Shown: in pieces, positions 1-44,617 of the stretch
Layout of the letters: every line of letters starts with the position of its first letter
Numbering within the stretch: the stretch's first letter is position 1
Assembly (NCBI GenBank): GCA_964478005.1
Contig: CAYZGJ010000001.1
Span: forward strand, 1 to 44,617
Direction: 5' to 3'
DNA: 44,617 nucleotides
Source of the DNA: an uncultured Candidatus Peribacteria bacterium
Lineage (GTDB): Bacteria; Patescibacteriota; Gracilibacteria; Peribacterales; Peribacteraceae
Translations under genes and position numbers: made by a program
Notes under the pieces: generated by a model
Databases searched by the model: none
What the model was told of the DNA's origin: nothing
What the model saw: the letters and a program-made list of their open reading frames with translations, nothing else

Positions 1-440
1 TGCCGTGGGATTTGCCGAGTGAGCTTCGCTACTTTCGCGATACGACGCGGGGGAAGCCCGTCATCATGGGGCGTAGGACGTACGATTCCATCGGGCGGCC
101 GATGCCGGGGCGGCACAACATCGTGGTGACGCGCGATGCCTCCTGGAAGGCGCCCGGGTGCGATACGGTGACCTCGGTGGAGGAGGCGATTGCGCTGGCG
201 ACGGAGGATGCCGCGGAGGAGATTTTCGTGATCGGCGGGGAACAGATCTACCGTTTGGCATTGCCGCTGGCCGACCGCATCTACCTGACGCGGGTCCATA
301 CGGTCATCGAGGACGGCGAGGCGTTTTTCCCGGAATTTGATACGTCCGCATGGGAGGAGATTCGCAATGATCATCATCCGGCGGACAGCGAGAATCCGAT
401 CGCGTATACGATCCACGTCTATCAAAGGAAATCGCCGTAG
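1..440 (+). CDS. folA: dihydrofolate reductase, 5'-truncated by window edge
   Basis: Frame starting at nt 3 reads PWDLPSELRYFRDTTRGKPVIMGRRTYDSIG...VIGGEQIY, the DHFR core. No true start lies in the window. The TAG stop at 438-440 lies inside a REP-like palindrome. Confidence 0.9.
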   Translation, partial: PWDLPSELRYFRDTTRGKPVIMGRRTYDSIGRPMPGRHNIVVTRDASWKAPGCDTVTSVEEAIALATEDAAEEIFVIGGEQIYRLALPLADRIYLTRVHTVIEDGEAFFPEFDTSAWEEIRNDHHPADSENPIAYTIHVYQRKSP

Positions 441-462
441 AGACGTTCCGACGGAACGTCTC
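437..462. repeat. REP-like palindrome GTAGAGACGTTCCG-A-CGGAACGTCTC
   Basis: 11-bp perfect inverted arms around a single central base. Shares the GTAGAGACG arm with copies at 493, 15886, 22797, 26018 and 43067. Confidence 0.8.
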
Positions 463-492
463 GCCCGGGAATGATATGTATCAACGGATGGG

Positions 493-520
493 GTAGAGAC
501 GCCCCATGGGGCGTCTGTAC
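493..520. repeat. REP-like palindrome GTAGAGACGCCCCATGGGGCGTCTGTAC
   Basis: Near-perfect 28-bp palindrome. Differs by one base from the copy at 26018-26045. Confidence 0.8.
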
Positions 521-575
521 AAATACGATACATATTTTGTGGCGTGTTCCCCGGGATGTTGATAGGGTGCGGGGG

Positions 576-1211
576 ATGGTGCACGCGCCCACATGGCCGG
601 CCACTGCGGCGGAGACGATCAATGCGGTGGTGATGGATCATGATGATTCTGCGGACATATTGTCGGGTTTGCAGGAGGCGCAGGAAACATTGGAGGCAAA
701 GGAACGGGCGACCTTGGATCGGTATATTGCGGCGATGCGCCCTGTGTATGTCGGTATGATGACGGACGATCTCGAGGGGAATACCGCCGGATTGTATAAT
801 GGATCAGAGATTTTTGTGGATCGATCCGTTTTGTTGGTGGATGAATCAGTCGAACAGACGATTGCTCAATCCAATGAAGTCCTCGAACACGAGACCTGTC
901 ACCGAGAGAATGATCATACCGCTCCCCTTATCGTCATGGCAGAAACGAAGGGCGACATTGCCGCGGTCATCGGTGGTGTGGAATTCACGGAGACGGCGTT
1001 GATTGAAGGTGTGACCGTAAAGGAAACCGGAAATCAGTTCGTATCGGTGGAGTATCTGGCGTATGAGAGGATGGTTGAACGGGCGGCAGCGAATTCCCAT
1101 CGAACATACGAGGAAATCAGGGATGCAGTGAATGATACGAAGAATGTTGCTGCAATTGATGACAGGGCGCCGGAACGTGCGGCGGAGACGCAGGGGGCGA
1201 GAGCGGGCTGA
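576..1211 (+). CDS. hypothetical protein with HExxH motif (HETCH), possible metallopeptidase-like
   Basis: Long ORF in an AT-richer patch with motif LEHETCHREND. Start chosen at ATG 576 because TAGGGT lies 7 nt upstream. Alternative ATG at 633. Confidence 0.5.
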   Translation: MVHAPTWPATAAETINAVVMDHDDSADILSGLQEAQETLEAKERATLDRYIAAMRPVYVGMMTDDLEGNTAGLYNGSEIFVDRSVLLVDESVEQTIAQSNEVLEHETCHRENDHTAPLIVMAETKGDIAAVIGGVEFTETALIEGVTVKETGNQFVSVEYLAYERMVERAAANSHRTYEEIRDAVNDTKNVAAIDDRAPERAAETQGARAG

Positions 1212-1274
1212 GGACCTCACCCCACCCCTCCTTCCCGCCCGTTTGCCTGCAGGAGAGGGCGCAATTTCCCTTGC

Positions 1275-1949
1275 TCAGGAGACGGGGTCACCAGTCATTG
1301 TTTCCTCTCCCCGCAGCCACCACACGCCCAGGTAGACCAGCGGGGTCTGGAGGAACGAGACCGTGCACTTGAGGAGCCAGTAGGGAAGGATCAGGCTGAA
1401 GAGGAAGGCGGCATTGTCACCCGCGCTCCGGTCGAAGGCGTAGAAGGCGATGGTCATGAAGACGATGGTGTCCACCAGCTGCCCCAGGATGTTGGAAGCG
1501 TTGTTGCGCAGCCACAGGGCCCGGCCGTGCATGCGTTCGCGCAGCAGGGCGAAGACGTACACGTCCAGGAATTCGGCGGACGCGAAGGCCACCAGGCTGG
1601 CGAAGGCGATGCGCGCCGACGTGCTGAACACCGCGAAGTACGCTTCCTGCCTCTCCAGGAACCGGGCGGAGGGCGGGAGGTGGATGGCAAAGAGCGCGAA
1701 GAGGAGGATCAGCGCGATGACGAACAGCCCCGTGCGGACCACGTTGCGGGCCCGGGCCTTGCCGTAGACTTCATTGATGACGTCGATGATGGTGAACAGC
1801 GGCGGGATCAGAAAGATGCCCACGCTGGCATTGAGCTGGTACCCCCAGAGGTTGGCGAGGGGAAACGTTTTGCCCCCCATCAGCTCCGCCGCCGCCAGGC
1901 AGAAGATGTAGAGGCCCAGGAGGTAGTCGTACTTGTGCGCGGAGGGCAT
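1275..1949 (-). CDS. yhhQ: queuosine precursor transporter, VUT/YhhQ (DUF165) family
   Basis: 224-aa polytopic protein. Motifs PLFTIIDVINEVYG, FASAEFLDVYVF and NILGQLVDTIVF are typical of the YhhQ family. Confidence 0.8.
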   Translation of the reverse strand: MPSAHKYDYLLGLYIFCLAAAELMGGKTFPLANLWGYQLNASVGIFLIPPLFTIIDVINEVYGKARARNVVRTGLFVIALILLFALFAIHLPPSARFLERQEAYFAVFSTSARIAFASLVAFASAEFLDVYVFALLRERMHGRALWLRNNASNILGQLVDTIVFMTIAFYAFDRSAGDNAAFLFSLILPYWLLKCTVSFLQTPLVYLGVWWLRGEETMTGDPVS

Positions 1950-2003
1950 GGGGTGGGGGGAAAGACCAAAGCGCTCCGAGGAGGATTGGTCATGGATTCC
2001 CGG

Positions 2004-4433
2004 TCATTGGTCGTTCCGTCGCCCTCCCGGGTACAACCACGCCTTCTCCGCCAGAGCGGTCCTCGCCACCCGGCGGCTGATCCATCGCGAGACGAGGATG
2101 CCCGAGAACATGGAAATGACGACGCCCAGGCCCAGCGTGACCGCGAAGCCCCGCACGATGGAGGTGCCGATCGTGAAGAGGATGACGCAGGTGATCAGCG
2201 TGGAGACATTACTGTCGCGGATACTGGGCCAGGCCTTCTCGAAGCCGATCTCCACGGCGGTCTTCAGCAGCTTGCCGCGCCGCAGCTCCTCCTTCACGCG
2301 CTCAAAGACGAGGACGTTGGTATCCACGGCCATGCCGATGCTGAGGATGATGCCCGCCGCGCCCGCCAGCGTCAGGACGATGTACTGGTCGGTGACCAGG
2401 AAGAGCGGCAATTTGAGCAGGGCGAGGAAGATCGCCGCGTAGGCAAGCAGCGCGAGGTTGGCGATGAGGCCGAGCAGTCGGTACACCGCCAGCATGTAGC
2501 ACATGAGGATGAGCGCGCCGAGCAGTCCCGCCAGAACCGAGGTCTCCAGCGCCTGCGCGCCGAGCGTCGCCTCCACCGTGCGCTGGCCGCTCAAGTAGAT
2601 GGGGGCGGGGATGGCGCCGGTATTGAGGTCCTGCGCCAGTTGCTGCGCTTCCTGGATGGTGCCGGCGCCGGTGATGACGGCCGAGCCGCCGGTGATCTCG
2701 CCCTGGACGGTGGGGGCCGAAACCAGTTCGCCGCCCACGAAGATGGCGATGCGCCTGCCGACGTTGTTGCGCGTCAGCTCCTGGAAGAGCGCGCCGCCCT
2801 CCGGGCTGAAGAGGATCTGCACCACGGGGAGATTCGTGGTGGGGTCCAGCGTGACTGCGGCCGAGCGGAAGTGCGTGCCGGTCAGGGGCGTGTCCTTCCA
2901 GCCGGTGGGCTGCAGTGAGAAGAACAGCATCCGCAGGCCGATCGCCTCTTCCTGCTGCCGTACCCGTCCTTCCTCCAGGCGCGTCTTGAGTTCCTCCGCG
3001 CGGTCGGCCGCATCCGGACCCGTGAGGGTGAGGACGTCGTACGACGCGCGGTCACTGGCGCTCCGGGGAGCCTCGTTGACCCGGATGAGGTGGTAGCCGA
3101 ACGGCGTTTCGACCGGCTCGCTGATGATGCCCGGTTGCTGCGCGAAAGCGACGTCTTCGAACGCAGGGACCAGCTCGCCGCGGCCGATGCGTCCCAGGCT
3201 GCCCGCACTCTCCGCGGAGGGGCCGTCGGACTCCGTCCGTGCCAGATCCTCGAAGGATGCGCCATTCTCGAGTTGCTGCTTGAGTTCCTGTGCGCGCTGC
3301 AGGGCTTCCTCTTTCGTGCGGCGGACGGAGGCCTCTGCGGCATTGGCGCCGGAGTAGGCGACGAGGATGTGACTGACGTCCACTTCTTCCCGGCCGGCGG
3401 CGAAAGAGCGCAGGAAGAGGAGCCCGGCCGTGCCGTCCTCCATCTCCGCCACTCGCAGCGTGCCCGGTTGCATGCCGCGCAGCGCCCCGATGAGACGGCT
3501 GGAAGACAGCTCATCGAGCGCCTGATCCTCCTGGACGGATGCGGTGGCGCCCGTCTCGGTGCGCGCCAGGAGTTCGAAGGCGGCCGCGGCTTCCGCCACC
3601 GTGCGGCCGGTCATCGCGCGCGGCGAAACGACTTCCGCCAGGAAGATGCCGGGAATCTGCTGCTGGATGGGCTGCTGGTTCTCATCCGGGACCTGCACGG
3701 TCAGCGTGCCTTCGCGGCGCAGCACCCCCTGATCGGGCCGTGCATTCCACAGATCATCCAGTCCCTCCGGCAACGTATCCCGGAAGAAGAGGCGGTTGTC
3801 TTCGTAGGCGACGCCCAGCGTGCTGCCCACGTCCTGCCCCACCACCGCCAGGCTGACGCCGCTCTGGGTGATGCGGCGCTGCGCATCGTCCGCGCGGGCG
3901 CGCACGGAGGCTTCGTACTCTTCCGTGGCTTCGGTGAATTCTTCCTTGAATTCCAGCTGGATGGTCTTGCCGACGGTCTCGATGCACACCTGCACGTCCA
4001 CGACCCCGGGGCACTCCACCAGCAGGTGTTTCTCGCCGCCCACGTACGAAGGCGTGATGACGGCCTCGCTCACGCCCAGCGCATTCACCCGGCGCTCCAG
4101 CACCGTGCGGATGGCTTCCACCAGGTTCTGCCGCTGCTGCTCCACGACCTGCCGCTCCAGGCGCAGTTCGCTGATGCGTTCGCCGGATCCGTCCGCGGCT
4201 TCCAGCTGCGCAATCTCTTCATCGATGCGCCGCAGCTGCTCCCGGATCTCCTGCTCGGAGATGCGGAAATCCAGCTGCGTGCCGCCGGCCAGGTCCAGCC
4301 CCAGGTGCAGGCCGGGATTGAGCCAGGCGGGCGCCCATCCCTGCTTCCACTGGTCGGGCAGGGCGATGACGAGGATGACGGCCGCGACGAGCGCTGCGAG
4401 GAGCGGCTTGAGAGAGGCGGTACGGGAGGTCAT
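2004..4433 (-). CDS. secD: protein translocase subunit SecD with embedded parvulin-type PPIase domain
   Basis: N-terminal TM plus GLDLAGGTQL. C-terminal SecD core with five further TM helices (VYRLLGLIANLAL, SIGMAVDTNVLVFERVKEE, IRDSNVSTLIT). Aa about 354-453 (nt 3075-3374) read SHILVAY...GSLGRIGRGELVPAFEDVAF...PVETPFGYHLIRV, a PpiC/parvulin signature. Confidence 0.85.
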   Translation of the reverse strand: MTSRTASLKPLLAALVAAVILVIALPDQWKQGWAPAWLNPGLHLGLDLAGGTQLDFRISEQEIREQLRRIDEEIAQLEAADGSGERISELRLERQVVEQQRQNLVEAIRTVLERRVNALGVSEAVITPSYVGGEKHLLVECPGVVDVQVCIETVGKTIQLEFKEEFTEATEEYEASVRARADDAQRRITQSGVSLAVVGQDVGSTLGVAYEDNRLFFRDTLPEGLDDLWNARPDQGVLRREGTLTVQVPDENQQPIQQQIPGIFLAEVVSPRAMTGRTVAEAAAAFELLARTETGATASVQEDQALDELSSSRLIGALRGMQPGTLRVAEMEDGTAGLLFLRSFAAGREEVDVSHILVAYSGANAAEASVRRTKEEALQRAQELKQQLENGASFEDLARTESDGPSAESAGSLGRIGRGELVPAFEDVAFAQQPGIISEPVETPFGYHLIRVNEAPRSASDRASYDVLTLTGPDAADRAEELKTRLEEGRVRQQEEAIGLRMLFFSLQPTGWKDTPLTGTHFRSAAVTLDPTTNLPVVQILFSPEGGALFQELTRNNVGRRIAIFVGGELVSAPTVQGEITGGSAVITGAGTIQEAQQLAQDLNTGAIPAPIYLSGQRTVEATLGAQALETSVLAGLLGALILMCYMLAVYRLLGLIANLALLAYAAIFLALLKLPLFLVTDQYIVLTLAGAAGIILSIGMAVDTNVLVFERVKEELRRGKLLKTAVEIGFEKAWPSIRDSNVSTLITCVILFTIGTSIVRGFAVTLGLGVVISMFSGILVSRWISRRVARTALAEKAWLYPGGRRNDQ

Positions 4434-5110
4434 GGGAGAAGGGGAAGAGAGGAGCGCGGCGTGAAGGTGACGTGCGTGCCGACAATGACGTCATCGGCAA
4501 AGATCTCGGCGAAGGCGGGCGTCGGAATGCCGCGGATGATGATGTCTTCCCCGCTCCCGCCGCCGCTCTGCAGGATGCTGACCAGCACGCCCCGGACGAC
4601 GATGCCGATGGGCGTCTCGCCGGCGGATGCCAGGAGCGCGGCGTAGGCGGTGCGCCCTTCCTCCGTCAGCGTGATCCGGACGATGCCCTCCCCGCCCTCC
4701 GCCGCCGCCTCCACCCAGGCGAGGTGCTCCTCCGTGATGCCGGTGGCGCGGAAGCCGCCGAAGGATTCCACGGTGATATCCGCCGCCTCCCCCTCCTCCG
4801 CGGCGATCATGATCGCGAAGTCCAGCGGTCGCGCAAGCTGCTCGCTGAGCAGCTCGATGGTGGCGGGATCGTCCACGGTGACGTCCATCAGGAGCGACCC
4901 GTCCTCCTCCTGCCGGATGGCCTGCTCGATCAGCCGTACCTGCATGCTCTGGATGCGGCGTTCCACCACGCGCATGGCCGCCTGGGACAGCGCTTCGCGT
5001 CGGGCCGGGTCCTGCGTCTCCATCACGAGTGCGTACGATTCCGTCACCGCTCCGCCCGTACAGGCGGCGAGGAAGAGAAGGACGCTGAAGAGGGCTCCGA
5101 GGCGTTTCAT
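4430..5110 (-). CDS. lipoprotein resembling the SecD periplasmic P1 domain
   Basis: Start MKRLGALFSVLLFLAAC has a lipobox. RVVERRIQSM and IGIVVRGVLVSILQSGGGSGEDIIIRG parallel SecD VLERRVNALG and IAIFVGGELVSAPTVQGEITGGSAVITG. Stop overlaps the secD start as ATGA. Confidence 0.65.
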   Translation of the reverse strand: MKRLGALFSVLLFLAACTGGAVTESYALVMETQDPARREALSQAAMRVVERRIQSMQVRLIEQAIRQEEDGSLLMDVTVDDPATIELLSEQLARPLDFAIMIAAEEGEAADITVESFGGFRATGITEEHLAWVEAAAEGGEGIVRITLTEEGRTAYAALLASAGETPIGIVVRGVLVSILQSGGGSGEDIIIRGIPTPAFAEIFADDVIVGTHVTFTPRSSLPLLP

Positions 5111-5175
5111 GGGTGCAGGGAGTGTAGGGGAGGGTTGCGCGGGGTGCAATTGGATTGACTGATGTCCGATGGCGG

Positions 5176-6132
5176 TCAGCGGCGGATCAGCCGGGCGCCC
5201 GCGCGGATCATCTTGCCCGAGAGATCCACTCCCCGCAGCACGCACCCCTCATCGATCACGCAGTCCTCGATCACGCAGTCCTCGATCACGCAGTCGGCGA
5301 AGGTGACGGTATCCGTCAGACGGCTCTGCCGGACGGCCGTCCGGTCGCCCAGGACCACGCTGCCCGACGTCTCGCTCTCTTCCAGGACGGCGCCTTCCCC
5401 GCGGAGGACGCGGTCGCCCACCAGGCCGCGCGTGGCGTCCAGGTACGCAGAGAAGGACCCGATGTCGTACCACGGCGCGTCCGTCACGAAGCAATCGATG
5501 CCGATATTGCGCCGCAGACACTCTTCGAAGATGCCGCCGATGTTGTCGGGCCTGCGCTGTGCGTAGACGAGCAGCAGCGGCAGCACCTCGCGCGGGAGGA
5601 TCGAGCAGCCCGTGCTCACGATGCTGCTCCCGGGTTCCTGCGGCTTTTCTTCGAATCCGATGACGCCGCGGGTTTCCGCGTCCAGCAGGACCGTGCCGAA
5701 TGCCCGTGCCCGTGCGCGATCGTGGAGATCCACGGCGGCCAGCAGCGGGCGCTTGGGTTGGAATGCCCGCACAAATGCGCGCAGGTCGAATCCGAGGTAG
5801 TTGTCCCCGGCCAGCAGCAGCACGTCGTCGCGGATCTCCTCCCGCATGATCCACTGCGCCAGCGCCCCGAGCGCGCCCAGCTTGTCATCGTCACTCCTGG
5901 TTTCCTCGATGCGCACCGTCAGGGCGGGGTGGTCCATGGCTTCGGCCCACTGCATCATGTCCTCCCGGAACGCCGCGTTGGTGCTGACCGTCACAGGCAG
6001 GTCACGGGGCAGCCCGCGGACGATGTGCGTGAGGAGGGGGACGCCCGCCAGCGGCAGCAGCGGCTTGGCCCTCTTTTCCGTGAGGGGCCAGAGCCTGGTC
6101 GCATAGCCGCCGGCGAGGATGAAGACGCGCAT
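5176..6132 (-). CDS. sugar-1-phosphate nucleotidylyltransferase family protein with C-terminal left-handed beta-helix
   Basis: MRVFILAGGYATRLWPLTEKRAKPLLPLAG is the NTP-transferase G-loop. C-terminus has repetitive DCVIE units. Start at ATG 6132. Confidence 0.8.
   Translation of the reverse strand: MRVFILAGGYATRLWPLTEKRAKPLLPLAGVPLLTHIVRGLPRDLPVTVSTNAAFREDMMQWAEAMDHPALTVRIEETRSDDDKLGALGALAQWIMREEIRDDVLLLAGDNYLGFDLRAFVRAFQPKRPLLAAVDLHDRARARAFGTVLLDAETRGVIGFEEKPQEPGSSIVSTGCSILPREVLPLLLVYAQRRPDNIGGIFEECLRRNIGIDCFVTDAPWYDIGSFSAYLDATRGLVGDRVLRGEGAVLEESETSGSVVLGDRTAVRQSRLTDTVTFADCVIEDCVIEDCVIDEGCVLRGVDLSGKMIRAGARLIRR
5252..5296. repeat. 15-bp in-frame tandem repeat x3 (TCGATCACGCAGTCC)
   Basis: Two perfect copies plus one with a single mismatch. 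Encodes DCVIEDCVIEDCVID in the beta-helix tail of the nucleotidyltransferase. Confidence 0.9.
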
Positions 6133-6152
6133 GGGGAAGGGTTTCGAATGTA

Positions 6153-6180
6153 AAATGTTAAATGCAAAATGCAAAATGAT
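6153..6180. repeat. heptamer microsatellite (AAATGYW)x4
   Basis: aaatgtt aaatgca aaatgca aaatgat, 21 nt upstream of the nucleotidyltransferase start (minus strand). Same unit as 44024-44058. GCAAAATGATC here is inverted against GATCATTTTGC at 6247-6257. Confidence 0.85.
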
Positions 6181-6261
6181 CACCGGAGAGAGCTTCATCG
6201 TACATCGTCATTTCACATTTTGCATGGAGTCCGCCGCAGCGGACGATCATTTTGCATTGCT

Positions 6262-7062
6262 TCAAAAGAACCACTTCCACTTCCCCTCCTTGGGCCGCAC
6301 GACCGTCACCGGCTGTCCCTCCAGCGTCTCCACGCGTTCGTCACGTTCCACCATGCCCAGGACGGAGGGGAGCAGGAGGTAAGTGATGCCCCGGTTGCGG
6401 CAGGCGGAGAGCAGGTTGAGCGACTGCTCCAGATCGCTGCACTGGAGGAGGTGCGTGATGCGCTGCCCCGTCAGCACGTCTTCCAGCTTATTGAGTTTGC
6501 CCCGCACGGGGACGCCTGCGATCTCCGGCTCGGGAGTGCCGCGTCCGTCGAGCACGGCGACGGGCGTCAGGGGGTTGCGGCTGCGCTGCAGCGACTCGAT
6601 GAGGGCACGGGACTCGCGCGTGGCGCCGATGATCAGCGTGGGGAAGGCCGGAGGCGCGCGGCGCAGGAGCCGGCGCTGCAGACGGCCGAAGACGATGTGC
6701 CAGCCCCACGGAAGGACGACGGTGAGGGCCAGCGCCGTCAGCAGCAGCAGCCGACTGAAGAAGAGCCCGTAGACGAAGTAGTACCCCAGGGCGAAGAGCG
6801 CCGTCGCGACGACCGCCGCGTAGGCGATGTACATGCCCGTCCGCAGGCTTTCCTGATTCCTCAGCAGCGCGAACGTCCGCGTGGCGATCAGCGTGGCGAG
6901 CCACAGCGGCGCGGTGAGCAGCGCGATCAGCAGGAACCGGTCGAAGGGGAATGCGGTGGAGAGGACCCAGCCCACCCGCAGGAAGTACGCCAGTGCGTAG
7001 CATCCCACGAAGAGGGCCAGATCGGTCAGGAGCCAGAGGATCAGGAGGAGGGGGCGGCGCAT
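6262..7062 (-). CDS. N-terminal (TM plus Rossmann-like) portion of a polyprenyl glycosylphosphotransferase; catalytic domain absent
   Basis: Four to five TM helices, then TLIIGATRESRALIESL...VAVLDG...KLEDVL...ITHLLL as in WbaP/EPS-type sugar transferases. The ORF stops (KEGKWKWFF*) where the Bac_transf domain normally begins. Confidence 0.6.
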   Translation of the reverse strand: MRRPLLLILWLLTDLALFVGCYALAYFLRVGWVLSTAFPFDRFLLIALLTAPLWLATLIATRTFALLRNQESLRTGMYIAYAAVVATALFALGYYFVYGLFFSRLLLLTALALTVVLPWGWHIVFGRLQRRLLRRAPPAFPTLIIGATRESRALIESLQRSRNPLTPVAVLDGRGTPEPEIAGVPVRGKLNKLEDVLTGQRITHLLQCSDLEQSLNLLSACRNRGITYLLLPSVLGMVERDERVETLEGQPVTVVRPKEGKWKWFF

Positions 7063-7081
7063 GGCAACAGCATAATGCAAC

Positions 7082-7109
7082 AATGGATAATGGATAATGG
7101 ATAATGAAG
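7082..7109. repeat. heptamer microsatellite (AATGGAT)x3 plus a degenerate fourth copy (aatgaag)
   Basis: aatggat aatggat aatggat aatgaag, starting 20 nt upstream of ATG 7062 (minus strand). Same unit as 43937-43964. Confidence 0.9.
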
Positions 7110-7252
7110 GGAAGCGAAGGAAGGCGAAGAAGCTAAGGAAGCTACAGAGTGCTCTGCAGCGGGATCCATCGCAGCACAACACAAGATCAATGGAGATAGT
7201 GGATCTCCTGAGTTCTCAGCATCCATACAATCCTCAATACTCCTTAGCTTCT

Positions 7253-8137
7253 TTAGCTTCCTTCGAAATAGTCCTTAGCTTCTTTCAGGGCAATCGCCAG
7301 CTTCGTGATATCCCACGGAATCACCCGTCCCGGCACGTACAGGCTCTGCGCGATGGCGTCCGCCGGGAGCGACAGGTGCGTCTCCATCCACGCCAGCTTC
7401 GCGGCGAGAGCGGCATTCTCCGCCGCCCGCTGCGCCAGCATTTCCCGGTGCAGGACGTAGGCGGCGAAGGTTTCGGCAAAGTCCTCGAAGGCATCCGCTT
7501 TGGCGTAGCCCGAGATGAAGTCCTCCGTCCGGGCCTCTCTGCGCAGGACCCGTTCCGTCTCCCAGGAGATGGCGAAGAATGCGGCTGCGGGACTGTCGGC
7601 GTAGAACCGGTCGTGCCCGTCCCGGAAGACGCTGTCGCCGGCGGAGGGGGTGCCCGGCAGGTTTCCGTGCGTCACGTGGGCGCACTCGTGGACGAGCAGG
7701 CTGACGAATTCTTCCTCCGGCACCGTGCCGTCGAGGATGATGGTCGTCTTGCCTCCCAGCCCGCGGCGCGAGGCGTCGCCGTAGCGAACGTAGAAGGTGC
7801 GCAGGTGCGTGCGGCAGGCGGGGGGCAGCGCGAGGAGCGTCCGCAGCGTGAGGGCGCGGTGGCGGGAGGTCATCTCGCTGCGGTCGAGCACGGGCAGCAC
7901 GGAGGCGGGGAGCGTCTCGGCCGCCAGCACCTGAAAGGGGACTCCGATGCGTCGCGCGCGGCGTTCCTCCTGGCCAGCGAGCAGTCTGGTTGCGGGTGCG
8001 GTGGCTGCTTCCTGCAGGGAAACCGTGACCGTTTCGCTTGCCGACGGTGCAAACCATGGTACACTTGCGCCCAGAATCAGCAGTGCGGTGACGGCACTGG
8101 CGGCCGGAACGACGAGGAGATGCAGACGTCTGTTCAT
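7253..8137 (-). CDS. secreted putative zinc metallopeptidase (HExxH)
   Basis: Signal-like N-terminus MNRRLHLLVVPAASAVTALLILGA. Motif LLVHECAHVTHG. C-terminal DAFEDFAETFAAYV. Confidence 0.6.
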   Translation of the reverse strand: MNRRLHLLVVPAASAVTALLILGASVPWFAPSASETVTVSLQEAATAPATRLLAGQEERRARRIGVPFQVLAAETLPASVLPVLDRSEMTSRHRALTLRTLLALPPACRTHLRTFYVRYGDASRRGLGGKTTIILDGTVPEEEFVSLLVHECAHVTHGNLPGTPSAGDSVFRDGHDRFYADSPAAAFFAISWETERVLRREARTEDFISGYAKADAFEDFAETFAAYVLHREMLAQRAAENAALAAKLAWMETHLSLPADAIAQSLYVPGRVIPWDITKLAIALKEAKDYFEGS

Positions 8138-8183
8138 GGGCGGAAGAGCAGAAAGTAGCAATTTTTAACATCTTTCGATTCGC

Positions 8184-9638
8184 ATGTCAACATCCGTCGC
8201 GAGCGCGGTCCACAACGGGCAGCAGCTCGCCCTCACCATCGAGAAACTGACCCATGGCGGGGCCGGACTGGCTTTCGTAGACGGCCTGCCTGTCTTCGTT
8301 CCCGGAGCCACCCCCGGCCAGCAGGTCGAGGTCGTGATCACCAAGCAGCGCGGCAGCTACGCCGAAGCGAAACTGCAGCGCGTGGTGCGCCGGGCGATCG
8401 ACGATGTCCCGCCCCGCTGCCAGCACGTGCACGACTGCGGCGGCTGCAGCTGGCAGCACCTGCCGTACGACAAGCAGCTCACGCACAAAGAGGACATCGT
8501 CCGCGAGACCCTGGGGCATCTCACGCCCGTGGACGAGGATCTGCGCCGCCAGCTGCCGGGCCGCGTGCTCAAGATCATCCCCAGCCCCCAGGTCTTCCAC
8601 TACCGCAATAAATTGGAGCTCTCCTTCGGGTACGCCACCATGCGGACGGAGGAGCGCGCCGGCAAGCGCATCTATCTGGATCAGGATCCGTCCATCGGCT
8701 TCCATCGCCCCAGCGACTGGGCCACGGTGCTGCCGATCAGCGAGTGTCATCTGTACGACGAGCAGAGCGCTTCGCTGATTGCCGATGTGAAGCGCTTCCT
8801 GCAGGAGACGCGCCTGCCCGTCTACAATCCCAAGACGCACAAGGGGTTCCTGCGCACGCTGCTGCTGCGCCGCGGCGTGCACACGGGGGAACACATGCTC
8901 TGCTTTCTCGTCAATGCGCGGAAGAAGGAACTCGAGCCGCTCTTCCAGCACTTCATGCGCTTCGCCGGGCGGCCGGGACTCAAGAGCCTGCTCGTCGTCG
9001 AGCACACGGGCATGAGCGACAAGCCCGAGCAGCCGCAGGTCCATGCGCTCCTGGGCAAGCAGACCATCACCGAGCGCCTCTTCGACCTCACGTTCGAGAT
9101 CTCGCCGTTCTCCTTCTTCCAGACCAACACCCTGGGCGCCGAAAAGCTCTACCAGGCCATCGCGCGCGGCGCGGACCTGCAGCGCACCGACACCGTCCTG
9201 GACGCCTACTGCGGGATGGGGACCATCGGGCAGTACCTGGCGCGCTCGTGCGAGAAGGTGGTGGGCATCGAGAGCCACCCCGCCGCCATCCAGGACGCCC
9301 TGACCTCCAGCGGCCGCAACCGCATCGCCAACATCAGCTTCTACAAGGGCCGCGCCGAGCAGGTCCTGCGCGACCAGCTGCAGCCGGGCGGCAAGTACCA
9401 CTTCGACGTCATTGTGGTCGATCCGCCCCGCGCGGGCCTCCACCCCAAGGCGCTCGATGCCCTGATCGCCCACGCCCCGCGCACGCTGGTCTACGTTTCG
9501 TGCAACACGGCGACCCTCGCGCGCGACATGGGCGGCCTCCTGAAAGCCGGCTACGAACTGCGCACCGTCCAGCCCGTCGACATGTTCCCCCACACGCCGC
9601 ACATCGAGACGGTCAGCGTGCTGGAGAGGAAGGGGTAG
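8184..9638 (+). CDS. rlmD: 23S rRNA (uracil-C5)-methyltransferase RlmD/RumA family (TRAM plus Fe-S plus SAM MTase)
   Basis: TRAM-like N-terminus (LTHGGAGLAFVDGLPVFVPGATPGQ). Cys cluster CQHVHDCGGCSWQH. MTase motifs LDAYCGMGTIG, VIVVDPPRAGL, YVSCNTATLARD. Confidence 0.9.
   Translation: MSTSVASAVHNGQQLALTIEKLTHGGAGLAFVDGLPVFVPGATPGQQVEVVITKQRGSYAEAKLQRVVRRAIDDVPPRCQHVHDCGGCSWQHLPYDKQLTHKEDIVRETLGHLTPVDEDLRRQLPGRVLKIIPSPQVFHYRNKLELSFGYATMRTEERAGKRIYLDQDPSIGFHRPSDWATVLPISECHLYDEQSASLIADVKRFLQETRLPVYNPKTHKGFLRTLLLRRGVHTGEHMLCFLVNARKKELEPLFQHFMRFAGRPGLKSLLVVEHTGMSDKPEQPQVHALLGKQTITERLFDLTFEISPFSFFQTNTLGAEKLYQAIARGADLQRTDTVLDAYCGMGTIGQYLARSCEKVVGIESHPAAIQDALTSSGRNRIANISFYKGRAEQVLRDQLQPGGKYHFDVIVVDPPRAGLHPKALDALIAHAPRTLVYVSCNTATLARDMGGLLKAGYELRTVQPVDMFPHTPHIETVSVLERKG
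9575..9627. repeat. direct repeat copy A: last 53 bp region of rlmD
   Basis: CGTCGACATGTTCCCCCACACGCCGCACATCGAGACGGTCAGCGTGCTGGAGA recurs at 10385-10437 with one mismatch. Confidence 0.95.
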
Positions 9639-9643
9639 GCAGA

Positions 9644-10267
9644 TTATTGTGCGCGATAATCTTTCGGATCAATGCATGCATCGAACGTCGTACGGTCTAT
9701 CCGAATCCACTCGGTACCATTGATGCCGCGTGCATGTTTGACGGTTGGACTATAGGGAAATGCGGATGCAATTTTGATCCATCTGTGTTGCTCGCGTGCG
9801 ATGATGCGTATCTCATCCGCCACCTCCGATAAGTCCTGGTCCTGACTGAGGACGAGCGCGACATCGAATTGTCTTTTGTGTGCAAGGTTGATGACATCCA
9901 CAGCGATGCGGACGTCGATGCCCTTTTCCTCGCCGACCAAAAAACTGTGGGTGGTTCCATCGGGGAGAGTGACAATTTTGTTGCGATAGCGCAACGGGCG
10001 CGAATACACTCGTACGCCCGACCGCATCATTGCCAGTTTCTTTGCCGCCCAGAACTGATGCCATGTTTCATTGTCTGCGCTATCCGGTACTCCCGTATAG
10101 AAGCGTACTTCCGCACATTCCCAGTGATGTTGCGTACAGAGCGTTTGAGCCAATCGCAGCGGATCACTATTGGGGTAGGTATAACCAAAGGCTTTCAGTG
10201 CAGCATGAAACAAATTCTGACCATCGATGAAGACCATTGCCCGTTTGGTGGGTGGCTCAGGAGGCAC
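9644..10267 (-). CDS. NYN (LabA/PIN-like) domain protein
   Basis: KRAMVFIDGQNLFHAALKAFG...EEKGIDVRIAVDVINLA...DVALVLSQDQDLSEVADE. AT-richer than the flanks. GTG start 10267 chosen because TATTTT lies 6 nt upstream; alternatives are ATG 10237 and ATG 10393. Confidence 0.75.
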   Translation of the reverse strand: MPPEPPTKRAMVFIDGQNLFHAALKAFGYTYPNSDPLRLAQTLCTQHHWECAEVRFYTGVPDSADNETWHQFWAAKKLAMMRSGVRVYSRPLRYRNKIVTLPDGTTHSFLVGEEKGIDVRIAVDVINLAHKRQFDVALVLSQDQDLSEVADEIRIIAREQHRWIKIASAFPYSPTVKHARGINGTEWIRIDRTTFDACIDPKDYRAQ

Positions 10268-10384
10268 GCGCAAAAAATAACCCCGCCCGGGCTTTGCAGC
10301 AAGTCGGTCGGGGAGGAAGTACGTACAGTATAAGGCATTGTTGATATAAATCAATCCATTCACTCCTTTTTCCCAGTAGCAAAT

Positions 10385-10437
10385 CGTCGACATGTTCCCC
10401 CACACCCCGCACATCGAGACGGTCAGCGTGCTGGAGA
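10385..10437. repeat. direct repeat copy B: vestigial rlmD 3' end
   Basis: 52/53 identical to 9575-9627. Would encode VDMFPHTPHIETVSVLEMK* against VDMFPHTPHIETVSVLERKG* in the intact gene. Confidence 0.95.
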
Positions 10438-10452
10438 TGAAGTGACGGAGGG

Positions 10453-10488
10453 GAGAAAAGGCAGGAAGGGCAGAAAAGGCAGGAAGGT
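10453..10488. repeat. 18-bp tandem repeat x2 (AGAAAAGGCAGGAAGG core)
   Basis: gagaaaaggcaggaaggg / cagaaaaggcaggaaggt immediately after repeat copy B. Confidence 0.8.
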
Positions 10489-10504
10489 TGTGCGGTGACA
10501 CCCG

Positions 10505-10663
10505 TTACACCTTCTGCATCTCCTCGCGTTTGCGGGTTGCCTCTTTTTCCAGCTGCTCGGCTTCCCGCTGCAGACGCTCCGCTTTGCGTGCGGCTTCCTT
10601 GCGCGCAGCAGCTTCTCTTTCCAATTGTTTCGCCTGTTCTTTCAGCATGTCTGCATCGGCCAT
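10505..10663 (-). CDS. small charged coiled-coil protein (52 aa), hypothetical
   Basis: MADADMLKEQAKQLEREAAARKEAARKAERLQREAEQLEKEATRKREEMQKV. This is the only part of the long antisense ORF 10505-11239 that does not overlap rlmH. Confidence 0.35.
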   Translation of the reverse strand: MADADMLKEQAKQLEREAAARKEAARKAERLQREAEQLEKEATRKREEMQKV

Positions 10664-10741
10664 GGGAAAAGGGGGAAAGTGTCCGTCAGTGTAGACGGAT
10701 GAAGGGCGGGGGAGTGACGGAATGCGTGGTAGAGTGTTCGC

Positions 10742-11206
10742 ATGCAGAAGATCACCCTCCTCACGATCGGCGCGCTGAAGGAGTCCTGGGCGAAGGAGGC
10801 GGCGCGTCTGTATCGCGAGCGCATCGTGCATGCCGCGGATCTGCGGGTGCTGGAATTGCAGCCCAGCCGCCAGCCGCATGCGGCGGGGCAGCAGGCGGAG
10901 GAATCGGAGCGATTGCTCCTTTCCGCACGCAAACAGCCGGGACTTCTGATCGTCCTCGACGAACGGGGCGAGGACATTACATCGCAGGAACTTGCAGAGC
11001 TGCTGGGAACAGCCCGGGACCGGGGCGAATCGTTGCAATTCATTCTGGGCGGGTCCTATGGCCTCACCGATACCGTCCGTTCCTCGGCGCACACGGTCCT
11101 GCGCCTCAGCTCCCTGACGCTGCCGCATGAGCTCTGCAGAGTGCTCTTTCTCGAACAGCTCTACCGGGGCTTCGAAATGCTCAAAGGGAGCGGGTATCAC
11201 CATTGA
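10742..11206 (+). CDS. rlmH: 23S rRNA (pseudouridine1915-N3)-methyltransferase RlmH (SPOUT)
   Basis: 154 aa. LDERGEDITSQELAELL, FILGGSYGL, LSSLTLPHELCRVLFLEQLYRGF...GSGYHH are typical of RlmH. TGGTAGAGT lies 6 nt upstream of the ATG. Confidence 0.9.
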   Translation: MQKITLLTIGALKESWAKEAARLYRERIVHAADLRVLELQPSRQPHAAGQQAEESERLLLSARKQPGLLIVLDERGEDITSQELAELLGTARDRGESLQFILGGSYGLTDTVRSSAHTVLRLSSLTLPHELCRVLFLEQLYRGFEMLKGSGYHH

Positions 11207-11230
11207 ATGCCGCATTCGGTATTTTTTGAG

Positions 11231-11259
11231 TTGTCGCATCGCGCTCGCTTTCCTATACT
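11231..11259 (+). promoter_or_regulatory. sigma70-like promoter for tRNA-Glu
   Basis: TTGTCG (11231-11236), 17-nt spacer, TATACT (11254-11259), about 40 nt upstream of the tRNA. Confidence 0.5.
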
Positions 11260-11299
11260 CTGTGCCCGTCGCCTCCGGCGATCGTTCTTTTCTCTCTGT

Positions 11300-11374
11300 G
11301 GCGCCATCGTCTAGCGGTTAGGACGCCAGGTTCTCATCCTGGTAACCGGGGTTCGATTCCCCGTGGCGCTGCCA
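11300..11374 (+). tRNA. tRNA-Glu (anticodon CUC), CCA encoded
   Basis: Manual cloverleaf: acceptor GGCGCCA/TGGCGCT, D arm GTCT-AGCGGTTA-GGAC, anticodon arm CCAGG-TTCTCAT-CCTGG, variable TAAC, T arm CGGGG-TTCGATT-CCCCG, discriminator G, CCA. Confidence 0.92.
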
Positions 11375-11380
11375 TTTCTG

Positions 11381-11429
11381 TCTCTACCGCGCCCACGAAA
11401 TCCTGAAGGGGAGCGGGTATCATCACTGA
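11381..11429 (+). pseudogene. diverged duplicate of the rlmH 3' end
   Basis: ctctaccgcgcccacgaaatcctgaaggggagcgggtatcatcactga aligns with rlmH 11159-11206 (39/48). It would encode LYRAHEILKGSGYHH* against LYRGFEMLKGSGYHH*. Confidence 0.8.
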
Positions 11430-11469
11430 TTCCTCGCGCACCTCTGTCGATTGGTGTACAGTGTTCCTC

Positions 11470-11634
11470 ATGCAAAAAATTCACGTCGAGCAGCACTCGT
11501 TCACGGGCGGCATGTGGTTCGCCCTGTGGCTCTTCACCATCGGGTTCCTGCAGCTTGGCTTCTGGAAGGGCGTGCTGGCGCTCCTCCTGTGGCCGTACTT
11601 TTTGGGCGCGGCGCTGAGCGGACTGCTGTCATAG
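11470..11634 (+). CDS. small two-TM membrane protein (54 aa), below the ORF-track cutoff
   Basis: MQKIHVEQHSFTGGMWFALWLFTIGFLQLGFWKGVLALLLWPYFLGAALSGLLS. TACAGT lies 7 nt upstream of the ATG. Its 3' end is duplicated at 13962-13994. Confidence 0.6.
   Translation: MQKIHVEQHSFTGGMWFALWLFTIGFLQLGFWKGVLALLLWPYFLGAALSGLLS
11590..11622. repeat. direct repeat copy A (33 bp, 3' end of small membrane gene)
   Basis: TGGCCGTACTTTTTGGGCGCGGCGCTGAGCGGA is identical to 13962-13994. Confidence 0.95.
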
Positions 11635-11802
11635 GGCGTCGTTTTTCCGTATGCTCTCCAGTATCTCCAGCATCCGCTGCCAGGCTGCGGAGCGAGCGGA
11701 GGCGTTTTCGTGCGAAGCGTCTGGTTCTTCCTCCAGCCGCATGAAAGCGTGGCCGGCTCCCTCGTAGATGACGGGTGCAAACGCGATGTGCGTCAGCGAA
11801 AA
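11629..11802 (-). pseudogene. C-terminal remnant of a dienelactone hydrolase-family gene
   Basis: Minus-strand frame reads FSLTHIAFAPVIYEGAGHAFMRLEEEPDASHENASARSAAWQRMLEILESIRKNDAL*. It is preceded by an in-frame TGA, has no start, and lacks the N-terminal three quarters of the fold. Confidence 0.45.
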
Positions 11803-11825
11803 TCATTCCGCATTCGTGTATGCAT

Positions 11826-12053
11826 TCACAATCTACAAGGCAAATCCAACCCAAGATTACATCCGATTACAAAAACGAATAAAAGAATCATGCCACCGGA
11901 AAGCATCACAATGGTGACCATAATAGCTGTAAATACAATCATCTCCGGCCACTTTCGTCGCTTCCAATACAGAAACACATTCCTTCCCAATATGAACATG
12001 AGCGTACCCCAGAGCAGTACGATACTACCAAGAATGAGGTTATCTTCATTCAT
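11826..12053 (-). CDS. small membrane protein, hypothetical (75 aa)
   Basis: Two to three hydrophobic helices in an AT-rich patch. No recognisable family. Confidence 0.4.
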   Translation of the reverse strand: MNEDNLILGSIVLLWGTLMFILGRNVFLYWKRRKWPEMIVFTAIMVTIVMLSGGMILLFVFVIGCNLGLDLPCRL

Positions 12054-12128
12054 GTAAGAATGCTATCACACATTGCCATCGGGAGAGTCTCTTGAGATTT
12101 TAATGAACAAGAGGACTACACTGTGCCA

Positions 12129-13952
12129 ATGAAGCTGTCTGCTCTCCGCAGGATGCCGGATTTCCGCCGGGCGCGCGATGCCGTGTCCGTCTCCCGGCGG
12201 TTGCTCGGGATGATCTGGGATATGGACCCGAAACTGTTCATTGGATCATTGATTGTGATCCTCATTCCGGCTGTCATTCCCTTCATCAATGCGTACATCT
12301 ACAAACTTCTCATTGATGCGGTAATCCTGAACATTGCCGGTGCGGCGCTGGAGGTCCGGCACCTCGTCATTCTCCTTATCATCCGCGTTGCCACGTACTT
12401 TTTGCAGGATGCTTCCTTCAGCGCGCAGACCTACATGGAGAGATTGCTATGGACCAAGTTTCCCATCTATTTGCATCAGCGCTTGTACACGGACCTGTCG
12501 CAACTGGATATGGAGACATTGGAGAATCCGCAATTCCGCAATACGCTGGAGCAGGTGAAGGAATCGGTGTACCGTCCTCAGAATCTCATTACCAACTTGC
12601 TCTACGGCTGTCAGAGTCTCGTGCAACTCTTCATCGCATTCGGTGCTCTTCTCGCACTGAACTGGGTGTTCATTCTGTTGGTACTCTTCGTCGCCATCCC
12701 CGAATTCGTCTATCGCCTTTACGAAGACAAAGCCGGATGGACCATCTGGGCTTGGCACAGTCCGCGCAAGAAGCGATTTTCCTATGTGTCGCACTTGTTG
12801 CAGGATGCGCAGAGCGTCAAGGAAATGCGCATTTTTCGGTTGGCACCGCTCTTTGTACGGGAGGCGACGGAGGCACAGGAAGCGTTTTATCGCGAGAACA
12901 AGGCGCTCGCGGGACGGGCACTTCTGTTTCAGATTCTGTTCAATGTTCTCTCCACCCTTCTGATCGTCGGTATCGAAACATATGTCATCCTGCTTGCGTT
13001 TCTGCGTCGGGTGACGATCGGTGACATCAGTTTTTACACGTCCGTGGTGGCCAACTTTCAAAACGGTCTCGGGGGATTGCTGCGCAATATGAACGGCATT
13101 TTTGAATCGAGTTTGTATGTTCGGAGTATCTTCGATGTCATGGATGCCCCGAGGCACATTGTTTCTCCACCCGATGCTCCGGCCAGGACGATGCATCGGC
13201 CGCCGTCCATCGTGTTCGATCACGTGACATTTCGTTATCCGGGTGCGGACCGGGATGTTCTGCATGATTTTTGCGTTGGTATCGCTCCGGGCGAGAAGGT
13301 GGCTTTTGTGGGAGAGAACGGCGCGGGAAAAACGACGATCATCAAGCTGTTGGCGCGCTTCCATGATCCCACGTCCGGACGCATTCTCGTCGATGACAAG
13401 GATTTGCGGGAGCTTCACTTGGAGAGCTGGCATCAGCAGTTGGCCGTTCTGTTTCAGGATTTCAACCGCTACGAAGATACGGCGAAGCATAATATATATT
13501 TTGGGAATGTGCTTAAAGCGATGGATGCACGGGAAATCGAAAGGGCCGCAGAGGATGCAGGAGCCACAGTCGTCATTGATACCTTGAAGAAAGGATATGA
13601 TCAGATGCTCGGACGCGTGTTCGAATCGGGGGAGGAGTTATCGGTGGGTCAGTGGCAAAAGATTGCGCTGGCGCGGGCATATTTTCGGAATGCGCCGGTG
13701 CTGGTGCTGGATGAGCCCACGGCGGCCATCGATGCCAAAGCGGAAGCGGAGATTTTCGCGCGGGTGGAGGAGCTGAGTCAGGATAAGACCGTCCTCCTCA
13801 TTTCCCATCGGTTCTCGACCGTCCGCATGGCCGATCGCATCATCGTGGTGCAGGACGGTGCGGTGCTCGAGCAGGGCAGCCACGATGCATTGATGAAACG
13901 AAAAGGTCTGTATGCGGAACTCTTCACTCTGCAGGCGAAAGGATATCGTTGA
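12129..13952 (+). CDS. ABC exporter, fused permease/ATPase (MsbA/multidrug-like)
   Basis: Six N-terminal TM helices. Walker A GENGAGKTT, signature LSVGQWQK, Walker B VLVLDEPT, H-loop LISHR. TACACT (12117-12122) lies 6 nt upstream of ATG 12129; the ORF track starts at GTG 12123. Confidence 0.9.
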   Translation: MKLSALRRMPDFRRARDAVSVSRRLLGMIWDMDPKLFIGSLIVILIPAVIPFINAYIYKLLIDAVILNIAGAALEVRHLVILLIIRVATYFLQDASFSAQTYMERLLWTKFPIYLHQRLYTDLSQLDMETLENPQFRNTLEQVKESVYRPQNLITNLLYGCQSLVQLFIAFGALLALNWVFILLVLFVAIPEFVYRLYEDKAGWTIWAWHSPRKKRFSYVSHLLQDAQSVKEMRIFRLAPLFVREATEAQEAFYRENKALAGRALLFQILFNVLSTLLIVGIETYVILLAFLRRVTIGDISFYTSVVANFQNGLGGLLRNMNGIFESSLYVRSIFDVMDAPRHIVSPPDAPARTMHRPPSIVFDHVTFRYPGADRDVLHDFCVGIAPGEKVAFVGENGAGKTTIIKLLARFHDPTSGRILVDDKDLRELHLESWHQQLAVLFQDFNRYEDTAKHNIYFGNVLKAMDAREIERAAEDAGATVVIDTLKKGYDQMLGRVFESGEELSVGQWQKIALARAYFRNAPVLVLDEPTAAIDAKAEAEIFARVEELSQDKTVLLISHRFSTVRMADRIIVVQDGAVLEQGSHDALMKRKGLYAELFTLQAKGYR

Positions 13953-13961
13953 TTCATCAGT

Positions 13962-13994
13962 TGGCCGTACTTTTTGGGCGCGGCGCTGAGCGGA
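13962..13994. repeat. direct repeat copy B (33 bp)
   Basis: Identical to 11590-11622. Would encode WPYFLGAALSGWL*. Confidence 0.95.
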
Positions 13995-14031
13995 TGGCTC
14001 TGATCGCCGCGCCCGTTGGGATGCCATGGGC

Positions 14032-14232
14032 TTACGGATTGCCGCCGTTGCCCGGTCCGGGGAGGTTCACGTCGATGTCGTCGGGCACAGCGGGAGGAAG
14101 CAGGATGTTATCCGTGCCTGCGGGTTCCGCCCACAGGAGCCTGATGGCGTAGAAGGCGACGGCGAGGATGGCCACGATGGCGATGATCGCGAGGATGACG
14201 CTGCCCATGTTGTTGCTGTCATTGTCCGCCAT
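14032..14232 (-). CDS. small single-TM protein, hypothetical (66 aa)
   Basis: MADNDSNNMGSVILAIIAIVAILAVAFYAIRLLW followed by a Pro-rich tail. Confidence 0.45.
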   Translation of the reverse strand: MADNDSNNMGSVILAIIAIVAILAVAFYAIRLLWAEPAGTDNILLPPAVPDDIDVNLPGPGNGGNP

Positions 14233-14272
14233 AGGAGAAGATGGGGAAAGGGACAGAAGGTGCGCGACGCGA

Positions 14273-14518
14273 TCAGGCGGGGCGCTTGAAGAGGCTGGCC
14301 AGCCCCAAGAAGACGACCGCGCCCACGACGGCCATGGCGAGCGTGCCGAGCACGTTGGTGTCGGCGATGCCCAGCATCCGGAAGAGGAGTCCCCCGACGA
14401 GGGCGCCGATGACGCCGACGACGAGGTCGCCGACCAGGCCGAAGCCGCGGCCCTTCATGATGAGGCCGGCAATCCAGCCGGCGACGATGCCGATGACGAT
14501 GAATCCGAGGAGTTCCAT
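14273..14518 (-). CDS. GlsB/YeaQ/YmgE family stress-response membrane protein
   Basis: 81 aa. IVIGIVAGWIAGLIMKGRGFGLVGDLVVGVIGALVGGLLF is typical of the transglycosylase-associated protein family. Confidence 0.8.
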   Translation of the reverse strand: MELLGFIVIGIVAGWIAGLIMKGRGFGLVGDLVVGVIGALVGGLLFRMLGIADTNVLGTLAMAVVGAVVFLGLASLFKRPA

Positions 14519-14551
14519 AGTACCCGTGATGACGAAGCGGAGCGGCGGTTC

Positions 14552-14579
14552 TTACATCAATCCGGTTGCGTGGTATACT
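14552..14579 (+). promoter_or_regulatory. promoter with extended -10 (TGGTATACT) for the AI-2E transporter gene
   Basis: TTACAT, 16-nt spacer, TATACT (14574-14579). The ATG is only 7 nt downstream. Confidence 0.45.
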
Positions 14580-14586
14580 GCAGAGC

Positions 14587-15603
14587 ATGCGCGAATCGTC
14601 CCTCCGCACGGCATTCTTCCTCTCACTCCTGCTGGGGGCGCTGGTGCTGGTGTTCTTCATCGTGCGTCCGTACCTCATCACGCTGACGCTCGCGGCCACC
14701 GCGGCGGTCATCCTCTACCCGCTCTACGACCGCATGCGGGAACAGATGGGCGGGCGCGACCGGCTGGCGGCCGTGCTGATGGTGATCCTCACCATTCTCC
14801 TGCTGCTCATTCCCCTTTCGCTCCTGGGCGTGCAGATCGGGACGGAGGCGGCCGGGCTCTACAACGATCTGCGTGGCGGCGCCGTCACGCTTCCCGCGGA
14901 TCTGCTGAGTCGCGCGGAAGAATTGGTCCAGCAGTACCTCCCGGGCGCCTCGGTCAATCTCAGTGAGTACGCGGGGCGGACGCTCAACTGGATCGCCTCC
15001 AGTTTGCAGGCGATCTTCGCGGAGACGTTGCGGTTCGTCTTCCTCCTCTTCCTGGGCATCATCGCCTACTACTTCCTGCTCAAGGACGGGCGGCGGTTCG
15101 TGGGGGCGCTCATCGACCTCAGCCCCTTGCGCGATCGAGAGGATCGCCAGCTCATCGACCGCCTGCGCGAGGCGGTGAATTCCGTCATCCGGGGGTCGCT
15201 CATCATCGCCGTGCTGCAGGGCATCGCGAGCGGCATCGGCTTCGCGCTCTTCGGCATCCCGAGCGCCGTGCTGCTGGGCAGCCTGGCGGGGGTGGGGGCG
15301 CTCATCCCGACGCTGGGCACCACGATCGTCTTCGCGCCGCTGCTGGTCTATCTTCTCGTGATCGGCAGTTACTGGACGGCGCTGGGATTGCTGATCTGGG
15401 GGTCGGTGGCGGTGGGTCTCATCGACAACTTCCTCCACCCCATCCTCGTGGGGCGCGGCATGCACATGCATCCGCTCTTCATCTTCCTCGCCGTCATCGG
15501 CGGCGTCCGGCTCTTCGGGCTGGCGGGGTTCGTCCTGGGCCCGCTGGCGATGAGTCTGCTCTTCGGCCTACTCGACATCTTCCGGCAGGAGCGGGCGGGG
15601 TGA
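14587..15603 (+). CDS. AI-2E family transporter (PerM/UPF0118)
   Basis: Polytopic protein. Motifs VNSVIRGSLIIAVLQGIASGIGF, IPTLGTTIVFAPL and LIDNFLHPILVG. ATG 14587 preferred over TTG 14566. Confidence 0.85.
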   Translation: MRESSLRTAFFLSLLLGALVLVFFIVRPYLITLTLAATAAVILYPLYDRMREQMGGRDRLAAVLMVILTILLLLIPLSLLGVQIGTEAAGLYNDLRGGAVTLPADLLSRAEELVQQYLPGASVNLSEYAGRTLNWIASSLQAIFAETLRFVFLLFLGIIAYYFLLKDGRRFVGALIDLSPLRDREDRQLIDRLREAVNSVIRGSLIIAVLQGIASGIGFALFGIPSAVLLGSLAGVGALIPTLGTTIVFAPLLVYLLVIGSYWTALGLLIWGSVAVGLIDNFLHPILVGRGMHMHPLFIFLAVIGGVRLFGLAGFVLGPLAMSLLFGLLDIFRQERAG

Positions 15604-15610
15604 AGGGGGA

Positions 15611-16291
15611 TCAGGAGGCCAGCATCCACCGCACCGGATTGTCCGCGATGTAGGCGCGGATGCGATCCCGTTCCGCCTCATTCCGGATGATGCGGTCGTG
15701 GTACCGGGCTTGCCATGCGAAATCGATCCCGTGTTGCCGGGCGTACAGGGTGACGCCGATTTTGAATCCGCGGATGATGGATGCCAGGTTGCGGGATTGG
15801 GGACCGAACCGGTTGCATGTGCGTGTGTGTGGTGGGTGTTGGGACGCGGTGGGTGGGGGTGGTAAATGCGCGGTGGGTGGGGGCGGTAGAGACGCAAAAT
15901 CTTGCGTCTCTACCACGAAACACCCATGCGTTCGTACCATGGATTGCGGCGCATCGATGACCACGATCCCATGCACGTGGTCCGGCATGATGACGAATGC
16001 GTCCAATCGCACGAACGGGAAATGATCCGGAATGGCCATCTAACAGGCGTGCGCGGCCTCCCCCAAGGGCGTCCGGTGCATGCGTGTCGCGTCGCGGGGG
16101 TCATCGGGTCTGGTGTTCCAGGCCGTTTCATCAATGGTGCCGAACGAGGGACGTCGCCCTTTCGTGCAGATCGTCACGTAGTACGCGCCCTTCGATCCGT
16201 AATCCCATCGCGGATTGCGGGCGGAGGGGATGCGGTATGTGCCTCGGAACCATTCATCATTTGATCTATCCACATGTTCCATGTCCCTCAT
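15611..16291 (-). pseudogene. REP-associated tyrosine transposase (RAYT, IS200/IS605-like Y1 HUH) interrupted by in-frame TAG
   Basis: ORFs 16040-16291 and 15611-16039 are in the same frame, separated only by TAG (plus-strand cta at 16040-16042). HUH motif MPDHVHGIV. Tyr motif WQARYHDRIIRNE. The stop aligns with a Trp of the intact paralog at 25679-26269. Confidence 0.75.
15886..15913. repeat. REP-like palindrome GTAGAGACGCAAAATCTTGCGTCTCTAC inside the RAYT pseudogene
   Basis: 12-bp perfect stem with a 4-nt loop. Translated as VVETQDFASL in the RAYT frame. Near-identical copy at 43067-43094. Confidence 0.85.
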
Positions 16292-16324
16292 GGTAGCGAC
16301 TGCATGAGGTGTTGTCCTCTCCTG

Positions 16325-16960
16325 CTACATTGCCTCTTCTCGCTCTCTCTTCAGCACCCGCGTCCACCAGAGGAGCTGATCGAGCATCGTCGCGGCGTCG
16401 CCCATCAGCTTCTCGTTTTCCATCGGCTTCCACTCCGCTTTGCCGAAGAGAACCGGGAAGTGGATATCCGCGGGGATGTGGACGGACGATCGGATGGGCG
16501 CCATCTGGAGTTCCACCGCCACCTGCCGCAGCTGCTCCACCGCCCGCCCGCCGCCCACGGAGCCGTAGCTGACGAAGCCGACGGCCTTGCCGTTCCATGC
16601 GTGGTAGACGTAGTCGAGGGCGTTCTTGAGCACCGCGGGGTAGCCGTGGTTGTACTCGCCCGTCACGATGACGAAACCGTCGTGCTCGGCAATCTGCGCC
16701 GCCCAGCGCTTGGCTGTTTCATTACCATAGTCCTCCGGGGTGATCATCGCCGGGGAAGCGGGCTCGTCGTAGAAGGGCATCGGGTAGTCGCGCAGGTCCA
16801 GCGCCGTCACGTCCACGCCCTCGCGCTGCCGCAGCACGTCCGCAATCCATGCCGCAGGCTTCTCGCTGAAGCGGCCGGGGCGGGTCGTGCCGGTGATGAC
16901 GGCGATGCGCGATGAGTCAGGCACGTCTGTGAAGACCGCGCGCGCCGCATTTCCTATCAA
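16325..16960 (-). CDS. NAD(P)H-dependent FMN reductase family oxidoreductase
   Basis: RIAVITGTTRPGRFSEK, FVIVTGEYNHGYPAVLKNALDY, GFVSYGSVGGGRAVEQLR. TTG start 16960 overlaps the upstream stop (TTGA). Alternative GTG at 16924. Confidence 0.85.
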   Translation of the reverse strand: MIGNAARAVFTDVPDSSRIAVITGTTRPGRFSEKPAAWIADVLRQREGVDVTALDLRDYPMPFYDEPASPAMITPEDYGNETAKRWAAQIAEHDGFVIVTGEYNHGYPAVLKNALDYVYHAWNGKAVGFVSYGSVGGGRAVEQLRQVAVELQMAPIRSSVHIPADIHFPVLFGKAEWKPMENEKLMGDAATMLDQLLWWTRVLKREREEAM

Positions 16961-17496
16961 TCATTCTCCTGAAAAACCGATCCTTCGATGGCCGCCGGCA
17001 GCAGGCCCGCGATGGTCTCGCCCACCCGGTCGGGATGCGGGACGTAGGGGAGGCAGCGCTCCAGCGATTCCTCCCGATTGACCGGCGCCTCGAAGCAGAT
17101 CGATCCGAAGTTGAGCAGATACGTGATCAAGCCGACCCGCCGGACGCTCACGTCGTGGATGCGCCGCAGCGGGATCTCGTGCTCGTGCGCGGCGAGGTAG
17201 AGCCGCAGGTGCAGGTAGATGACCCTCTTGCTGGTGACGATGATGGTGCGCATGCGTTCCGAGAAGAACATGTGGAAGAACTTGTGATAGGCCAGCAGTA
17301 CCAGCGTGGCGCCCAGGAGATAGAGGATGCCGGCGGCGAGTGCCATGAGTTCGATGGAGGCGGCGAGGACGATGAACAGCACGCCGACCAGCAGCAGCAG
17401 CAGGCAGACGCATCCCGATGCCACGTACCGCGCCCAGTGCGCGCGGGTCACGAGCACGACGTGTTCCTGAGCCAGCGGCAGCGGGAGTTCAGCCAT
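16957..17496 (-). CDS. membrane protein with two TM helices and a bacterial PH-like C-terminal domain, hypothetical
   Basis: Start MAELPLPLAQEHVVLVTRAHW, then two TM helices, then TIIVTSKRVIYLHLRL...RRIHDVSVRRVGLITYLLNFGSI, which resembles YdbS/YdbT-type bPH proteins. Confidence 0.55.
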   Translation of the reverse strand: MAELPLPLAQEHVVLVTRAHWARYVASGCVCLLLLLVGVLFIVLAASIELMALAAGILYLLGATLVLLAYHKFFHMFFSERMRTIIVTSKRVIYLHLRLYLAAHEHEIPLRRIHDVSVRRVGLITYLLNFGSICFEAPVNREESLERCLPYVPHPDRVGETIAGLLPAAIEGSVFQEND

Positions 17497-17740
17497 TGTC
17501 TGCAGGGAGAAGATCCAGGAGATGCGGGAGCGCCACGAGTGCCAGGACCAGCCCCAGGGCGCCTGCCAGATAGACGATGCGCAGGATCCCGTCACGCAGC
17601 CGGAGAGACTGCGGGGCCTTGATGGATCGCAGGAAATCGCGCCGCATGCGCTCTACCCGCCGCGCTTCGAGAGCGATCGCCCCGGCGAAGAGGAGAGACA
17701 GGAGCGCGAGTGCCGAGAGGATGGCAAGGAAGAGGGACAT
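17489..17740 (-). CDS. small two-TM membrane protein, hypothetical
   Basis: MSLFLAILSALALLSLLFAGAIAL...IVYLAGALGLVLALVAL. Overlaps the downstream gene by 8 nt. Confidence 0.45.
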   Translation of the reverse strand: MSLFLAILSALALLSLLFAGAIALEARRVERMRRDFLRSIKAPQSLRLRDGILRIVYLAGALGLVLALVALPHLLDLLPADNG

Positions 17741-17890
17741 TGTTTTTTCATAAGCCAAAACATCAACTATGTACTGTACAGTAAACACTGGAATGAGTCA
17801 ACGAAACGCCGGATTTCTCCGGCGTGGCACCGCGGGAACTCCGCCGGGTGCGCGAGCCGCCCGGCGGAGCCTGTGCCTTACGGAACGCGA

Positions 17891-18109
17891 TCACACCACC
17901 CCCTTCTTCGTCAGTTTGCTGCTGATGACCAGCACGTACACCGCCGAGAGTCCCACGATGGTGTAGACGACCCGGGAGACGACCGTAGCCGGACCGCCGA
18001 AGAGCGCGGCGACCAGATCGAACTGAAAGAGGCCGACTAGGCCCCAGTTGATGCCGCCGATGACCAAGAGCAGCAAGGCGACCCAATCGAGAACGCTGAG
18101 GTTCTTCAT
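17891..18109 (-). CDS. DUF378 family membrane protein
   Basis: MKNLSVLDWVALLLLVIGGINWGLVGLFQFDLVAALFGG is the characteristic DUF378 motif. Confidence 0.8.
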   Translation of the reverse strand: MKNLSVLDWVALLLLVIGGINWGLVGLFQFDLVAALFGGPATVVSRVVYTIVGLSAVYVLVISSKLTKKGVV

Positions 18110-18273
18110 AAGAGAGAGGAGGGAGGGGATAAGCAACCGTACACTCTACACGATTCTTGGCCAAAGTAACGTTTGCAGGGTTCTCGCCTCTTCGAAATGA
18201 GTGGCGGAATCGTCCTTTTTGCATTCTCTTCATTCCTGTTCCCCGGCTGGAAATGCAGGTATACTCAAGAGAC

Positions 18274-19512
18274 ATGCACTCGGCAACTCCTTCCATAGGC
18301 TTCGGCGACCTGGGCATCGCGCCGGTGTTCCTGTCCGTGATGGAACGGCTGCGGTTCTCCGTGCCCACGCCCATCCAGCTCCAATCCATCCCCACGGCGG
18401 TGGCGGGCAAGGACATCATCGGCATCGCGCAGACGGGGACCGGCAAGACGCTGGCCTTCGGCATTCCGCTGCTGCAGCGACTCTCCCAGGCGCGGGGACG
18501 CGCGCTCATCGTGCTCCCCACGCGTGAGCTGGCGTTCCAGGTGGAGGAAGCGCTGCGGCCGTTCGCCGATGCGGTCGGCATCCAGACGGCGGTCTTCGTC
18601 GGCGGAGCGTCCATGCACCAGCAGAAGCTGATGCTCCGGCGCGATCCGCGCGTGCTCATCGCCACGCCCGGCCGCCTCAACGATCACCTGGAACAGGGCA
18701 CGGTGACGCTGCGCGAGGTGTCCATCCTGGTGCTGGATGAAGCCGACCGCATGCTGGACATGGGATTCAAGCCGCAGATCGACCGCATCCTCCGGCACGT
18801 GCCCCGGGAACGGCAGACGCTGCTGTTCTCCGCGACCATGCCGCAGGCGATCGTCACCATCGCCACGCGTGAGATGCAGCTGCCCCTGCGCATCGAGGTG
18901 GCGCCCGCGGGAACGGCCGCGGAGAAGGTGGAGCAGGAACTCTTCATCGTCCGGCGCGAGGACAAGAGCCGCTTGCTCGTGTCCCTCCTGCACGAGTTCC
19001 AGGGATCGGCGCTGGTCTTTTCCCGCACCAAGCACGGCGCGACGAAGATCGCCCGCAGCCTGCGGGATGCAGGATTTTCGGCGGCGGAGATCCATGCCAA
19101 CCGGTCGCTGGCCCAGCGACGCGCAGCGCTGGAAGGATTCAGGCGCGGCACGTACCGGGTGCTGGTGGCCACGGACATCGCCGCGCGCGGCATCGACGTG
19201 ACGGGCATCGCCGTGGTGCTCAATTTTGACCTGCCCAACGATCCCGCCGACTACGTCCACCGCATCGGCCGCACCGCCCGCGCGGGTCGGGAGGGCCGGG
19301 CGATCTCGTTCGCCACGCCGGACCAGTCGAAGCACATTCGTGAGATTGAACGGCTCATCCGCGCCCCGCTCAAGCGCAGCGCGCACGCTTCTCTGCCGAC
19401 GACCGTGCTGGATCCCGGGGCATCCGCCCCCGCTTCCCGCCGGTCCGGCCGGGGCGCAGGGCAACGTTCCCGCGGCGGCCGCGGATTCGGACGGGGCGGG
19501 AGGCGTCGCTAG
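18274..19512 (+). CDS. DEAD-box ATP-dependent RNA helicase with RG-rich tail
   Basis: Q motif FSVPTPIQ, motif I AQTGTGKT, PTRELA, DEAD (VLDEADRM), SAT, HRIGRTARAG. TATACT lies 8 nt upstream of ATG 18274. Confidence 0.92.
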   Translation: MHSATPSIGFGDLGIAPVFLSVMERLRFSVPTPIQLQSIPTAVAGKDIIGIAQTGTGKTLAFGIPLLQRLSQARGRALIVLPTRELAFQVEEALRPFADAVGIQTAVFVGGASMHQQKLMLRRDPRVLIATPGRLNDHLEQGTVTLREVSILVLDEADRMLDMGFKPQIDRILRHVPRERQTLLFSATMPQAIVTIATREMQLPLRIEVAPAGTAAEKVEQELFIVRREDKSRLLVSLLHEFQGSALVFSRTKHGATKIARSLRDAGFSAAEIHANRSLAQRRAALEGFRRGTYRVLVATDIAARGIDVTGIAVVLNFDLPNDPADYVHRIGRTARAGREGRAISFATPDQSKHIREIERLIRAPLKRSAHASLPTTVLDPGASAPASRRSGRGAGQRSRGGRGFGRGGRRR

Positions 19513-19516
19513 TCGA

Positions 19517-19741
19517 TCAGTCTTCGAACTTCAGCAACTTCCACACGGGCATGTCGAAGGCCCGGGCGAGCTTGTCGAGTACGAGGAGCGAGGGGTTCTT
19601 CGGCTTCTTGCCTTCCAGGAGCTGGAGGTAGTAGAGGCTGATGCCGGCTTTCTGGGCCAGCTTCTCCTGCGTGAGCTTGCGCTCTTCGCGCAGGGCTCGC
19701 AAACGTTCCTGTACTTTCAGGGTGATGGGTGAGACTTTCAT
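19517..19741 (-). CDS. XRE-family helix-turn-helix transcriptional regulator (74 aa)
   Basis: LRALREERKLTQEKLAQKAGISLYYLQLLEGKKPKNPSLLVLDKLARAF matches HTH_3/Cro-C1 type. Confidence 0.8.
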   Translation of the reverse strand: MKVSPITLKVQERLRALREERKLTQEKLAQKAGISLYYLQLLEGKKPKNPSLLVLDKLARAFDMPVWKLLKFED

Positions 19742-19918
19742 AAGAGTGGAGGAATGGTGCCTGTAATTCTGCGATGCGGAAGAAATGATAGTTTGTCTAC
19801 TGTGCCTGCCGTCTCATCATTCCGATCGCTTGCGGAGGGGATTGCGTCCTCCGCCTTTTCCAAGACGATCGTACCGTACTACGGTGTACAGTAATTTCCA
19901 ACAATTTTCTCTTCGCGC

Positions 19919-21451
19919 TCACCCCAGGCTCCTGCGGATGACGCCGGCTTCCACGATGTCGCGGGTGAGGGCGGCGGCGTCGGGCGCAGGGGCGCGCAGG
20001 CGGTGGAGGATGGTGGAGGAGAGGTTCCGGTGGATGACGTGCGACGGTTCCTGCGGCCCGAGGCGGATGCCCATGATGCGCTCGATGCCGCCGATTCCGT
20101 CGTGAATGGCGGCGAAGGCCGGATGCTCCTCTGCCAGCAGCGCGATGTTCTCCGCATGGTAGTAGCGGCCGGCTGCTTCCAAGTCCGCGCGCAGCGCGGG
20201 GTAGTGCTTCTCCAGGAGCGGCAGCAATCCCTGCTTCTCCGCGGCTTCCAATCCTCTGCCCGTAGCGATCAGTTCCGGCGGCACGCCCAGCGAGTACAGC
20301 GCGGCGGTGAAGACGATGGCGCGCGGCAGCTTGACCGATCCCACGCCCCGGCTGTAGCCGAAGAGCCCGATGTGCAGCATGCGTTCGCGCCGCGGGGGGA
20401 CGTAAGCCGCGACCCGGTTGATGACGGGAGCGATGGCCTCGATCGTCGGCTTCCACGTCTGCTCGAAGAGGGCGCTGAGCGTGCGCAGTTGATCGCGTTC
20501 TTCCTCCGTGAGCAGGATGGTGCGGTGCCGCGCCACGTCGCGCTGCATCGTTTCCAGGGCGCTCTGCACGTCGGCACGGGGATAGTCGTACCGGAAGGCC
20601 GATTGAATCGAATACGTGGCGGTGCCGGCGTACTGCCGCAGAAAGTGTTCGGTGTTGCCCGGGTGGACGGAGCCGCGGAAGGGGAGGGAACCGGTGCCGA
20701 TGACGGGGTAGACGGGATGGCCGTGCCGCTCTCCCAGGCGAGACAGCGTGGAGAGCGCGGCGCGGATCGCGAGGACCGACGGCACCAGGCCGGAGTTCAT
20801 GGCGGGATCGGACCGCGCGAGGAAGGCGCGGCGCCCCCGTTCCGCTGCGCGTGCTCCCTCCTCCCGCAGCGCGCTCCAGTACGGCTCGATGATCCGCTCG
20901 ATGGCGAAGAGCGAGTCGACGTCCTCCACCAGCGGGGTGACGGTGAACAGGTCCAGGAGGTGCTGCTCATCCGCTTTGGATTCGTGAAACACCATGCGGT
21001 GGTAGTCGGCCGTCTCGCGGAACGCGCGGCGCGCCCCGATGGGCTGGGCGGCATCGGTGGTCATCGGCAGGAACATCTCCGTGACGGGCGGCTGCGGCAG
21101 GTGGAGTTCCCGCGCCAGGTCGGCGAGAGACAGGATGTTCATGAAGGCGCGCGCGGAGCGGTGCGTCCGTCCCTCCTCCCACGCGGGGATGCGGTAGGTG
21201 AGGTGGAGGTCTCCCCCCAGCGGACGTGTCTGGAAGTACTCGCGGGCGCGGGAGAAGAGCTTCTCCCCCACGGCTTCATCCACGTACTTGCCTTCCCAGT
21301 CCCACATGTACTCGTCGATGGGCAGCTCGCGGAAGAGCGTCAGCAGCTCCGTGATTTCATCCTGCGTGGGGATGAACGCATCGGAACGCCACCACGGCAC
21401 GGAGGCATTGTCCGGATGCTGGGTCGCCATGGTGACGGGTGGCCAAGTCAT
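19919..21451 (-). CDS. ppcA: archaeal-type phosphoenolpyruvate carboxylase (PepcA)
   Basis: MATQHPDN motif near the N-terminus. EYMWDWEGK, TPLVEDV, ARSDPAMNSGL, GTGSLPFRG. About 510 aa from ATG 21451. The upstream 227 aa of the listed ORF look spurious. Confidence 0.8.
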   Translation of the reverse strand: MTWPPVTMATQHPDNASVPWWRSDAFIPTQDEITELLTLFRELPIDEYMWDWEGKYVDEAVGEKLFSRAREYFQTRPLGGDLHLTYRIPAWEEGRTHRSARAFMNILSLADLARELHLPQPPVTEMFLPMTTDAAQPIGARRAFRETADYHRMVFHESKADEQHLLDLFTVTPLVEDVDSLFAIERIIEPYWSALREEGARAAERGRRAFLARSDPAMNSGLVPSVLAIRAALSTLSRLGERHGHPVYPVIGTGSLPFRGSVHPGNTEHFLRQYAGTATYSIQSAFRYDYPRADVQSALETMQRDVARHRTILLTEEERDQLRTLSALFEQTWKPTIEAIAPVINRVAAYVPPRRERMLHIGLFGYSRGVGSVKLPRAIVFTAALYSLGVPPELIATGRGLEAAEKQGLLPLLEKHYPALRADLEAAGRYYHAENIALLAEEHPAFAAIHDGIGGIERIMGIRLGPQEPSHVIHRNLSSTILHRLRAPAPDAAALTRDIVEAGVIRRSLG

Positions 21452-21651
21452 ACGTGGAGGATGGAGAGCTCTCTGCCACGCGTCACTCTGAATGCAATCG
21501 AAGGGATGACGGGTGGCCAGGTCATCGCGGGGATTGTACTGATCTTCGGGAAAAGGGATAGGGGAGGAGGAGTATGGAAATGGAACATGGGTCATTCCGG
21601 AGAGGGGCGTCGGGTCGCGTTGCGGGGGGCGCGTGCGATACACTGCCCCTG

Positions 21652-22800
21652 ATGTCGCTGCTCTCCCGTCTCGCATCCGTTCCTCCCGATCCCATCTTTG
21701 CGGTGGCGGCAGCCGCGCGGGCGGCGGGGCCGGAGGCCATCGATGCCTCCATCGGCGAGATCCGCGGCGAGGACGGGGGGCCGTTCTTCCTGCCCTCGAT
21801 GCAGGAGGCGCTGGGCCGGTGGGAACGGGAAATGGTGCCCCGGGCGGGCGGTTTCCCTCTGCCGCCCCTCTTGGGGGTGCCTGCGTTCCGCGCGTGCGTG
21901 ACCCGACTGGCGGCGGGAGACGACGTTCCGGTGGCATCCATCGCGGCGGCAGGCGGCACGGGAGCGCTCGCGCTTCAATTGAAGCTGCTGCAGCGGATGG
22001 GAATCCGGCGCGTGGTCCTGCCCGTCCCGACGTGGCCCGCGCACCGGCGGCTGCTGGGGGGCGCCGGGCTGGAAACGGTGTCCGTGCCCTTTGCGGCGGA
22101 TGATGCAGGCGTCGATGCCGTCGGGGATGCACTGACCCGGGAACGGCAACCGGCTGCCGCCCTCCTGCAGGTCAGCGGGCACAATCCGACCGGCTGGACC
22201 TGGTCCTCCGCGCAGTGGCAGCGGCTGGCTGCGGCGCTGGAAGGCTCCTCCTTTGTCATCCTGCTCGACTGCGCGTACCAGGGGCTGGGGTTGGGCGTCC
22301 AGGAAGACGTTGCTCCCGTGGGGATTCTGCGCAGAGCGGGCGTCGGGGTGTTTTTGGCGTGGTCCGCGTCGAAGAATCACACGATCTACGGTCTGCGCAC
22401 GGGACTGGCCTGCGCTCCCGTTTCCTCCGACGAAGAGCGCGCGCTGGTCGAAGGGCACTACGCCCAGTGCACGCGGGAGCTCTGGTCGGCCGCGCCCACG
22501 CCCGGCCAGCAGTTGGTTGCCCTGGTGCAGCAGGAGCACCGCGCAGCGTGGGAGGAGGAGCTCTCCGTGGCGCGCGCGCTCCTGCAGCGCAAGCGGGCGC
22601 TCTTGACGGAAGCATTTCCGGACTGGGCGGAGCGGCTGCGGGGTGCCGGTTTCTTCACGCAGCTGCCGCTGTCCCCCGACGCGATCGGCCGCCTGCGCGC
22701 GGAGAAGGTCTTCCTGGCCGATGACGGGCGGATGAATCTGGCGGGGGTGCCGATGGCGCGGTTCGATGCGTTGATCGAGAAGATACGCGCCATCCTGTAG
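21652..22800 (+). CDS. class I (AspC/TyrB-like) aminotransferase
   Basis: PPDPIFAV, SGHNPTG, LDCAYQGL, SASKNHTIYGLRTG (PLP-lysine motif), RMNLAGV. TACACT lies 7 nt upstream of ATG 21652. The TAG stop lies in a REP arm. Confidence 0.85.
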   Translation: MSLLSRLASVPPDPIFAVAAAARAAGPEAIDASIGEIRGEDGGPFFLPSMQEALGRWEREMVPRAGGFPLPPLLGVPAFRACVTRLAAGDDVPVASIAAAGGTGALALQLKLLQRMGIRRVVLPVPTWPAHRRLLGGAGLETVSVPFAADDAGVDAVGDALTRERQPAAALLQVSGHNPTGWTWSSAQWQRLAAALEGSSFVILLDCAYQGLGLGVQEDVAPVGILRRAGVGVFLAWSASKNHTIYGLRTGLACAPVSSDEERALVEGHYAQCTRELWSAAPTPGQQLVALVQQEHRAAWEEELSVARALLQRKRALLTEAFPDWAERLRGAGFFTQLPLSPDAIGRLRAEKVFLADDGRMNLAGVPMARFDALIEKIRAIL

Positions 22801-22968
22801 AGACGTTCCGGCGGAACGTCTTTACTGCATGGGACGAGAGAGATATCCGGCGGAACGTCTGTACTGCATGGGGCGAGAGAGATATCCGCTGCAACGTCTG
22901 TACTGCATGGGACGAGAGAGATATCCGGCTGCATGGGACGAGAGAGATATCCGCCGGAACGTCTCTAC
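22797..22968. repeat. composite REP array filling a convergent intergenic region
   Basis: Left end GTAGAGACGTTCCGGCGGAACGTCT, right end CCGGAACGTCTCTAC. In between, the core CTGCATGGGRCGAGAGAGATATCCG occurs at 22825, 22864, 22903 and 22929 (39-bp period, then 26). Confidence 0.9.
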
Positions 22969-24149
22969 GAAATCCACAAGAGGAGCGATTTCAGGTAATC
23001 CGTTTCCGGATGAAAGATATTGACGGGGTGATCGAAGGCCGCGCGGTGGCGCTGGAGGATGCGGGCGGTGCGGTTGCATTGCCGTGCCGCGTGGAAGACG
23101 ACGGTCTGGAAGAGTGCGGTGTCCATTTGATACGAGCACGAACAGGTGAGCAACAGCCCGCCTTCTTGTGGCAACAGCTGCATGCCGAGACGGTTCAGAT
23201 CGGTGTAGGCGCGCTTGGCCTGGTCGAGGTCCGTGCTGCGCTTGGCGAATGCGGGGGGATCCAGGATGATGAAGTCGTAGTCGCGGCGGGGAGGATTGCG
23301 CAGGAAATCGAACACGTCCCGCCCATGGATGCCCAGCCTCTCCGGCGCGATGCCGTTCATCGCCGCATGCTCCCGCGCCTGGGCCAGCGCGTCCTCGTCG
23401 TAATCGACGGCGTCGGCGTAGAGCGCGCCTCCGTGCAACGCATTCATCGCGAAGCCGCCGACGTAGCTGAAGCAATCGAGGACCGTGCGGCCGTTTCCCA
23501 GTTCCCGCACGAGCGCGCGCATCTCCCGCTGGTCGAGGAAGAGGCCGGTTTTCTGTCCTCCCTGCAGTGCGATGCGGTACGAGAGGCCGCGTTCCGTGAC
23601 GGTGAGGTCCGTCTCGCCCTCCCCTCGCAGCCATCCCTCGCGATTCTCCAAACCTTCTTTCTTTCGCGCGGGTCCCGTCGATTTCTCGTAGATGCCCGCA
23701 GGCTGCACGAGGTCCGTCAGCAGATCGCCGACCCAGTCGCGCAGCCGGTCCATGCCCAGCGTGGTGAACTGCACGGACAGCACATCGCCGTAGCGGTCCA
23801 CGATGAGGCCGGGGATCGCGTCGCCTTCTGCGTTGATCAGGCGGTACGCCGACGTGTCCGCGCCGGAGAAGAACGATTGTCGCAGGGTGATCGCCTGCCC
23901 GATGGCGCGCCGCAGCAGCTGCAGGGGGTCGCCCTCCTCGAAGGCGAATGCCCGGGCGCAAATGTACGCCTTCGTATTGAGCATGGCGTAGCAGAGGAAG
24001 CTGCCGTCGTGCGCACGCACCTCCACGATCGACCCGTTCTCCGTCCGCGGCATGTCCGCGACGGCGTTCCTGAATATCGCGTGGTGCCGGTTCTTCACAT
24101 GGATCTCGCGGTCGCGTTTCAGCCGGAGCAGGGGGAGGGAGGATGGCAT
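22965..24149 (-). CDS. rlmI: 23S rRNA (cytosine1962-C5)-methyltransferase RlmI-like (PUA plus SAM MTase)
   Basis: 394 aa from ATG 24149. AYRLINAEGDAIPGLIVDRYGDVL, QKTGLFLDQRE, VLDCFSYVGGFA, FIILDPPAF, LLLTCSCS. The upstream part of the listed ORF is spurious. Confidence 0.85.
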   Translation of the reverse strand: MPSSLPLLRLKRDREIHVKNRHHAIFRNAVADMPRTENGSIVEVRAHDGSFLCYAMLNTKAYICARAFAFEEGDPLQLLRRAIGQAITLRQSFFSGADTSAYRLINAEGDAIPGLIVDRYGDVLSVQFTTLGMDRLRDWVGDLLTDLVQPAGIYEKSTGPARKKEGLENREGWLRGEGETDLTVTERGLSYRIALQGGQKTGLFLDQREMRALVRELGNGRTVLDCFSYVGGFAMNALHGGALYADAVDYDEDALAQAREHAAMNGIAPERLGIHGRDVFDFLRNPPRRDYDFIILDPPAFAKRSTDLDQAKRAYTDLNRLGMQLLPQEGGLLLTCSCSYQMDTALFQTVVFHAARQCNRTARILQRHRAAFDHPVNIFHPETDYLKSLLLWIS

Positions 24150-24198
24150 GGATGCGTGACTATAGCGCACGGCGTCGCGCTTTGCTACGATGCGGGCC

Positions 24199-25599
24199 AT
24201 GCCTGCCAACACCCCCCCCGCCCCCGTTACCGACCTGCCGCCCGCTCCCGCCTTCCGCAAGCTCATCGGGCCCAGCTTCATCATTTTGGGACTGGGACTC
24301 GGCAGCGGCGAAGTCATCCTGTGGCCGTACCTCTCCAGCAACTTCGGCCTCGGCATCGTCTGGGGGATGCTCGTGGGGATCACGATGCAGTTCTTCATCA
24401 ACATGGAGGTGGAGCGGTACGCGCTGATCCACGGCGAGAGCGTCTTCGTGGGATTCAAGAAACTGTGGACGTGGCTGCCGGTGTGGTTCCTGCTCACGAC
24501 GTTCTTCGCATGGGTGTGGCCCGGCATCGGCCTGGCGGGAGCGACGCTGCTGGCCCGCGCGTTCGGTATCGATCAGGTGTGGTGGCTGGGCGTGCTGCTG
24601 TTCGTGGGCATCGGGGCGATCCTCACGCTGGGGTCGGTGGTCTACAAGACGGTGGAGCGCCTGCAGATGATCCTCATCGGCATCGGCGTGCCGTTCATCG
24701 TGGCGCTCACGGCCTACCTCGTCACGCTTCCCGACCTCGGCGCGATGCTGGCGGGCCTGGCGGGACAGGGCACGGGGTACGCCTTCCTGCCCGAAGGCAT
24801 CGTCATGGGAACGTTCCTCGGCGCCCTGGCCTACGCGGGCGCGGGGGGGAATCTCAACCTGGCGCAGTCGTTCTACGTGCGCGACAAGGGGTACGGCATG
24901 GGGGCGTACGCCGGACGCATCACGAGCGTGATTACGGGGGGCGGCGCCGCGCAGAAGATCAAATTGACCGGCACGACCTTCCCCGTCACGCCGGAGAACG
25001 TCAGCCGCTTCCGCGCCTGGTGGAAAGTCATCAACATCGAGCACGCGCTCATCTTCTGGGGGCTGGGACTCTTCACCATGCTGACCCTCACGATGCTGGC
25101 GTACGTGACAACCTTCGGTTCCGCCGATAACGCCGAGGGAATGCAGTTCCTTTTCAACGAAGCCGCCGCCATCGGCCTGCGCACCCTGCCCGTCTTCGGC
25201 GTGCTGTTCCTGATCGTCACGGGCATCATGCTGACCGCCACGCAGCTGACGGTGCTCGATTCCACCAGCCGCATCATGACGGAGAACGTGCTGCTCCTGC
25301 ACGGCGGCGATCGCGCCTTCAACGTCTCGCGCCTGTACTACGGCATTCTCTGGCTCCAGATTCTCTTCGGCATCGCGGTCTTCAGCCTGGGCTTCACGCA
25401 GCCCCGGGAATTGATCACGCTGGGCGCCATCATCAACGCGTTCACGATGTTCAGCTACACGGGCATTCTCCTGTACCTCAATAACCGCCTGCTCGCGAAG
25501 GAACTGCGCCCCAGCCTGTGGCGCAACCTGGCGCTGGTGTTTACGTTCTGCTTCTTCGGGATCTTTAGCGTGCTGACGATTCTGCAGTATCTGCCGTAA
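24199..25599 (+). CDS. Nramp-family divalent metal transporter
   Basis: Polytopic protein. GPSFIILGLGLGSGEVILWPY and MQFFINMEVERYAL. ATG 24199 preferred because TGCTACGAT lies 7 nt upstream; the ORF track starts at 24190. Confidence 0.75.
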   Translation: MPANTPPAPVTDLPPAPAFRKLIGPSFIILGLGLGSGEVILWPYLSSNFGLGIVWGMLVGITMQFFINMEVERYALIHGESVFVGFKKLWTWLPVWFLLTTFFAWVWPGIGLAGATLLARAFGIDQVWWLGVLLFVGIGAILTLGSVVYKTVERLQMILIGIGVPFIVALTAYLVTLPDLGAMLAGLAGQGTGYAFLPEGIVMGTFLGALAYAGAGGNLNLAQSFYVRDKGYGMGAYAGRITSVITGGGAAQKIKLTGTTFPVTPENVSRFRAWWKVINIEHALIFWGLGLFTMLTLTMLAYVTTFGSADNAEGMQFLFNEAAAIGLRTLPVFGVLFLIVTGIMLTATQLTVLDSTSRIMTENVLLLHGGDRAFNVSRLYYGILWLQILFGIAVFSLGFTQPRELITLGAIINAFTMFSYTGILLYLNNRLLAKELRPSLWRNLALVFTFCFFGIFSVLTILQYLP

Positions 25600-25678
25600 A
25601 ACGGCATTTCTCTTTTTCCACGGAGAAAGGTGCTCTATAGAGCGTCTGTACGATTTGCTATTGCTATGATCGGGAACC

Positions 25679-26269
25679 ATGAAAGATGATTCCGTTCTCT
25701 TTCTCGGCCAATTCCGTTCTACATCGGCACGGTGTCCGCGGTGGGAGTATGCAAGCGTCGGGTGGTACCTTGTGACGATATGCACACAGGGAAGACGGCA
25801 TTGGTTTGGAGAAATTCGCAATGGTCGCATGTGCGTGTCGGCGATCGGATCCATCGTTTGGCAATGTTGGGAGGCCATTCCGCATCATCATCCTCATGGT
25901 ACGTTGGATCGGTGCATCGTGATGCCGGATCATATGCATGGGATCGTGCACATCATCGGATCATCTTCCGCATCGGGGAATGCATCGTTCATTGAACGTC
26001 ATTCTTCTTGTGATGTGGTAGAGACGCCCCATGGGGCGTCTCTACGATGTGCAAAGAATGACCTCCATTGGAAGAAGGGTGTTTTGGGTGTCATCGTCAA
26101 TCAATTCAAAGGGGCATGCACGACACACATACGACCCCATTGCTCCACATTTGCGTGGCAATCCCGGTTCCACGATCGCATCATCCGTGATAACGATGCC
26201 CTGGAATCCATGCGGCGGTACCTCGATGATAATCCCATGCAATGGGAACGTGATAGCGGCCGCACGTGA
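25679..26269 (+). CDS. REP-associated tyrosine transposase (RAYT), apparently intact
   Basis: WYLVTICTQGRRHWFG, HUH motif MPDHMHGIV, Tyr motif WQSRFHDRIIRD, YLDDNPMQW. AT-richer than neighbours. TGCTATGAT lies 8 nt upstream of the ATG. Confidence 0.8.
   Translation: MKDDSVLFLGQFRSTSARCPRWEYASVGWYLVTICTQGRRHWFGEIRNGRMCVSAIGSIVWQCWEAIPHHHPHGTLDRCIVMPDHMHGIVHIIGSSSASGNASFIERHSSCDVVETPHGASLRCAKNDLHWKKGVLGVIVNQFKGACTTHIRPHCSTFAWQSRFHDRIIRDNDALESMRRYLDDNPMQWERDSGRT
26018..26045. repeat. REP-like perfect palindrome GTAGAGACGCCCCATGGGGCGTCTCTAC inside the RAYT ORF
   Basis: 28-bp perfect palindrome, translated VVETPHGASL. Same element as 493-520. Confidence 0.9.
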
Positions 26270-26278
26270 TTGGCGGCA

Positions 26279-27358
26279 TCAATCCCGCAACGTGTCGACA
26301 TCCACCACCCGGTCATACCGTCTTCCGTCCCAGATCAGGGTGGGGATCTTGATGGTGCGGATGTCCTCCTCGGCGATGCGGCGCTGCTCGTCGATGCGGG
26401 CCAGGATCTCTTCCGATTGCGCGAGCGCCGCGATGCGGTCGATCTGTTGCGGGGCATAGCCGATGTCCGCGAGGAGGCCGTGCAGGGTCTCGATGGCCTG
26501 CGCGCGCGTCATGCCGATGTTGAACCGGTGCTGCAGATCGGAGCCGTCGTTGTCCTCCGGCATCACGAACAGACGCTCGAGCAGCTGCCAGTCGCCGGGG
26601 ATGCCGGACGGATTGTCCGGGAGCGGCACCTGTTTGGCCGCTTCGAGATACCGGGCGCGCAGGAGGCTGTGTTCGAATTTGTACCCGCCCTCCGGCAGCG
26701 GGATGGGGTAGAGCAGGTACGTGACATTGGCGCGGTCCATCAGGCCGGCATCCCGCATGTTGTGCGTCAATGAACGGCAGAACTGGCAGCCCGGATCCAC
26801 GATCTCCAGGGCGTAGGGCTTGGCCGGATCTTCGGGGAAGAAGAAGGACGCCGTCGGGGGAAGGAACTCCTCGGCGTGCCACACCCGCAGACGGTCGGGG
26901 ATGCGCGTCACCGTCTCGCCGAAGCGGACCAGCGGCCCCGCTGCCCACTCGCCCATGCGTCCTTCGCTGGCGGCCTGCCGGATGCCGAGGGTCGCCTGGT
27001 CCACCCCGCATGCCTCCCCGCCCAGCGCGCAGGATTCCACGTTCCGCGGATCGCACGTGCCGTACACCCAGTAGTTGAGGCCGGCATTGGCCACGTACAC
27101 CAGGCTCCAGACGCTCAAGGCGACGAAGGCGAAGGAGATCCAATCCAGCCAGCGGTCCAGGAACTTCGCGAGCCGCGGCATGCGGAAGACCAGCCTGGCC
27201 AGCAGCTTGCCGCGCATTTCCTCACTGAAGCTGATGTCGCACGGCTGGAACGAGAGACGCCGCCACGTGCAGTGCCAGGCAGCCCGGGCCAGCGGGCGGT
27301 ACGTGGCCGAGAAGATGCTGAGGATGGCGAAGACGATGAAGGCGGCGATGCAGAACAT
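26279..27358 (-). CDS. membrane-anchored DsbA-like thioredoxin-fold protein
   Basis: N-terminal TM helices with Cys pairs (CTWRRLSFQPC; CDPRNVESCALGGEAC). CxxC in IVDPGCQFCRSL. cis-Pro loop IKIPTLIWDG. ATG 27358 preferred over TTG 27400. Confidence 0.6.
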   Translation of the reverse strand: MFCIAAFIVFAILSIFSATYRPLARAAWHCTWRRLSFQPCDISFSEEMRGKLLARLVFRMPRLAKFLDRWLDWISFAFVALSVWSLVYVANAGLNYWVYGTCDPRNVESCALGGEACGVDQATLGIRQAASEGRMGEWAAGPLVRFGETVTRIPDRLRVWHAEEFLPPTASFFFPEDPAKPYALEIVDPGCQFCRSLTHNMRDAGLMDRANVTYLLYPIPLPEGGYKFEHSLLRARYLEAAKQVPLPDNPSGIPGDWQLLERLFVMPEDNDGSDLQHRFNIGMTRAQAIETLHGLLADIGYAPQQIDRIAALAQSEEILARIDEQRRIAEEDIRTIKIPTLIWDGRRYDRVVDVDTLRD

Positions 27359-27441
27359 ACAGAAAGGAGAAATGACCAATACCCAAGCACCAATGACCAA
27401 TCGTCAGCGGACGATGATCAACAGAGACAGCATACGTGGCC

Positions 27442-27465
27442 ATTGGAAATTGGAAATTGGAAATT
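27442..27465. repeat. heptamer microsatellite (ATTGGAA)x3.4
   Basis: attggaa attggaa attggaa att, in the 5' region of the DsbA-like gene. Confidence 0.9.
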
Positions 27466-27474
27466 TGACATTCT

Positions 27475-28683
27475 TCAAACCGCTTTCACCACCGCTTCCA
27501 GCGTCGACACAAACCGATCCACGTCCGCCATCGTATTGTGCAGCCCCAGGGAGGCGCGCAGGAGCGGGGGCAGCGTGCGCCGGTGCTGCAGTTCGTAGTG
27601 GCAGCAGAAGTGCCCGCTGCGGCACATCACGTTCTTCTCATCCAGATACAGCGCCAGGCGGTGCGCCTCGATGCCCTCGACGTACAGGCTGAGGATGCTC
27701 CCGGGCTTGCCGTTGACCACCGTGACCTTGGGTATGGCGGCGACCCGTGCGAAGAGCGCGTCCGCCAGCGGATGCTCCCGCTCCGCGATCTTCTGCGTCC
27801 GCAGCCACGCCGCCGCTTCGCGCAGGCCCACGATGCCGCTCCAGTTCTGCAGTCCCGGCTCCAGGACCGCGTGCTCCTCCTCGCCGTGGTGCAGGGTGTA
27901 CGCGTCGCGCTCCACGTCCTCCACCGCGCCGCCGCCCAGGAAGAACGGCTGCAGCGAGCGCAGCAGCGCGCGCCGGATGACGATGAACCCGATGCTGGGT
28001 CCGTACATCTTGTGTCCCGATCCGAACGCCGCGTCAAAGTCGATGGCGCGGAGCCCTGCGGGATCGTGGCCGAAGGACTGCGCCGCATCGAGGAGCAGGA
28101 TGCCCCCCTGCGCGTGGACGTCGCCGGCCAGTTGCTCCGCATTGGGCAGCGTGCGTCCGTCGATGTTCGAGGCGTTATTCACCAGGACGATCGTCCGCTC
28201 CAGCTGCGCCTGCTCGTACACCAGGCTGCCGTTCGTCGCCCGGTCCGGCACCAGTCGTTCCTTCCCGTTGCGCTGCGCCCACGTGAGGGCGGGGAGGAAG
28301 ACGGAGTTGTGCTCGATGGTCGACGTGGCGATGCGGTCGTAGCGGTCGGCGGGCAGCTGATGCAGGACCAGGTTGATGCCGTAGGTGGTGTTCAGGGTGA
28401 ACGCGACGGCATATTCCTTCTCCGATTTGCCGCAGAGCGCCAGGATTTCCTGTCGTGCACCCCGCACCCGCTCGTCCACCCATTTGCCCCACCGGTACTG
28501 CACGCGACCGCCGCACGCATTGTGGTGCAGGGCGTACTCCCGCTCCGCCTCGATCACCGGAGCAATCCGCGGCGTCTGGCAGGCGCTGTCCATGTAGCAG
28601 ACGTCGGCGGGGAGGTGGGCGAACGCCGCCGGACGTCCGTTGTCACCGGCTGCCTGCGGGGATGGTTTGCGGAAGAGGGACAT
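27475..28683 (-). CDS. class V aminotransferase / cysteine desulfurase-like PLP enzyme
   Basis: 402 aa from ATG 28683. YMDSACQTP, TLNTTYGINLV, NASNIDG, DAAQSFGH, GSGHKMYGPSIG (PLP Lys), CRSGHFCCH. Confidence 0.8.
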   Translation of the reverse strand: MSLFRKPSPQAAGDNGRPAAFAHLPADVCYMDSACQTPRIAPVIEAEREYALHHNACGGRVQYRWGKWVDERVRGARQEILALCGKSEKEYAVAFTLNTTYGINLVLHQLPADRYDRIATSTIEHNSVFLPALTWAQRNGKERLVPDRATNGSLVYEQAQLERTIVLVNNASNIDGRTLPNAEQLAGDVHAQGGILLLDAAQSFGHDPAGLRAIDFDAAFGSGHKMYGPSIGFIVIRRALLRSLQPFFLGGGAVEDVERDAYTLHHGEEEHAVLEPGLQNWSGIVGLREAAAWLRTQKIAEREHPLADALFARVAAIPKVTVVNGKPGSILSLYVEGIEAHRLALYLDEKNVMCRSGHFCCHYELQHRRTLPPLLRASLGLHNTMADVDRFVSTLEAVVKAV

Positions 28684-28843
28684 GGATGGTGAAAGTGTAC
28701 AGGACGTCTCCTGTTTGAGAATGCTTTTTCCTCCTGATCGTCCTGTTTGCCACCTTTGCCTGTCGCAACAAAGGTGGCGCCAAAATGCGACCGCGCGCAA
28801 CCACCCCCCTGCGCCGGGCCCCCAGCAATTGAGGATAATTTTC

Positions 28844-28884
28844 TTGAAAAAGTGGGGTTATCACTCTATACTGTCGAGTGACAA
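28844..28884 (+). promoter_or_regulatory. hsp20 promoter with overlapping CIRCE-like inverted repeat
   Basis: TTGAAA (28844-28849), 17 nt, TATACT (28867-28872). TTATCACTC-N9-GAGTGACAA (28858-28884) against CIRCE consensus TTAGCACTC-N9-GAGTGCTAA. Confidence 0.55.
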
Positions 28885-28910
28885 TCTTCTATTTCCTTCC
28901 CCCCATTCCT

Positions 28911-29348
28911 ATGAACCAGATGGTTCCCTGGCGGAGGAAATCCGCCTTCCCGCGGCCCTTCGACGAACTGTTCTGGGACCCGTTCCAGGCATTTGCCGAC
29001 ATGGACCGGCGCATGAGCACGTACGTGCCGGCCACGGACATCGCCGAGACGGACAAGGAGATCGTCGTGTCCGCCGACGTCCCCGGCTACGAGCCCGGGC
29101 AGATCGAGGTCAGCCTGGAGAACGGTGTCCTCACCATCAGCGGCAAGATGCGCGAGGAGCACGAGGACAAGGGCAAGCGCTGGCGCCGGCGCGAGACGGC
29201 CAGCGGCAACTTCCTCGTCCAGTACTCCATGCCCCAGGGCGTGGACGAAGAGGGCGTGACCTGCCGCACCAAGCACGGCCGCCTCACGGTCACCATCCCG
29301 AAGTCCGCCAAGTCGCAGAAGCGGACGCTGCAGGTGGAGGAGGGGTAA
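28911..29348 (+). CDS. Hsp20/alpha-crystallin small heat-shock protein
   Basis: PATDIAETDKEIVVSADVPGYEPGQIEVSLENGVLTISGK...SGNFLVQYSMPQGVDEEGVTCRTKHGRLTVTIPK. Confidence 0.9.
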   Translation: MNQMVPWRRKSAFPRPFDELFWDPFQAFADMDRRMSTYVPATDIAETDKEIVVSADVPGYEPGQIEVSLENGVLTISGKMREEHEDKGKRWRRRETASGNFLVQYSMPQGVDEEGVTCRTKHGRLTVTIPKSAKSQKRTLQVEEG

Positions 29349-29362
29349 AGCGGCGTCGTTGT

Positions 29363-29405
29363 CCGAACGGGAGATTCGGTCTAGGATGACCGGGTCTCCT
29401 TTTTT
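29363..29405 (+). terminator. putative rho-independent terminator after hsp20
   Basis: GGAGA (29370-29374) pairs with TCTCC (29395-29399), with an alternative inner stem CCGAA/TTCGG. Followed by TTTTTT (29400-29405). Confidence 0.45.
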
Positions 29406-29408
29406 CGT

Positions 29409-31142
29409 ATGCTTCTCCTCTCCCGGCTCTTCACCAAGACCTCCAAAGATGCGGCATCCGATGCGTCTAGCCGCAATGCGGATCTGTTGATCCGTGGAGG
29501 ATTCGTGCAGAAAACGATGGCGGGCGTCTATGCCTATTTGCCGCTTGGCTTGCGGGTGCTCACGCGCATCGAACGGATACTGCGGGAGGAAATGGATGCG
29601 ATCGGGCAGGAGGTGTTGCTCCCTGCTTTGGCGCCGACAGAATTGTGGGAACGGACCGGACGGCTCGATTCCGTCGGTGTGCTCTTCCAGGCATCTGCGG
29701 CCAACGACGCATCGAAGAAAACGAACGACGCGCGCTACGTCCTCAACTCCACGCACGAAGAACTCATCACGCCGATCGTGCAGTCCTTCTGCGGCAGTTA
29801 CAAAGATTTGCCTTGCGCCGTCTACCAGATCCAGACGAAATTCCGCAATGAAGCGCGCCCAAAGTCCGGCTTGATGCGCGGGCGCGAATTCCGCATGAAG
29901 GATCTCTACAGCTTTCACACCTCCGAAGAAGATATGCTGCGATACTTCGCGGATGTTGCCATTCCGGCCTACAGGAAGTTCTTCGATCGCATCGGGATCG
30001 GAGATCGCACGGTGGTGGCGCTGGCATCCGGAGGAAGTTTCAGCAAAGAGCCATCCCGCGAATTCCAGACGATCTGCGAGACGGGGGAGGATCATCTCTT
30101 CCGCGTCCCGGGAACGGACACCATCTACAATCGCGAGATCTGTCCCTCGCTGGCGCCTGTGTGGGATAATGGCGCCGAGGAGGAACGACCGCTGGAGCAC
30201 GTCGTCGGCAAGGGCATCATCGGCGTGGATGAACTGGCGGCGTTCCTGAAGATCGAGGTGGAGCGGACGACCAAGACGTTGCTCTTCGAAATCGACAACG
30301 GTGCGATGATTGCCGTAGCCGTGCGCGGCGGATATGACGTGAATGAAGAGAAGCTCCAAGCGGTGCTGGGATGCTCCGCGCTGCGGCTGGCATCGGCGGA
30401 AGCAGTGCGCAAAATCACGGGCGCGGAAGTCGGGTACGCCGGTCCGCTCAATCTGCCTCCCGACGTACGTATCATCTGGGATGATTCGACGCGCGGACGG
30501 AAGAACTTCGAGTGCGGCGCCAACGTCACGCATGAGCACACCATCAACGTCAATTTCGGACGGGATCTGCCGATGCCGGAACAATTCCATGACGTGAAAA
30601 TTGCGAAAGAAGGAGATCTGGTACCGGGGACGGAGACGCCCTACGACGTCTTCCGCGGCAGTGAAGTGGGCAACGTCTTCACGCTCTACACGAAGTTTTC
30701 TTCTGCGTTTGACTTTACGTTCCAGGACAGCGACGGCGTGCAGAAACCCGTGTATATGGGATGCTACGGCATCGGCACCAGTCGCATTCTGGGGGTCCTC
30801 GCGGAGGTCTGCAACGACGAACGGGGACTCATCTGGCCCGCAGCCGTCGCGCCCGCGGATGTTCACATCGTCCCGATTGCCAAGAAGCCCGATGATCCGG
30901 TGCTGCAGGAGGCGCTGCGTATCGCGGAGGAACTGACGAAACTGGGCAAAGAATGCATCGTGGATGACCGCACGGATGCGTCCGTCGGATTCAAGCTGGC
31001 GGATGCCGATCTCATCGGCGTGCCCGTGCGCCTCATCGTGTCTCCCAAGACCCTGGAGCAGCAGGCGGTGGAGTGGACGGACCGCGCCACGGGCCAGACG
31101 GAGATCGTGCCGATTGCGGGGGTTGCCGCTCGGTGCGAGTGA
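29409..31142 (+). CDS. proS: proline--tRNA ligase, bacterial type with INS editing domain
   Basis: 577 aa. GFVQKTMAGVYAYLPLG, FRNEARPKSGLMRGREFRMKDLYSF, GCYGIGTSRILG. C-terminal anticodon-binding domain. Confidence 0.92.
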   Translation: MLLLSRLFTKTSKDAASDASSRNADLLIRGGFVQKTMAGVYAYLPLGLRVLTRIERILREEMDAIGQEVLLPALAPTELWERTGRLDSVGVLFQASAANDASKKTNDARYVLNSTHEELITPIVQSFCGSYKDLPCAVYQIQTKFRNEARPKSGLMRGREFRMKDLYSFHTSEEDMLRYFADVAIPAYRKFFDRIGIGDRTVVALASGGSFSKEPSREFQTICETGEDHLFRVPGTDTIYNREICPSLAPVWDNGAEEERPLEHVVGKGIIGVDELAAFLKIEVERTTKTLLFEIDNGAMIAVAVRGGYDVNEEKLQAVLGCSALRLASAEAVRKITGAEVGYAGPLNLPPDVRIIWDDSTRGRKNFECGANVTHEHTINVNFGRDLPMPEQFHDVKIAKEGDLVPGTETPYDVFRGSEVGNVFTLYTKFSSAFDFTFQDSDGVQKPVYMGCYGIGTSRILGVLAEVCNDERGLIWPAAVAPADVHIVPIAKKPDDPVLQEALRIAEELTKLGKECIVDDRTDASVGFKLADADLIGVPVRLIVSPKTLEQQAVEWTDRATGQTEIVPIAGVAARCE

Positions 31143-31146
31143 TCCG

Positions 31147-31560
31147 CTACCCCGCCACGGCGATACCCGCGTAGGTGACGAGGGTGCCGAAGGCGATGCC
31201 GGCGAGCACTTCCCGGACCGAGTGACCGATGCGGGTGCGCAGCTGCTGCAGGTGCTGGATCCGGTTGAGCATCTCCGCCTGCAAACCGACCTCCCGACGG
31301 AGGCTGACGGCGTCGTACCACACGACCGCCGCCACCGTGAAAGCGATGGCAAAGTCGATGGAAGTGACGCCCCGCGACCGTTCCACGATGATGAGCAGCG
31401 ACGTGACGAAGGCGGAGTGGGAGCTGGGCATGCCGCCCGTTTTGAAGATGCCCGCGTGCCAGCTGCCCGTGCGCAGGTACTCCACCATCGCTTTCGTGAT
31501 CTCCGAGAAGAGCATCACGAGGACGGGGATCAGGAAGGGGAGAGTGCGGAGAAAGGTCAT
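31147..31560 (-). CDS. divergent PAP2 / DUF212 family membrane protein
   Basis: 137 aa. GGMPSSHSAFVTSL and GHSVREVLAGIAFG motifs. Confidence 0.75.
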   Translation of the reverse strand: MTFLRTLPFLIPVLVMLFSEITKAMVEYLRTGSWHAGIFKTGGMPSSHSAFVTSLLIIVERSRGVTSIDFAIAFTVAAVVWYDAVSLRREVGLQAEMLNRIQHLQQLRTRIGHSVREVLAGIAFGTLVTYAGIAVAG

Positions 31561-31580
31561 GGGGACGGAGGAGGGAGAGG

Positions 31581-31708
31581 TTTTAGGTTTTAGGTGATTC
31601 GTTATTTCGATATTTCGTTAGTTCGTTAGTTCGTTAGTTCGTTATCTCGTATCTGGTTACTTGTGTCTTACGTCTCATATCTCACATCTCATATCTCATA
31701 TCTCATAA
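31581..31708. repeat. three adjacent short tandem repeats: (TTTTAGG)x2, (TTCGTTAG)x4, (CTCAYAT)x5
   Basis: 31581-31594; about 31613-31645; 31674-31708. All lie in the 159-bp spacer between 31720-32295 and the PAP2-like gene. Confidence 0.9.
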
Positions 31709-31719
31709 CTCAAGACTCA

Positions 31720-32295
31720 TCAATACATCTGCCTCTCGATCCGTACGGGAATGCCCTCCGCCGTGCGCGTCCGGTACGGACGGCCGGAGCGGAGGTTGCC
31801 GAGGAGCGCGGGCAGGTCCGCCGTGGGGATGGAGACCGCGTGCGCGCGGCCCGGAGCGGCACACCGCAGAGACCACGTTCCGTCTTGCTCCTGTGCTCCG
31901 GTGATCGCCAGCTCCTCGTCGCTCAGGGCTCCTCCGGCCAGCACCTTGTACTTGATGCCGTCCAGGTACACGCCGTCGCGCCGCAGGAGGACGGTTACGC
32001 CGCGCCCGTCCGCTTCCACGGTCTGCGGCCGGTCGAGCAGGGAGCGCTCCGCGCCGGGAGGCGGCGGCTTGAGCGGCGCGGCGATGATGACGGTGGTGCG
32101 AGGGGCGGGCGGGGGGGGTGGCCGGCGGGCAGGAGATGCCCGCTGCACGGGCGGCCGTTGCCGGGGGGCCGCCGTCCTGCGCGCCGTCTTCTTCTCCGCG
32201 GCGGGCTTCACCGTTTTCCGCTTCAAAAACGCCCGCACCCGCCCGCGGAGCGTCTGCCGCTTGGAGGGGGCCGGCGAGCGGGGGGAGGGGGGCAT
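31720..32295 (-). CDS. hypothetical protein with basic Pro-rich N-terminus
   Basis: 191 aa from ATG 32295. High-GC codon usage like the backbone. No recognisable motif. Confidence 0.5.
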   Translation of the reverse strand: MPPSPRSPAPSKRQTLRGRVRAFLKRKTVKPAAEKKTARRTAAPRQRPPVQRASPARRPPPPPAPRTTVIIAAPLKPPPPGAERSLLDRPQTVEADGRGVTVLLRRDGVYLDGIKYKVLAGGALSDEELAITGAQEQDGTWSLRCAAPGRAHAVSIPTADLPALLGNLRSGRPYRTRTAEGIPVRIERQMY

Positions 32296-32375
32296 GGATG
32301 CTAATGAGGTATTTTCCTGATGTGGAAGAAGGAATGCAATGTGTGATGAAGGGATTGCATGGTCCCGTACGGCCT

Positions 32376-35300
32376 TCATGCCGCTTGTGCCGGTTGCACA
32401 TCGGATGGATCGATCGTTGCAGTGCGTTCAGGGCGAGAGACGGGCGTGGGAGGTGGACGGGGCAGAATCGCATCAGCGCGCTGCAATAATCCTTCCACCG
32501 AAAGCAGGTGTGTATCTGCTCCGATGGCAGCAAGAGTATCTGCCTGTCCGGACTTCGCCTGCTGCAATGCAATCTCATTGGGATCGTCGTCCAGGAGGGA
32601 GATACGCAACGCAGTGATGGCTGATGCCACATCTTCCGGTGTCAATGATGTGCTGCTTTGCGCTTTTGTGGAAAGATCGCGCAAAACCGTCAGTGCCCTC
32701 TCGGCGAACGCGCCGCGCGCGATAGCACGCAAACTTTCTTCACTCTGCCCCCTGCCCGGCATCCAAGACCAGCTGCGTCTGTCCGTCCAGTTGGAATAGT
32801 TCGCCGAAAGAATTTTTGCCTCGCAAGCCGCCAGTTCATGCTGCACTGCAAGGAGCATCTTCCACGGCATGTGCTCCCGGAACAGGGAAGGATGCGCCGC
32901 CAGCGATGCGATATCCATCACCTGCAGTGCCTCGACTTGCGCATAAGCCTCCTCAACCTCCGCTTCCTTTTCTTCCCACGATCGTTCATCGGACCGGCTG
33001 TTGCCCGCAGGATCACGCAGGAAAGCGCGCTGCTCCAGCGTGCGAATGCGAGCGTACAACTCCGCCTTACGTACGGTCTCGGGATCAACCGGCACAAATG
33101 TCTTCTGCGTCTTCTCCTTGAGGTAGGTGACCGCTGCCGTAGCAAAGTATCCCATTTCGTCGCGCAGGCGCTGCGCGATGCGCTCCTCCCGCTTCTCCGG
33201 AGGCAAGCCGCGATCGCTTTCCGACAGATCGTCTTCTGCAAGGGGCGGGAGGGACCAGAGTGCTGCCTGGCGGAAGTATCCGGCGTATCCTTGCATGCGC
33301 GCAGTGGCATCAGCTTTGTCAAATGTTTCAGACATGTCCGATGCCACGAGATTCAATTGCGGACCGGCAAGCATCTTTGCAGGATCGGCAGCGAGCGCCT
33401 GCCCCCATGTCTTCTCCTGTTGAATGTGGTGCAGAATGGCCCCCGGTGTTTCCTGTGACAGCTCTTGTTCATTTCTCAATAATCGCTTTGTCCCCGCTTC
33501 GATGTTCCGACGAATCGGTTGCGCTACAAGATTATTGGTAGCCAACATGGCAACACCAATCGGCATTCCAGGTGAGTACAGAAGTGCTGTTCCTGCTGCA
33601 TTGATTTCCAAACTTGCCGTGTTGCCCCAATTTAACTCTCGTTCCAATTGCGCTTTCTTTGCGGGGTCCGTCTCTGCATCTATCGCATCCAACAAACGTG
33701 GGCGCTCGTTTTGAAAATAATCGTATGCCTCATATCCGACTGCAGCCGTATCAAGTACCACCGTTCCCTTCACCACTTTCCCTAGCCGCGCTAGGCGGGC
33801 GGGAACGGGGATGTGAGAGATGATTCGGGAAGATATCCCCATAGCTGCGCTTCGTCCTCGTTCATACTGCCGTAAAAAGCCTCTCAGTGGGGGCGCGAGG
33901 AATGAACCGCGAATACTCACGAAGCGCTGAATATTGATCGCGTGTCTCAAAGCCGGTTGTCGTGCGATAAGGAGGGCTTTATTCCTCTCAGCTATGAGAC
34001 CATATTGCCTGAATTCAGCTGCCAATTGCATCCAAAGCGCTTTGTTATGCGGTGATGCCGTACACCTGTTGAGTAGTTCCTTGAGGCTGCTCCGCACCTG
34101 CGAAGACAAGGCCGTATTATCAAGAGCCGATTCGAATTTCTTATAACAATCCGCCGCATGCCCGATGGCCGAAACCGAAGGGCCGCCGATCATCCTTTGC
34201 GACGCATTGATCACCCGATTCACAGGGTCCGTATTGAGCGCGCGAATATGCCAGGACTTCAATCCATCTTGTACATTGGCATACGTAATAAACGGACGTG
34301 TAACGAACCGGCTTGCTTCTCCAACAGCTATTGTTGCGCCGAGGGCGGGCAAGGGCCATTCCTTTACAATGGATGACATAATCTCCATTGTTTCCACTCC
34401 CCCTCGCACAAAGGTATATCCTACCGTTTTGCCAATCATGACCAGCGAGGGCACCGCCTTTTCAAACATTTCCGGATAACTCATACTGACCCCGAGCTTC
34501 TGCCATTCCTCCTGCAACGTTTCGCCGCTGGCACCGGCCAGCTTCTTCGCAATTCTCTGGATGATGCGATATTTTCTATCGCTAAACCAACGTTCATCTG
34601 CATCCGCGACAAATTTCAGTACTTCCATCTGCATGAGAATGAGTCCGGTGGGATTCCCCTGTTTCATCATGCGCTTATAAAAATACAGGCGCAGTGCTTG
34701 ATGCGGAGGCATGCGGTCCAAGAGATAGGTGCGCACGCGCTCGGCATCGGTGTCCCCTTCATTGCTGGGGAAGATGTCATGGAAACAAGGGAGAATGAAA
34801 AGATGCGTGTCGCCGTTCTGAATCTCTTCAAAGACCTTTGCAATGATTTGATCCTCCAATGTTTCCGCAGGGTTGCGCCTTGCGTACTCAATGCGATCAG
34901 CCACGGTGGAGTTGACTGAGCTTGCCGCGGCAATCGCAAAAAGCTTGCCGCTATCGACCGCTGTTTCTTCCTCCGTCAAACCGAATTCCGCGGCATGCTC
35001 CCGCACGAACTGCTGCAATTCCCGTTGCAAGTCTTGGTTGCCGCGAGAAATAGTCTGCAAATCAAGATGCCGCAAAGCCTGCACGATATCCTGACCCTGT
35101 TCAATTTGTTGCGTGAATCCGTATAACACCTCCGTCACTGATTCCATCACGGCATACCGCAGATATTCCTTCAGTGTCATCGCATCCATTTGCATCTGCG
35201 CCTGTTCGGGTGAGATGCCATCTCTCTCCACGAGCTGTGCCAGTACTTCCGGCTCCTTCTCTGCGCAGAGCGACAACAGGAGTTCTGCTCCCTGCATTCT

Positions 35301-36416
35301 ATTGGAACGATCGGACTCAGGTATGATAAGGATTTCTTCCGCCGACACATTTTGCTCCAGTTTCTCAAAGATTGCACTCATCGGCTTATCTCCATTATTG
35401 AGGAGCAACCCTCCCATCTGATAGATCTTGGCACCGGAAGAAATGCCCCAGTCCCGATCATCCATATTTGCCAAGATAGCTCGCGCCAAAAAAATATCCG
35501 TGGGGTTTTCCACAATTTCAGCGAATTCACTCACGGCTTCAGATCCCGAAACAGGGACATCGGCTCCTTGTGAAGTAACAGGCCGTTCCGATAACCGAAC
35601 AGCGTCCGCAGCTTGGCGCAATTGTGCCTCTATCTCATTTTTTCTCTGCATCAACTTTCCGAATTCTGCGGCAGTCAATCCTTCCATCTGCGTAAGTTTG
35701 CGCTGCACTTCTTCAAATTCAACCTGCAATTTTTTCATCGCCATACCCTTCAGATATTTACCGGCGGCATTGATGCCAAAATACCCTCCTACCGTCAACA
35801 CGCCGGCGAGCGCCCCCCACTTGATCCATCCCCATCCTTTTCCAACTATCGCTCCGGCTTGATGCGCTCTTTGCTTCAATCCTTTCCCAATCCATCGTGC
35901 CAACAGCAATCCGCCTACGACCACCGCTCCCGTTCCTGCGTACATCGCCGCGCGCTTCTGTTCCTCCGGCGTCCAGGTGTGCGGCTTGTACCACTTCTTT
36001 TCGGCAGCGGAAGGAACCTGTGGCGGTGACGGCTGCCGCTCGGCAGGGGCTACCGCGGGTGCGGGAGCGCTCTCCGGTTGCGCGGGCGTTGCACTGACGG
36101 GAGGCAGTGATTCCAAATGCGTGCGCATAGCTTCCGTCACGCCGCGCAATTGCTCCAAGTCCGCCGCGACCAGATCCCTGTACGTGCGCCTCTCCAAGTC
36201 CTGAAGATTTGCCTGTATCAACGCGCGTTCCTGCGCATTCAATCCATCAAGATTACGTTTCAATGCGTCCAGAATCTGCGGCTTTTCGGCATCGGAAGTC
36301 GCTTGTATCTCGGTAAGTAGTTGTTGCAATTGTTCCTCCGTCCGATGGGGCGTGCGCACGGTCTCGACGATGCGCTCTGCAAGAGCGGGACCGGAGGAAG
36401 GTGTGGGTGTGGACAT
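32376..36416 (-). CDS. 1346-aa orphan protein with N-terminal TM hairpin and long helical/coiled-coil body
   Basis: Uninterrupted 4 kb ORF in the AT-richer patch. Pro-rich linker, then hydrophobic helices at about aa 156-176 and 195-217. No known motif recognised. Confidence 0.8.
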   Translation of the reverse strand: MSTPTPSSGPALAERIVETVRTPHRTEEQLQQLLTEIQATSDAEKPQILDALKRNLDGLNAQERALIQANLQDLERRTYRDLVAADLEQLRGVTEAMRTHLESLPPVSATPAQPESAPAPAVAPAERQPSPPQVPSAAEKKWYKPHTWTPEEQKRAAMYAGTGAVVVGGLLLARWIGKGLKQRAHQAGAIVGKGWGWIKWGALAGVLTVGGYFGINAAGKYLKGMAMKKLQVEFEEVQRKLTQMEGLTAAEFGKLMQRKNEIEAQLRQAADAVRLSERPVTSQGADVPVSGSEAVSEFAEIVENPTDIFLARAILANMDDRDWGISSGAKIYQMGGLLLNNGDKPMSAIFEKLEQNVSAEEILIIPESDRSNRMQGAELLLSLCAEKEPEVLAQLVERDGISPEQAQMQMDAMTLKEYLRYAVMESVTEVLYGFTQQIEQGQDIVQALRHLDLQTISRGNQDLQRELQQFVREHAAEFGLTEEETAVDSGKLFAIAAASSVNSTVADRIEYARRNPAETLEDQIIAKVFEEIQNGDTHLFILPCFHDIFPSNEGDTDAERVRTYLLDRMPPHQALRLYFYKRMMKQGNPTGLILMQMEVLKFVADADERWFSDRKYRIIQRIAKKLAGASGETLQEEWQKLGVSMSYPEMFEKAVPSLVMIGKTVGYTFVRGGVETMEIMSSIVKEWPLPALGATIAVGEASRFVTRPFITYANVQDGLKSWHIRALNTDPVNRVINASQRMIGGPSVSAIGHAADCYKKFESALDNTALSSQVRSSLKELLNRCTASPHNKALWMQLAAEFRQYGLIAERNKALLIARQPALRHAINIQRFVSIRGSFLAPPLRGFLRQYERGRSAAMGISSRIISHIPVPARLARLGKVVKGTVVLDTAAVGYEAYDYFQNERPRLLDAIDAETDPAKKAQLERELNWGNTASLEINAAGTALLYSPGMPIGVAMLATNNLVAQPIRRNIEAGTKRLLRNEQELSQETPGAILHHIQQEKTWGQALAADPAKMLAGPQLNLVASDMSETFDKADATARMQGYAGYFRQAALWSLPPLAEDDLSESDRGLPPEKREERIAQRLRDEMGYFATAAVTYLKEKTQKTFVPVDPETVRKAELYARIRTLEQRAFLRDPAGNSRSDERSWEEKEAEVEEAYAQVEALQVMDIASLAAHPSLFREHMPWKMLLAVQHELAACEAKILSANYSNWTDRRSWSWMPGRGQSEESLRAIARGAFAERALTVLRDLSTKAQSSTSLTPEDVASAITALRISLLDDDPNEIALQQAKSGQADTLAAIGADTHLLSVEGLLQRADAILPRPPPTPVSRPERTATIDPSDVQPAQAA

Positions 36417-36424
36417 ATCACATC

Positions 36425-36433
36425 AGTATAGCA
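36425..36433 (-). promoter_or_regulatory. extended -10 (TGCTATACT) 8 nt upstream of the giant ORF start
   Basis: The minus strand reads TGCTATACTGATGTGATATG. Confidence 0.4.
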
Positions 36434-36482
36434 AAAAACGATCCAAAATGCCACTTTACCTTGGTCTCCCGCTCTCCTATCC

Positions 36483-36701
36483 TCAGCCACGAAATGGTCG
36501 TCCCATGGCCCCGGCTACAGCCCCACGCACACCCGCAACAAGGGTCCTACCTAGGGCACCACCTGCATATCCGGCAGCAGATCCACTAAATACAACAGCA
36601 TCACCCAAGGTAGCAGCCACCCCACGTCTCGTGCCGGCGCATACATGTTCGACAGCACTTAGTGCAACGGGGCCCGTTTCAGGATGTCGTCGGACCGGCA
36701 T
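36483..36701 (-). CDS. Gly/Ala-rich small protein (72 aa), hypothetical
   Basis: Its start overlaps the stop of the 297-aa ORF as TAATG. GVAATLGDAVVFSGSAAGYAGGALGRTLVAGVRGAVAGAMG is glycine-zipper-like. Confidence 0.45.
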   Translation of the reverse strand: MPVRRHPETGPVALSAVEHVCAGTRRGVAATLGDAVVFSGSAAGYAGGALGRTLVAGVRGAVAGAMGRPFRG

Positions 36702-37594
36702 TATGCAGTTGTGGAAGCGGGAGGGGCATCTGCGGCCGGTGCAGCACCGGGAGTCTCGGGAGCGGCGGCGGGTGCGGGGGCAGGAGCAGCAGGTGCTTCA
36801 GGAGTGGATGCCGGTGGAGCGGATGCAGGAGCAGGAGTCGATTGCTGTTGCATATTCTCTTTCACTTTTTGCGCACTCTCCAATATATCCTTTGTAGTAA
36901 GTTTTTGCTTGTTCGAGGGGCTTTGCTCGACCACACTGATCAGAAAGGATGCAAGCGGAATCTGTTGCGCAGCCACTTTCCCGCTATTGACACTACTGAG
37001 AATTTTGACAACTTCTCGCATGTTCTCGTCATCCTTGGACCCCGCCTCAAATGTTCTCTTGTTTGCACTGAGAGCAGCGAAAAGCTCTTTCATCCCCGGC
37101 CCCTTCGGCAGCAGCCAATCGGGCACGGTGATTCCAAAACTCATTAAGGATGGTAAGAGCGGCCCCAACATTTTTGCCAGCAAATTTTGCAACTTATCCG
37201 CCGTCTCCATGAGCATATTCGTAATCTTTGTCACCGCACCCATGCCTTTTTCAATATTGTCTTGCGCAAAGAGCACCGTATTATCTTGGAATCTTTGATA
37301 AATACTGTCGATACTGAGTTGTGTAGCTTCTACAGCATCCCTCAATGCATCCGGCACTTCATCCAGTCGCCATTTGGCTACTTCAGTCTTGAGACCATCC
37401 AGAGCTTCTCCACTCATGTTCTTCACTTGCTCGCGCGCGTCTCTCAACGCAGTCAATGCGCTGTTCACGATATCTTCCGACACTTCCGCACCGGTCTCTT
37501 GCACTACTTTCATTCTTTCTCGTATTGCGCTCAGTGTATCGACTGGGCGCTCAGGTGGATTGGTGTCGGGTGCGGAACCGGGTGCGTTTGTCAT
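36701..37594 (-). CDS. 297-aa helical protein with Pro/Ala-rich C-terminal tail, hypothetical
   Basis: Long ORF in the same low-GC block, with no TM helix and no motif. The tail reads STPAPASAPPASTPEAPAAPAPAPAAAPETPGAAPAADAPPA. Confidence 0.6.
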   Translation of the reverse strand: MTNAPGSAPDTNPPERPVDTLSAIRERMKVVQETGAEVSEDIVNSALTALRDAREQVKNMSGEALDGLKTEVAKWRLDEVPDALRDAVEATQLSIDSIYQRFQDNTVLFAQDNIEKGMGAVTKITNMLMETADKLQNLLAKMLGPLLPSLMSFGITVPDWLLPKGPGMKELFAALSANKRTFEAGSKDDENMREVVKILSSVNSGKVAAQQIPLASFLISVVEQSPSNKQKLTTKDILESAQKVKENMQQQSTPAPASAPPASTPEAPAAPAPAPAAAPETPGAAPAADAPPASTTA

Positions 37595-37629
37595 ACGGAA
37601 AGATGGGAAGGGATGTGTGTATGAGTAAA

Positions 37630-37857
37630 TTAAGCAGCGAGTACAGAAGATAACTCCCTTGGAGTACCGGAAGGATTCAATGCGTCCTGCAGTGAAGTAA
37701 CTTTGTTGATTTCTTCCCCAACAAGCCCATGAACATCATTGTTGATTTGCAATTGAAGATCCGGAAGCGACGGCGTCTCTACGGGATCGTGTGATGCAAA
37801 ATGATCAGACTGATCGTTTGCTGCATCAGGCGTCTCGAAAGCATCAGGATGATTCAT
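37630..37857 (-). CDS. 75-aa acidic protein, hypothetical
   Basis: First ORF of the low-GC block. Candidate promoter TTGCGG-17-TAGAAT lies upstream. Confidence 0.4.
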   Translation of the reverse strand: MNHPDAFETPDAANDQSDHFASHDPVETPSLPDLQLQINNDVHGLVGEEINKVTSLQDALNPSGTPRELSSVLAA

Positions 37858-37884
37858 GAATGCGTTTGGTATGTATTTGCCACT

Positions 37885-37913
37885 ATTCTACTCCAAAACA
37901 TCAAAATCCGCAA
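37885..37913 (-). promoter_or_regulatory. candidate sigma70-like promoter for the low-GC cluster
   Basis: The minus strand reads TTGCGG (37913-37908), 17-nt spacer, TAGAAT (37890-37885). Confidence 0.4.
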
Positions 37914-37976
37914 CCACCGCCCCACGGGCCGCTCGGATGTGCTACCATGCCCCCGTTCCTTCCCCCCTCGCTCTCT

Positions 37977-38333
37977 ATGCACATCGAGCACTACGAGAAA
38001 GGCATCCGGTATACGGACAAGGAATTGCTGCTGCTGGCCCGGAAGCTGGGCAAAATGGCGACGTACTGCAGCCGGCTGAAGGACGAGTCGTCCGTCATCC
38101 GCGTGGATGCCCAGCGGCGGCCGACCAAGAAGGCACGTGACGAGGTGCACGTGACGATCACCGTGGAACTGCCCCGGAAGACGCTGCGGAGCGAGTCGCG
38201 CAAGGCAACGGTCGTCGAAGCGATTGACCGCTGCGTGGAGAAGATGGAGCCGCAACTGCTGAAGTACAAGGACGCCTGGACCACCAAGGGCAAGCGCATC
38301 CGGCAAGCCCGCTCTCCCATCCCCGCCCGCTGA
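37977..38333 (+). CDS. hpf: ribosome hibernation promoting factor / RaiA family (short form)
   Basis: MHIEHYEKGIRYTDKELLLLARKL...VHVTITVELPRKTLRSESRKATVVEAIDRCVEKMEPQLLKYKD. Alternative ATG at 37947. Confidence 0.75.
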   Translation: MHIEHYEKGIRYTDKELLLLARKLGKMATYCSRLKDESSVIRVDAQRRPTKKARDEVHVTITVELPRKTLRSESRKATVVEAIDRCVEKMEPQLLKYKDAWTTKGKRIRQARSPIPAR

Positions 38334-38337
38334 TCCC

Positions 38338-39879
38338 ATGCGCCGATTGCTTTCCGTCACCGGCCCGGTTCTCTGCTGCCTCGCCCTCGCTGCCTGGGCG
38401 CCGGGGGCGGCCGCGCAGGAAGACGTCCTGCCTGAGGCGGGCACGGGCGCGGCCGCGGCGCGGGCCGTCATCACCGGACCCCGGGACGTGGCGGCGGGGC
38501 GCACCATCGTGCTCGACGGGTCGCTCTCCACGGCCGAGGGGGAGATCACCGGCTACCGGTGGTTCCTGGAGGGGCAGCAGCGTCCCATCAGCGAGACGGT
38601 GGAGGCGGTCTTCACGCCGGAGAATGCGGGGACGCTCGTCTTCCGCCTCACGGTGACGGCGCAACTGCCCGACGGCACGGAGGTGACGGGCACCGCGACG
38701 CATAGTGTGACGGTCTACAGCCGCAAGATCGTGCTGGTGGCCGATGCGTCGGTGTCCTCCGACCGACTCGAGCTCCACCGGCAAATGGCGGCGGACGCGG
38801 ACATCTTCCTCAGCATCCTCCAGCCGCCTCCGTCTCCCGCGCCCATCGGGGCCGAAGAGGCACTCATCACGCTGCTGTCCGAGCAGAGCGCGGCCTTCGT
38901 GGGGGCGGACGCCATCGTCCTGTGGACGGACGGCATCACGGGGCTGCAGGCGCTCACCAGCGTGCTCCAGGATGACGGGCGGCTGCTGGCCGGCGTGCGC
39001 AACCAGAGCATCATCCTCCTCTCGGAACGGGGGCTGGGCACCCTGGGACGCATTGCGCGCGGGACGTTCTCCGCGCTCGAGCCCCGCCAGATTCTGCTCA
39101 CGCGCCGCGAAGCGTTGGGGCCGCTCTTCGCCGCGCCCACCATCGATGCCTTCCTCGTCTCCCTCGCGGAGCGTGACATTGAGGTGCTGCGCATCGACGA
39201 GAGCACCGCCGGCCTGCGTCCGTGGAACCTGCTCTCGGGCCTCGTGAACCTGATGCTCACCAAGGGGGTGCCGAGCCAGACGGTCATCCTGCTCCTGGTG
39301 CTCCCCGTCATCGCCATGATCCTCGCCTTCCTCAAGCAGGTCGTGGGCATCACCACGTTCGGCCTCTACACGCCGTCGATCATCGCGCTGAGTTTCCTCG
39401 CGCTGGGGTGGCAGCTGGGCGTGCTCTTCCTCTGCTTCATCGTGGCGACGGGCTACCTGACGCGCGCGCTCATGCGCACCTGGCGCCTGCTCTACATTCC
39501 GAAGGTCGCCATCATCCTGACGGTCGTGAGCGTCACGCTGCTGCTGCTGACGGGCGTCAGCGCGTACTTCGACATCACCTTCTCGCGGGAGACGATCTTC
39601 ATCCTGCTCATCATGAGCACGCTGGCGGAGAGTTTCCTGAACCTGAAGACGGAGCAGGGCTGGACCTCGGCGATCATCGGCATCGGCGAGACGATTCTGG
39701 CGGCGCTGCTGTGCGTGTTCCTCGTGCAGTGGACGGTGTTCCAGTCGCTCATTCTGGCCTACCCGGAGCTGCTGCTGCTCACCGTCGTCGTCGACGTCAT
39801 TCTGGGCCGATGGACGGGGCTGCGGCTGGTCGAGTACTTCCGTTTCCGCGAAGTGTTCCTCCACCTGAAAGAGGAATGA
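38338..39879 (+). CDS. secreted-domain plus 7TM membrane protein (7TM_transglut-type C-terminus)
   Basis: Signal peptide. Ig/PKD-like stretch (ITGPRDVAAGRTIVLDGSLS...GYRWFLEG...TVTVY). C-terminal seven TM helices ending ILGRWTGLRLVEYFRFREV, typical of 7TM partners of RimK-like ATP-grasp ligases. Confidence 0.75.
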   Translation: MRRLLSVTGPVLCCLALAAWAPGAAAQEDVLPEAGTGAAAARAVITGPRDVAAGRTIVLDGSLSTAEGEITGYRWFLEGQQRPISETVEAVFTPENAGTLVFRLTVTAQLPDGTEVTGTATHSVTVYSRKIVLVADASVSSDRLELHRQMAADADIFLSILQPPPSPAPIGAEEALITLLSEQSAAFVGADAIVLWTDGITGLQALTSVLQDDGRLLAGVRNQSIILLSERGLGTLGRIARGTFSALEPRQILLTRREALGPLFAAPTIDAFLVSLAERDIEVLRIDESTAGLRPWNLLSGLVNLMLTKGVPSQTVILLLVLPVIAMILAFLKQVVGITTFGLYTPSIIALSFLALGWQLGVLFLCFIVATGYLTRALMRTWRLLYIPKVAIILTVVSVTLLLLTGVSAYFDITFSRETIFILLIMSTLAESFLNLKTEQGWTSAIIGIGETILAALLCVFLVQWTVFQSLILAYPELLLLTVVVDVILGRWTGLRLVEYFRFREVFLHLKEE

Positions 39880-42263
39880 TCCTGCCCTTCTTTTCCAGTC
39901 GCGGCGTCCTGGGGCTCAACGCGCGTAACCTGCTGTACATCAAGCCCTTCAATCCCCGCAAGGCGATCGCCTTCGCGGATGACAAGCTGAAGACGAAGGC
40001 CTATCTCGCGGCGCGGGGCATTCCCGTCGCCCGGATCTACGCGCGCATCGAATCGCGCCGGCAGCTGCGGTCCTTTGACTTCTCCACCCTGCCCGACCAG
40101 TGCGTGCTGAAGCCGAAGTACGGTTTCGGCGGCGGGGGCATCAAGGTGCTCAAGGGGCGCAAAGACGGCGTCTTTCTGGAGCAGGGGAAGATCCCGGTCA
40201 CGTACCGCGACCTCACCGAACACATCGAGGACATTCTGGACGGCAAGTACTCCATCAACGGCATGCACGATACGGCCTTCTTCGAGAAGATCCTGGAGGC
40301 CGATCCGGCGTTCGCGCCGCTGCGTCCGGCGGGCCTTCCCGACATCCGCATCGTCGTCTTCAATCTGGTGCCGGTGATGGCGATGCTGCGGATCCCCACG
40401 GCGGCCAGCGGCGGCAAGGCCAACGTGCACCTGGGCGGGATCGGCATCGGGATCGACCTGGCGACAGGGCGGACGACCTTCGCGACGCAGTACAACAAGC
40501 GCATCCATGTCCTGCCGCACGGCGGGTCTCCCTCAGGCATCCAGATTCCGCACTGGGAAGAGTTGCTGCGCATTGCTTCGCGTATCCAGGAGCTCACGAA
40601 CATCGGCTACCTCGCAGTGGATCTGACGCTCGACCGCGAACAGGGCCCCGTGCTGCTGGAGGTCAATGCGCGCGCGGGACTGATGGTGCAGGTGGCCAAC
40701 CTCGCGCCGCTGCGCGCGCGGTTGGAGCGCGTGAGCGGCGTGCGCGTGCAGAGCGTGGAGAAGGGCGTGCGTCTCGCGCAGGATCTGTTTGGGGCCAAGC
40801 GGCCGGCACGCGCGACGGACACGGCGCCCGATCGACCGGTCCTGGGCACGCGGGAACTGCTGAGCATCAGCGGGACCGGAGCGACCGTCGATGTCCCCGC
40901 CCTCCTGTCCCCCGACCACGAACGGACCGTCTTCGCGCCGGATCTGCTGGCCGAACTGATCCGGGCCGGCGCGGCGGAGGTCGAGAGTGAGACGGACCGC
41001 ACCTTCCGCGTGAAGTTCACGCTGGGTGGGCGGCGCATGCAGACCATCGTGCAGGAGGGGGAAGTGGAGCCGCCGTCCGTCCGCGCCCTGGTGGGCCGGC
41101 GCGACCTGAAAGGGTTTCTCATCGATCCGGACAAGGCCGCCGCGTTTACCATCCTGCGCCCCGCCGTCCGTGAGGATCTGCGCGCCATCGACAAGACCCT
41201 TGCGCAGATCGATCACGACCTGGTGCTGCTCCCCCATGTGAAGCCGTCCAACCTGCTGCAGGAGCGTGAGAAACTGCTGGTGGATCCCGCGTACAATCCG
41301 TTCTTCACCTACGATCCCCCCCGCCTGCCGCTCGATGACATCGAGGCGCGTCTGCTGAACCTGTCCATTGAAGATTCGCCCATGGGCACGCTCTTCCAGA
41401 AGAAGCGGCACGAGCTCCTGCTGCGCATCGCGCTCATCCGCGCCCGGGGCTCCGCGCGCGCGTTCACGGAAGCTTCCGTGGCGCTCTTCGGGCGGCCCAC
41501 GACCACGCTGCTGACCGCTGCAGCCGCCGATCTGCGCCGGCATGCTTCCGCGTCCGCAAAGACCGATCCCAATGATACCCTGACCGCAGAGGAGGCTGCC
41601 GCTTTGTTCCGCGAGGCGCTGGACCGCTACGCGCTGGACAACTGGAAGGTGTCCGTGCGGGAGGAGACGGTCGCCCGCGTGACGGTCGGCGGCAGCTCCG
41701 TGGTGCTGCGGGGGAGCGCCACCTTCGCCAAGGCTTCCCTGCGCGGCCTCATCGCGCACGAGATCGAGACGCATGTGCTCACGGCGGAGAACGGCGCGCA
41801 CCAGCCCTTCGAGCTCTTCCGCCGCGGCTGCGCCCACTATCTGGATACCCAGGAAGGCCTGGCCATTTTCAATCAGAACCGCTTCCTGCCTGCGGGACAC
41901 GAGAAGCGCGTGGGGCCCGCCCGCAACATGCTCGGCGCGGCGTACGCCCTGGAGCACTCGTTCGTGGAGACGCGCCGGTCGCTGGAGGAAGACCTGGGCT
42001 ACGAGCCGTCCAAGGCGCTGAGCAAGGCGATGGAACTCAAACGGGGACTCGGCGACACAGCGGAACCCGGCGGCTTCACCAAGGGGATCGTCTACGAGCG
42101 GGGACTGCGCGCCATCGAGCAGTACCTGGCGCAGGGCGGAGACATCCTGCGACTGTACATGGGCAAGATCGCGCTGGAGGACCTGCCGCTCCTGGAACAG
42201 GTACCCGATCTGAAGCCGCCGGTGCTGCTGCCGGAGTTCCTCCGGATGACCAAATCGCCATGA
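39876..42263 (+). CDS. fusion protein: alpha-L-glutamate-ligase-like ATP-grasp enzyme plus DUF1704 (QEGLA-motif, MATCAP-like) metallopeptidase domain
   Basis: The start overlaps the upstream stop (ATGA). N-terminus GLNARNLLYIKPFNPRKAIAFADDKLKTKAYLAARGIPV...CVLKPKYGFGGGGIKVL...LAVDLTLD...LLEVNARAG. C-terminus HEIETH (41757-41774) and TQEGLA (41850-41864). Confidence 0.8.
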   Translation: MILPFFSSRGVLGLNARNLLYIKPFNPRKAIAFADDKLKTKAYLAARGIPVARIYARIESRRQLRSFDFSTLPDQCVLKPKYGFGGGGIKVLKGRKDGVFLEQGKIPVTYRDLTEHIEDILDGKYSINGMHDTAFFEKILEADPAFAPLRPAGLPDIRIVVFNLVPVMAMLRIPTAASGGKANVHLGGIGIGIDLATGRTTFATQYNKRIHVLPHGGSPSGIQIPHWEELLRIASRIQELTNIGYLAVDLTLDREQGPVLLEVNARAGLMVQVANLAPLRARLERVSGVRVQSVEKGVRLAQDLFGAKRPARATDTAPDRPVLGTRELLSISGTGATVDVPALLSPDHERTVFAPDLLAELIRAGAAEVESETDRTFRVKFTLGGRRMQTIVQEGEVEPPSVRALVGRRDLKGFLIDPDKAAAFTILRPAVREDLRAIDKTLAQIDHDLVLLPHVKPSNLLQEREKLLVDPAYNPFFTYDPPRLPLDDIEARLLNLSIEDSPMGTLFQKKRHELLLRIALIRARGSARAFTEASVALFGRPTTTLLTAAAADLRRHASASAKTDPNDTLTAEEAAALFREALDRYALDNWKVSVREETVARVTVGGSSVVLRGSATFAKASLRGLIAHEIETHVLTAENGAHQPFELFRRGCAHYLDTQEGLAIFNQNRFLPAGHEKRVGPARNMLGAAYALEHSFVETRRSLEEDLGYEPSKALSKAMELKRGLGDTAEPGGFTKGIVYERGLRAIEQYLAQGGDILRLYMGKIALEDLPLLEQVPDLKPPVLLPEFLRMTKSP

Positions 42264-42297
42264 CCCATGGCCAAAACGAAAGCACCCAATCCCAATG

Positions 42298-42337
42298 ACC
42301 CATGACCAAATCTCTTCGGAGTGCATTGGTCATGGGT
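42298..42337. terminator. bidirectional hairpin between convergent genes
   Basis: 12-bp stem ACCCATGACCAA / TTGGTCATGGGT. The 16-nt loop contains CTC-TTCG-GAG. Lies between the ATP-grasp fusion stop and the rplY stop. Confidence 0.5.
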
Positions 42338-42343
42338 GCTTGG

Positions 42344-42997
42344 TCATTCTTTCTTGTCTTCCTCTTTCTTCTCTCCCTCTCCCGCCGCACCGTCGGCAGC
42401 GGCTGCCTCGCCTTCCGCGGCGGCAACCGGCTGCGGTTCAGGCTCCTCCTCGCGCGGCTCCTGGGCGATGACGAGTACTTCGTCGGGGTCATTGAGAATC
42501 GTGACGCCCTCGGGCGCCTTCAGGTCGGCGACGGTCAGGGTGCCGTCGAGCTCCTCCAGCTTGGTCATGTCCAGCTCCAGGTCGTGGGGCAGCTTGGCGG
42601 GCAGCGCCCGGACCGTCACGGTGTCGAGCGGCGTGACGAGGATCGCGCCCAGGTTCTTCACGGCGGGCGCTTCGCCCTCGTGGCGGATCTGCACCTCGGC
42701 CTCCACTTCCTTCTTCATGTCCACGGCGTAGAAGTCCACGTGCGTCAGGCGGTCGGTCACCGGATCGAGCTCCAGCGCGTGGAAGAGGACGGGCAGCGTC
42801 CTGCCCTCCAGGTCGATCTCCACCAGCGTGCTCTCGCCCGCCTTCCGGTAGGCGCGCAGGAGGTCCATCTCCCCGACGGCGATCAGCGTGTTGTCCGTGT
42901 TGCCGTAGATGACGCCCGGGACTTTTCCTTCCCGGCGCAGGATGCGGGCGGGGGTCTGGGTGGTGCGGGCGGCGACGGCGAGGGTGACGGAGTCCAT
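42344..42997 (-). CDS. rplY: 50S ribosomal protein L25 / general stress protein Ctc, with acidic tail
   Basis: ARILRREGKVPGVIYG...LVEIDLEG...VLFHALELDPVTDRLTHVDF. Start at ATG 42997. Candidate promoter TTGACC-17-TACCCT lies upstream. Confidence 0.88.
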   Translation of the reverse strand: MDSVTLAVAARTTQTPARILRREGKVPGVIYGNTDNTLIAVGEMDLLRAYRKAGESTLVEIDLEGRTLPVLFHALELDPVTDRLTHVDFYAVDMKKEVEAEVQIRHEGEAPAVKNLGAILVTPLDTVTVRALPAKLPHDLELDMTKLEELDGTLTVADLKAPEGVTILNDPDEVLVIAQEPREEEPEPQPVAAAEGEAAAADGAAGEGEKKEEDKKE

Positions 42998-43066
42998 GGG
43001 GGATGGGCGAAAACGGGCTCGTAGGGTACGGGATGGCGTTCGGACGGTCAATGGGAATGTGTGGCG

Positions 43067-43094
43067 GTAGAGGCGCAAAATCTTGCGTCTGTAC
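43067..43094. repeat. REP-like palindrome GTAGAGGCGCAAAATCTTGCGTCTGTAC
   Basis: Degenerate copy of 15886-15913. An additional half-site GCGTCTCTAC lies at 43107-43116. Confidence 0.8.
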
Positions 43095-43112
43095 CACCCA
43101 TATGCCGCGTCT

Positions 43113-44000
43113 CTACCGCCATTTCCAGAAATACCGCATCGCGCTCGCCAGGTGGATGCGCACCGTCCGTTTGGTGAAGATCGACAGGAATCCGCCCTCG
43201 CTCAGCCGTTGGTGGCCGTCCAACGCGCAGACCTGCGGATCGTAGACCACCCGCTTGCCCGCCTGCCACACCCTGCGGCAGAGATCCGTATCCTCGAAGA
43301 ACAAGAAGAAGCGCGGGTCGAATCCTCCCCACTGCTCATAGCATGACCGTTTCAGCAGGATGCACCCCCCCGCCAGCCAGTCGACATCGCGCGTGCGTCC
43401 GGGGTCGCCGTCCTCGCCCAGGGCGCGGGCCAGCCGTGCGCGGAAGAGGAAGCGCAGCGGCGTGCGCTTGATGAGGATGTCCGCGGGGCGGGGGAACGGG
43501 CGGCCGGAGGGGCGGATCGTGCCGTCGGGGTACCGCAGCTGCGGACCGAGGATGCCGATGGAGTCGTCGGCTTCCATGGTCTGCACCATCCGCTCCAGCC
43601 CGTCGGGCGGCAGCGTGACGTCCGGGTTGATGATGAGGAGGTACGTCCCCGTGGCATGCCGGATGCCCGCGGCGTTGCCCTGCCCGTAGCCCAGATTCTT
43701 CCGCGTCTCCACGATGCGTATCCCCGGCTCTTTCCCGAACGTATTGCGCAGCAGCCCGATGGAATCATCCTGCGAGTGATTGTCCACGATGATGATTTCG
43801 AGAAAAGTGTCAGGGTGAGTCCTTCGGCCCTGCTCAGGACAGGCCTGCCGAACCATGGATTGCTGTTGCAGCGCCCGCACGCACCGCACCGTGCGCCGGG
43901 CTTCCCAGGTGTTGAGGACGATGGCGGAGACGGAGCAATGGATAATGGATAATGGATAATGGATACTGACGAGGGTCCAATGATGAATGCCAACTGTCAA
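43113..44000 (-). CDS. family 2 glycosyltransferase
   Basis: SAIVLNTW...IIIVDNHSQDDS...GYGQGNNAG-like GYGQGNAAG...LLIINPDV...FFLFFEDTDLCRR. The only canonical start upstream of the first beta strand is TTG 44000, so the heptamer repeat falls inside the predicted N-terminus. Confidence 0.8.
   Translation of the reverse strand: MTVGIHHWTLVSIHYPLSIIHCSVSAIVLNTWEARRTVRCVRALQQQSMVRQACPEQGRRTHPDTFLEIIIVDNHSQDDSIGLLRNTFGKEPGIRIVETRKNLGYGQGNAAGIRHATGTYLLIINPDVTLPPDGLERMVQTMEADDSIGILGPQLRYPDGTIRPSGRPFPRPADILIKRTPLRFLFRARLARALGEDGDPGRTRDVDWLAGGCILLKRSCYEQWGGFDPRFFLFFEDTDLCRRVWQAGKRVVYDPQVCALDGHQRLSEGGFLSIFTKRTVRIHLASAMRYFWKWR
43937..43964. repeat. heptamer microsatellite (AATGGAT)x4
   Basis: Four perfect copies, translated SIHYPLSIIH in the GT2 frame. 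Confidence 0.95.
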
Positions 44001-44023
44001 AGGACCAATGCCGAATGAATGCT

Positions 44024-44058
44024 AAATGCAAAATGCAAAATGCAAAATGCAAAATGCG
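44024..44058. repeat. heptamer microsatellite (AAATGCA)x5
   Basis: Four perfect copies plus aaatgcg, just upstream of the GT2 ORF. Confidence 0.95.
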
Positions 44059-44215
44059 AAATGGCGTGCTGAGAGGATCATCAGGGGATGGGAGTATGGT
44101 AGCATAGCAGCAGGTCTTCCTGCCTGCGCCTCCTGAATTCCGACCCGATGCCGGCAATGCTGCGAAAGCCAATCCCCGTTGACAGCGCGCCAAGCAGGCG
44201 TGGAGTCGGCCTCCT

Positions 44216-44563
44216 ATGTTTGAATACGTCTCTATTGGAGTTCGAGAGCGGTCGCAGAAGGGTCCGACTGTTGGAGCAAAAGGATATATCCCTTACCAGG
44301 GAGCAAATTTTAAGCGTTATTGGCTCTCTGTTGAGGTTCATGAAATTGAGAATGATGTATCCCAAGGGGGGATGAGTACCTATCCGTCATTTATTCCTAG
44401 GGAACAGCGTTCAGACGCGTTGCTTCACCCGTGTACAGTTGAATATTTTTGCGAGAGTCCTACAGATGAGGCTCCTGTTATCGACACACTAGATGCATAT
44501 GCGGGAGCAAGGGCAGAGCAGATGATAGAAACTCAGAACTTCCGGCACTGGTCATTAATTTAA
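44216..44563 (+). CDS. hypothetical protein (115 aa) in AT-rich terminal patch
   Basis: Longest ORF in the low-GC region at the window end. No motif recognised. A competing minus-strand ORF lies at 44081-44365. Confidence 0.3.
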   Translation: MFEYVSIGVRERSQKGPTVGAKGYIPYQGANFKRYWLSVEVHEIENDVSQGGMSTYPSFIPREQRSDALLHPCTVEYFCESPTDEAPVIDTLDAYAGARAEQMIETQNFRHWSLI

Positions 44564-44617
44564 ATGGCTATCTAGTTAAGGCAGCAAATGGTGTTGTCTC
44601 CTTTTCTAGACAGGCAA

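Follow-up and report, generated by a model that had tools for sequence, protein, structure and literature searches.

Repeated gene ends around inserted segments

The window, the whole 44,617-nt stretch of DNA analysed here, contains an intact rlmD-type gene, rlmH and a small membrane protein gene, mem54, each followed by an inserted segment and a second copy of its own 3' end (Table 1). The rlmD protein shares 85% amino acid identity with that of L096 and 79% with that of L099. L096 came from a metagenome scan with a degenerate rlmD-end pattern; L095, from a low-GC organism, and L097, 37% identical, came from the same scan and were set aside as unrelated loci.

A 53-mer at the rlmD end (9575–9627) recurs with one mismatch at 10385–10437 and at no third site in the whole 44,617-nt window, and none of 100 dinucleotide-preserving shuffles contained a match to it. 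The full repeat spans 58 nt (9575–9632 and 10385–10442) with 56 positions identical, extending the 52/53 match from which a first, sequence-only reading had proposed that the rlmD 3' end is duplicated around an NYN gene segment. Translation agrees with that reading on both ends: copy A1 keeps rlmD intact and terminates it as ..VLERKG before the stop, and copy B1 is in frame a dead end, ..VLEMK and stop, followed by the 18-bp tandem repeat that had also been described. Copy B1 is identical to the L096 rlmD end at 58 of 61 positions, stop included, and its stop lies where those of L098 and L096 do, both of which have the ancestral AAG-TGA form. Copy A1 departs from B1, L096 and L098 exactly at AAG-TGA and runs into insert sequence, from which the last rlmD codons, GGG TAG, are derived.

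The segment between these copies had been described as AT-richer, with an NYN gene as its only gene. Its GC content is 0.50–0.54 compared with 0.63–0.70 in rlmD, and its sole plausible gene, whose stop lies 5 nt from that of rlmD, has a GC3 of 0.57 compared with 0.92. The encoded protein scored 43.9 bits against Pfam NYN (PF01936; cut-off 24.2), and its AlphaFold model (pLDDT 90) had 2qip as the best PDB match in a fold search (E = 3e-6), with T5 flap nuclease also in the list; a sequence search of the PDB gave no match. Residues D6, D109, D115, D134 and D136 were invariant or nearly so among 31 homologues. Profile, modelled fold and acidic residues all identify the predicted cargo as an NYN/LabA PIN-like nuclease. 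The nuclease family named in the sequence-only reading is thereby upheld, and the defence role that it attached to this cargo is only a lead, suggested by similarity to the PADLOC profile HEC-09 (E = 1.4e-12, profile positions 5–150 of 203; E = 2.2e-42 for NYN-2, a gene of the sister genome L101). HEC-09 is itself a candidate defence gene that gave no protection when assayed in its source paper. Exact-protein look-ups of the window rlmD, the NYN protein (198 aa; 256-aa call P0001) and the coiled-coil frame cc52 yielded only one identical 937-nt Logan contig, and thus no same-species empty site. No family match was found for cc52 in profile searches; it sits in a further rlmD–rlmH intergenic insertion of about 280 bp, which no repeat flanks and which is absent in L098, L099 and L105.

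Two further cassettes that had been reported nearby were confirmed. At rlmH, copies A2 and B2 are identical at 39 of 48 positions, and B2 matches the L101 working end at 44 of 48 and the L101 relic c3 at 43 of 48. The relic that precedes mem54 is conserved, with 40 of 41 positions the same in the two genomes. We dropped the idea of a native A2 and a foreign B2: B2 is matched in position by c3, which lies upstream of mem54 in the sister genome, so A2 and B2 need not be products of one event. At mem54, which has 305 homologues and is syntenic with L101, copies A3 and B3 (11590–11632 and 13962–14004) share their first 33 nt exactly and flank a 2.3-kb segment; C-termini ..SGLL. and ..SGW.. are both found among natural mem54 homologues. 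This segment carries a high-GC dienelactone hydrolase fragment that overlaps the mem54 end tail to tail, pointing to an origin in a related genome and not directly in a low-GC donor. A scan of each ORF end against its downstream 9 kb found only these three cases in the 44.6-kb window. The earlier picture of discrete mobile cassettes proved too tidy, since the cc52 segment is a repeat-less insertion and cassette 3 drags along a neighbour-gene fragment from a related genome.

Table 1 Features of the rlmD–mem54 region, with predicted junctions
Feature	Position	Strand	Remarks
rlmD-type gene (TRAM and U5 methyltransferase), intact	8184..9638	+	Pfam tRNA_U5-meth_tr, TRAM
Repeat copy A1, working rlmD 3' end	9575..9632	+	
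Cassette 1, inserted low-GC segment, 752 bp	9633..10384		
NYN/LabA PIN-fold nuclease gene (predicted), convergent with rlmD	9644..10240	-	Pfam NYN
Promoter-like site for NYN gene, within cassette 1	10327..10354	-	TTGATT-16-TATACT; consensus match only
Repeat copy B1, displaced dead rlmD 3' end	10385..10445	+	Ancestral AAG-TGA stop
18-bp tandem repeat, 2.2 copies	10449..10487		
cc52, 52-aa coiled-coil ORF	10505..10663	-	Called as gene in Logan contig
rlmH (SPOUT methyltransferase)	10742..11206	+	Pfam; C-terminus same as closest relative L098
Repeat copy A2, working rlmH end	11159..11206	+	LYRGFEMLKGSGYHH and stop
Cassette 2	11207..11381	+	Terminator-like hairpin, promoter-like site, tRNA-Glu(CTC) at 11300-11374
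Repeat copy B2, dead rlmH 3' end, other allele type	11382..11429	+	LYRAHEILKGSGYHH and stop
mem54, small membrane protein gene	11470..11634	+	End is copy A3 (11590-11632)
Dienelactone hydrolase 3' fragment, 57 codons	11629..11802	-	Pfam DLH positions 178-215 of 217
75-aa membrane ORF	11826..12053	-	Low GC3 (0.47)
Fused permease/ATPase ABC exporter (MsbA-like)	12123..13952	+	Stop 9 nt before copy B3
Repeat copy B3, dead mem54 3' end	13962..14003	+	..LSGWL and stop
Predicted empty-site junction at rlmD			..GAGAGGAAG / TGACGGAGG..
Predicted circle junction, cassette 1			..GTAGCAAAT / CGTCGAC..58 nt..AAG / GGGTAGGCAG..

Empty sites, a sister genome and a variable zone

In four Peribacteria genomes, rlmD abuts rlmH (from a 1-nt overlap to about 150 nt apart) without an NYN gene. 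In the closest relative, L098 (rlmH 87% identical in amino acids), the rlmD TGA is followed by 23 nt and then rlmH; the spacing is 3 nt in L099, a 1-nt overlap in L105 and 110–150 nt in L003 and L004, and cassette 1 is absent from each of these genomes. Insertion at the rlmD terminus, as first proposed, is borne out by these empty sites, which come from other lineages only.

The architecture recurs in a sister genome represented by independent assemblies (L101 from JGI, and L102, an NCBI MAG), where the order is rlmH, NYN-2 cassette, 104-nt relic, 86-aa gene, 49-nt relic and mem54; NYN-2 is a different NYN gene from that of the window. The recurrence seen in the sequence-only reading is confirmed for the three cases in the window and extends to two more at the sister-genome rlmH end. 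Across three cases at rlmH, the relic before the stop measures 104 nt (L101 c2) or 48–49 nt (window B2 and L101 c3). Gene-end relic scans of L002, L003, L004, L099, L100, L105 and L082–84 found none, and the pattern was seen in only two genomes.

At the rlmD–rlmH junction and in the zone bounded by rlmH and the p211 homologue, contents differ in every relative (R-M, CBASS, NYN, transporters) and include no mobility genes, and the relatives lack synteny for 4–5 kb after rlmH. The window rlmH groups with that of L098, and the downstream backbone (mem54 to AI-2E) is common to L101. With conserved flanks, unrelated contents and no mobility genes, the locus is a hotspot flanked by core genes. Relic-less insertions also occur in this zone, namely cc52, a 5.2-kb island in L096, CBASS in L105 and an ORF in L002.

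Possible origins of the dead gene ends

Comparison of the copies revealed that most of their differences are silent: 8 of the 9 differing codons between c1 and c2 of L101, including a TGA-to-TAA change (P = 4e-5), 5 of 8 between A2 and B2 (P = 0.009) and 13 of 17 when pooled (P about 1e-6). The in-frame stop is kept in four of five relics. Because the copies differ mostly at silent sites and largely keep their stops, they are alleles from different working genes and not products of duplication in situ, which we rejected on this bias. From end to end, B1 and B2 look like the resident allele and A1 and A2 like the other, and the copies differ at their tips by 0–4 codons. Perfect identity blocks inside the repeats measure 31, 33 and 50 nt, and only 14 nt for A2/B2.

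We favour, tentatively and with somewhat less than even confidence, displacement of the 3' end when a small circular DNA that brought a gene end of its own integrated by one Campbell-type crossover; the circular intermediate, the enzyme and the direction of transfer are inferred. On this small circle would have been the last ~60 nt of rlmD in working form, derived from a related lineage, and an NYN nuclease gene complete with promoter. One recombination between this circle and the resident rlmD end would have made the incoming copy the rlmD terminus (..ERKG and stop) and shunted the resident end (..E(R>M)K and stop, ancestral TGA) 810 bp downstream as a dead relic. Like events may have occurred at rlmH and the small membrane gene here, and twice in series at the sister-genome rlmH, and serial events would give short cassette arrays separated by displaced gene ends. 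The crossover would be made by host general recombination on 20–50-nt identity blocks, with no cassette-specific integrase, and the repeats may stay short because they would have to be long enough to recombine, yet too short or too diverged for the cassette to be looped out again. Campbell-type integration with an incoming gene-end copy, as the sequence-only reading had it, fits the silent-site pattern between copies. Duplications flanking an insert have arisen by single crossover of a circular molecule, and one-sided events (HFIR) gave deletions (PMC3240628); under the model for rhs genes, detached ends bearing core fragments that vary in length are expected downstream (PMC2935791).

Several observations sit uneasily with a single crossover. 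Perfect blocks of 21–50 nt, and of 14 nt for A2/B2, are at or below the efficient range of RecA-type recombination. Given the seemingly uniform allele type of each copy at repeats 1 and 2, a crossover would have to lie right at the 5' limit of the repeat, which is where integrase systems put it, or else outside the repeat. The cassettes imply circles of 0.2–2.4 kb, of which the 223-bp circle for cassette 2 would be physically awkward. Neighbouring insertions lack a relic, and the pattern is limited to two genomes.

Unlikely, if still a serious contender, is an origin as remnants or satellites of classical tyrosine- or serine-recombinase elements, in which attP would mimic the target 3' end and the integrase would lie elsewhere or have been deleted (CIME-like or cargo-only). 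The layout is exactly attL, cargo and attR with a replacement end, as in islands at tRNA, tmRNA, trmE and fda, and the direct repeats include the target 3' end and restore the gene, but the cassettes go down to 175 bp, are exactly gene-sized and show no trace of a decayed integrase. Repeat lengths of 43–104 nt are typical of att sites; however, two lengths occur at one gene, and three target sequences in 4.5 kb would require three specificities. The resident-like character of B1 and B2 throughout is what a crossover at the 5' end of the identity block would give, and serial integration with older units pushed inward is known from tycheposons. NYN homologues in other phyla adjoin a tyrosine integrase (L089–L094) or rve and a serine recombinase (L088), and flanking repeats sought around such homologues (L082, L088 and L089) were not found. 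Searches for integrases, recombinases and transposases found none in the cassettes or the 44.6-kb window (Pfam and NCBIfam, all plausible ORFs), in line with the cassette's first description as integrase-less, and none in 18 kb of L101 (precomputed Pfam). IMG/VR scans with rlmD-end and rlmH-end patterns matched no viral contig, no inverted repeats were found at cassette ends, and no partial tRNA-Glu repeats resembling classical att sites were found in the window or L101. The only mobility-type gene in the window is a degenerate RAYT gene 1.6 kb away, and no hairpin or REP-like repeats at the cassette borders tie it to these events. Nor did the five junction pairs compared share a common motif, and folding of the repeats as single-stranded DNA was no better than that of shuffles (z -1.3 to +2.3); we rejected an integron gene cassette on the lack of an attC-like fold and of an integrase. 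The earlier proposal of a recombinase supplied in trans or lost thus found no indication, given no motif common to the three targets, 104 versus 48 nt at one target, no fold and no viral contig.

We consider distinctly less likely an entry of linear DNA from a related strain by transformation, joined by homology on the left (rlmD, rlmH, upstream) and closed on the right by an illegitimate joint inside the resident gene copy, as in HFIR, because the plasticity zone has no homology there; the relic would be the resident end that escaped replacement. Such events would account for a working copy wholly of one allele and a relic wholly of another, for an rlmH akin to that of L098 beside a backbone common to L101, for repeats that extend as far as donor and recipient are homologous, up to the stop codon, and for the start of cassette 3 with a natural mem54/hydrolase tail-to-tail junction, and the lack of synteny after rlmH agrees with them. 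However, documented HFIR events delete rather than duplicate recipient DNA, and in one experimental system it was circular single crossovers that duplicated it (PMC3240628); moreover, the illegitimate joint would have had to fall within the last 43–104 nt of the anchor gene in five of five cases.

That strain variants were joined into a chimera at a common k-mer during assembly is highly improbable. The window is a metagenome-assembled contig, and the repeats interrupt Logan contigs of SRR31189356 and SRR5007133, but breaks at exact 31-mers are expected from true repeats, the two copies differ in sequence, each cassette has both its junctions assembled, three cases stand in a row, and the same architecture lies at another gene of a different, independently assembled genome. 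Least probable of all is target-site duplication by staggered cleavage, with a transposase or a casposase/Cas1-like integrase, which would suit direct repeats immediately flanking an insert and would be tenable for repeat 1 alone (56/58), but which conflicts with mainly silent differences and different stops (TGA versus TAA) marking different working alleles, lengths varying from 43 to 104 nt, the absence of both terminal inverted repeats and a transposase, and the fact that A1 parts from B1, and A3 from B3, ahead of the stop codon.

Proposed gene-end displacement and known systems

CPR bacteria (Patescibacteria) have small genomes with few recognisable mobile elements, yet variable accessory and defence genes. 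A broader view, possible but rather doubtful, is that conserved gene 3' ends act as portable attachment sites in bacteria as streamlined and as poor in mobile elements as these: circles with a replacement end and one expression-ready gene would insert by host recombination, push the resident end aside and be able to leave again by looping out, an integrase-free cassette system that would generalise rhs tip displacement to housekeeping genes and feed defence genes, tRNAs and transporters into the hotspot. If true, such a recombinase-free route would explain part of CPR gene flux, with a short conserved gene-end copy as the sole homing signal needed. It would also leave a mark that searches could pick up: the live gene end would be followed, a few hundred bases on, by a dead counterpart in frame. 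Recent gene gain in metagenome-assembled genomes could be mapped by that mark. Gene-end relics break short-read assemblies and can pass for chimeras, and call for caution.

Among known systems, islands that carry an integrase (SGI1 at trmE, ICESt1/3 at fda with their CIMEs, Dehalococcoides ssrA islands and tycheposons) share target-3'-end repeats, a replacement end, a distal displaced end, tandem accretion and, often, defence-related cargo. In contrast to them, the cassettes have no integrase in or near them, measure 0.2–2.4 kb rather than 5–100 kb, lie at three targets side by side and vary in repeat length at one target. The genomic island of E. coli H47 is likewise small, without its own recombinase, and bounded by extensive imperfect direct repeats (PMC3191183), and recombination was observed there at several identity segments within the repeats (PMC3191183). 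That island is 13 kb long, however, its repeats are not gene ends, and its mobility was found by experiment to be RecA-independent (PMC3191183). Conserved flanks, variable contents and no mobility genes also characterise Neisseria minimal mobile elements and the core defence hotspots of Pseudomonas (PMC3787668, PMC10250203), but those are thought to use a double crossover in the flanks and have no duplicated gene end (PMC3787668, PMC10250203).

The C-terminal displacement of rhs, CdiA and MafB genes, with its 'orphan' tips, also has a full-length gene followed by at least one dead 3' fragment (Jackson et al. 2009, PMC2935791). There too, each fragment opens with a stretch of conserved upstream sequence that varies in length, GC content sets the incoming DNA apart, and serial arrays form (PMC2935791), as in the three single relics of the window and the two in series in L101 (104 and 49 nt). 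For rhs tips, a small circular intermediate has been proposed to enter by homologous recombination (PMC2935791). Polymorphic toxins are the targets in such systems, but here two housekeeping genes (rlmD, rlmH) and a very small membrane gene are affected, the new 'tip' is 0–4 codons, the homologous stretch is much shorter (43–104 nt), and the gain is an unrelated downstream gene (nuclease, tRNA or exporter) rather than a toxin domain with an immunity gene. On our best reading, the cassettes record a known kind of event, as proposed for rhs toxin tips, and what is new is that its targets are housekeeping genes in a defence-rich plasticity zone.

Gene-end repeats and their inserts

A 53-nt stretch at the 3′ end of rlmD recurred once in the window, with one mismatch, beyond a 752-bp insert; no match arose in 100 shuffles, and the repeat extended to 58 nt (56/58 identical). 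GC was 0.50–0.54 in the insert and 0.63–0.70 in the flanking rlmD, and the only gene inserted, an NYN-domain gene with a putative promoter-like site inside the insert, had a GC3 of 0.57 against 0.85–0.92 for core genes (contig 62% GC). Copy A1 leaves rlmD intact (..VLERKG*), and copy B1 is a dead end (..VLEMK*) followed by an 18-bp tandem repeat. The repeat, the AT-richer insert (put at about 760 bp), its NYN gene, the two ends and the tandem repeat had been described in the sequence-only reading, and held up. The closest rlmD (L096, sister lineage, 85% aa) ends GAG AGG AAG TGA. B1 (GAG ATG AAG TGA) retains that ancestral stop and A1 departs directly past AAG, through GGG TAG into the insert, identifying B1 as the old end and A1 as the incoming one.

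Two more cassettes of like architecture, also proposed earlier, were confirmed at the ends of rlmH and of mem54, a 54-aa membrane protein gene (11470-11634). When each ORF end in the window was compared with the 9 kb that follow it, these three relics (dead copies) alone turned up; two more came from the sister genome L101, and all five repeats stop 0–12 nt from the stop codon. In cassette 2 the tRNA is accompanied by a terminator-like hairpin and a promoter-like site; cassette 3 comprises an MsbA-like exporter and a 75-aa membrane ORF. Directly past A3, the working mem54 end, the opposite strand carries 57 high-GC codons from the 3′ end of a dienelactone hydrolase gene, which overlap mem54 tail to tail ahead of the low-GC exporter genes; two genes meet here in a natural junction that derives from a related high-GC genome. 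The mem54 family (305 matches, 65–88% identity in many phyla) is unusually conserved for such a small protein, and its final 3–5 residues vary freely. A degenerate gene for a REP-associated tyrosine transposase (RAYT), 1.6 kb from cassette 3 in the variable zone, retains the HUH motif (MPDHVHGIV) and YHDRIIR and has a Pro/Thr-rich mid-protein insert; the surroundings of the cassettes showed no REP-like hairpins.

Coordinates of gene-end repeats and neighbouring or additional features
Feature	Position	Strand	Detail
rlmD-end repeat (A1/B1)	9575-9627 / 10385-10437		brackets NYN gene
NYN-domain gene	9644-10240	minus	Pfam NYN 43.9 bits, cut-off 24.2
rlmH-end repeat (A2/B2)	11159-11206 / 11382-11429		39/48 identical; brackets tRNA-Glu(CTC)
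mem54-end repeat (A3/B3)	11590-11632 / 13962-14004		brackets 2.3-kb segment with ABC exporter
Degenerate RAYT	15611-16039	minus	NCBIfam NF047646, E 1.3e-12, below cut-off
tRNA-Glu(CTC)	window 11300-11374; L002 17786-17860; L004 8751-8825; L101 ~5666-5740
L101 rlmH	8106-8585
L101 NYN gene in low-GC cassette		plus	after rlmH; different NYN gene
L101 dead rlmH end c2	9426-9529		104 nt, 89% identical
L101 86-aa gene		minus	after c2
L101 second dead rlmH end c3	9910-9958
L101 low-GC island	2890-8100 (= L096 5130-10350)		5.2 kb, between rlmD and rlmH
L105 CBASS operon region	7600-12100		directly past rlmH
AAATGCA tandem repeats	6160-6172; 44024-44052
AATGGAT tandem repeats	7082-7100; 43937-43960
Sugar-transferase-type genes	6262-7182; 43113-44000	minus
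Perfect palindrome AGACGCCCCATGGGGCGTCT	497-516; 26022-26041		20 nt
39-nt tandem repeat	22807-22955		~4 copies, just downstream of aminotransferase gene
Second low-GC3 block	32376-37624	minus	1346-aa and 297-aa ORFs

Elsewhere in the window, each of the two heptamers occurs at two distant loci, flanking or preceding the sugar-transferase-type genes. The two ORFs of the second low-GC3 block had no Pfam match, and no gene-end relic flanks them.

Empty sites, a hotspot and its cargo

The nearest relatives by rlmD protein were Candidatus Peribacteria MAGs, and in several of them rlmD adjoins rlmH with no NYN, providing the empty site that the sequence-only reading had called for. The two genes are 110–150 nt apart in L003 and L004, 3 nt apart in L099/L100 and overlap by 1 nt in L105; in the closest relative (L098, rlmH 87% aa), 23 nt separate the rlmD end, ..ERK-TGA, from the start of rlmH. 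The two genes are thus closely paired in the ancestral state and the NYN gene is an insertion, as are the ~280 bp with a 52-aa coiled-coil ORF between B1 and rlmH.

Synteny upstream (SecDF, nucleotidyl transferase, peptidase, rlmD) is kept in all relatives; past rlmH, each genome differs over 4–5 kb before homologues of the window genes at 16325-19512 return. Between rlmD and rlmH, L096/L101 carry DUF2975 genes, an MFS transporter and an R-M system accompanied by Vsr. Past rlmH, L105 has a CBASS operon (SMODS cyclase, E2-like, SAVED effector) together with regulator genes of the HTH and ImmA/M78 types. L002 has a single unknown ORF in the zone; no duplicated gene end was left by these insertions. 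The zone past rlmD/rlmH is thus a hotspot. The L101/L096 island, which lacks a duplicated rlmD end, encodes two DUF2975 proteins, HTH, MFS transporter, tRNA-Glu(CTC) (minus), Vsr, HNH endonuclease and Dcm methylase. No relative has this tRNA more than a few kb from rlmH; its position and strand vary by genome, so it is shuffled along with the variable zone.

The NYN family (6165 matches, the best 120 at 64–78% identity and spanning phyla) is very widespread and highly conserved. Homologues elsewhere adjoin a tyrosine integrase, or rve and serine recombinase genes, neighbourhoods that fit a travelling gene. The AlphaFold model (pLDDT 90, pTM 0.86) best matched the LabA-like structure 2qip and also T5 flap endonuclease, and acidic residues D6, D109, D115, D134 and D136 are conserved. 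The earlier suggestion of defence or addiction cargo is plausible as to defence, given the R-M and CBASS systems in the same zone and a match to the PADLOC HEC-09 model, but in the sole test found in the literature HEC-09 itself failed to protect.

Relics in L101 and the two copies as alleles

Two assemblies exist of L101, which is of the L096 lineage: one from JGI and one, L102, in NCBI MAG GCA_029558515.1. The L101 NYN protein is 28% identical to that of the window, and HEC-09 matches both; after c3 come 42 nt, a mem54 homologue, MIP and AI-2E. Five relics in two genomes make an assembly artefact very unlikely; Logan contigs terminate inside the repeats, as expected of true repeats with exact 31-mers.

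Differences between copies were biased towards silent changes. Between L101 c1 (the working rlmH end) and c2, 8 of 9 differing codons were silent, including TGA to TAA (P 4e-5, against a baseline of 22% silent among random single changes); window A2/B2 gave 5 of 8 (P 0.009), and the pooled value was 13/17 (P about 1e-6). An in-frame stop is retained in 4/5 relics, and A3 (..SGLLS*) and B3 (..SGWL*) each resemble natural mem54-family C-termini. Together, these data show that the copies are alleles rather than fresh duplicates: each event united two gene-end versions, each once functional in some genome, the incoming DNA having carried its own gene end. A staggered-cut target-site duplication is ruled out by the copies being alleles of different working genes.

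B2 and c3 are positional counterparts, each lying ~40 nt upstream of mem54, and are identical at 40/41 core positions; between these genomes rlmH is 69%, mem54 83% and the spacer 48% identical, so the relic core is far better conserved than the spacer. Possible explanations are a DNA-level function of the relic, recent exchange, or a slowly evolving end displaced twice.

Proposed displacement of gene ends by recombination

The sequence-only reading of an integrase-less cassette at a gene terminus proved essentially correct. Of its Campbell-type or site-specific integration, the Campbell-type part, with an incoming gene end and irrespective of enzyme, is probable and fits the silent-site bias. 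Our leading, still tentative, proposal is 3′ end displacement by host recombination with a circle and no dedicated integrase. A small circular DNA with its own gene end and cargo would meet the resident end; a single crossover would leave the end duplicated on both sides of the insert, the incoming end terminating the live gene and the old end remaining downstream as a relic. Duplicated sequence on both sides of an insert is the hallmark of such a crossover with a circle. In an E. coli test system, circular single crossovers gave 109–950-bp duplications and one-sided (HFIR) events gave deletions (PMC3240628).

Host recombination is favoured by three unrelated target sequences adjacent in the window, by 104- and 48-nt repeats at one gene, rlmH, and by perfect blocks of 31, 33 and 50 nt that could serve for pairing, as well as by the negative search results given below. 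Against it stand the short homology and the difficulty of accounting for the source and transfer of such tiny circles. B1 and B2 are also resident-like over their full length, which suits a 5′-edge crossover by a site-specific recombinase, in trans or lost. We consider that alternative unlikely and found no support for an integrase in trans: neither the 44.6-kb window nor 18 kb of L101 contains an integrase, no motif is common to the repeats and they do not fold, targets and repeat lengths vary as noted, and IMG/VR pattern scans returned no virus-like contigs with rlmD or rlmH ends. A linear one-sided event with an illegitimate right-hand joint, less likely again, would equally explain B1 and B2 but not readily the duplications, given the HFIR deletions. 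Artefact or target-site duplication takes the small remainder.

Recombinase-free displacement, the better reading over an integrase in trans, has a counterpart in rhs loci, in which a live gene is followed by serial dissociated ends, each headed by conserved sequence of variable length, an arrangement attributed to homologous recombination with small circles (PMC2935791). A gene-end relic is a searchable signature, and the interest lies in the setting: CPR, housekeeping genes and a defence hotspot. Known kinds, gene-end-targeting islands and rhs tip displacement, are extended here, and the end state of live gene plus relics in the window and L101 is the same as that of rhs tip displacement (PMC2935791).

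Follow-up and report, generated by a model that had tools for sequence, protein, structure and literature searches.

Homology-facilitated illegitimate recombination, the process to which orphaned 3′ regions in T6SS and Rhs loci have been ascribed (Kirchberger et al., 2017, PMC5361080), has been described in naturally transformable Acinetobacter, S. pneumoniae, and P. stutzeri; in it, one homologous anchor together with one illegitimate join leads to the uptake of foreign DNA beside a conserved gene (PMC3240628, PMC5361080). The locus described here resembles the C-terminal displacement of Rhs, CDI, and T6SS genes in that a new 3′ end and new cargo are followed by the displaced old 3′ fragment, and further in that orphans stack by order of arrival, that the alleles derive from different strains and did not arise by duplication, and that no recombinase takes part (PMC5361080). 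It differs in the genes affected, which encode rRNA methyltransferases with housekeeping roles and one small membrane protein instead of polymorphic toxins; in its orphans, which are very short (21–96 nt) and have no useful coding content, in contrast to toxin orphans, in which tips and immunity genes are retained; and in its host, which is a bacterium of the Candidate Phyla Radiation (CPR). In experiments, moreover, homology-facilitated illegitimate events usually remove recipient DNA past the anchor, whereas a short second copy of the gene end is present here.

Integrase-dependent islands, ICEs, and cis-mobilizable elements are also comparable, since they share direct repeats over a gene 3′ end, regeneration of the gene, and possible tandem accretion; in contrast, no integrase was found here, there is no fixed crossover, the ends are not conserved, and three adjoining genes are targeted.

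The window analyzed in this study is a stretch of 44,617 nt (contig CAYZGJ010000001.1, positions 1–44,617) from an uncultured Candidatus Peribacteria bacterium, in which the 3′ end of rlmH is present twice with a tRNA gene between the copies. The best reading of the locus is a recombination scar of a type already known, with no new type of mobile element involved and with an ordinary tRNA gene.

The second rlmH 3′ end

A complete rlmH gene, encoding a 23S rRNA (pseudouridine1915-N3)-methyltransferase of 154 aa, occupies positions 10742–11206 of the plus strand (Pfam SPOUT_MTase, E=2e-40). In total, 289 RlmH homologs were obtained, the most similar with 87% amino acid identity (P0002, from locus L001), and those with a source name, like the titles of the reference loci, pointed to Peribacteria or Peregrinibacteria MAGs. 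The functional copy of the repeated end lies at 11159–11206 (LYRGFEMLKGSGYHH, followed by the stop). Its counterpart on the same strand, LYRAHEILKGSGYHH with a TGA stop and without a start codon, lies at 11382–11429, the original prediction having set its beginning one base too far to the left, at 11381. The two copies are in direct orientation, 223 bp apart, and were also recovered by an independent repeat search (repeat family D9); compared directly, they are identical at 39 of 48 nt, ungapped and in frame, and they share an identical stretch of 14 nt. The next best 48-mers anywhere in the window matched at 25–26 of 48 nt, and 200 shuffles of the whole window gave a maximum of 30/48 (mean, 25.7), so that the predicted duplication of the rlmH end is real. 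No ORF of at least 30 codons in the window ORF list reads through the second copy in the rlmH frame, and the orphan is thus not part of a gene.

The orphan is an exact fit to the C-terminal consensus of the family, LYRAxEIxKGSGYHH, which is found in most of the 120 homologs listed, and in the family alignment it keeps all nine invariant residues (L140, Y141, R142, E145, G149, S150, Y152, H153, and H154). The functional end carries a GFEM variant that, among the same 120 homologs, is common only to P0002/L001. At the nucleotide level, the best match of the orphan is the rlmH end of L005 (41/45), compared with 36/45 for its own functional copy, and the functional end is nearest to that of L001 (39/45). 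The nine differences between the window copies split 1/2/6 over codon positions 1/2/3 (P=0.04 when taken alone), in line with the earlier statement that the substitutions are mostly synonymous or conservative, and the three that are not at third positions all fall in two variable codons. When the differences between functional and orphaned ends were pooled over seven orphans, namely the one in the window and the six from other genomes described below, the split was 7/4/40 (P=5e-11). This third-position bias argues for divergence as working genes instead of decay after a local duplication. Moreover, a neutral fragment as old as the split between the window and L001, whose rlmH genes diverge by ~20% at the nucleotide level, would hold many random changes, which were not seen, suggesting that the copies were joined fairly recently. 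The orphan is thus, as had been proposed, the genuine end of a different type of rlmH allele; it was shaped by purifying selection, and both copies diverged as working genes in separate lineages before they came together.

The short distance between the copies and their direct orientation could also result from tandem duplication within the locus, of the rlmH end alone or together with the tRNA, after which one copy decayed, but this is scarcely probable given that the differences are mostly synonymous or confined to two variable residues, that the orphan has kept its frame, its stop, and all invariant residues, that the orphan is closer to the gene of another lineage than to the neighboring copy, and that the pooled differences are so strongly biased by codon position.

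Sliding-window identity gave no crossover signal inside rlmH, with L001 closest along the whole gene. The GC3 of rlmH is 0.77, compared with 0.92 for rlmD; rlmH usually lies ~0.06 below rlmD in this family (sd 0.06), and the deficit of ~0.14 in the window is ~1.4 sd beyond that offset. None of the six window proteins checked (five in addition to RlmH, all of them singleton 90% clusters) had a relative at ≥90% protein identity, which explains why no pre-insertion allele was recovered.

The tRNA-Glu gene and the breakpoint

The rlmH stop is followed straight away by a terminator-like hairpin and T-run on the plus strand (11205–11230; stem at 11205–11224, then TTTGAGTTGT), by a promoter-like TTGTCG-17-TATACT (11231–11259, plus strand), and by a plus-strand tRNA-Glu gene with anticodon CTC and an encoded CCA (11300–11374; ARAGORN, and Rfam RF00005 with 61.6 bits, the gathering score being 29). 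The promoter-like element was the sole match of a pattern scan in 11100–11700, where shuffles averaged 0.1 matches, and an Rfam scan of 9400–14400 returned nothing besides the tRNA; the promoter and tRNA that had been placed between the copies were thereby recovered by pattern scan, ARAGORN, and Rfam. Downstream of the tRNA, seven bases (TTTCTGT, 11375–11381, plus strand) remain of the tRNA trailer, as judged by comparison with the trailers of L032 and L045, which in both loci read TTCTCGTGAAGGACAAAC... (TTCTCGTGAAGG...). The window trailer stops ~7 nt after the tRNA, where the rlmH orphan takes over, and the breakpoint lies between 11381 and 11382. TTTCTG occurs in the tRNA trailer and again before LYR in rlmH, but simple joining at a microhomology does not account for the junction.

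The limited overlap at this junction also bears on an assembly chimera, in which two co-occurring strains, one with rlmH(GFEM)–tRNA and the other with rlmH(AHEI)–orf57, would have been threaded into one contig. The window proteins are singletons on one contig only, and no independent assembly has the exact structure, both of which are compatible with such an artifact. It is nevertheless very unlikely, because the trailer/orphan junction has no more than 6–7 nt in common with rlmH, which would not suffice to join contigs by k-mers, because there are no Ns, and because analogous structures were found in independent MAGs from other studies, that of L005 recurring in a second public record (L089) that is the same by eye over the inspected region.

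The surroundings of rlmH were surveyed in 60 Peribacteria/Peregrinibacteria loci, selected by RlmH alignment with one genome per species and then searched with ARAGORN. A plus-strand tRNA-Glu(CTC) was found downstream of rlmH in 17 of the 60, including nine in which the distance is 70–355 bp (L006, L008, L011, L017, L032, L037, L039, L043, and L050), and a minus-strand tRNA-Glu(CTC) lies ≤4 kb from rlmH in five further loci. A TATACT box occupies the matching place before the tRNA in L006, L008, L011, L017, L037, L039, L043, and L050, and loci with a wider gap between rlmH and the tRNA hold extra genes there, for example acetyl-CoA synthetase in L002. The window tRNA is 84–89% identical to the tRNA-Glu(CTC) of relatives. 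An rlmH gene followed by a tRNA-Glu(CTC) with its own promoter is therefore a common arrangement in Peribacteria, in which the tRNA is an ordinary neighbor of rlmH and not an exotic module; the suggestion that a tRNA module had arrived at this site is not supported in the form proposed. No second copy of the tRNA 3′ end, the mark of a tRNA-targeted island, is present within the window.

A target-site duplication by a transposon or IS, which would show a short repeat of 2–15 bp, terminal inverted repeats, and a transposase, was considered and rejected: the repeat is 48 nt long with 81% identity, the 175-bp insert has no terminal inverted repeats, and no transposase was found among the 20 window ORFs scanned.

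Orphaned gene ends in the window and in other Peribacteria

Two neighboring genes in the window also have a second 3′ end on the plus strand, in both cases recovered by repeat search. The functional rlmD end lies at 9575–9638 and its orphan, which ends in VSVLEMK and has its stop where that of L001 sits, at 10385–10445; the repeat itself (9575–9632 and 10385–10442) is identical at 56 of 58 nt. Between these copies lies a minus-strand gene with an NYN/LabA domain (9644–10240), with a GC3 of 0.55–0.57 compared with 0.84–0.94 for native neighbors, and rlmD abuts rlmH directly in L001, L002, L004, L085, and L086. The third gene, orf57, is known from the ORF list and its homologs as a conserved membrane protein of 54 aa (11470–11634, plus strand); its functional end (11590–11634) is echoed by an orphan at 13962–14002 (WPYFLGAALSGWL and stop), and the first 33 nt of this repeat (11590–11632 and 13962–14004) are identical. 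Here the cargo (11635–13961) is 2.3 kb of lower-GC DNA with a 75-aa membrane ORF on the minus strand and an ABC transporter on the plus strand (12123–13952; GC3 0.66, compared with 0.84–0.94 for native genes). The duplicates that the original prediction had listed at rlmD and in the 11590 region are thus real, and both bear the same footprint as the rlmH orphan. The duplicated patches are ultra-conserved across lineages, with nucleotide identities of 84–91% for the rlmD end and 81–92% for the rlmH end, compared with 65–76% for the aligned genes in most relatives; for rlmH of L001, the closest relative, the value is 80%.

Apparent rlmD-end duplicates in L020 and L025 proved to be intergenic repeat motifs beyond the gene end and were not counted. 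A 21-nt match to the rlmD end in L028 was left out of the duplicate count.

A six-frame pattern search, combined with blastn of gene tails against their own loci, recovered six further rlmH orphans in four genomes, all downstream of a complete rlmH with cargo between. In L005, the first orphan (96 nt, 87/96 identity) follows an NYN gene and the second is 42 nt long (RAHEILKGSGYHH); the two in L007, of 42 and 39 nt, each follow a single minus-strand gene, the second of which encodes a Zn-peptidase; the orphan of L023 is 21 nt long; and that of L064, 48–51 nt long, lies just 25–28 nt past the functional stop. The orphans of L005 and of L007 are stacked, two in series. Counting the window, orphans start 21, 39, 42, 42, 48, 48–51, and 96 nt before the stop, and the in-frame stop is kept in five of seven. 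The same pattern of a complete gene, cargo, and an orphaned end in the same orientation is therefore found at rlmH, rlmD, and orf57 in the window and in L005, L007, L023, and L064.

NYN genes lie inside gene-end duplicates both in the window (at rlmD) and in L005 (at rlmH). A role of the NYN nuclease gene as a homing-like mobilizing agent was considered and rejected as unsupported, the two proteins being just 28% identical. The closest Peregrinibacteria NYN homolog (L095) has no flanking gene-end repeat, and in L101–L104 the NYN gene is cargo beside a phage integrase.

Direct repeats that overlap the 3′ end of a gene and regenerate that gene are the classical signature of att sites, and this is what the rlmH copies look like. 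They could accordingly be attL and attR of a small integrative or cis-mobilizable element whose att site mimics the rlmH 3′ end and which was integrated in trans by a recombinase of the tyrosine or serine type; the stacking in L005 and L007 resembles tandem accretion, and the copies share an identical stretch of 14 nt (GGGAGCGGGTATCA). Such a remnant of site-specific integration is very unlikely, however, as the 175-bp insert holds only the terminator, promoter, and tRNA, and searches for integrase and transposase families (Phage_integrase, Resolvase, transposase) gave no match in 20 window and 10 insert ORFs. In addition, the orphans begin at different distances from the stop (21–96 nt), three genes are affected within 4.5 kb, the insert ends have no motif in common (no 8-mer in at least three or 7-mer in at least four of nine, searched over 60 nt inside each boundary), and the tRNA 3′ end is not duplicated in the window.

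The arrays in L005 and L007 are also reminiscent of integron cassettes, in that single-gene units are added at one fixed end, older units are pushed downstream, and a related short repeat follows each; unlike integrons, they lack intI, attI, and any folded site resembling attC, and the repeat is the end of the upstream gene. That Peribacteria possess an undescribed, dedicated process of cassette insertion at the last 20–100 nt of rlmH, rlmD, and orf57, which would regenerate the gene end and stack single-gene cassettes in an integron-like manner by means of a trans-acting enzyme unlike known recombinases, is highly improbable. The earlier proposal that one insertion mechanism acted at all three genes holds if a generic recombination process is meant, but not for a specific mechanism, given the range of lengths (21–96 nt), the lack of a shared motif, and the lack of a recombinase gene.

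Proposed displacement, its possible direction, and the region 3′ of rlmH

Synteny upstream of the locus (SecD...rlmD–rlmH) is conserved among relatives. The genes that follow rlmH include EamA (L001), ADP-forming acetyl-CoA synthetase (L002), CBASS (L085), and others (L086 and L088); the region 3′ of rlmH is hypervariable across Peribacteria. On the right side, the window shares synteny with L005 from orf57 to an AI-2E transporter. The second orphan of L005 lies ~42 bp upstream of the orf57 homolog, the spacing also seen in the window. It is identical to the window orphan at 40 of 42 nt, with a left boundary that is 6 nt shorter; read side by side, the two spacers that lead from orphan to orf57 show poor conservation. 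The simplest reading is an ancestral adjacency of an AHEI-type rlmH and orf57 that was displaced independently in the window and L005 lineages. One DNA pattern scan of JGI metagenomes for an rlmH end directly before orf57 returned only L089, from the same organism as L005. The contexts of the nearest orf57 homologs (L090–L094) are from unrelated organisms.

With moderate confidence, the 48-nt segment at 11382–11429 is interpreted as an orphaned rlmH 3′ end left by C-terminal displacement between diverged versions of this locus in Peribacteria, and recombination with a related genome, as originally predicted, remains the best reading of this segment and of the same footprint at rlmD and orf57. 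We infer a mechanism that was homologous on one side and illegitimate on the other. The homologous junction would lie inside or upstream of the conserved gene, and the illegitimate junction between 11381 and 11382, seven bases past the tRNA. In the favored direction, the incoming DNA would have consisted of the 3′ part of a GFEM-type rlmH with the terminator, the promoter, and tRNA-Glu(CTC), and would have been attached at a point 48 nt before the stop of the resident rlmH, so that the resident AHEI-type end, still attached to orf57, was pushed downstream while rlmH stayed intact. The same process may have produced the rlmD-end and orf57-end duplicates as well as the stacked rlmH orphans elsewhere in Peribacteria. 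The polarity of an incoming rlmH(GFEM) and tRNA is that of all other cases, and the orphan in L005 adjoins orf57. The tRNA was either carried in with the incoming rlmH end or present before the side with the orphan and orf57 was joined.

Several observations count against this interpretation. No donor or pre-insertion allele was found, and both the mechanism and the direction are deduced instead of directly observed. The functional rlmH is uniformly closest to L001, with no visible crossover, and L001 has no tRNA after rlmH. In L045, a distant relative, orf57 lies 90 bp past tRNA-Glu and no orphan is present, an order that fits an ancestral rlmH–tRNA–orf57 arrangement with the orphan as sole intruder. 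The GC3 deficit of rlmH relative to rlmD (0.14) exceeds the family norm by no more than ~1.4 sd. Finally, all seven orphans are shorter than 100 nt, unlike what a random illegitimate join predicts. Longer direct repeats may have been lost by recombination, which adds an assumption, or pairing between such diverged genomes may be limited to the ultra-conserved patch at the gene end.

Part of this evidence would be accommodated by the opposite direction, in which a resident rlmH(GFEM)–tRNA-Glu received L005-like DNA reaching from 48 nt before the donor rlmH stop through orf57; the homology anchor would then be on the right, the illegitimate join would again be seven bases past the tRNA, the orphan would be donor DNA, and the tRNA would never have moved. 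The frequency of rlmH–tRNA-Glu with a conserved promoter (17/60 loci) and the gene order of L045 speak for this, as do the grouping of the functional rlmH and the rlmD end with L001 and the grouping of the orphan with L005 (41/45, and 40/42 to the orphan of L005 itself). We regard it as a serious but rather unlikely alternative: its polarity is reversed with respect to the other eight cases, in which cargo lies between the complete gene and the orphan; an orphan beside orf57 in L005 has a simpler explanation when both lineages hold the resident end as their orphan; and the poor conservation of the spacer between orphan and orf57 shows that the donor was not especially L005-like.

The locus provides sequence-level evidence that CPR lineages with nucleotide identities as low as ~70–80% exchange DNA, with breakpoints that fall in a few ultra-conserved patches at gene ends. 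The rlmH 3′ end is one border of a hypervariable region across Peribacteria that holds defense systems, transporters, and NYN genes. Orphaned gene ends are datable footprints of such exchange, from which the sequence of gene gains could be worked out in unculturable organisms.

Genes and motifs around rlmD and rlmH

The NYN/LabA-domain gene of the window (9644-10240, minus strand) is enclosed by the rlmD-end duplicate, and a second NYN gene, in locus L005 of another genome (4634-5296), is enclosed by an rlmH-end duplicate; the two genes are distant from one another (28% identity). Members of the window NYN/LabA family share 65-78% identity between very different phyla (6520 matches), and in other genomes (loci L101-L104) a phage integrase adjoins a gene of this family, carried as cargo; the nearest homologue from Peregrinibacteria, in L095, is not flanked by a gene-end repeat. 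The NYN/LabA-domain gene appears to be an accessory gene that is transferred often, and it is possibly linked to defence.

In the window, a ∼280-bp segment (10446-10725) that contains a 53-aa coiled-coil ORF (10505-10665, minus strand) separates the rlmD orphan from the promoter of rlmH. The segment is absent from the closest relative, L001, where the rlmD-rlmH gap is 24 bp, and no duplicate flanking the segment was seen. In two other loci, the rlmD-rlmH interval holds a gene for a four-helix-bundle "23S rRNA intervening sequence protein", identified by a Pfam match in L064 (3520-3972) and, putatively, by sequence similarity only in L025 (3505-3882). Motifs related to CACCCTGAGCCTGTCGAAGGG were found repeatedly near rlmH: one forms almost the entire 25-28-nt insert that separates rlmH from its orphan in L064 (4466-4493), and others, in the opposite orientation, lie in the rlmH-tRNA spacers of L032 and L039.

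Start region of orf57 and other window features

The small gene orf57 encodes a membrane protein of 53-55 aa that is kept across many phyla (305 matches). In all three Peribacteria loci (window, 11455-11470; L005, 5864-5881; L045, 6495-6515, minus strand), a -10-like box, TGTAnAnT, lies only 7-9 nt 5′ of the orf57 ATG, which suggests that the mRNA is leaderless or has a very short leader.

Elsewhere in the window, a Pfam search returned no match for two minus-strand ORFs of 1346 aa (32376-36416) and 297 aa (36701-37594), the GC3 values of which are atypically low (0.57 and 0.50, respectively, versus about 0.9); these ORFs probably represent a further horizontally acquired block. A tandem repeat with a 39-nt unit (22807-22955; three to four copies, 91% identity) is located in or beside a minus-strand ORF, and short repeats of the AATGCAAAATGCAA type occur at two far-apart, AT-rich intergenic sites (6154-6174 and 44018-44066).

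Flanks of rlmH in relatives

In L005, tRNA-Glu(CTC) (1546-1620, minus strand) is inverted and located 2.4 kb upstream of rlmH, adjoining a C-5 cytosine DNA methyltransferase gene (2884-3906, minus strand), and rlmD is not adjacent to rlmH; thus, the left flank of rlmH is rearranged in this lineage. In L085, from a relative with 71% identity, a CBASS defence operon (SMODS, E2-CBASS, and SAVED; 6107-8827) lies ∼0.6 kb 3′ of rlmH, separated from it by two small ORFs, which shows that the hotspot downstream of rlmH gathers defence genes.

Follow-up and report, generated by a model that had tools for sequence, protein, structure and literature searches.

An ABC exporter insert between two versions of a small gene's 3' end in a Candidatus Peribacteria chromosome, and gene-end repeats at related loci

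Genes and features of the locus

The DNA analysed here, a window of 44,617 nt, is part of the chromosome of a Candidatus Peribacteria bacterium (CPR). The locus varies in content, but its backbone is conserved. The backbone genes are, in order, a TrmA-like methyltransferase gene, the RlmH gene, tRNA-Glu, a gene for a small membrane protein and an AI-2E permease gene. The locus was compared between the window, L002 and L006-L012. L002 kept the backbone with other cargo (TrmA-[7 genes]-RlmH-[NYN]-[86 aa]-small gene-[MIP]-AI-2E), and TrmA adjoins RlmH in more distant Peribacteria. A metagenome scan with the TrmA-like protein returned three Peribacteria-like contigs, none of them reaching over the small gene, and mostly distant RlmD-type homologues.

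The small gene (11470-11634, + strand) is intact and encodes a conserved protein of 54 aa. It belongs to a widespread family of ~54-aa membrane proteins with 305 homologues, the best of which were 81-88% identical; an exact-protein look-up found no record of the protein itself. W41, P42, Y43 and G46 are invariant in the family, and this WPY..G motif falls inside the repeat described below. With a GC3 of 0.87, the gene is backbone-like. Its last 45 nt form the target and left junction of the insert.

In the window, TGGCCGTACTTTTTGGGCGCGGCGCTGAGCGGA has two exact matches (0 mismatches), located at 11590-11622 and 13962-13994. A third site was not found in the whole window when up to 3 mismatches were allowed, and the expectation from 100 shuffles was 0. 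The repeat is real and non-random. Beyond the exact 33-bp core, the copies are alike over 43 nt at 91%. The left copy (+ strand) lies within the 54-aa gene and comprises the codons WPYFLGAALSG, while the in-frame reading of the right copy is WPYFLGAALSGWL*. The orphan 3' end of the small gene (13962-14003, + strand) consists of the repeat followed by TGG CTC TGA and thus reads ..SGWL*. Exact matching and translation therefore agree with the preliminary description, which had reported a perfect repeat whose left copy closes the 54-aa gene and whose right copy would give an alternative terminus.

Two versions of the small-gene end

That description had regarded the repeat as a duplication of the resident terminus, and here the data led to a different result: the two ends, AALSGLLS* and AALSGWL*, are distinct, both are family-typical, and each has its own hairpin. 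In a comparison of the tails of 120 homologues, the left tail (LLS and the TAG stop, 11623-11634, + strand; putatively imported) had the canonical 8-residue form AALSGLLS, close to AALSGLLR and VALSGLLH. The orphan tail AALSGWL resembled AALSALL and VALSGWVK. Judged by these tails, the copies are two different versions of the small-gene end and not a product of read-through. A 53-aa protein ending in ..SGWL, which would be the empty-site form, was absent among the best 120 of the 305 homologues, although a near-identical protein should have headed this list.

The left copy is followed by a weak hairpin 3' of the tail and by a T5 run at 11643-11647. At the right copy, a GC-rich hairpin was found at 13976-14014 (+ strand; inverted repeat I4 with 15-nt arms and a 9-nt loop). 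The left arm is part of the orphan repeat, and the right arm belongs to the flank downstream of it. Folding gave an MFE of -34.5 kcal/mol with a z of -3.16 for this hairpin, compared to a z of -0.06 for the left-copy context. The hairpin represents the native structure where the small gene ends opposite a convergent 66-aa ORF. Since two distinct family-typical tails are each accompanied by their own downstream hairpin, one of the gene ends appears to have arrived with the insert. On the tail comparison, a target-site duplication at the small gene was also rejected.

Content and composition of the insert

The 2.3 kb between the repeat copies hold three elements, namely, a remnant of a dienelactone hydrolase (DLH) gene, a 75-aa ORF and a complete ABC exporter gene. 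The remnant (11630-11803, - strand) is a start-less C-terminal part of 57 codons with an in-frame stop upstream. It matched the Pfam family DLH (PF01738) with an E-value of 3.2e-6 and 27.3 bits (cut-off 21) over profile positions 174-215 of 217, the last 42 positions; the profile alone identified it, as neither a word-indexed search nor an exhaustive phmmer search gave a match. Remnant and small gene converge, with an overlap of 1 nt between their stops (tca at 11630-11632, TAG at 11632-11634). The 75-aa ORF (11826-12053, - strand) is hydrophobic and, with a GC of 0.41, the lowest-GC segment. It had no family match in Pfam, and an exact-protein look-up gave no recorded copy.

The cargo gene (12129-13952, + strand) encodes a complete ABC exporter of 607 aa with fused permease and ATPase (ABC_tran, E 7e-30). 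Its homologues have 604-607 aa and align over 97-100%, and the nearest relatives (67-69% identity) come from Peribacteraceae/Patescibacteria. A -10-like hexamer, TACACT (12117-12122, + strand), lies 6 nt upstream of the ATG and would represent a leaderless-type promoter by its consensus match; TAnnnT at a like spacing also precedes the small gene, the AI-2E permease gene and other genes. Between the ABC stop and the orphan end, the 9-nt spacer TTCATCAGT (13953-13961, + strand) forms the distal, non-homologous junction. The genes of the insert are divergent and located on both strands, which rules out a retro-copied transcript as its source. No replication gene was found in the insert. The three elements and the overlap of the stops were confirmed as previously claimed. 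So was the mosaic nature of the cassette, which combines the 3' remnant of a DLH gene with an unrelated ORF of low GC and an ABC exporter. At L106, the ABC homologue is also preceded by a 116-aa ORF matching Asp_Glu_race, which may be another gene fragment.

A comparison of GC between insert and flanks, as the preliminary description had advised, gave 0.41-0.60 for the insert (0.54 for the ABC exporter) versus 0.61-0.68 for the backbone genes. The GC3 was 0.44-0.66 in the insert (DLH remnant 0.44, 75-aa ORF 0.47, ABC exporter 0.66) versus 0.77-0.94 in the backbone. As all three elements have a non-backbone GC3, the whole block including the DLH remnant was probably imported. These data support a foreign, compositionally distinct insert at the small-gene 3' terminus, between two copies of this terminus. 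A recent insertion is plausible from the perfect 33-mer and the un-ameliorated GC, but a homologous crossover, too, requires and leaves a perfect block.

Gene-end repeats at other genes and in other Peribacteria

Repeats of gene ends, 27-104 nt in length, flank nine further inserts or insert regions in Peribacteria. In the window, the 3' end of the TrmA-like gene (9575-9632, + strand) is repeated over 58 nt at 97% in an orphan end at 10385-10442 (+ strand), and the two copies flank an NYN insert. The orphan has the canonical stop position and the TGA of the closest relative, while in the functional copy a Gly codon is added and the stop is TAG (..KG*). Only 5 nt separate the TrmA stop from the NYN stop. 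The genuine RlmH 3' end (11159-11206, + strand) and its orphan (11382-11429, + strand) are alike over 48 nt at 81%. The orphan is orthologous to one in L002, with 40 of 42 nt identical, and the surrounding intergenic DNA of the two genomes is unalignable.

It had been proposed that the small-gene insert is the third insertion at a gene terminus within 4.5 kb. The same architecture was seen at the TrmA-like gene 2 kb upstream and in other Peribacteria genomes. The repeat at RlmH is present as well, but an inserted tRNA cassette at RlmH is not, since tRNA-Glu lies natively downstream of RlmH. tRNA-Glu(CTC) follows RlmH on the same strand after 83 nt in L006 and about 350 nt in L009, and it is found on the downstream side, usually past inserted DNA, in all other carrying Peribacteria loci except L002. 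In the window, it lies between RlmH and the RlmH orphan, while it is inverted or relocated in L002 and L007.

RlmH-end orphans were also found in L002 (two), in L007 (27 nt, with a 6-kb insert) and in L008 (45 nt, with a 1.6-kb insert). In L002, cassettes are arrayed after RlmH with a copy of the RlmH end after each of them, and the proximal copy is closer (93%) than the other (89%). All five RlmH-end orphans end at the stop codon and start 27-104 nt upstream; for the small gene, only a single event is known. In three samples (L100-L102), an ABC homologue lies between 91-nt repeats of the Obg 3' end with 99% identity that start exactly at the stop codon; the repeat runs past the contig end in L102. 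In L103, an rSAM-ABC-GNAT block lies within 70-nt repeats (96%) of the -10 box and the first 25 codons of a ZIP gene. In all 3'-end cases, the similarity of the copies ceases within 12 nt of the stop codon, and in the RlmH and Obg cases the stop codon is inside both copies with the similarity ending there. Two RlmH-adjacent inserts (L010, L011) and two ABC loci (L104, L106) had no repeats. A crude count gave about 10 flagged repeats per 221 kb versus 8 per 1,093 kb in control loci, an enrichment that is biased by ascertainment because the loci were found via genes of this region. Literature searches gave no account of such gene-end bracketing in Peribacteria/CPR.

These repeats bear on three other explanations. 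An illegitimate insertion with a long target-site duplication, in which foreign DNA was copied between staggered breaks or by MMBIR-like template switching, would suit repeats that vary in length (27-104 nt) and have no motif in common, and also the TrmA block, which ends just before the stop so that the functional copy reads into the insert. Yet both differing tails of the small gene are family-typical with a canonical stop, for which the chance by random read-through is about 4e-4 by a rough estimate, and a frame-blind mechanism would not repeatedly give RlmH and Obg copies that include the stop with the similarity ending there. This explanation is considered very unlikely.

Alternatively, the orphan ends could be debris of rearrangements, either of segmental duplication and deletion or of double-crossover replacements from debris-bearing relatives, and the 33-bp repeat would be a passive scar. 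The RlmH orphan beside the small gene is common to the window and L002 and is therefore old and inherited, and the different positions of tRNA-Glu relative to RlmH and its orphan indicate that rearrangement happens here. Differing cargo between conserved flanks is also known from the minimal mobile elements of Neisseria (PMC3787668). However, the origin of the first scar is left unexplained by this model, and it gives no account of why the scars are terminal pieces of at most 104 nt ending at a stop codon or why they recur independently at five genes, with 97-100% identity in three cases. It is judged improbable.

Finally, a 2.37-kb circular or foreign sequence with the 33-mer might have been threaded into the chromosome path by the assembler, or a chimeric join might have arisen at the repeat. 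The source is a metagenome-type assembly, and in an independent k=31 assembly (Logan, SRR31189356) the window-identical contigs break in the repeats, with L099 ending at 13965 and L098 starting at 10408. Look-ups with the RlmH and Transgly_assoc proteins likewise gave only short, window-identical k=31 contigs of SRR31189356 that stop inside repeats. At k=31 the graph branches in these repeats, and an integrated insert would look the same there as an empty site accompanied by a circle. Against an artefact, 33 bp is shorter than the k-mers and reads usual for final contigs, two coincident misjoins would be required, the insert has no replication gene, and like architecture is present in independent assemblies of other samples (L100/L101/L102, L002, L007, L008 and L103). 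An assembly error at this site is considered very unlikely.

Searches for recombinases and site motifs

About 40 ORFs of the window, two inserts included, were scanned with Pfam, and no integrase, resolvase or intact transposase domain was found. An ORF outside the insert (15611-16039) gave a sub-threshold Y1_Tnp match (E 0.0024). The called genes with Pfam annotation in L001-L003 and L100-L108 include no recombinase, nor was one seen in the L007 and L008 inserts, as judged by reading the ORF translations alone. No k-mer core of 6 nt or longer is common to three or more of the repeat sites at the five genes. Terminal inverted repeats were looked for in the insert as well, and there are none. 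Degenerate patterns of the RlmH and small-gene ends gave 0 matches in viral contigs.

Several classes of elements were rejected. An integron cassette does not agree with gene-specific coding ends that have no shared motif, the lack of an IntI-like gene and a sole palindrome that is the native small-gene hairpin. A transposon or insertion sequence was dismissed, as there are no terminal inverted repeats and no transposase in the insert and the 33-bp repeat has differing tails. Xer-dependent modules (IMEX/pdif with dif-like 11-6-11 sites) would require the shared core that the repeats of five genes lack. Homing by an NYN endonuclease was rejected for the small-gene insert, which contains no NYN gene; moreover, homing leaves no direct repeats. 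Direct repeats derived from the end of a target gene that stays intact, here the 54-aa gene with its canonical tail, are characteristic of integrative islands, but an element-encoded recombinase (tyrosine or serine) was found neither in the insert nor among the scanned ORFs of the window.

The recombinase could be supplied in trans, as for SCC, CIME or tycheposons, by an integrase encoded at another genomic site or by a helper element. The inserts would then be decayed or satellite integrative elements whose attP bears the target 3' end, and the 33-bp repeats would be attL and attR. The intact gene, the replacement of the resident end by an element-borne one and the direct repeats correspond to the architecture of islands at 3' ends. 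Two of the targets, RlmH and the rumA-type gene, are classical ones: SCCmec inserts at rlmH (orfX), and ICEs are found at rumA-type methyltransferase genes. The array after RlmH in L002 with its closer proximal copy is like that of SCC composite islands. The breakpoint of identity in the small-gene repeat lies within the 9-nt spacer of the palindrome with 15-nt arms, a geometry like that of a recombinase site. The RlmH orphan of the window and L002 is conserved above the surrounding DNA, which hints at a functional site and favours a dedicated recombinase.

On the other hand, integrase and resolvase domains were absent from the ten inserts examined, the scanned window ORFs and the Pfam-annotated related loci, and at least five unrelated targets without a common core would require several integrases. 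The inner boundary of the RlmH repeats ranges over 27-104 nt, and in the ZIP case the promoter and 5' end of a gene are duplicated. The truncated DLH gene, natively juxtaposed to the imported end, marks a chromosomal fragment and not an evolved attP, and viral contigs with the RlmH-end or small-gene-end pattern were not found. Integration in trans is therefore regarded as possible but rather unlikely, though the strongest of the competing explanations.

Proposed mechanism

The reading favoured here, for which the prospects are about even, is that homeologous recombination between gene ends inserted a chromosomal fragment of a related bacterium. The segment 11623-13961 would be a non-autonomous accessory islet gained by the Peribacteria chromosome at a lineage-wide variable stretch. 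The incoming DNA may have been an already rearranged chromosomal fragment of a related, lower-GC bacterium, bearing the donor small-gene 3' end abutted by its convergent DLH neighbour, followed by the 75-aa ORF and the ABC exporter. A single reciprocal crossover between the imported and the resident gene end, within the perfect 33-bp block, would have integrated it in a Campbell-type ('ends-in') manner by host general recombination, presumably of the RecA type, with no need for an element integrase; for this, the fragment is assumed to have been circularised or permuted. The imported end would then close the functional gene (..SGLLS*), and the resident end (..SGWL*, with the native hairpin) would be displaced 2.37 kb downstream as the orphan. 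For the cell, this would mean one more ABC exporter, under a leaderless-type promoter of its own. Repetition of such events at the TrmA, RlmH, Obg and ZIP gene ends could lead to cassette-like arrays, and a reverse crossover at the flanking repeats to loss of an insert.

In agreement with this reading, the left junctions look native, compact and convergent (small gene/DLH, TrmA/NYN), and the right ones are abrupt (ABC stop, 9 nt, orphan). That the orphan is the resident end fits the TrmA case, in which the orphan keeps the stop position and TGA of the relative and the functional copy differs. A variable inner boundary is to be expected if an orthologous coding end is carried on fragments of arbitrary length. 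Some observations speak against the crossover. An empty-site allele, a circle junction and a near-identical donor were not found, the best ABC relative being 69% identical. All repeats are at most 104 nt long, so that an unbiased fragment model needs instability of longer repeats. A length of 33 bp is about the minimum for RecA-type recombination (MEPS in E. coli), and such crossovers should thus be rare.

CPR bacteria are uncultured organisms with tiny genomes. The analysis yielded a reproducible signature that can be searched genome-wide, namely, accessory genes between two orthologous core-gene ends, recombinase-free in the inserts examined, and it bears on the poorly understood gain and loss of accessory genes in CPR. 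If capture by host recombination is true, it would be a simple, additive mechanism of gene gain suiting lineages that import DNA and are poor in mobile genetic elements, and it would account for cassette-like arrays that form in the absence of integrons and integrases. Should a recombinase act in trans instead, the gene-end sites mark its targets, the classical rlmH site included. Speculatively, Peribacteria, and perhaps CPR widely, might gain accessory genes mainly by an integrase-independent additive route with core-gene ends as landing pads. One crossover would suffice to capture any fragment with 27-100 nt of an orthologous end, integron- or SCC-like arrays would result, and the displaced ends would persist, maybe conserved, as reusable sites. 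So broad a generalisation is unlikely to hold, slightly more so than integration in trans.

Comparison with known systems

The inserts share with SCCmec/SCC, rumA-type ICEs and tRNA islands the position at the 3' end of an intact gene with a second end copy at the distal side, the arrays with a gene-end copy after each cassette (L002) and the rlmH and rumA-like targets. They differ in that no Ccr or integrase gene was found in the inserts and scanned window ORFs, and in their longer and variable repeats (27-104 nt). The five targets are unrelated, three lie within 4.5 kb and one is a 5' end. The inserts are tiny (0.8-6 kb), and the small-gene insert holds a truncated chromosomal neighbour gene.

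Prochlorococcus tycheposons (Hackl et al. 2023) reportedly form arrays of small modules in hot spots with partial copies of the target 3' end between them, many modules being without an integrase. They target tRNA genes and are defined by a tyrosine recombinase or tycheposon-specific genes, whereas the Peribacteria inserts lie at protein-coding genes and showed no recombinase. The microcin H47 island of E. coli is described, in the accessible text of the reports, as small, with short direct repeats, and as excising and moving without encoding a site-specific recombinase, the excision being RecA-independent (PMC3191183, PMC5426353). That text does not present the repeats as the terminal parts of a neighbouring conserved gene, and the case is that of a single island and not of a lineage-wide pattern.

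The minimal mobile elements of Neisseria are cassettes between conserved flanking genes that are exchanged via transformation and homologous recombination (PMC3787668, PMC1797815). As in Peribacteria, alternative cargo is found in the same backbone slot, mobility genes are lacking and host homologous recombination is presumed. The Neisseria exchange is a double crossover in both flanking genes and is not known to leave duplicated gene ends. In contrast, one gene end is present twice at the Peribacteria locus, which implies a single-crossover, additive event.

In homology-facilitated illegitimate recombination (HFIR) during natural transformation (de Vries and Wackernagel 2002), adjacent foreign DNA is said to enter by a one-sided, short homologous anchor, with the other junction being non-homologous. 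The anchor and the non-homologous far junction are like those of the small-gene insert, but HFIR normally deletes recipient DNA beside the anchor and does not duplicate the anchor. CPR bacteria generally encode DNA-uptake machinery, and an HFIR-type entry would therefore fit these organisms.

Two natural ends of a small membrane-protein gene

The window contains two exact copies of the 33-mer TGGCCGTACTTTTTGGGCGCGGCGCTGAGCGGA (11590-11622 and 13962-13994). Allowing up to three mismatches gave no additional match there, and none is expected from shuffles. The similarity reaches 43 nt at 91%. The left copy closes a 54-aa ORF (11470-11634) that belongs to a genuine, widely distributed family of small membrane proteins (305 homologues; identity of the best, 81-88%). 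The invariant WPY..G motif of this family falls inside the repeat. The block of perfect identity is 33 bp long and breaks off abruptly into diverged tails. The intact gene ends with AALSGLLS before the stop, the canonical eight-residue form of the family (cf. AALSGLLR, VALSGLLH), and it is very unlikely that random read-through would produce L-L-x-stop at the canonical length. Read in frame, the right copy gives ..WPYFLGAALSGWL and a stop codon. The tail of this orphan end (13962-14003), AALSGWL, is likewise family-like (cf. AALSALL, VALSGWVK).

The orphan and its downstream flank fold into a strong GC hairpin (arms 13976-13990 and 14000-14014) with a minimum free energy of -34.5 kcal/mol and a z of -3.2. 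For the left copy, pairing is with insert sequence instead and gives a weaker hairpin followed by T5. Given these family-like tails and separate hairpins, the two copies come from different genomes, and each is a full, natural end of the small gene together with its terminator region. The preliminary description was accurate in all its descriptive statements on the repeat, the small gene's end, the three elements between the copies and their composition, and the insertion at a gene terminus that it had read is real. It had also taken the repeat for a duplication of that terminus; on the comparison of tails and hairpins, the copies are two orthologous gene ends instead. That the event was recent, as had been proposed, is plausible.

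Contents and junctions of the insert

Three elements lie between the copies (11623-13961), in support of the mosaic content described before: a start-less remnant on the reverse strand, whose match to Pfam DLH covers the 42 C-terminal positions of the profile (E 3.2e-6, exceeding the curated cut-off), a 75-aa hydrophobic ORF (ORF75) with no family match in the Pfam scan, and a complete ABC exporter of 607 aa. GC in the insert ranges from 0.41 to 0.60 and GC3 from 0.44 to 0.66; the GC3 of backbone genes is 0.77-0.94. Since the GC3 of the DLH remnant (0.44) is not that of the backbone, the remnant arrived with the insert. The left junction is a compact convergent gene pair in which the stops of the small gene and the remnant overlap by one base. 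At the NYN insert, which lies about 2 kb upstream at the 3' end of the TrmA-like gene (repeat copies 9575-9632 and 10385-10442), 5 nt separate the TrmA stop from the NYN stop. The distal junctions are abrupt, with the ABC stop followed after 9 nt by the orphan.

A TACACT hexamer is located 6 nt ahead of the ATG of the ABC exporter, a spacing shared by several further genes of the window besides the small gene and the AI-2E permease. TAnnnT hexamers were seen 5-8 nt upstream of the start codons of the window genes at 11470, 12129, 14587, 28878, 36416 (-) and 18136 (-), a placement that would fit an organism in which leaderless transcription is frequent.

This type of ABC exporter is common in Peribacteraceae and Patescibacteria, and its nearest relatives are 67-69% identical. 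In three Peribacteraceae loci, a radical-SAM gene immediately precedes a homologue (L103 4429-7824, L104 4429-7824 and L105 570-3965), with a weak SPASM match at the radical-SAM gene in L103 only; the pairing suggests peptide maturation and export. The exporter of the window has no radical-SAM partner and stands alone with ORF75. Directly upstream of another homologue, in L106, a 116-aa ORF matching Asp_Glu_race (6615-6965) may be a gene fragment comparable to the DLH remnant.

Chromosomal setting

The window is chromosomal. Its genes include DHFR, SecDF, ProRS, L25 and a DEAD helicase, and the nearest relatives of RlmH, the TrmA-like protein and the ABC exporter are all in MAGs of Candidatus Peribacteria/Peribacteraceae. 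The local backbone runs TrmA-like methyltransferase, RlmH, tRNA-Glu, small gene, AI-2E permease. Among relatives with a long contig, the closest (L001/L002, GCA_029558515.1; TrmA 85%, small protein 81%) carries wholly different cargo on this common backbone, in the order TrmA-[DUF2975 x2, HTH, MFS, tRNA-Glu inverted, Vsr, HNH, Dcm]-RlmH-[NYN]-[86 aa]-small gene-[MIP]-AI-2E. Its 5-kb block from TrmA to RlmH (L002 2888-8106), with an inverted tRNA-Glu(CTC) and a Vsr-HNH-Dcm trio that looks like a restriction-modification or mismatch-repair module, is not flanked by a TrmA-end repeat. In more distant Peribacteria, TrmA directly abuts RlmH, which is an empty site for the window's NYN insert, and tRNA-Glu(CTC) comes after RlmH. 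As the backbone is kept while the cargo differs and TrmA abuts RlmH in distant Peribacteria, the stretch is a lineage-wide variable region. The tRNA-Glu of the window, previously counted as another instance of cassette insertion, is probably resident because tRNA-Glu lies directly downstream of RlmH in L006 and L009.

Several further features were observed in the window. Outside the insert, a 142-aa ORF at 15611-16039 (-) contains the HUH-like motif MPDHVHGIV and a sub-threshold match to IS200-type Y1 transposases (E 0.0024); it is broken by a proline-rich low-complexity stretch and is probably a degenerate RAYT/IS200-like gene. The heptamer AATGCAA(A) forms short tandem runs at two distant intergenic places (6154-6174 and 44018-44066), and a 39-nt unit (TCCGGCGGAACGTCT.TACTGCATGGG.CGAGAGAGATATCCG..) is present in three to four tandem copies at 22807-22955, a region without a convincing gene call. 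The stretch 32376-39200 holds a 1346-aa ORF with a GC3 of only 0.57 and no Pfam match, followed by about 3 kb of low GC3 and few matches. It may be another imported block, and no flanking direct repeat was detected there.

Recurrence of gene-end repeats

Recurrence was examined by self-comparison of related loci. L002 contains the RlmH 3' end three times, namely, the genuine end, a 94-104-nt copy past NYN and a 38-42-nt copy past the 86-aa ORF. A 27-nt copy occurs in L007, 6 kb downstream of RlmH and preceded by a 1414-aa surface-protein-like, an ECF-sigma-factor-like and an adjoining 376-aa ORF, and L008 has a 45-nt copy 1.6 kb downstream, past lipoprotein-like and zinc-peptidase-like ORFs (both judged from translations). 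Contigs from three samples (L100, L101 and L102, where the repeat runs off the contig end) have an ABC homologue 68% identical to that of the window (P0123) between two copies of the Obg 3' end, 91 nt long and 99% identical. The repeat begins exactly at the Obg stop codon (5242-5332 and 7930-8020 in L100), and the orphan end was called as a 30-aa ORF. The rSAM-ABC-GNAT block of L103 is bracketed by a 70-nt, 96% direct repeat (4146-4215 and 8475-8544) made up of the -10 box of a ZIP transporter gene with its start codon and first 25 codons, so that gene 5' ends are duplicable as well as 3' ends. The DNA left of this repeat has a GC content of only 0.39.

Such repeats were found at three out of five ABC loci having both flanks. 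In a rough automated count, about 10 terminal-repeat pairs were flagged in 221 kb of Peribacteria loci, two of them false positives within repetitive proteins, versus 8 in 1,093 kb of loci from unrelated bacteria. Genes of this region had served to select the Peribacteria loci, which makes the ratio indicative only. The pattern extends across the lineage and came without an integrase in every case seen.

An orphan RlmH 3' end upstream of the small gene is orthologous between the window (11382-11429) and L002 (9918-9958), with agreement at 40/42 nt. The intergenic DNA that flanks it cannot be aligned between the two, and the genuine RlmH ends are more diverged from their own orphans (33/42 in the window and 36/41 in L002). 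The conserved orphan may be a functional site.

Origin of the two copies and mechanism

At TrmA, the orphan stops with TGA at the canonical position, as in the closest relative; the functional copy runs one Gly codon further and stops with TAG. Taken together, the tails, hairpins, convergent junction, DLH GC3 and TrmA stops indicate that the incoming DNA brought its own copy of the target gene's end, which now terminates the gene, and that the orphan is the displaced resident end. The same evidence as a whole excludes a simple target-site duplication. This arrangement is what one reciprocal crossover would produce if the resident gene end recombined with a gene end carried by an incoming molecule that was circular (or permuted). 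The empty site would then read ...CTCCTCCTG-[33-mer]-TGGCTCTGATCGCCGCGCCC and the circle junction ...GGATATCGTTGATTCATCAGT-[33-mer]-CTGCTGTCATAGGGCGTCG.

General homologous recombination is given roughly even chances of being the engine of this crossover. No recombinase gene was found in ten inserts (eight examined by Pfam domains, L007 and L008 by reading ORFs) or in the Pfam-annotated neighbouring loci, and no integrase, resolvase or intact transposase domain in the ORFs scanned across the window. The repeats of five unrelated target genes have no common core, and at RlmH, the sole gene with several events, their inner boundary varies from 27 to 104 nt. These results, the case of a 5' end with promoter and the perfect 33-bp block favour homologous recombination over a site-specific recombinase acting in trans. 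The latter is considerably less probable, although rlmH and rumA-type genes are classical integration targets, the L002 array is SCC-like with the more similar copy proximal, and the RlmH orphan is conserved amid unalignable DNA. The truncated neighbour gene natively juxtaposed to the imported end also favours homologous recombination, as it marks a fragment of a related genome's chromosome and not an evolved attP.

The probability left by these two engines is divided among passive rearrangement debris, template switching and an assembly artefact. Contigs from an independent assembly at k=31 (SRR31189356) are identical in sequence to the window and stop inside the repeats, which shows that strain and branching exist in that data set; these contigs fit an integrated insert and a circle plus empty site alike.

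Comparison with known systems

No description of this pattern for Peribacteria/CPR was found in the literature. Tycheposon arrays offer an analogy, although they depend on tRNA genes and an integrase. Integrative islands in gene 3' ends match in anatomy and differ in their defining recombinase, which was tested for here and not found. To our knowledge, the minimal mobile elements of Neisseria leave no duplicated gene end, in contrast to the loci described here. Their slot-like variable cargo (PMC3787668, PMC1797815) resembles the variability of this region. A precedent for an island that is bounded by repeats and moves without a recombinase of its own is MccH47 of E. coli (PMC3191183, PMC5426353).

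Follow-up and report, generated by a model that had tools for sequence, protein, structure and literature searches.

Introduction

REP sequences inside the coding region of RAYT genes have been described before. According to Quentin et al. [quoted passage not shown] These REPs are of a kind for which the authors defined the term "double foot" (their Table S1 includes GTAGAGAC… REPs); they occupy a variable beta3-alphaC insertion, which is peripheral in the authors' homology model, and were treated as insertions that probably affect activity little. RAYT group 4 of Bertels et al. (2017; PMC5581495), which corresponds to this subclass, is widely scattered and has few associated repeats. Down-regulation of RAYT expression by REP hairpins was discussed by Di Nocera et al. 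(2013; PMC3733652) with IS200 as precedent. No later literature testing the function of in-gene REPs was found.

Here we describe a stretch of 44,617 nt from an uncultured Candidatus Peribacteria bacterium (contig CAYZGJ010000001.1, referred to as the window), which carries two RAYT-like genes with palindromes in their coding sequences. The in-gene REP as such is already published (PMC6006769) and the present case is its rediscovery in a new host lineage. The genes of the window probably belong to TnpA_REP subclass 2.4/RAYT group 4, an assignment made from motifs, architecture and the REP feature. Beyond PMC6006769 go the occurrence of in-gene copies that are the only ones of their genome, the array-like character of the linker, and a premature TAG in two of the three genes of this genome.

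Results

The RAYT-like genes of the window and a third paralog

The assembly to which the window belongs comprises 1.13 Mb in 95 contigs with 61% GC and contains three paralogs of the gene, two in the window (Table 1) and one on contig C34, with pairwise protein identities of 35-44%. The HUH motifs of the three proteins read PDHMH, PDHVH and PDHMH, and among 80 homologous loci PNH.H is the most frequent form, with PDH.H present too. Their Y motifs are YLDDNP, YIADNP and YILDNP, while most homologs have YIxNNP; Y181, N185 and P186 are invariant or nearly so. A WQ motif, corresponding to the W94/Q95 region by which the GTAG guide is read, is present (WQSRFHDRII), and W160 and Q161 are invariant across 50 homologs. 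The relatives of gene 2 include 77 homologs with lengths of 170-230 aa.

Matches to family models stayed below threshold. NCBIfam NF047646 (REP_Tyr_transpos) gave 51-52 bits against a cutoff of 80 (E = 8.5e-14 for gene 2), and Pfam PF01797 (Y1_Tnp) did not match gene 2 and, for gene 1, stayed at 17 bits where 23 are required. Such scores are expected, since the subclass is distant from the E. coli type, and the proteins of the window were assigned to RAYT by their motifs, homologs and fold. For gene 2, modelled with AlphaFold (mean pLDDT 82.8), the top PDB match in Foldseek was 4er8_A (E = 3.4e-6, TM 0.52/0.61), followed by the IS200/IS605 transposases IS608 and ISDra2. The 4ER8 entry is the E. 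coli RAYT in complex with a REP hairpin.

The first-pass annotation, made from the letters of the window, had suggested that a structure model be used to see whether the palindrome segment is a surface loop. In the model of gene 2, residues 93-135, between the HUH strand and a helix formed by residues 136-151, have no secondary structure. The pLDDT is 44-54 over residues 101-130 and falls below 50 in the segment 111-122, which holds the palindrome peptide 114-122. According to this model the peptide is predicted to sit in a disordered surface loop.

Gene 1 is a pseudogene as assembled, and the C34 paralog has a single in-frame TAG as well, at about 2531-2533; both TAGs are located upstream of the HUH motif. 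Since each of these two genes is interrupted, gene 2 is the only intact paralog of the three. Nevertheless, the palindromes of both broken paralogs are still perfect. Recoding of TAG was ruled out as an explanation because TAG serves as a stop codon in neighbouring genes (e.g. the ORF ending at 440). About one fifth of the near-full-length RAYT matches in a sample of the phylum contain stops, which are of all three kinds, and the in-frame TAGs are therefore regarded as ordinary decay.

Table 1 Positions of REP elements and RAYT-like genes in the window
Feature	Position	Strand	Remarks
Extragenic subtype C copy	437-465	no strand	GTAGAGACGTTCCGACGGAACGTCTCGCC; type held in frame by the C34 paralog
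Extragenic subtype B copy	493-520	no strand	1 nt off the gene-2 type, one foot changed (…GTCTGTAC); -11.2 kcal/mol
RAYT-like gene 1	15611-16291	-	226 codons, one in-frame TAG; ORF pair 15611-16039 / 16040-16291
Duplicated 14-mer adjoining the gene-1 REP	15846-15883	-	PPPPTA encoded twice; belongs to the unstable linker
In-gene double-foot REP, subtype A	15886-15913	no strand	stem of 13 bp (one flanking G-C pair counted), loop of 4 nt; encodes VETQDFASL
In-frame TAG in gene 1	16040-16042	-	Trp at this site in gene 2 (CWEAIP vs C*MAIP)
Intergenic array of subtype C arms	22797-22968	no strand	one full REP and repeated right arms
Lone REP right arm	25632-25651	no strand	GCGTCTGTAC; about 30 bp upstream of the gene 2 start
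RAYT-like gene 2	25679-26269	+	196 aa; HUH at residues 85-87 (PDHMH), WQ at 160-161, invariant Tyr 181 (RRYLDDNP)
In-gene double-foot REP, subtype B	26018-26045	no strand	perfect 28-nt palindrome; read as VETPHGASL (residues 114-122)
Extragenic subtype A copy	43067-43094	no strand	convergent intergenic region; 2 nt off the gene-1 type; extra right arm 43107-43116

In-frame palindromes in the linkers of both genes

A GTAG-footed palindrome lies in frame within the linker of each gene, GTAGAGACGCAAAATCTTGCGTCTCTAC (subtype A) in gene 1 and GTAGAGACGCCCCATGGGGCGTCTCTAC (subtype B) in gene 2. Including the valine that precedes the peptides of Table 1, they are read as VVETQDFASL in the minus-strand gene 1 and VVETPHGASL in the plus-strand gene 2. 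REP-type palindromes following the HUH motif of both transposase genes had been noted in the first-pass annotation, and they were seen at exactly the positions it gave. Its further statement that they occupy the same protein position was borne out for the loop, which is the same, but not for the residue: VET follows the HUH motif by about 20, 27 and 29 residues in gene 1, gene 2 and the C34 gene, respectively.

The pattern GTAGAGACGC-N(2-12)-GCGTCTCTAC has exactly two matches in the whole window, which are these two palindromes, and none in 100 shuffles. Folded as single-stranded DNA, the in-gene hairpin of subtype A has a free energy of -16.0 kcal/mol (z = -8.6) and that of subtype B -14.1 kcal/mol (z = -5.8). 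The shuffles and the z-scores together rule out a chance origin of the palindromes. Neither hairpin is followed by a T-run, so that intrinsic terminators were excluded as well. A known RNA family was also considered; the sole Rfam match within the window is a tRNA gene at 11300-11371.

REP subtypes and their free copies in this genome

The C34 paralog holds a third palindrome, GTAGAGACGTTCCGGCGGAACGTCTCTAC, in frame within the same loop, where it is read as GVETFRRNVSTG. Three paralogs are therefore matched by three REP subtypes, each gene (3/3) having its own in frame. The proposal that each RAYT carries its own cognate hairpin within its ORF thus holds for all paralogs of this genome, as it does for most homologs elsewhere. 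We also confirmed that the subtypes of the two genes of the window, which differ, both exist as free copies (subtype B at the left end of the window, subtype A near its right end). Allowing up to 5 substitutions, about 6, 3 and 10 extragenic relatives of the three subtypes were detected; REP copies of the three subtypes number about 22 in 1.13 Mb. The free copies of subtypes A and B lie between genes or at a gene border and fold more weakly than the in-gene ones, at about -11 kcal/mol. REPs adjoin the C34 paralog, too.

The TAG or CTA of a REP foot provides the stop codon of neighbouring genes on either strand (437-440, 22798-22800, 43113-43115).

In free copies one foot often reads GTAC in place of CTAC (GTAGAG…CTGTAC), leaving the G of GTAG unpaired. 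Examples are the free copies of subtypes A and B listed in Table 1, C7:14886, C7:15117, C34:2099 and the extragenic family of genome G001. Among single changes at this foot position in 151 genomes, G was counted about 27 times, T 7 times and A twice (hand count), although the change to G is a transversion. In the present genome all in-gene copies (3/3) are symmetric, compared with 3 symmetric versus 7 asymmetric extragenic copies (p ~0.07, hand calculation). A rule by which extragenic copies have a single foot and in-gene copies a double foot was set aside as weakly supported, since symmetric copies dominate outside genes across the phylum sample (189 vs about 36).

Hairpins in the linkers of homologous genes

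The homolog set comprised 80 loci from named genomes of about 15 phyla, including Bacteroidota, Chloroflexota, Cyanobacteriota, Patescibacteria lineages, Planctomycetota and Pseudomonadota; the loci are best tblastn matches, and intact genes are therefore over-represented. Homologs had been proposed for a survey of in-frame palindromes at this loop. In 59 of the 80 loci the HUH-WQ linker contained a perfect hairpin whose stem measured 9 bp or more. Hairpin density was 3.65 per kb in the linker, 0.11 in the remaining gene and 0.25 in 763 kb of flanks. With patterns that demand exact feet, 36/80 loci had a complete GT[AG]G…C[TC]AC palindrome (28 or 29 nt), and four more had one with one or two mispairs. 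About 15 of the 80 homologs have no recognisable hairpin, which indicates that the element is dispensable.

Linker length varies from 41 to 121 aa and the distance of the palindrome from the HUH motif from 3 to 58 residues. The homologs have the outer stem GTAG(A/G)G(A/G)C in common, with GTAGAGAC, GTAGGGAC and GTAGGGGC as the double feet observed, and the inner stem differs by paired changes on both arms (GTTGCATGCAAC, GCAAAATTTTGC, AAGGCATGCCTT, GAAAAATTTTTC).

Cognate REPs occur within about 200 bp flanking the gene at 20 of 53 loci, and in one genome (G098) the in-gene REP is identical to the REPs flanking the gene. At locus L042, six identical double-foot palindromes (GTAGAGACGCGATGCATCGCGTCTCTAC) form a regularly spaced array, about 180 bp apart, 1.5-2.4 kb downstream of the RAYT gene; they are one compensated pair off the in-gene type of that locus. 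Locus L081 (G110:C3; locus positions 493-520 and 1212-1239), from a genome of the family to which the host of the window belongs, has the subtype B palindrome as an extragenic element some 400 bp upstream of its RAYT gene. The palindrome within this RAYT gene differs in type (GCGGCATGCCGC) and follows partial arm repeats.

Reading frame, conservation and inheritance of the palindrome

In 24 genes the codons of the foot are GTA-GAG (VE…SL), in 12 they are xGT-AGA (RD…VST), and in no gene is the foot in the frame that would read TAG. One and the same 28-mer encodes VETLHATSL in some homologs and RDVACNVST in others. As the observation that would speak for conservation at the protein level, the first-pass annotation had named the same peptide without palindromic DNA in homologs; the opposite was found, with palindromic DNA kept and peptide and frame varying. 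The element is conserved as DNA and not as a peptide motif. That VETxxxxSL is a functional peptide motif with the palindrome as its by-product was rejected, even though the VET… frame is used by all three paralogs of this genome, since the palindrome is read in two frames, the compensating inner-stem substitutions alter the peptide, and the model shows the segment as disordered.

In homolog pairs that agree at about 50% of amino acids and at 38-50% of third codon positions, 27-28 of the 28 palindrome nucleotides are the same, compared with 22-25 of 28 for the best other 28-nt window in the same pairs; as the pairs were picked for a shared palindrome type, the former identity is somewhat inflated. 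When palindrome types were placed on a protein tree built without the linker, 20 changes were required versus 30.1 ± 1.2 after shuffling, and 0 of 500 shuffles was as low. The type is thus inherited with the gene along the gene tree; related genes share labels, and the test therefore addresses inheritance and not co-adaptation.

Turnover of the linker between close relatives

Linkers differ strongly even between similar genes. The coding DNA to both sides of the linker is about 93% identical between loci L026 and L029, yet the linker of L029 exceeds that of L026 by more than 100 nt, within which lie one perfect and two decayed copies of the palindrome. The proteins of L020 and L077 are 79% identical and have the palindrome in common; the number of additional left and right arms differs, with extra left arms in L077. 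Partial arm repeats or low-complexity expansions were found in many linkers, among them the PPPPTA duplication in gene 1 and GIRDGAVGGVRDGAVGG in the C34 gene. Judged from these comparisons, the linker behaves like a small REP cluster that gains and loses arms and is held only to an open reading frame.

One and the same 28-mer, off-centre mismatch included, forms the palindromes of gene 1 and of the Kuenenia locus L065, but the two face opposite ways with respect to the direction of coding (CAAGATTTTG vs CAAAATCTTG). This suggests an inversion of the loop, an independent insertion or a parallel mutation.

In-gene palindromes in whole genomes and in the phylum

Five carrier genomes (G001-G005) were searched with a generic double-foot pattern. 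The 6.3-Mb genome G004 contains a single double-foot copy, which lies within its RAYT gene, and no relative of this copy was detected genome-wide at up to 3 mismatches over 22 nt. An in-gene copy can thus be the sole copy in a genome, with no extragenic pool. Genomes G001, G003 and G005 have 4, 7 and 4 double-foot palindromes, all of different types, with two per genome inside RAYT genes. For G001, a related extragenic family of at least 12 copies was found, one compensated pair off its in-gene type. The Kuenenia genome (G002) has 86 double-foot copies.

Double-foot palindromes were detected in 33 of 151 genomes of the phylum of the window (1-19 each), and the reversed pattern, used as control, matched in two of the 151 genomes, once each. 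A RAYT is present in 34 of the 151 genomes. Both occur in 28 genomes, palindromes only in 5, RAYT only in 6 and neither in 112; these overlap counts include related and therefore non-independent genomes. In two genomes the sole double-foot palindrome lies just upstream of the RAYT gene and not inside it (G081:C31:9377-9404 and G123:C49:10405-10432).

Discussion

We think it probable that the genes described here encode HUH/Y1 nucleases of subclass 2.4 with a cognate double-foot REP that resides in the gene, is inherited with it and is presumably the enzyme's own substrate. The in-gene hairpin would be the recognition substrate of the enzyme, as its GTAG foot and the cognate extragenic copies suggest. 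It would persist by inheritance with the gene and by local renewal through duplication and deletion of arms, possibly by the RAYT acting on its own gene, and the only apparent filters on the in-gene element would be those against stop codons and against loss of the reading frame. A resident copy would keep enzyme and substrate genetically linked and could, once transferred to another genome, give rise to an extragenic REP family there.

Three main observations favour a gene-resident, inherited element over repeated capture from an extragenic pool: an in-gene palindrome can be the only one of its genome, its sequence is conserved, and its type is passed on with the gene. Rapid local turnover shows that the element is remodelled in place as well, and turnover of this kind between close relatives equally fits plain re-insertion. 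The perfect palindromes in two broken genes fit persistence of the DNA without a working protein and speak against a need for continuous RAYT action.

That the in-gene REP is a selected cis element of subclass 2.4 RAYTs, either a master or seed copy or a feedback site within the ORF, is a possibility we advance tentatively, with somewhat less than even confidence. If this were so, long maintenance even without extragenic REPs would be accounted for, as would the match between enzyme and hairpin across horizontal transfers.

We regard the published reading, by which the tolerant loop is a passive hot spot where REPs from an extragenic pool insert repeatedly, without a role and without being inherited as such, as rather unlikely. 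It agrees with the treatment of the REPs as insertions of probably little impact on activity in PMC6006769. The variable distance from the HUH motif (3 to 58 residues) and the use of two frames even within one clade also fit insertion, as do the multiple and partial copies, the large linker differences between near-identical genes, the opposite orientation of the palindrome centre in gene 1 and Kuenenia L065, and the cognate REPs that adjoin the gene at 20/53 loci. However, G004 has no donor pool and the types of G001, G003 and G005 are singletons. Across phyla the type of palindrome goes with the gene tree, genes that have diverged at most of their synonymous sites still have identical palindromes, and the element is near-universal though neutral inserts should decay. 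In-gene types that have no extragenic relative and orthologous copies across deep splits, both partly shown, likewise argue against a hot spot.

Even less probable in our opinion is an autoregulatory site, at which the hairpin in the mRNA or the non-template DNA lowers RAYT expression or is bound by the RAYT as negative feedback. Hairpins of -14 to -16 kcal/mol as DNA are strong, the GTAG foot, which RAYTs recognise, is conserved, and the palindrome is more conserved than the coding DNA; down-regulation of RAYTs by REP hairpins was furthermore discussed by Di Nocera et al. (2013; PMC3733652). Nevertheless, without a T-run the hairpins are not intrinsic terminators, HUH enzymes act on single-stranded DNA while binding of RNA is not established for them, and about 15/80 homologs do without the hairpin. 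In the two pseudogenes, where regulation would be pointless, the palindrome remains perfect.

The gene-resident, inherited REP raises the question why, in many phyla, the target hairpin of a nuclease is retained in the coding sequence of the nuclease itself. A concrete mechanism for the origin of REP families and for their matching to RAYTs would follow if selection acts on the resident copy as a seed or feedback site. Handles for testing are the sole-copy genomes, the conservation of the palindrome above that of coding DNA, the inheritance of type and the array-like turnover of the linker. As a caution for annotation, stretches such as VETxxxxSL or RDxxxxVST in hypothetical proteins are translated REPs.

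Comparison with known systems

The IS200/IS605 TnpA proteins resemble the proteins described here in fold, catalytic motifs and recognition of DNA hairpins. Those elements differ in having subterminal hairpins that flank the gene and in occurring as multiple near-identical copies, whereas no flanking end hairpins or IS ends were found at the genes of the window and the paralogs are only 35-44% identical. The intragenic REPs and Rickettsia palindromic elements discussed in PMC3733652 are likewise short palindromic repeats tolerated in frame in a surface loop. They are scattered in diverse, unrelated host genes, while here the host gene is that of the element's own nuclease, the loop is the same throughout the subclass and the type tracks the gene phylogeny.

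A classical REP family, with more than 100 mostly extragenic copies per genome, is not matched by the about 22 copies of this genome or the 1-19 copies of carriers in the phylum. The E. coli REPtron (yafM, 4ER8, subclass 2.2) shares the HUH/Y1 fold and GTAG-footed cognate hairpins, with REPs adjoining the gene at some loci. REPs of E. coli are extragenic, bulged and present in hundreds of copies with a single foot; the hairpins described here are perfect and footed at each end, occur about 20 times per genome and include one copy within the ORF.

The closest likeness is to subclass 2.4, whose members have about 194 aa (196 aa in gene 2), no C-terminal tail domain and a WQ motif, a variable insertion between beta3 (HuH) and alphaC that forms a peripheral loop in the model, in-frame GT[AG]G…C[TC]AC palindromes located after HuH and before Y, and a patchy spread over many phyla with low REP copy number. 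Differences are the host, a Peribacteria/CPR genome of 1.13 Mb, and the motifs, which are DH[MV]H and Y[IL]xDNP here versus NH[IFV]H and YIxNNP as published. Furthermore, three divergent paralogs are present here, each with its own subtype and two with a premature TAG. Finally, in-gene REPs were treated as insertions in PMC6006769, whereas in the present analysis some in-gene copies are the only ones of their genome and are inherited with the gene.

What the first reader, a model, noticed from the sequence alone, without database searches (positions are those of the whole stretch)
32376..37857. Low-GC orphan four-gene cluster centred on a 1346-aa hairpin-anchored helical protein
Seen: the 5.5-kb block is clearly AT-richer than both flanks (hpf on one side, a high-GC hypothetical gene on the other). 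It holds four same-strand ORFs. They are a 75-aa acidic protein, a 297-aa helical protein with a Pro/Ala tail, a 72-aa Gly/Ala-rich protein coupled by TAATG, and a 1346-aa protein. The large protein has a Pro-rich linker and two closely spaced hydrophobic helices (aa about 156-176 and 195-217). More than 1100 aa of helical or coiled-coil-looking sequence follow, in which I recognise no catalytic or family motif. It has its own extended -10 (TGCTATACT) 8 nt from the ATG. A second promoter candidate (TTGCGG-17-TAGAAT) precedes the first ORF. No integrase, repeats or tRNA mark the borders. Inference: a horizontally acquired module of unknown function. A bilobed TM hairpin followed by a giant helical domain recalls membrane-inserted effectors or scaffolds, so a role at the cell surface or at a cell-cell interface is plausible but unproven.
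Basis: partly seen in the sequence, partly recalled or inferred. Interest (0 to 1): 0.8.

Follow-up and report, generated by a model that had tools for sequence, protein, structure and literature searches.

The report
Peribacteria giant hairpin-protein operon
The AT-rich block is not a foreign island. It is a fast-evolving operon that sits at the same genomic position across the uncultured Peribacteria (CPR) and encodes a giant, all-helical membrane protein family with no known sequence or structural relatives, whose function is still unknown.

Summary
**Observation: confirmed.** Four minus-strand genes (75, 297, 72 and 1346 aa) lie at 32376-37857. Their GC3 is 0.37-0.57, against 0.75-0.92 in the flanking genes.

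**Interpretation: partly supported.**
- The genome is a Candidatus Peribacteria (CPR) bacterium.
- The block is neither an orphan nor an inserted island. The same operon lies between hpf/7TM-transglutaminase and DUF212/ProRS in at least 10 related genomes.
- An exhaustive HMMER search finds 82 cluster representatives of the giant protein, 1045-2823 aa long. They are built from shuffled N- and C-modules.
- The giant gene is AT-richer at third codon positions than its neighbours in 11 of 12 loci. The low GC is therefore a property of the locus, not evidence of a recent import into this genome.
- Gene and flank similarities disagree between genomes, which points to cassette exchange between lineages.

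**No link to anything known.** Pfam, NCBIfam, PHROGs, PADLOC, PDB sequences, Foldseek (PDB and BFVD), phage, plasmid and IMG/VR searches give no significant match. AlphaFold models the giant as 77% helix with confident globular domains.

**Family-wide features.**
- No signal peptide.
- A Gly/Ala-rich hydrophobic hairpin with a strongly basic loop.
- A small Gly-rich partner gene immediately upstream.
- A conserved, probably leaderless promoter.
- An enriched C-terminal Ala-Ala.

**Best guess.** A membrane-embedded envelope or interface structure under diversifying selection. The function is unproven.

The parts
37885..37913 (-). Promoter candidate for the operon (TTGCGG-17-TAGAAT) in the divergent hpf/p75 intergenic region
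   Evidence: Sequence read. The TTGCG and GAGTAGAAT boxes are conserved in W, L001, L003 and L007. The -35 element matches the consensus at only 3 of 6 positions, so the consensus scan did not list it.
37630..37857 (-). p75: small acidic protein, probably disordered. It carries a conserved LVGEEM-like motif and ends in ...SSVLAA.
   Evidence: ORF. GC3 is 0.37. Positional homologues are L001 80 aa, L003 81 aa and L007 62 aa, at 33-52% identity. No family hits.
36701..37594 (-). p297: helical partner protein. It has an N-terminal helical bundle (aa 15-104), a central hydrophobic helical segment (aa about 121-160), a small C-terminal domain (aa 165-252) and a disordered Pro/Ala tail (aa 253-297).
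   Evidence: ORF. Five homologues at E of 1e-99 or lower, with 45-60% identity. AlphaFold2 mean pLDDT 64.5, with two confident parts. Best Foldseek hit against PDB has E = 0.9. No significant family hit.
36483..36701 (-). p72: small basic protein with a Gly/Ala/Val-rich amphipathic C-terminus. It is translationally coupled to p297 through TAATG.
   Evidence: A small gene of 40-98 aa with the same kind of C-terminus lies immediately upstream of the giant gene in every context examined: L001, L003, L007, L008, L009, L010, L011, L013 and L014. In L002 and L004 it forms the tail of a 139-173 aa protein.
36425..36433 (-). Extended -10 element (TGCTATACT) 8 nt upstream of the giant gene's ATG. The spacing implies a leaderless or near-leaderless mRNA.
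   Evidence: Conserved with the same spacing to the ATG in L003 (TGCTATACT), L001 (GCGCTATAAT) and L010 (TGCTACACT). L007 carries TGGTATACT, but its spacing to the ATG could not be read from the stretch aligned.
32376..36416 (-). p1346: giant all-alpha membrane protein, a founding member here of an undescribed family
   Evidence: ORF. Homologue P0002 at 39% identity. 82 family representatives. AlphaFold2 on aa 190-1314: pLDDT 74.8, 430 residues at 90 or above, 77% helix. No Pfam, NCBIfam, PHROGs, PADLOC, PDB or Foldseek match.
35766..36005 (-). Membrane hairpin of p1346: motif AEKKWYKPHTWTPEE (aa 138-152), helix 1 (aa 156-176), basic loop (aa 177-194, four K/R and no D/E) and helix 2 (aa 195-217)
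   Evidence: Across the family, 64 of 79 members have two hydrophobic peaks. The loop between them is about 25 aa with net charge +4.6, against +0.5 and +1.2 for the flanks. The N-terminal tail has a median length of 140 aa and net charge -3. None of the 79 has a signal-like N-terminus.
33837..35765 (-). N-module of p1346 (aa about 218-860): a charged stalk helix, then globular helical domains with the motifs LPxFHxxFP and GNPxGLxLMQxExLKF. It includes a further Gly/Ala-rich segment at aa about 664-705.
   Evidence: Profile positions 1-675 occur on their own in many family members, joined to different C-terminal parts. Conserved motifs seen. pLDDT is 80-95 over most of the module.
32475..33779 (-). 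C-module of p1346 (aa about 880-1314): a second hydrophobic pair flanking the most conserved stretch of the family (NERPRLLxxIxxExDPAKKAQLEREL), followed by a helical domain of about 350 aa
   Evidence: Identity to L001 and L003 is 0.47-0.61 here, against 0.16-0.35 in the middle of the protein. The module occurs without the N-module in L004, P0026, P0036 and others. pLDDT is 85-97.
32379..32474 (-). Pro-rich C-terminal tail of p1346, ending in ...QPAQAA (C-terminal Ala-Ala)
   Evidence: 29 of 79 family members end in -AA, against 2 of 83 flanking genes (Fisher p = 8e-9).
31720..32295 (-). p191 (219 aa as the longest ORF): a conserved downstream neighbour that lies outside the low-GC block (GC3 0.87). 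It has a basic Pro/Lys/Arg-rich N-terminal part and a C-terminal domain of about 100 aa (DGIKYKVLA...IRIERQMY).
   Evidence: Homologues follow the giant gene in L001, L003, L004, L007, L010 and L012, and as a fusion in L006. NCBI aa (P0092). An 80-nt spacer follows the giant's stop codon. No PDB or family hit.

Best explanation
**Shown**
- The block is the local copy of a lineage-specific operon of Candidatus Peribacteria (Peregrinibacteria, CPR). The operon sits at a fixed place in the core genome.
- It reads divergently from hpf and runs co-directionally into a p219-type gene, DUF212 and ProRS.
- Its invariant core is a small Gly-rich basic protein followed by a giant all-alpha protein. Most copies also have one or more helical partner proteins upstream.
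- The giant protein belongs to an undescribed family built from an N-module and a C-module. The two modules are recombined with other parts in different lineages.
- The locus evolves two to three times faster than its neighbours.
- It is systematically AT-richer at synonymous sites.
- It shows gene/flank discordance between genomes.

**Inferred: how the locus evolves**
- It is a resident hypervariable locus. It is renewed by exchange of alleles or modules among Peribacteria, not a one-off foreign insertion.
- Its low GC3 reflects that exchange, or a weaker GC-raising force at the locus, or both.

**Inferred: how it works**
- The giant protein is inserted in the cytoplasmic membrane by its Gly/Ala-rich hairpin.
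- The strongly basic hairpin loop should stay in the cytoplasm (positive-inside rule). The acidic N-terminal tail and the large helical domains would then be displayed outside the membrane. There they would form an envelope structure that meets hosts, neighbouring cells or phages, which would explain the diversification.
- The small proteins (p75, p72, p297) lack export signals. They most likely act on the cytoplasmic side as assembly or holding partners for the hydrophobic segments.
- The C-terminal Ala-Ala shared by the giant and several partners would mark uninserted or excess copies for C-terminal-specific proteolysis.
For: **Taxonomy and synteny.**

**Family size and modularity.**
- 82 representatives, 73 of them at E of 1e-10 or lower.
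- Transitive links to the giants of L002 and L006.

**Rates.** Flanking genes are 73-82% identical between genomes. The cluster genes are 33-47% identical.

**Composition.**
- Giant GC3 is below flank GC3 in 11 of 12 loci (Wilcoxon p = 0.001). It correlates with flank GC3, r = 0.87.
- Along the gene, GC3 does not correlate with conservation.

**Discordance.** L001-L003 identity is 70% for the giant and 65% for p219. In the same genome pair it is only 55% for p297, 35% for p72 and 27% for p75. W is 39-42% identical to either giant, with equal flank identities. An IS66 transposase lies inside the locus in L007.

**Membrane features.**

**All-alpha globular model.**

**Conserved promoters.**

**Translational coupling.**, plus the 1-4 nt overlaps in L001, L003, L007, L009 and L011.

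**C-terminal Ala-Ala.**

**Lineage background.** Peribacter genomes encode Clp and C-terminal processing proteases. Their strain variation is concentrated in large exported proteins (PMC4736985).
Against: - No component has a signal peptide (0 of 79 giants), and no secretion genes are adjacent.
- Exporting a 140-aa N-terminal tail and more than 1100 aa without a signal peptide is unusual.
- The hydrophobic helices are weak (KD about 1.1-1.7) and were modelled with low confidence. They might not span the membrane.
- No dedicated topology predictor was available. The topology rests on a charge count alone.
- A C-terminal Ala-Ala that worked as a ClpX-type degron would fit a cytoplasmic C-terminus better than an external one.
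- The GC3 pattern can be explained without any exchange.
- Function is inferred entirely from architecture and evolutionary mode. There is no homology to any characterised protein.
Confidence: 0.5

Rival explanations
1. Cytoplasmic membrane scaffold. The hairpins anchor the giant protein with both ends in the cytoplasm. There, together with p75, p297 and p72, it forms a lineage-specific membrane skeleton, or a division or shape apparatus. It evolves fast because most of it is structural filler.
For: - None of the proteins has a signal peptide.
- The partner proteins look cytoplasmic.
- C-terminal Ala-Ala resembles cytoplasmic ClpXP degrons (own knowledge of ssrA-type signals).
- The locus sits in a fixed housekeeping neighbourhood and is apparently single-copy.
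- TM helix 2 and the charged helix after it weakly resemble the membrane anchor and stalk of ATP synthase subunit b (E about 1e-3).
Against: - The hairpin loop carries net +4.6 charge across the family. That is the wrong side for an N-in/C-in hairpin.
- Module shuffling and gene/flank discordance are unusual for a housekeeping scaffold.
- There is no similarity to any known cytoskeletal or division protein.
Confidence: 0.28
2. One reading: a recently acquired foreign island of unknown function, inserted next to hpf.
For: - GC3 steps sharply at both ends of the block in W: 0.87 to 0.37 at one end and 0.57 to 0.87 at the other.
- There are other low-GC3 gene patches in the window.
- Giant similarities between genomes are discordant with flank similarities.
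Against: - The same genes lie at the same position in at least 10 related genomes.
- No mobility genes, tRNA or border repeats are present in W.
- The GC3 deficit is general and proportional to host GC3.
- No relatives occur in phage, plasmid or IMG/VR collections.
- Only the weaker form survives: replacement of the resident allele by one from another Peribacteria lineage. That form is folded into the best explanation.
Confidence: 0.07
3. Polymorphic pore-forming toxin or effector. A conserved N-terminal delivery part carries exchangeable C-terminal membrane-inserting modules, and the downstream gene (p219-type) serves as immunity.
For: - The architecture is modular, with alternative C-terminal parts.
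- The protein has Gly-rich hydrophobic hairpins inside otherwise soluble-looking helical domains.
- A variable gene follows immediately downstream.
- The locus diversifies rapidly.
Against: - No toxin, immunity or secretion domains were found.
- There is one copy at a fixed core locus, not several cassettes or orphan modules.
- The exchangeable parts are 450-1500 aa long, far larger than typical toxin tips.
- In several lineages the downstream gene is replaced by a PD-(D/E)XK nuclease gene.
Confidence: 0.08
4. A domesticated phage part, such as a tape measure or ejection protein with its chaperones.
For: - The giant is a long all-alpha protein with hydrophobic hairpins, preceded by small genes.
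- Tape measure proteins dominate the weak BFVD hits.
- p297 has weak PHROGs tail hits at E = 0.06-0.08.
Against: - None of those hits is significant. The best BFVD hit has E = 8e-3, probability 0.28 and TM-score 0.08-0.10.
- No other phage genes occur in any of the loci examined.
- tblastn against phages gives no match, and neither does the IMG/VR scan.
- The globular helical domains are unlike an extended tape measure.
Confidence: 0.03

Closest known systems
Large strain-variable exported proteins of Candidatus Peribacter riflensis (PMC4736985)
   Same: Same lineage. Both are large (over 1000 aa), of unknown function, and concentrate the variation between strains or lineages. The paper proposes a role in attachment.
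   Different: The published proteins are cysteine-rich (about 7% Cys) and mostly have signal peptides. p1346 has 5 Cys in 1346 aa, no signal peptide, an all-alpha fold and a hairpin anchor. I found nothing in that paper to show that this family was described there.
Phage tail tape measure proteins
   Same: Both are very long all-alpha proteins with Gly-rich hydrophobic segments, preceded by small partner genes. They are the commonest named proteins among the weak BFVD structure hits.
   Different: There is no significant sequence or structure match. No tail module is present in any locus. The locus is a fixed cellular one. The model shows globular helical domains.
Bilobed-hairpin membrane proteins delivered by type III secretion (chlamydial Inc proteins; translocators of the IpaB/YopB type)
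   Same: Two closely spaced hydrophobic helices form a hairpin in an otherwise hydrophilic helical protein. Small acidic partner proteins lie nearby.
   Different: There is no sequence match. No type III system is present in any locus examined. The giant is 3-10 times larger. The hairpin loop is long and basic. This is a resemblance from memory only, not a tested relationship.
Hypervariable replacement loci in bacterial core genomes (for example surface-antigen loci with conserved flanks)
   Same: Conserved flanking genes, highly divergent alleles in between, lower GC than the flanks, and mosaic histories.
   Different: Those loci usually encode recognisable enzymes or adhesins. Here every product is of unknown family.
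ssrA/ClpX-type C-terminal degrons (...LAA-COOH) and substrates of tail-specific proteases
   Same: C-terminal Ala-Ala on p1346 (...AQAA), on p75 (...VLAA) and on 37% of family members.
   Different: Only the last two residues are shared. No protease interaction has been tested. The tmRNA tag of this lineage was not found in the held loci.

Membership tests
Horizontally acquired genomic island | Base composition deviates from the host genome | tested here: met
   GC3 is 0.37-0.57 in the block and 0.75-0.92 in the flanks.
Horizontally acquired genomic island | Absent from the same site in related genomes | tested here: not met
   The operon is present between hpf/7TM and DUF212/ProRS in L001, L002, L003, L004, L006, L007, L010, L011 and L014.
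Horizontally acquired genomic island | Mobility genes, tRNA target or direct repeats at the borders | tested here: not met
   The only tRNA in the window is at 11300-11374. There are no border repeats and no integrase.
Phage tail tape measure protein or phage structural module | Sequence or profile match to phage families | tested here: not met
   PHROGs: the giant has only E = 0.21 to a family of unknown function, and p297 has E = 0.06-0.08 to tail families. tblastn against phages gives no match. IMG/VR gives none.
Phage tail tape measure protein or phage structural module | Structural similarity | tested here: not met
   Best BFVD hit: E = 8e-3, probability 0.28, TM-score 0.08.
Phage tail tape measure protein or phage structural module | Embedded among tail, capsid or terminase genes | tested here: not met
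   The neighbours are hpf, 7TM-transglutaminase, ATP-grasp, DUF212 and ProRS in all informative loci.
Any curated protein family (Pfam, NCBIfam) or solved structure | Score above the family threshold, or a significant match to a PDB sequence or structure | tested here: not met
   All Pfam and NCBIfam hits are far below their cut-offs. 27 long family members give only a Decapeptide repeat, in 2 of them. Best PDB profile hits have E about 1e-3, to Psb34 and ATP synthase subunit b, over the TM region only. Best Foldseek PDB hit has E = 0.5.
Anti-phage defence systems (PADLOC) | Match to a defence protein model | tested here: not met
   No hit below E = 0.5 for any of the five proteins.
Polymorphic toxin systems | Conserved N-terminal part with exchangeable C-terminal parts | tested here: met
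   The N-module and C-module occur together or with other partners.
Polymorphic toxin systems | Recognisable toxin domain, cognate immunity gene, and a linked secretion system | tested here: not met
   No such domains were found. The downstream gene varies between p219-type and a PD-(D/E)XK nuclease. No secretion genes lie in the loci.
Secretion-delivered hairpin membrane proteins (Inc or translocator type) | Bilobed hydrophobic hairpin | tested here: met
   Two hydrophobic peaks about 25 aa apart in 64 of 79 members.
Secretion-delivered hairpin membrane proteins (Inc or translocator type) | Dedicated secretion system in the genome, and an N-terminal secretion signal | not testable with these tools
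   Only 44.6 kb of the genome is held. No secretion genes are in the window or in the related loci.
New family proposed here (Peribacteria giant hairpin protein) | N-terminal tail with no signal peptide, Gly/Ala-rich hairpin with a basic loop, helical N-module (LPxFHxxFP) and/or C-module (ERPRLL...DPxKK...ERE), and a small Gly-rich partner gene upstream | tested here: met
   p1346 has all of these. The partner p72 is present.

The most novel reading that the evidence does not exclude
A previously unrecognised envelope apparatus specific to Peribacteria. A giant all-alpha protein with novel folds is threaded into the membrane by a hairpin whose basic loop stays inside, so that over 1200 residues are displayed outside without any signal peptide. 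Small cytoplasmic partners help assemble it. A C-terminal Ala-Ala signal controls its quality. Exchange of whole modules between lineages keeps renewing it, because it is the contact surface with host cells or phages.
Probability: 0.25. Interest if true: 0.8.

Novelty: categorically new. Interest (0 to 1): 0.62.

Why it matters
CPR bacteria make up a large part of bacterial diversity, and how they meet other cells is largely unknown.

This operon has several properties that make it a well-defined target:
- It is a lineage-wide, probably single-copy locus.
- It has confidently predicted but unmatched folds.
- It has a clear evolutionary signature: fast evolution, a modular build, and GC3 lagging behind the genome.
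- It has concrete handles for experiments: the hairpin with its basic loop, the conserved ERPRLL...DPxKK loop, the C-terminal Ala-Ala and the leaderless promoter.

If the protein is surface-displayed, it would be a candidate determinant of host range or phage susceptibility in Peribacteria. It would also be an example of large-domain export without a signal peptide.

The GC3 pattern is a clean case for asking why hypervariable loci escape the GC-raising force of their genomes.

It is also a caution. A compositional 'island' with an 'orphan' giant gene turned out to be a conserved resident locus. The word-indexed search missed the family and an exhaustive profile search found it.

Tried and rejected
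**Family and structure searches that found nothing**
- Pfam, NCBIfam, PHROGs and PADLOC scans of all proteins gave nothing significant.
- A Pfam scan of the 27 longest family members, looking for informative domain fusions, found only a Decapeptide repeat in two of them.
- PDB sequence searches with single and deep profiles gave only TM-region hits at E about 1e-3, to Psb34 and ATP synthase subunit b. I regard these as similarity of composition and architecture.
- Foldseek of the giant model against PDB and BFVD, and of p297 against PDB, gave no significant match.

**Collection scans that found nothing**
- GTDB genome and JGI metagenome scans with the giant protein found nothing, because only two peptide patterns were used.
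- Synteny was recovered through the neighbouring 7TM protein.
- An IMG/VR scan and tblastn against phages and plasmids found nothing.

**Tests that were negative or inconclusive**
- Direct profile-profile comparison of the W-type C-module with the L002/L006 giants was not significant (hhalign probability 1.5%). Their membership rests on transitive links through P0030, P0034 and P0037, and on a local jackhmmer run.
- GC3 along the gene does not track conservation (Spearman rho 0.28, p = 0.17). 'Relaxed parts are AT-richer' is therefore rejected.
- No tmRNA was found in the held loci, so the lineage's ssrA tag could not be compared.
- A search for p219 homologues returned only two proteins.

**A self-correction**
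An apparent 4-nt overlap between p1346 and p219 was rejected. Relatives and the NCBI gene call place the start at 32295.

**Jobs that failed**
The first representative-search job failed because the profile exceeded 1200 positions.

Full report
**1.

The window carries four consecutive minus-strand ORFs at 37630-37857 (75 aa), 36701-37594 (297 aa), 36483-36701 (72 aa) and 32376-36416 (1346 aa).

- GC in 1-kb windows falls to 0.49-0.58 across the block, against 0.63-0.70 on either side.
- The contrast is much sharper at third codon positions. GC3 is 0.37, 0.50, 0.37 and 0.57 for the four genes. It is 0.87 (hpf), 0.92 (7TM-transglutaminase), 0.87 (the downstream 191-aa gene) and 0.91 (DUF212).
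- The TAATG junction between p297 and p72 is present.
- The TGCTATACT element 8 nt before the giant gene's ATG is present.
- TTGCGG-17-TAGAAT before p75 is present.
- There is no tRNA, integrase or border repeat.

**2. Whose genome this is**

The neighbouring genes include:
- SecD with a PPIase insert,
- an archaeal-type PEP carboxylase,
- a 7TM-transglutaminase with an ATP-grasp/MATCAP pair.

These suggested a CPR bacterium. A scan of GTDB genomes with the 7TM protein returned five loci. All are from Candidatus Peribacteria or Peregrinibacteria MAGs, or from an unnamed MAG, at 53-79% identity. Complete Peribacter genomes are 1.25 Mb with 58.5% GC (PMC4736985).

**3. Not an orphan and not an insertion**

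*The homologue found first.* The word-indexed protein search found a single homologue of the giant protein, P0002, at 39% identity. Its contig L001 is collinear with the window over the whole neighbourhood:
- ATP-grasp, 7TM and hpf on one strand;
- then 80 aa, 281 aa, 85 aa, 1329 aa, 174 aa and DUF212 on the other.

*The GTDB loci.* L002, L003, L004 and L006 carry a 1081-1947 aa ORF in the same place and orientation. Helical partner genes lie upstream and a p219-type gene lies downstream or is fused.

*Further contexts fetched through family members.* These show the same arrangement:
- L007
- L010
- L011
- L014
- Partial versions on short contigs L008, L009 and L015
- One different neighbourhood, L013, beside a ribosomal-protein operon
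- The 15.8-kb contig L005 holds the 7TM gene but no family member in the stretch available.

*The whole family.* An exhaustive HMMER search of 1.84 billion cluster representatives used a profile of aa 190-1314.
- It found 82 proteins at E of 1e-3 or lower, and 73 at 1e-10 or lower. Lengths are 1045-2823 aa.
- Matches fall into an N-module (profile positions 1 to about 675) and a C-module (about 735-1180). The two occur together, or separately with other sequence.
- The giants of L002 and L006 do not match W directly. They are tied to the family through P0030, P0034, P0037 and P0084. For L002 there is also a local jackhmmer alignment.

**4. What is conserved in the operon**

- **A small partner gene.** A gene of 40-98 aa immediately upstream of the giant is invariant. 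Its C-terminus is a basic, Gly/Ala/Val/Thr-rich amphipathic stretch. It is often coupled by a 1-4 nt overlap to its neighbour.
- **A p297-type helical protein.** It is usual. Five homologues were found at E of 1e-99 or lower. Positional analogues occur in L002, L004, L006, L009, L011 and L014.
- **The acidic p75.** It is found in the closest relatives.
- **A downstream p219-type gene.** Its C-terminal domain of about 100 aa recurs in W, L001, L003, L004, L006 (fused), L007, L010 and L012. Other lineages have a PD-(D/E)XK nuclease gene there.
- **The start of the W copy of that gene.** By comparison with relatives and with the NCBI call (191 aa, P0092), it starts at 32295. This leaves an 80-nt spacer after the giant's stop codon.
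They are conserved. The extended -10 keeps its 8-nt distance to the ATG in W, L001, L003 and L010, and L007 has a similar box. That spacing implies a leaderless or near-leaderless transcript. The TTGCG/GAGTAGAAT pair before p75 is conserved in four genomes.

**5. How the locus evolves**

*Rate.* Between W and L001 the flanking proteins are 73-82% identical. The cluster proteins are 33-47% identical.

*GC3.*
- The giant's GC3 is below the mean of its flanks in 11 of 12 loci (Wilcoxon p = 0.001).
- It correlates with flank GC3 (r = 0.87).
- The gap is about 0 in AT-rich genomes and 0.2-0.3 in GC-rich ones.
- W, the most GC-rich of the genomes compared, has the largest gap, -0.29.
- The compositional anomaly is therefore a general property of the locus, not a mark of recent import into this genome.
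- Within the gene, GC3 (0.46-0.69) does not follow conservation.
- The downstream p191 evolves equally fast but has native GC3. Fast protein evolution alone is therefore not the cause.

*Discordance.* W, L001, L003 and L007 are about equidistant in their flanks: 7TM 77-79% where the full-length gene is available, DUF212 76-81% and ATP-grasp 73%. Yet:

| Comparison | Giant | p219 | p297 | p72 | p75 |
|---|---|---|---|---|---|
| L001 vs L003 | 70% | 65% | 55% | 35% | 27% |
| W vs L001 or L003 | 39-42% | 36-38% | 47-51% | 33-40% | 33-43% |

This pattern points to exchange of part of the operon between lineages. So do the module shuffling across the family and the IS66 transposase inside the locus in L007. 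A lineage-specific rate change cannot be excluded with five genomes.

**6. What the proteins look like**

*The giant protein.* AlphaFold2 used a 26-sequence family alignment for aa 190-1314.
- Mean pLDDT is 74.8 and pTM is 0.43. 430 residues are at 90 or above.
- The model is 77% helix with no sheet. It has 61 helices with a median length of 12 residues.
- This means several globular all-alpha domains, not a coiled coil.
- The low-confidence segments coincide with the linker and with the Gly/Ala-rich hydrophobic stretches at aa 190-221, about 664-703, 836-896 and 937-964.

*Structure searches.* Foldseek found nothing significant in the PDB (best E = 0.5) or in BFVD (best E = 8e-3, TM-score 0.08). 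Tape measure proteins are frequent among the weak BFVD hits, as expected for any long helical query.

*p297.* The model has an N-terminal helical bundle, a low-confidence hydrophobic middle, a small C-terminal domain and a disordered Pro/Ala tail. pLDDT is 64.5, and there is no structural match.

*Other searches.* No library (Pfam, NCBIfam, PHROGs, PADLOC, PDB sequences) gives a significant hit for any protein, or for 27 long family members.

**7. Membrane features and a new motif**

- None of 79 family members of 900 aa or more has a signal-like N-terminus.
- In 64 of 79, two hydrophobic peaks lie within the first 340 residues, separated by a loop of about 25 aa.
- That loop carries 6.5 K/R and 1.8 D/E on average, net +4.6. 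The 15-residue flanks are at +0.5 and +1.2.
- The N-terminal tail has a median length of 140 aa and is net negative.
- By the positive-inside rule (established knowledge), the loop should be cytoplasmic. The N-tail and the large domains would then lie outside. This is an inference from a charge count, not a prediction from a trained method.
- Unexpectedly, 29 of 79 giants end in Ala-Ala, against 2 of 83 flanking genes (Fisher p = 8e-9). Several partner proteins do too: W p75 ends ...VLAA, L003 p81 ...VLAA, L007 p81 ...NLAA and L002 p139 ...KQAA.
- This resembles ssrA/ClpX-type or tail-specific-protease recognition signals (own knowledge). Peribacter genomes encode Clp and C-terminal processing proteases (PMC4736985).

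**8. Interpretation**

*Shown.* This is a resident, Peribacteria-specific, fast-evolving and modular operon encoding a new all-alpha giant protein family with conserved partners.

*Inferred, about even odds.* It is a membrane-embedded envelope structure whose large domains face outward and diversify under pressure from hosts or phages. The small proteins would serve as cytoplasmic assembly partners, and Ala-Ala as a quality-control tag.

*Main rival.* A cytoplasmic membrane scaffold. The missing export signals fit it, and so does the degron-like tail.

*Poorly supported or refuted.* Foreign-island, toxin and phage-remnant readings, for the reasons in sections 3 and 6.

**9. Comparison with what is known**

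The closest described things are analogies only:
- the Cys-rich exported giants of Peribacter (different composition, and they have signal peptides),
- tape measure proteins,
- hairpin proteins delivered by secretion systems,
- hypervariable replacement loci.

No defining feature of any known family was met except generic ones (a hairpin, modularity, deviant composition). I therefore rate the family as lying outside every known kind. The caveat is that 'new' here means unrecognisable in sequence and fold. It does not mean a demonstrated new mechanism.

**10. Verdict**

- Interest is moderately high, at about 0.6. CPR genomes hold many unknown proteins, so a dark giant protein is not surprising in itself. 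What makes this a well-defined and testable target is the combination of lineage-wide synteny, mosaic evolution, a systematic GC3 lag, confident novel folds, the basic-loop hairpin and the Ala-Ala termini.

Noticed in passing
window 32379-32384 and 37630-37635; family proteins P0001-P0090; loci L001-L007: C-terminal Ala-Ala is strongly enriched. 29 of 79 giant-family proteins and several partner proteins end in -AA (for example ...VLAA, ...AQAA, ...TAA), against 2 of 83 flanking genes (Fisher p = 8e-9). A few end in ...KQAI, ...TQTAI or ...TKIAI. This looks like a degron or a tail-specific recognition signal.
   Followed up: partly
window 29409-31142 (+); L007 13484-15289; L001 12559-13986; L014 13638-15068: ProRS lies next to DUF212 in nearly all loci but comes in two kinds. 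W and L007 have a bacterial-type enzyme with an editing domain on the opposite strand (89% identical to each other, GC3 0.72-0.75). L015 also has an editing-domain enzyme. L001 and L014 have a short archaeal-type (ProRS-C_1) enzyme on the same strand as the giant gene. This suggests a gene displacement at this site.
   Followed up: partly
L007 6002-7429: An IS66-family transposase is inserted between the small partner gene and the giant gene in the closest relative of the window's operon.
   Followed up: no
window 471-1211, 9644-13952 and 25679-26269: There are other patches of low-GC3 genes (0.53-0.66) in a genome whose typical GC3 is 0.83-0.92. One patch surrounds tRNA-Glu (11300-11374). It holds a NYN-domain protein, hypothetical genes and an ABC-type ATPase. 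These could be true islands or further fast-evolving loci.
   Followed up: no
window 31666-31714: Three head-to-tail copies of a 14-nt unit (TCTCAYATCTCATA) lie in the spacer between DUF212 and the 3' end of the p191 gene.
   Followed up: no
window 36425-36433; L001, L003, L007 and L010 upstream of the giant genes: The extended -10 box keeps a fixed 8-nt distance to the ATG in W, L001, L003 and L010, and there is no room for a Shine-Dalgarno sequence. L007 has a similar box. The giant gene is probably translated from a leaderless mRNA even though it sits inside an operon.
   Followed up: partly
window 35913-36005 (aa 138-168 of p1346): The motif AEKKWYKPxTWTPEE plus helix 1 gives marginal matches to the photosystem II assembly protein Psb34 (PDB 7dxa_B at E = 1.4e-3; NCBIfam at E = 0.12). 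Helix 2 plus the following charged helix matches ATP synthase subunit b at E about 1e-3. Both are probably membrane-interface look-alikes.
   Followed up: partly
window 2004-4433 (-): SecD carries a PPIC-type peptidyl-prolyl isomerase domain inserted in its periplasmic region (aa 349-454).
   Followed up: no
window 37860-38333 (+): The longest hpf ORF (157 aa) has a 39-aa N-terminal extension that is absent from relatives. The conserved start is MHIEHYEKG at 37977. A TAGCACA box is invariant in the divergent intergenic region.
   Followed up: partly
L009 10030-10662; L011 12444-13148; L014 12216-13049; L015 4119-4943: In several lineages a PD-(D/E)XK (Cas4-like) nuclease gene follows the giant gene in the position that a p219-type gene occupies in the window's lineage.
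   Followed up: no
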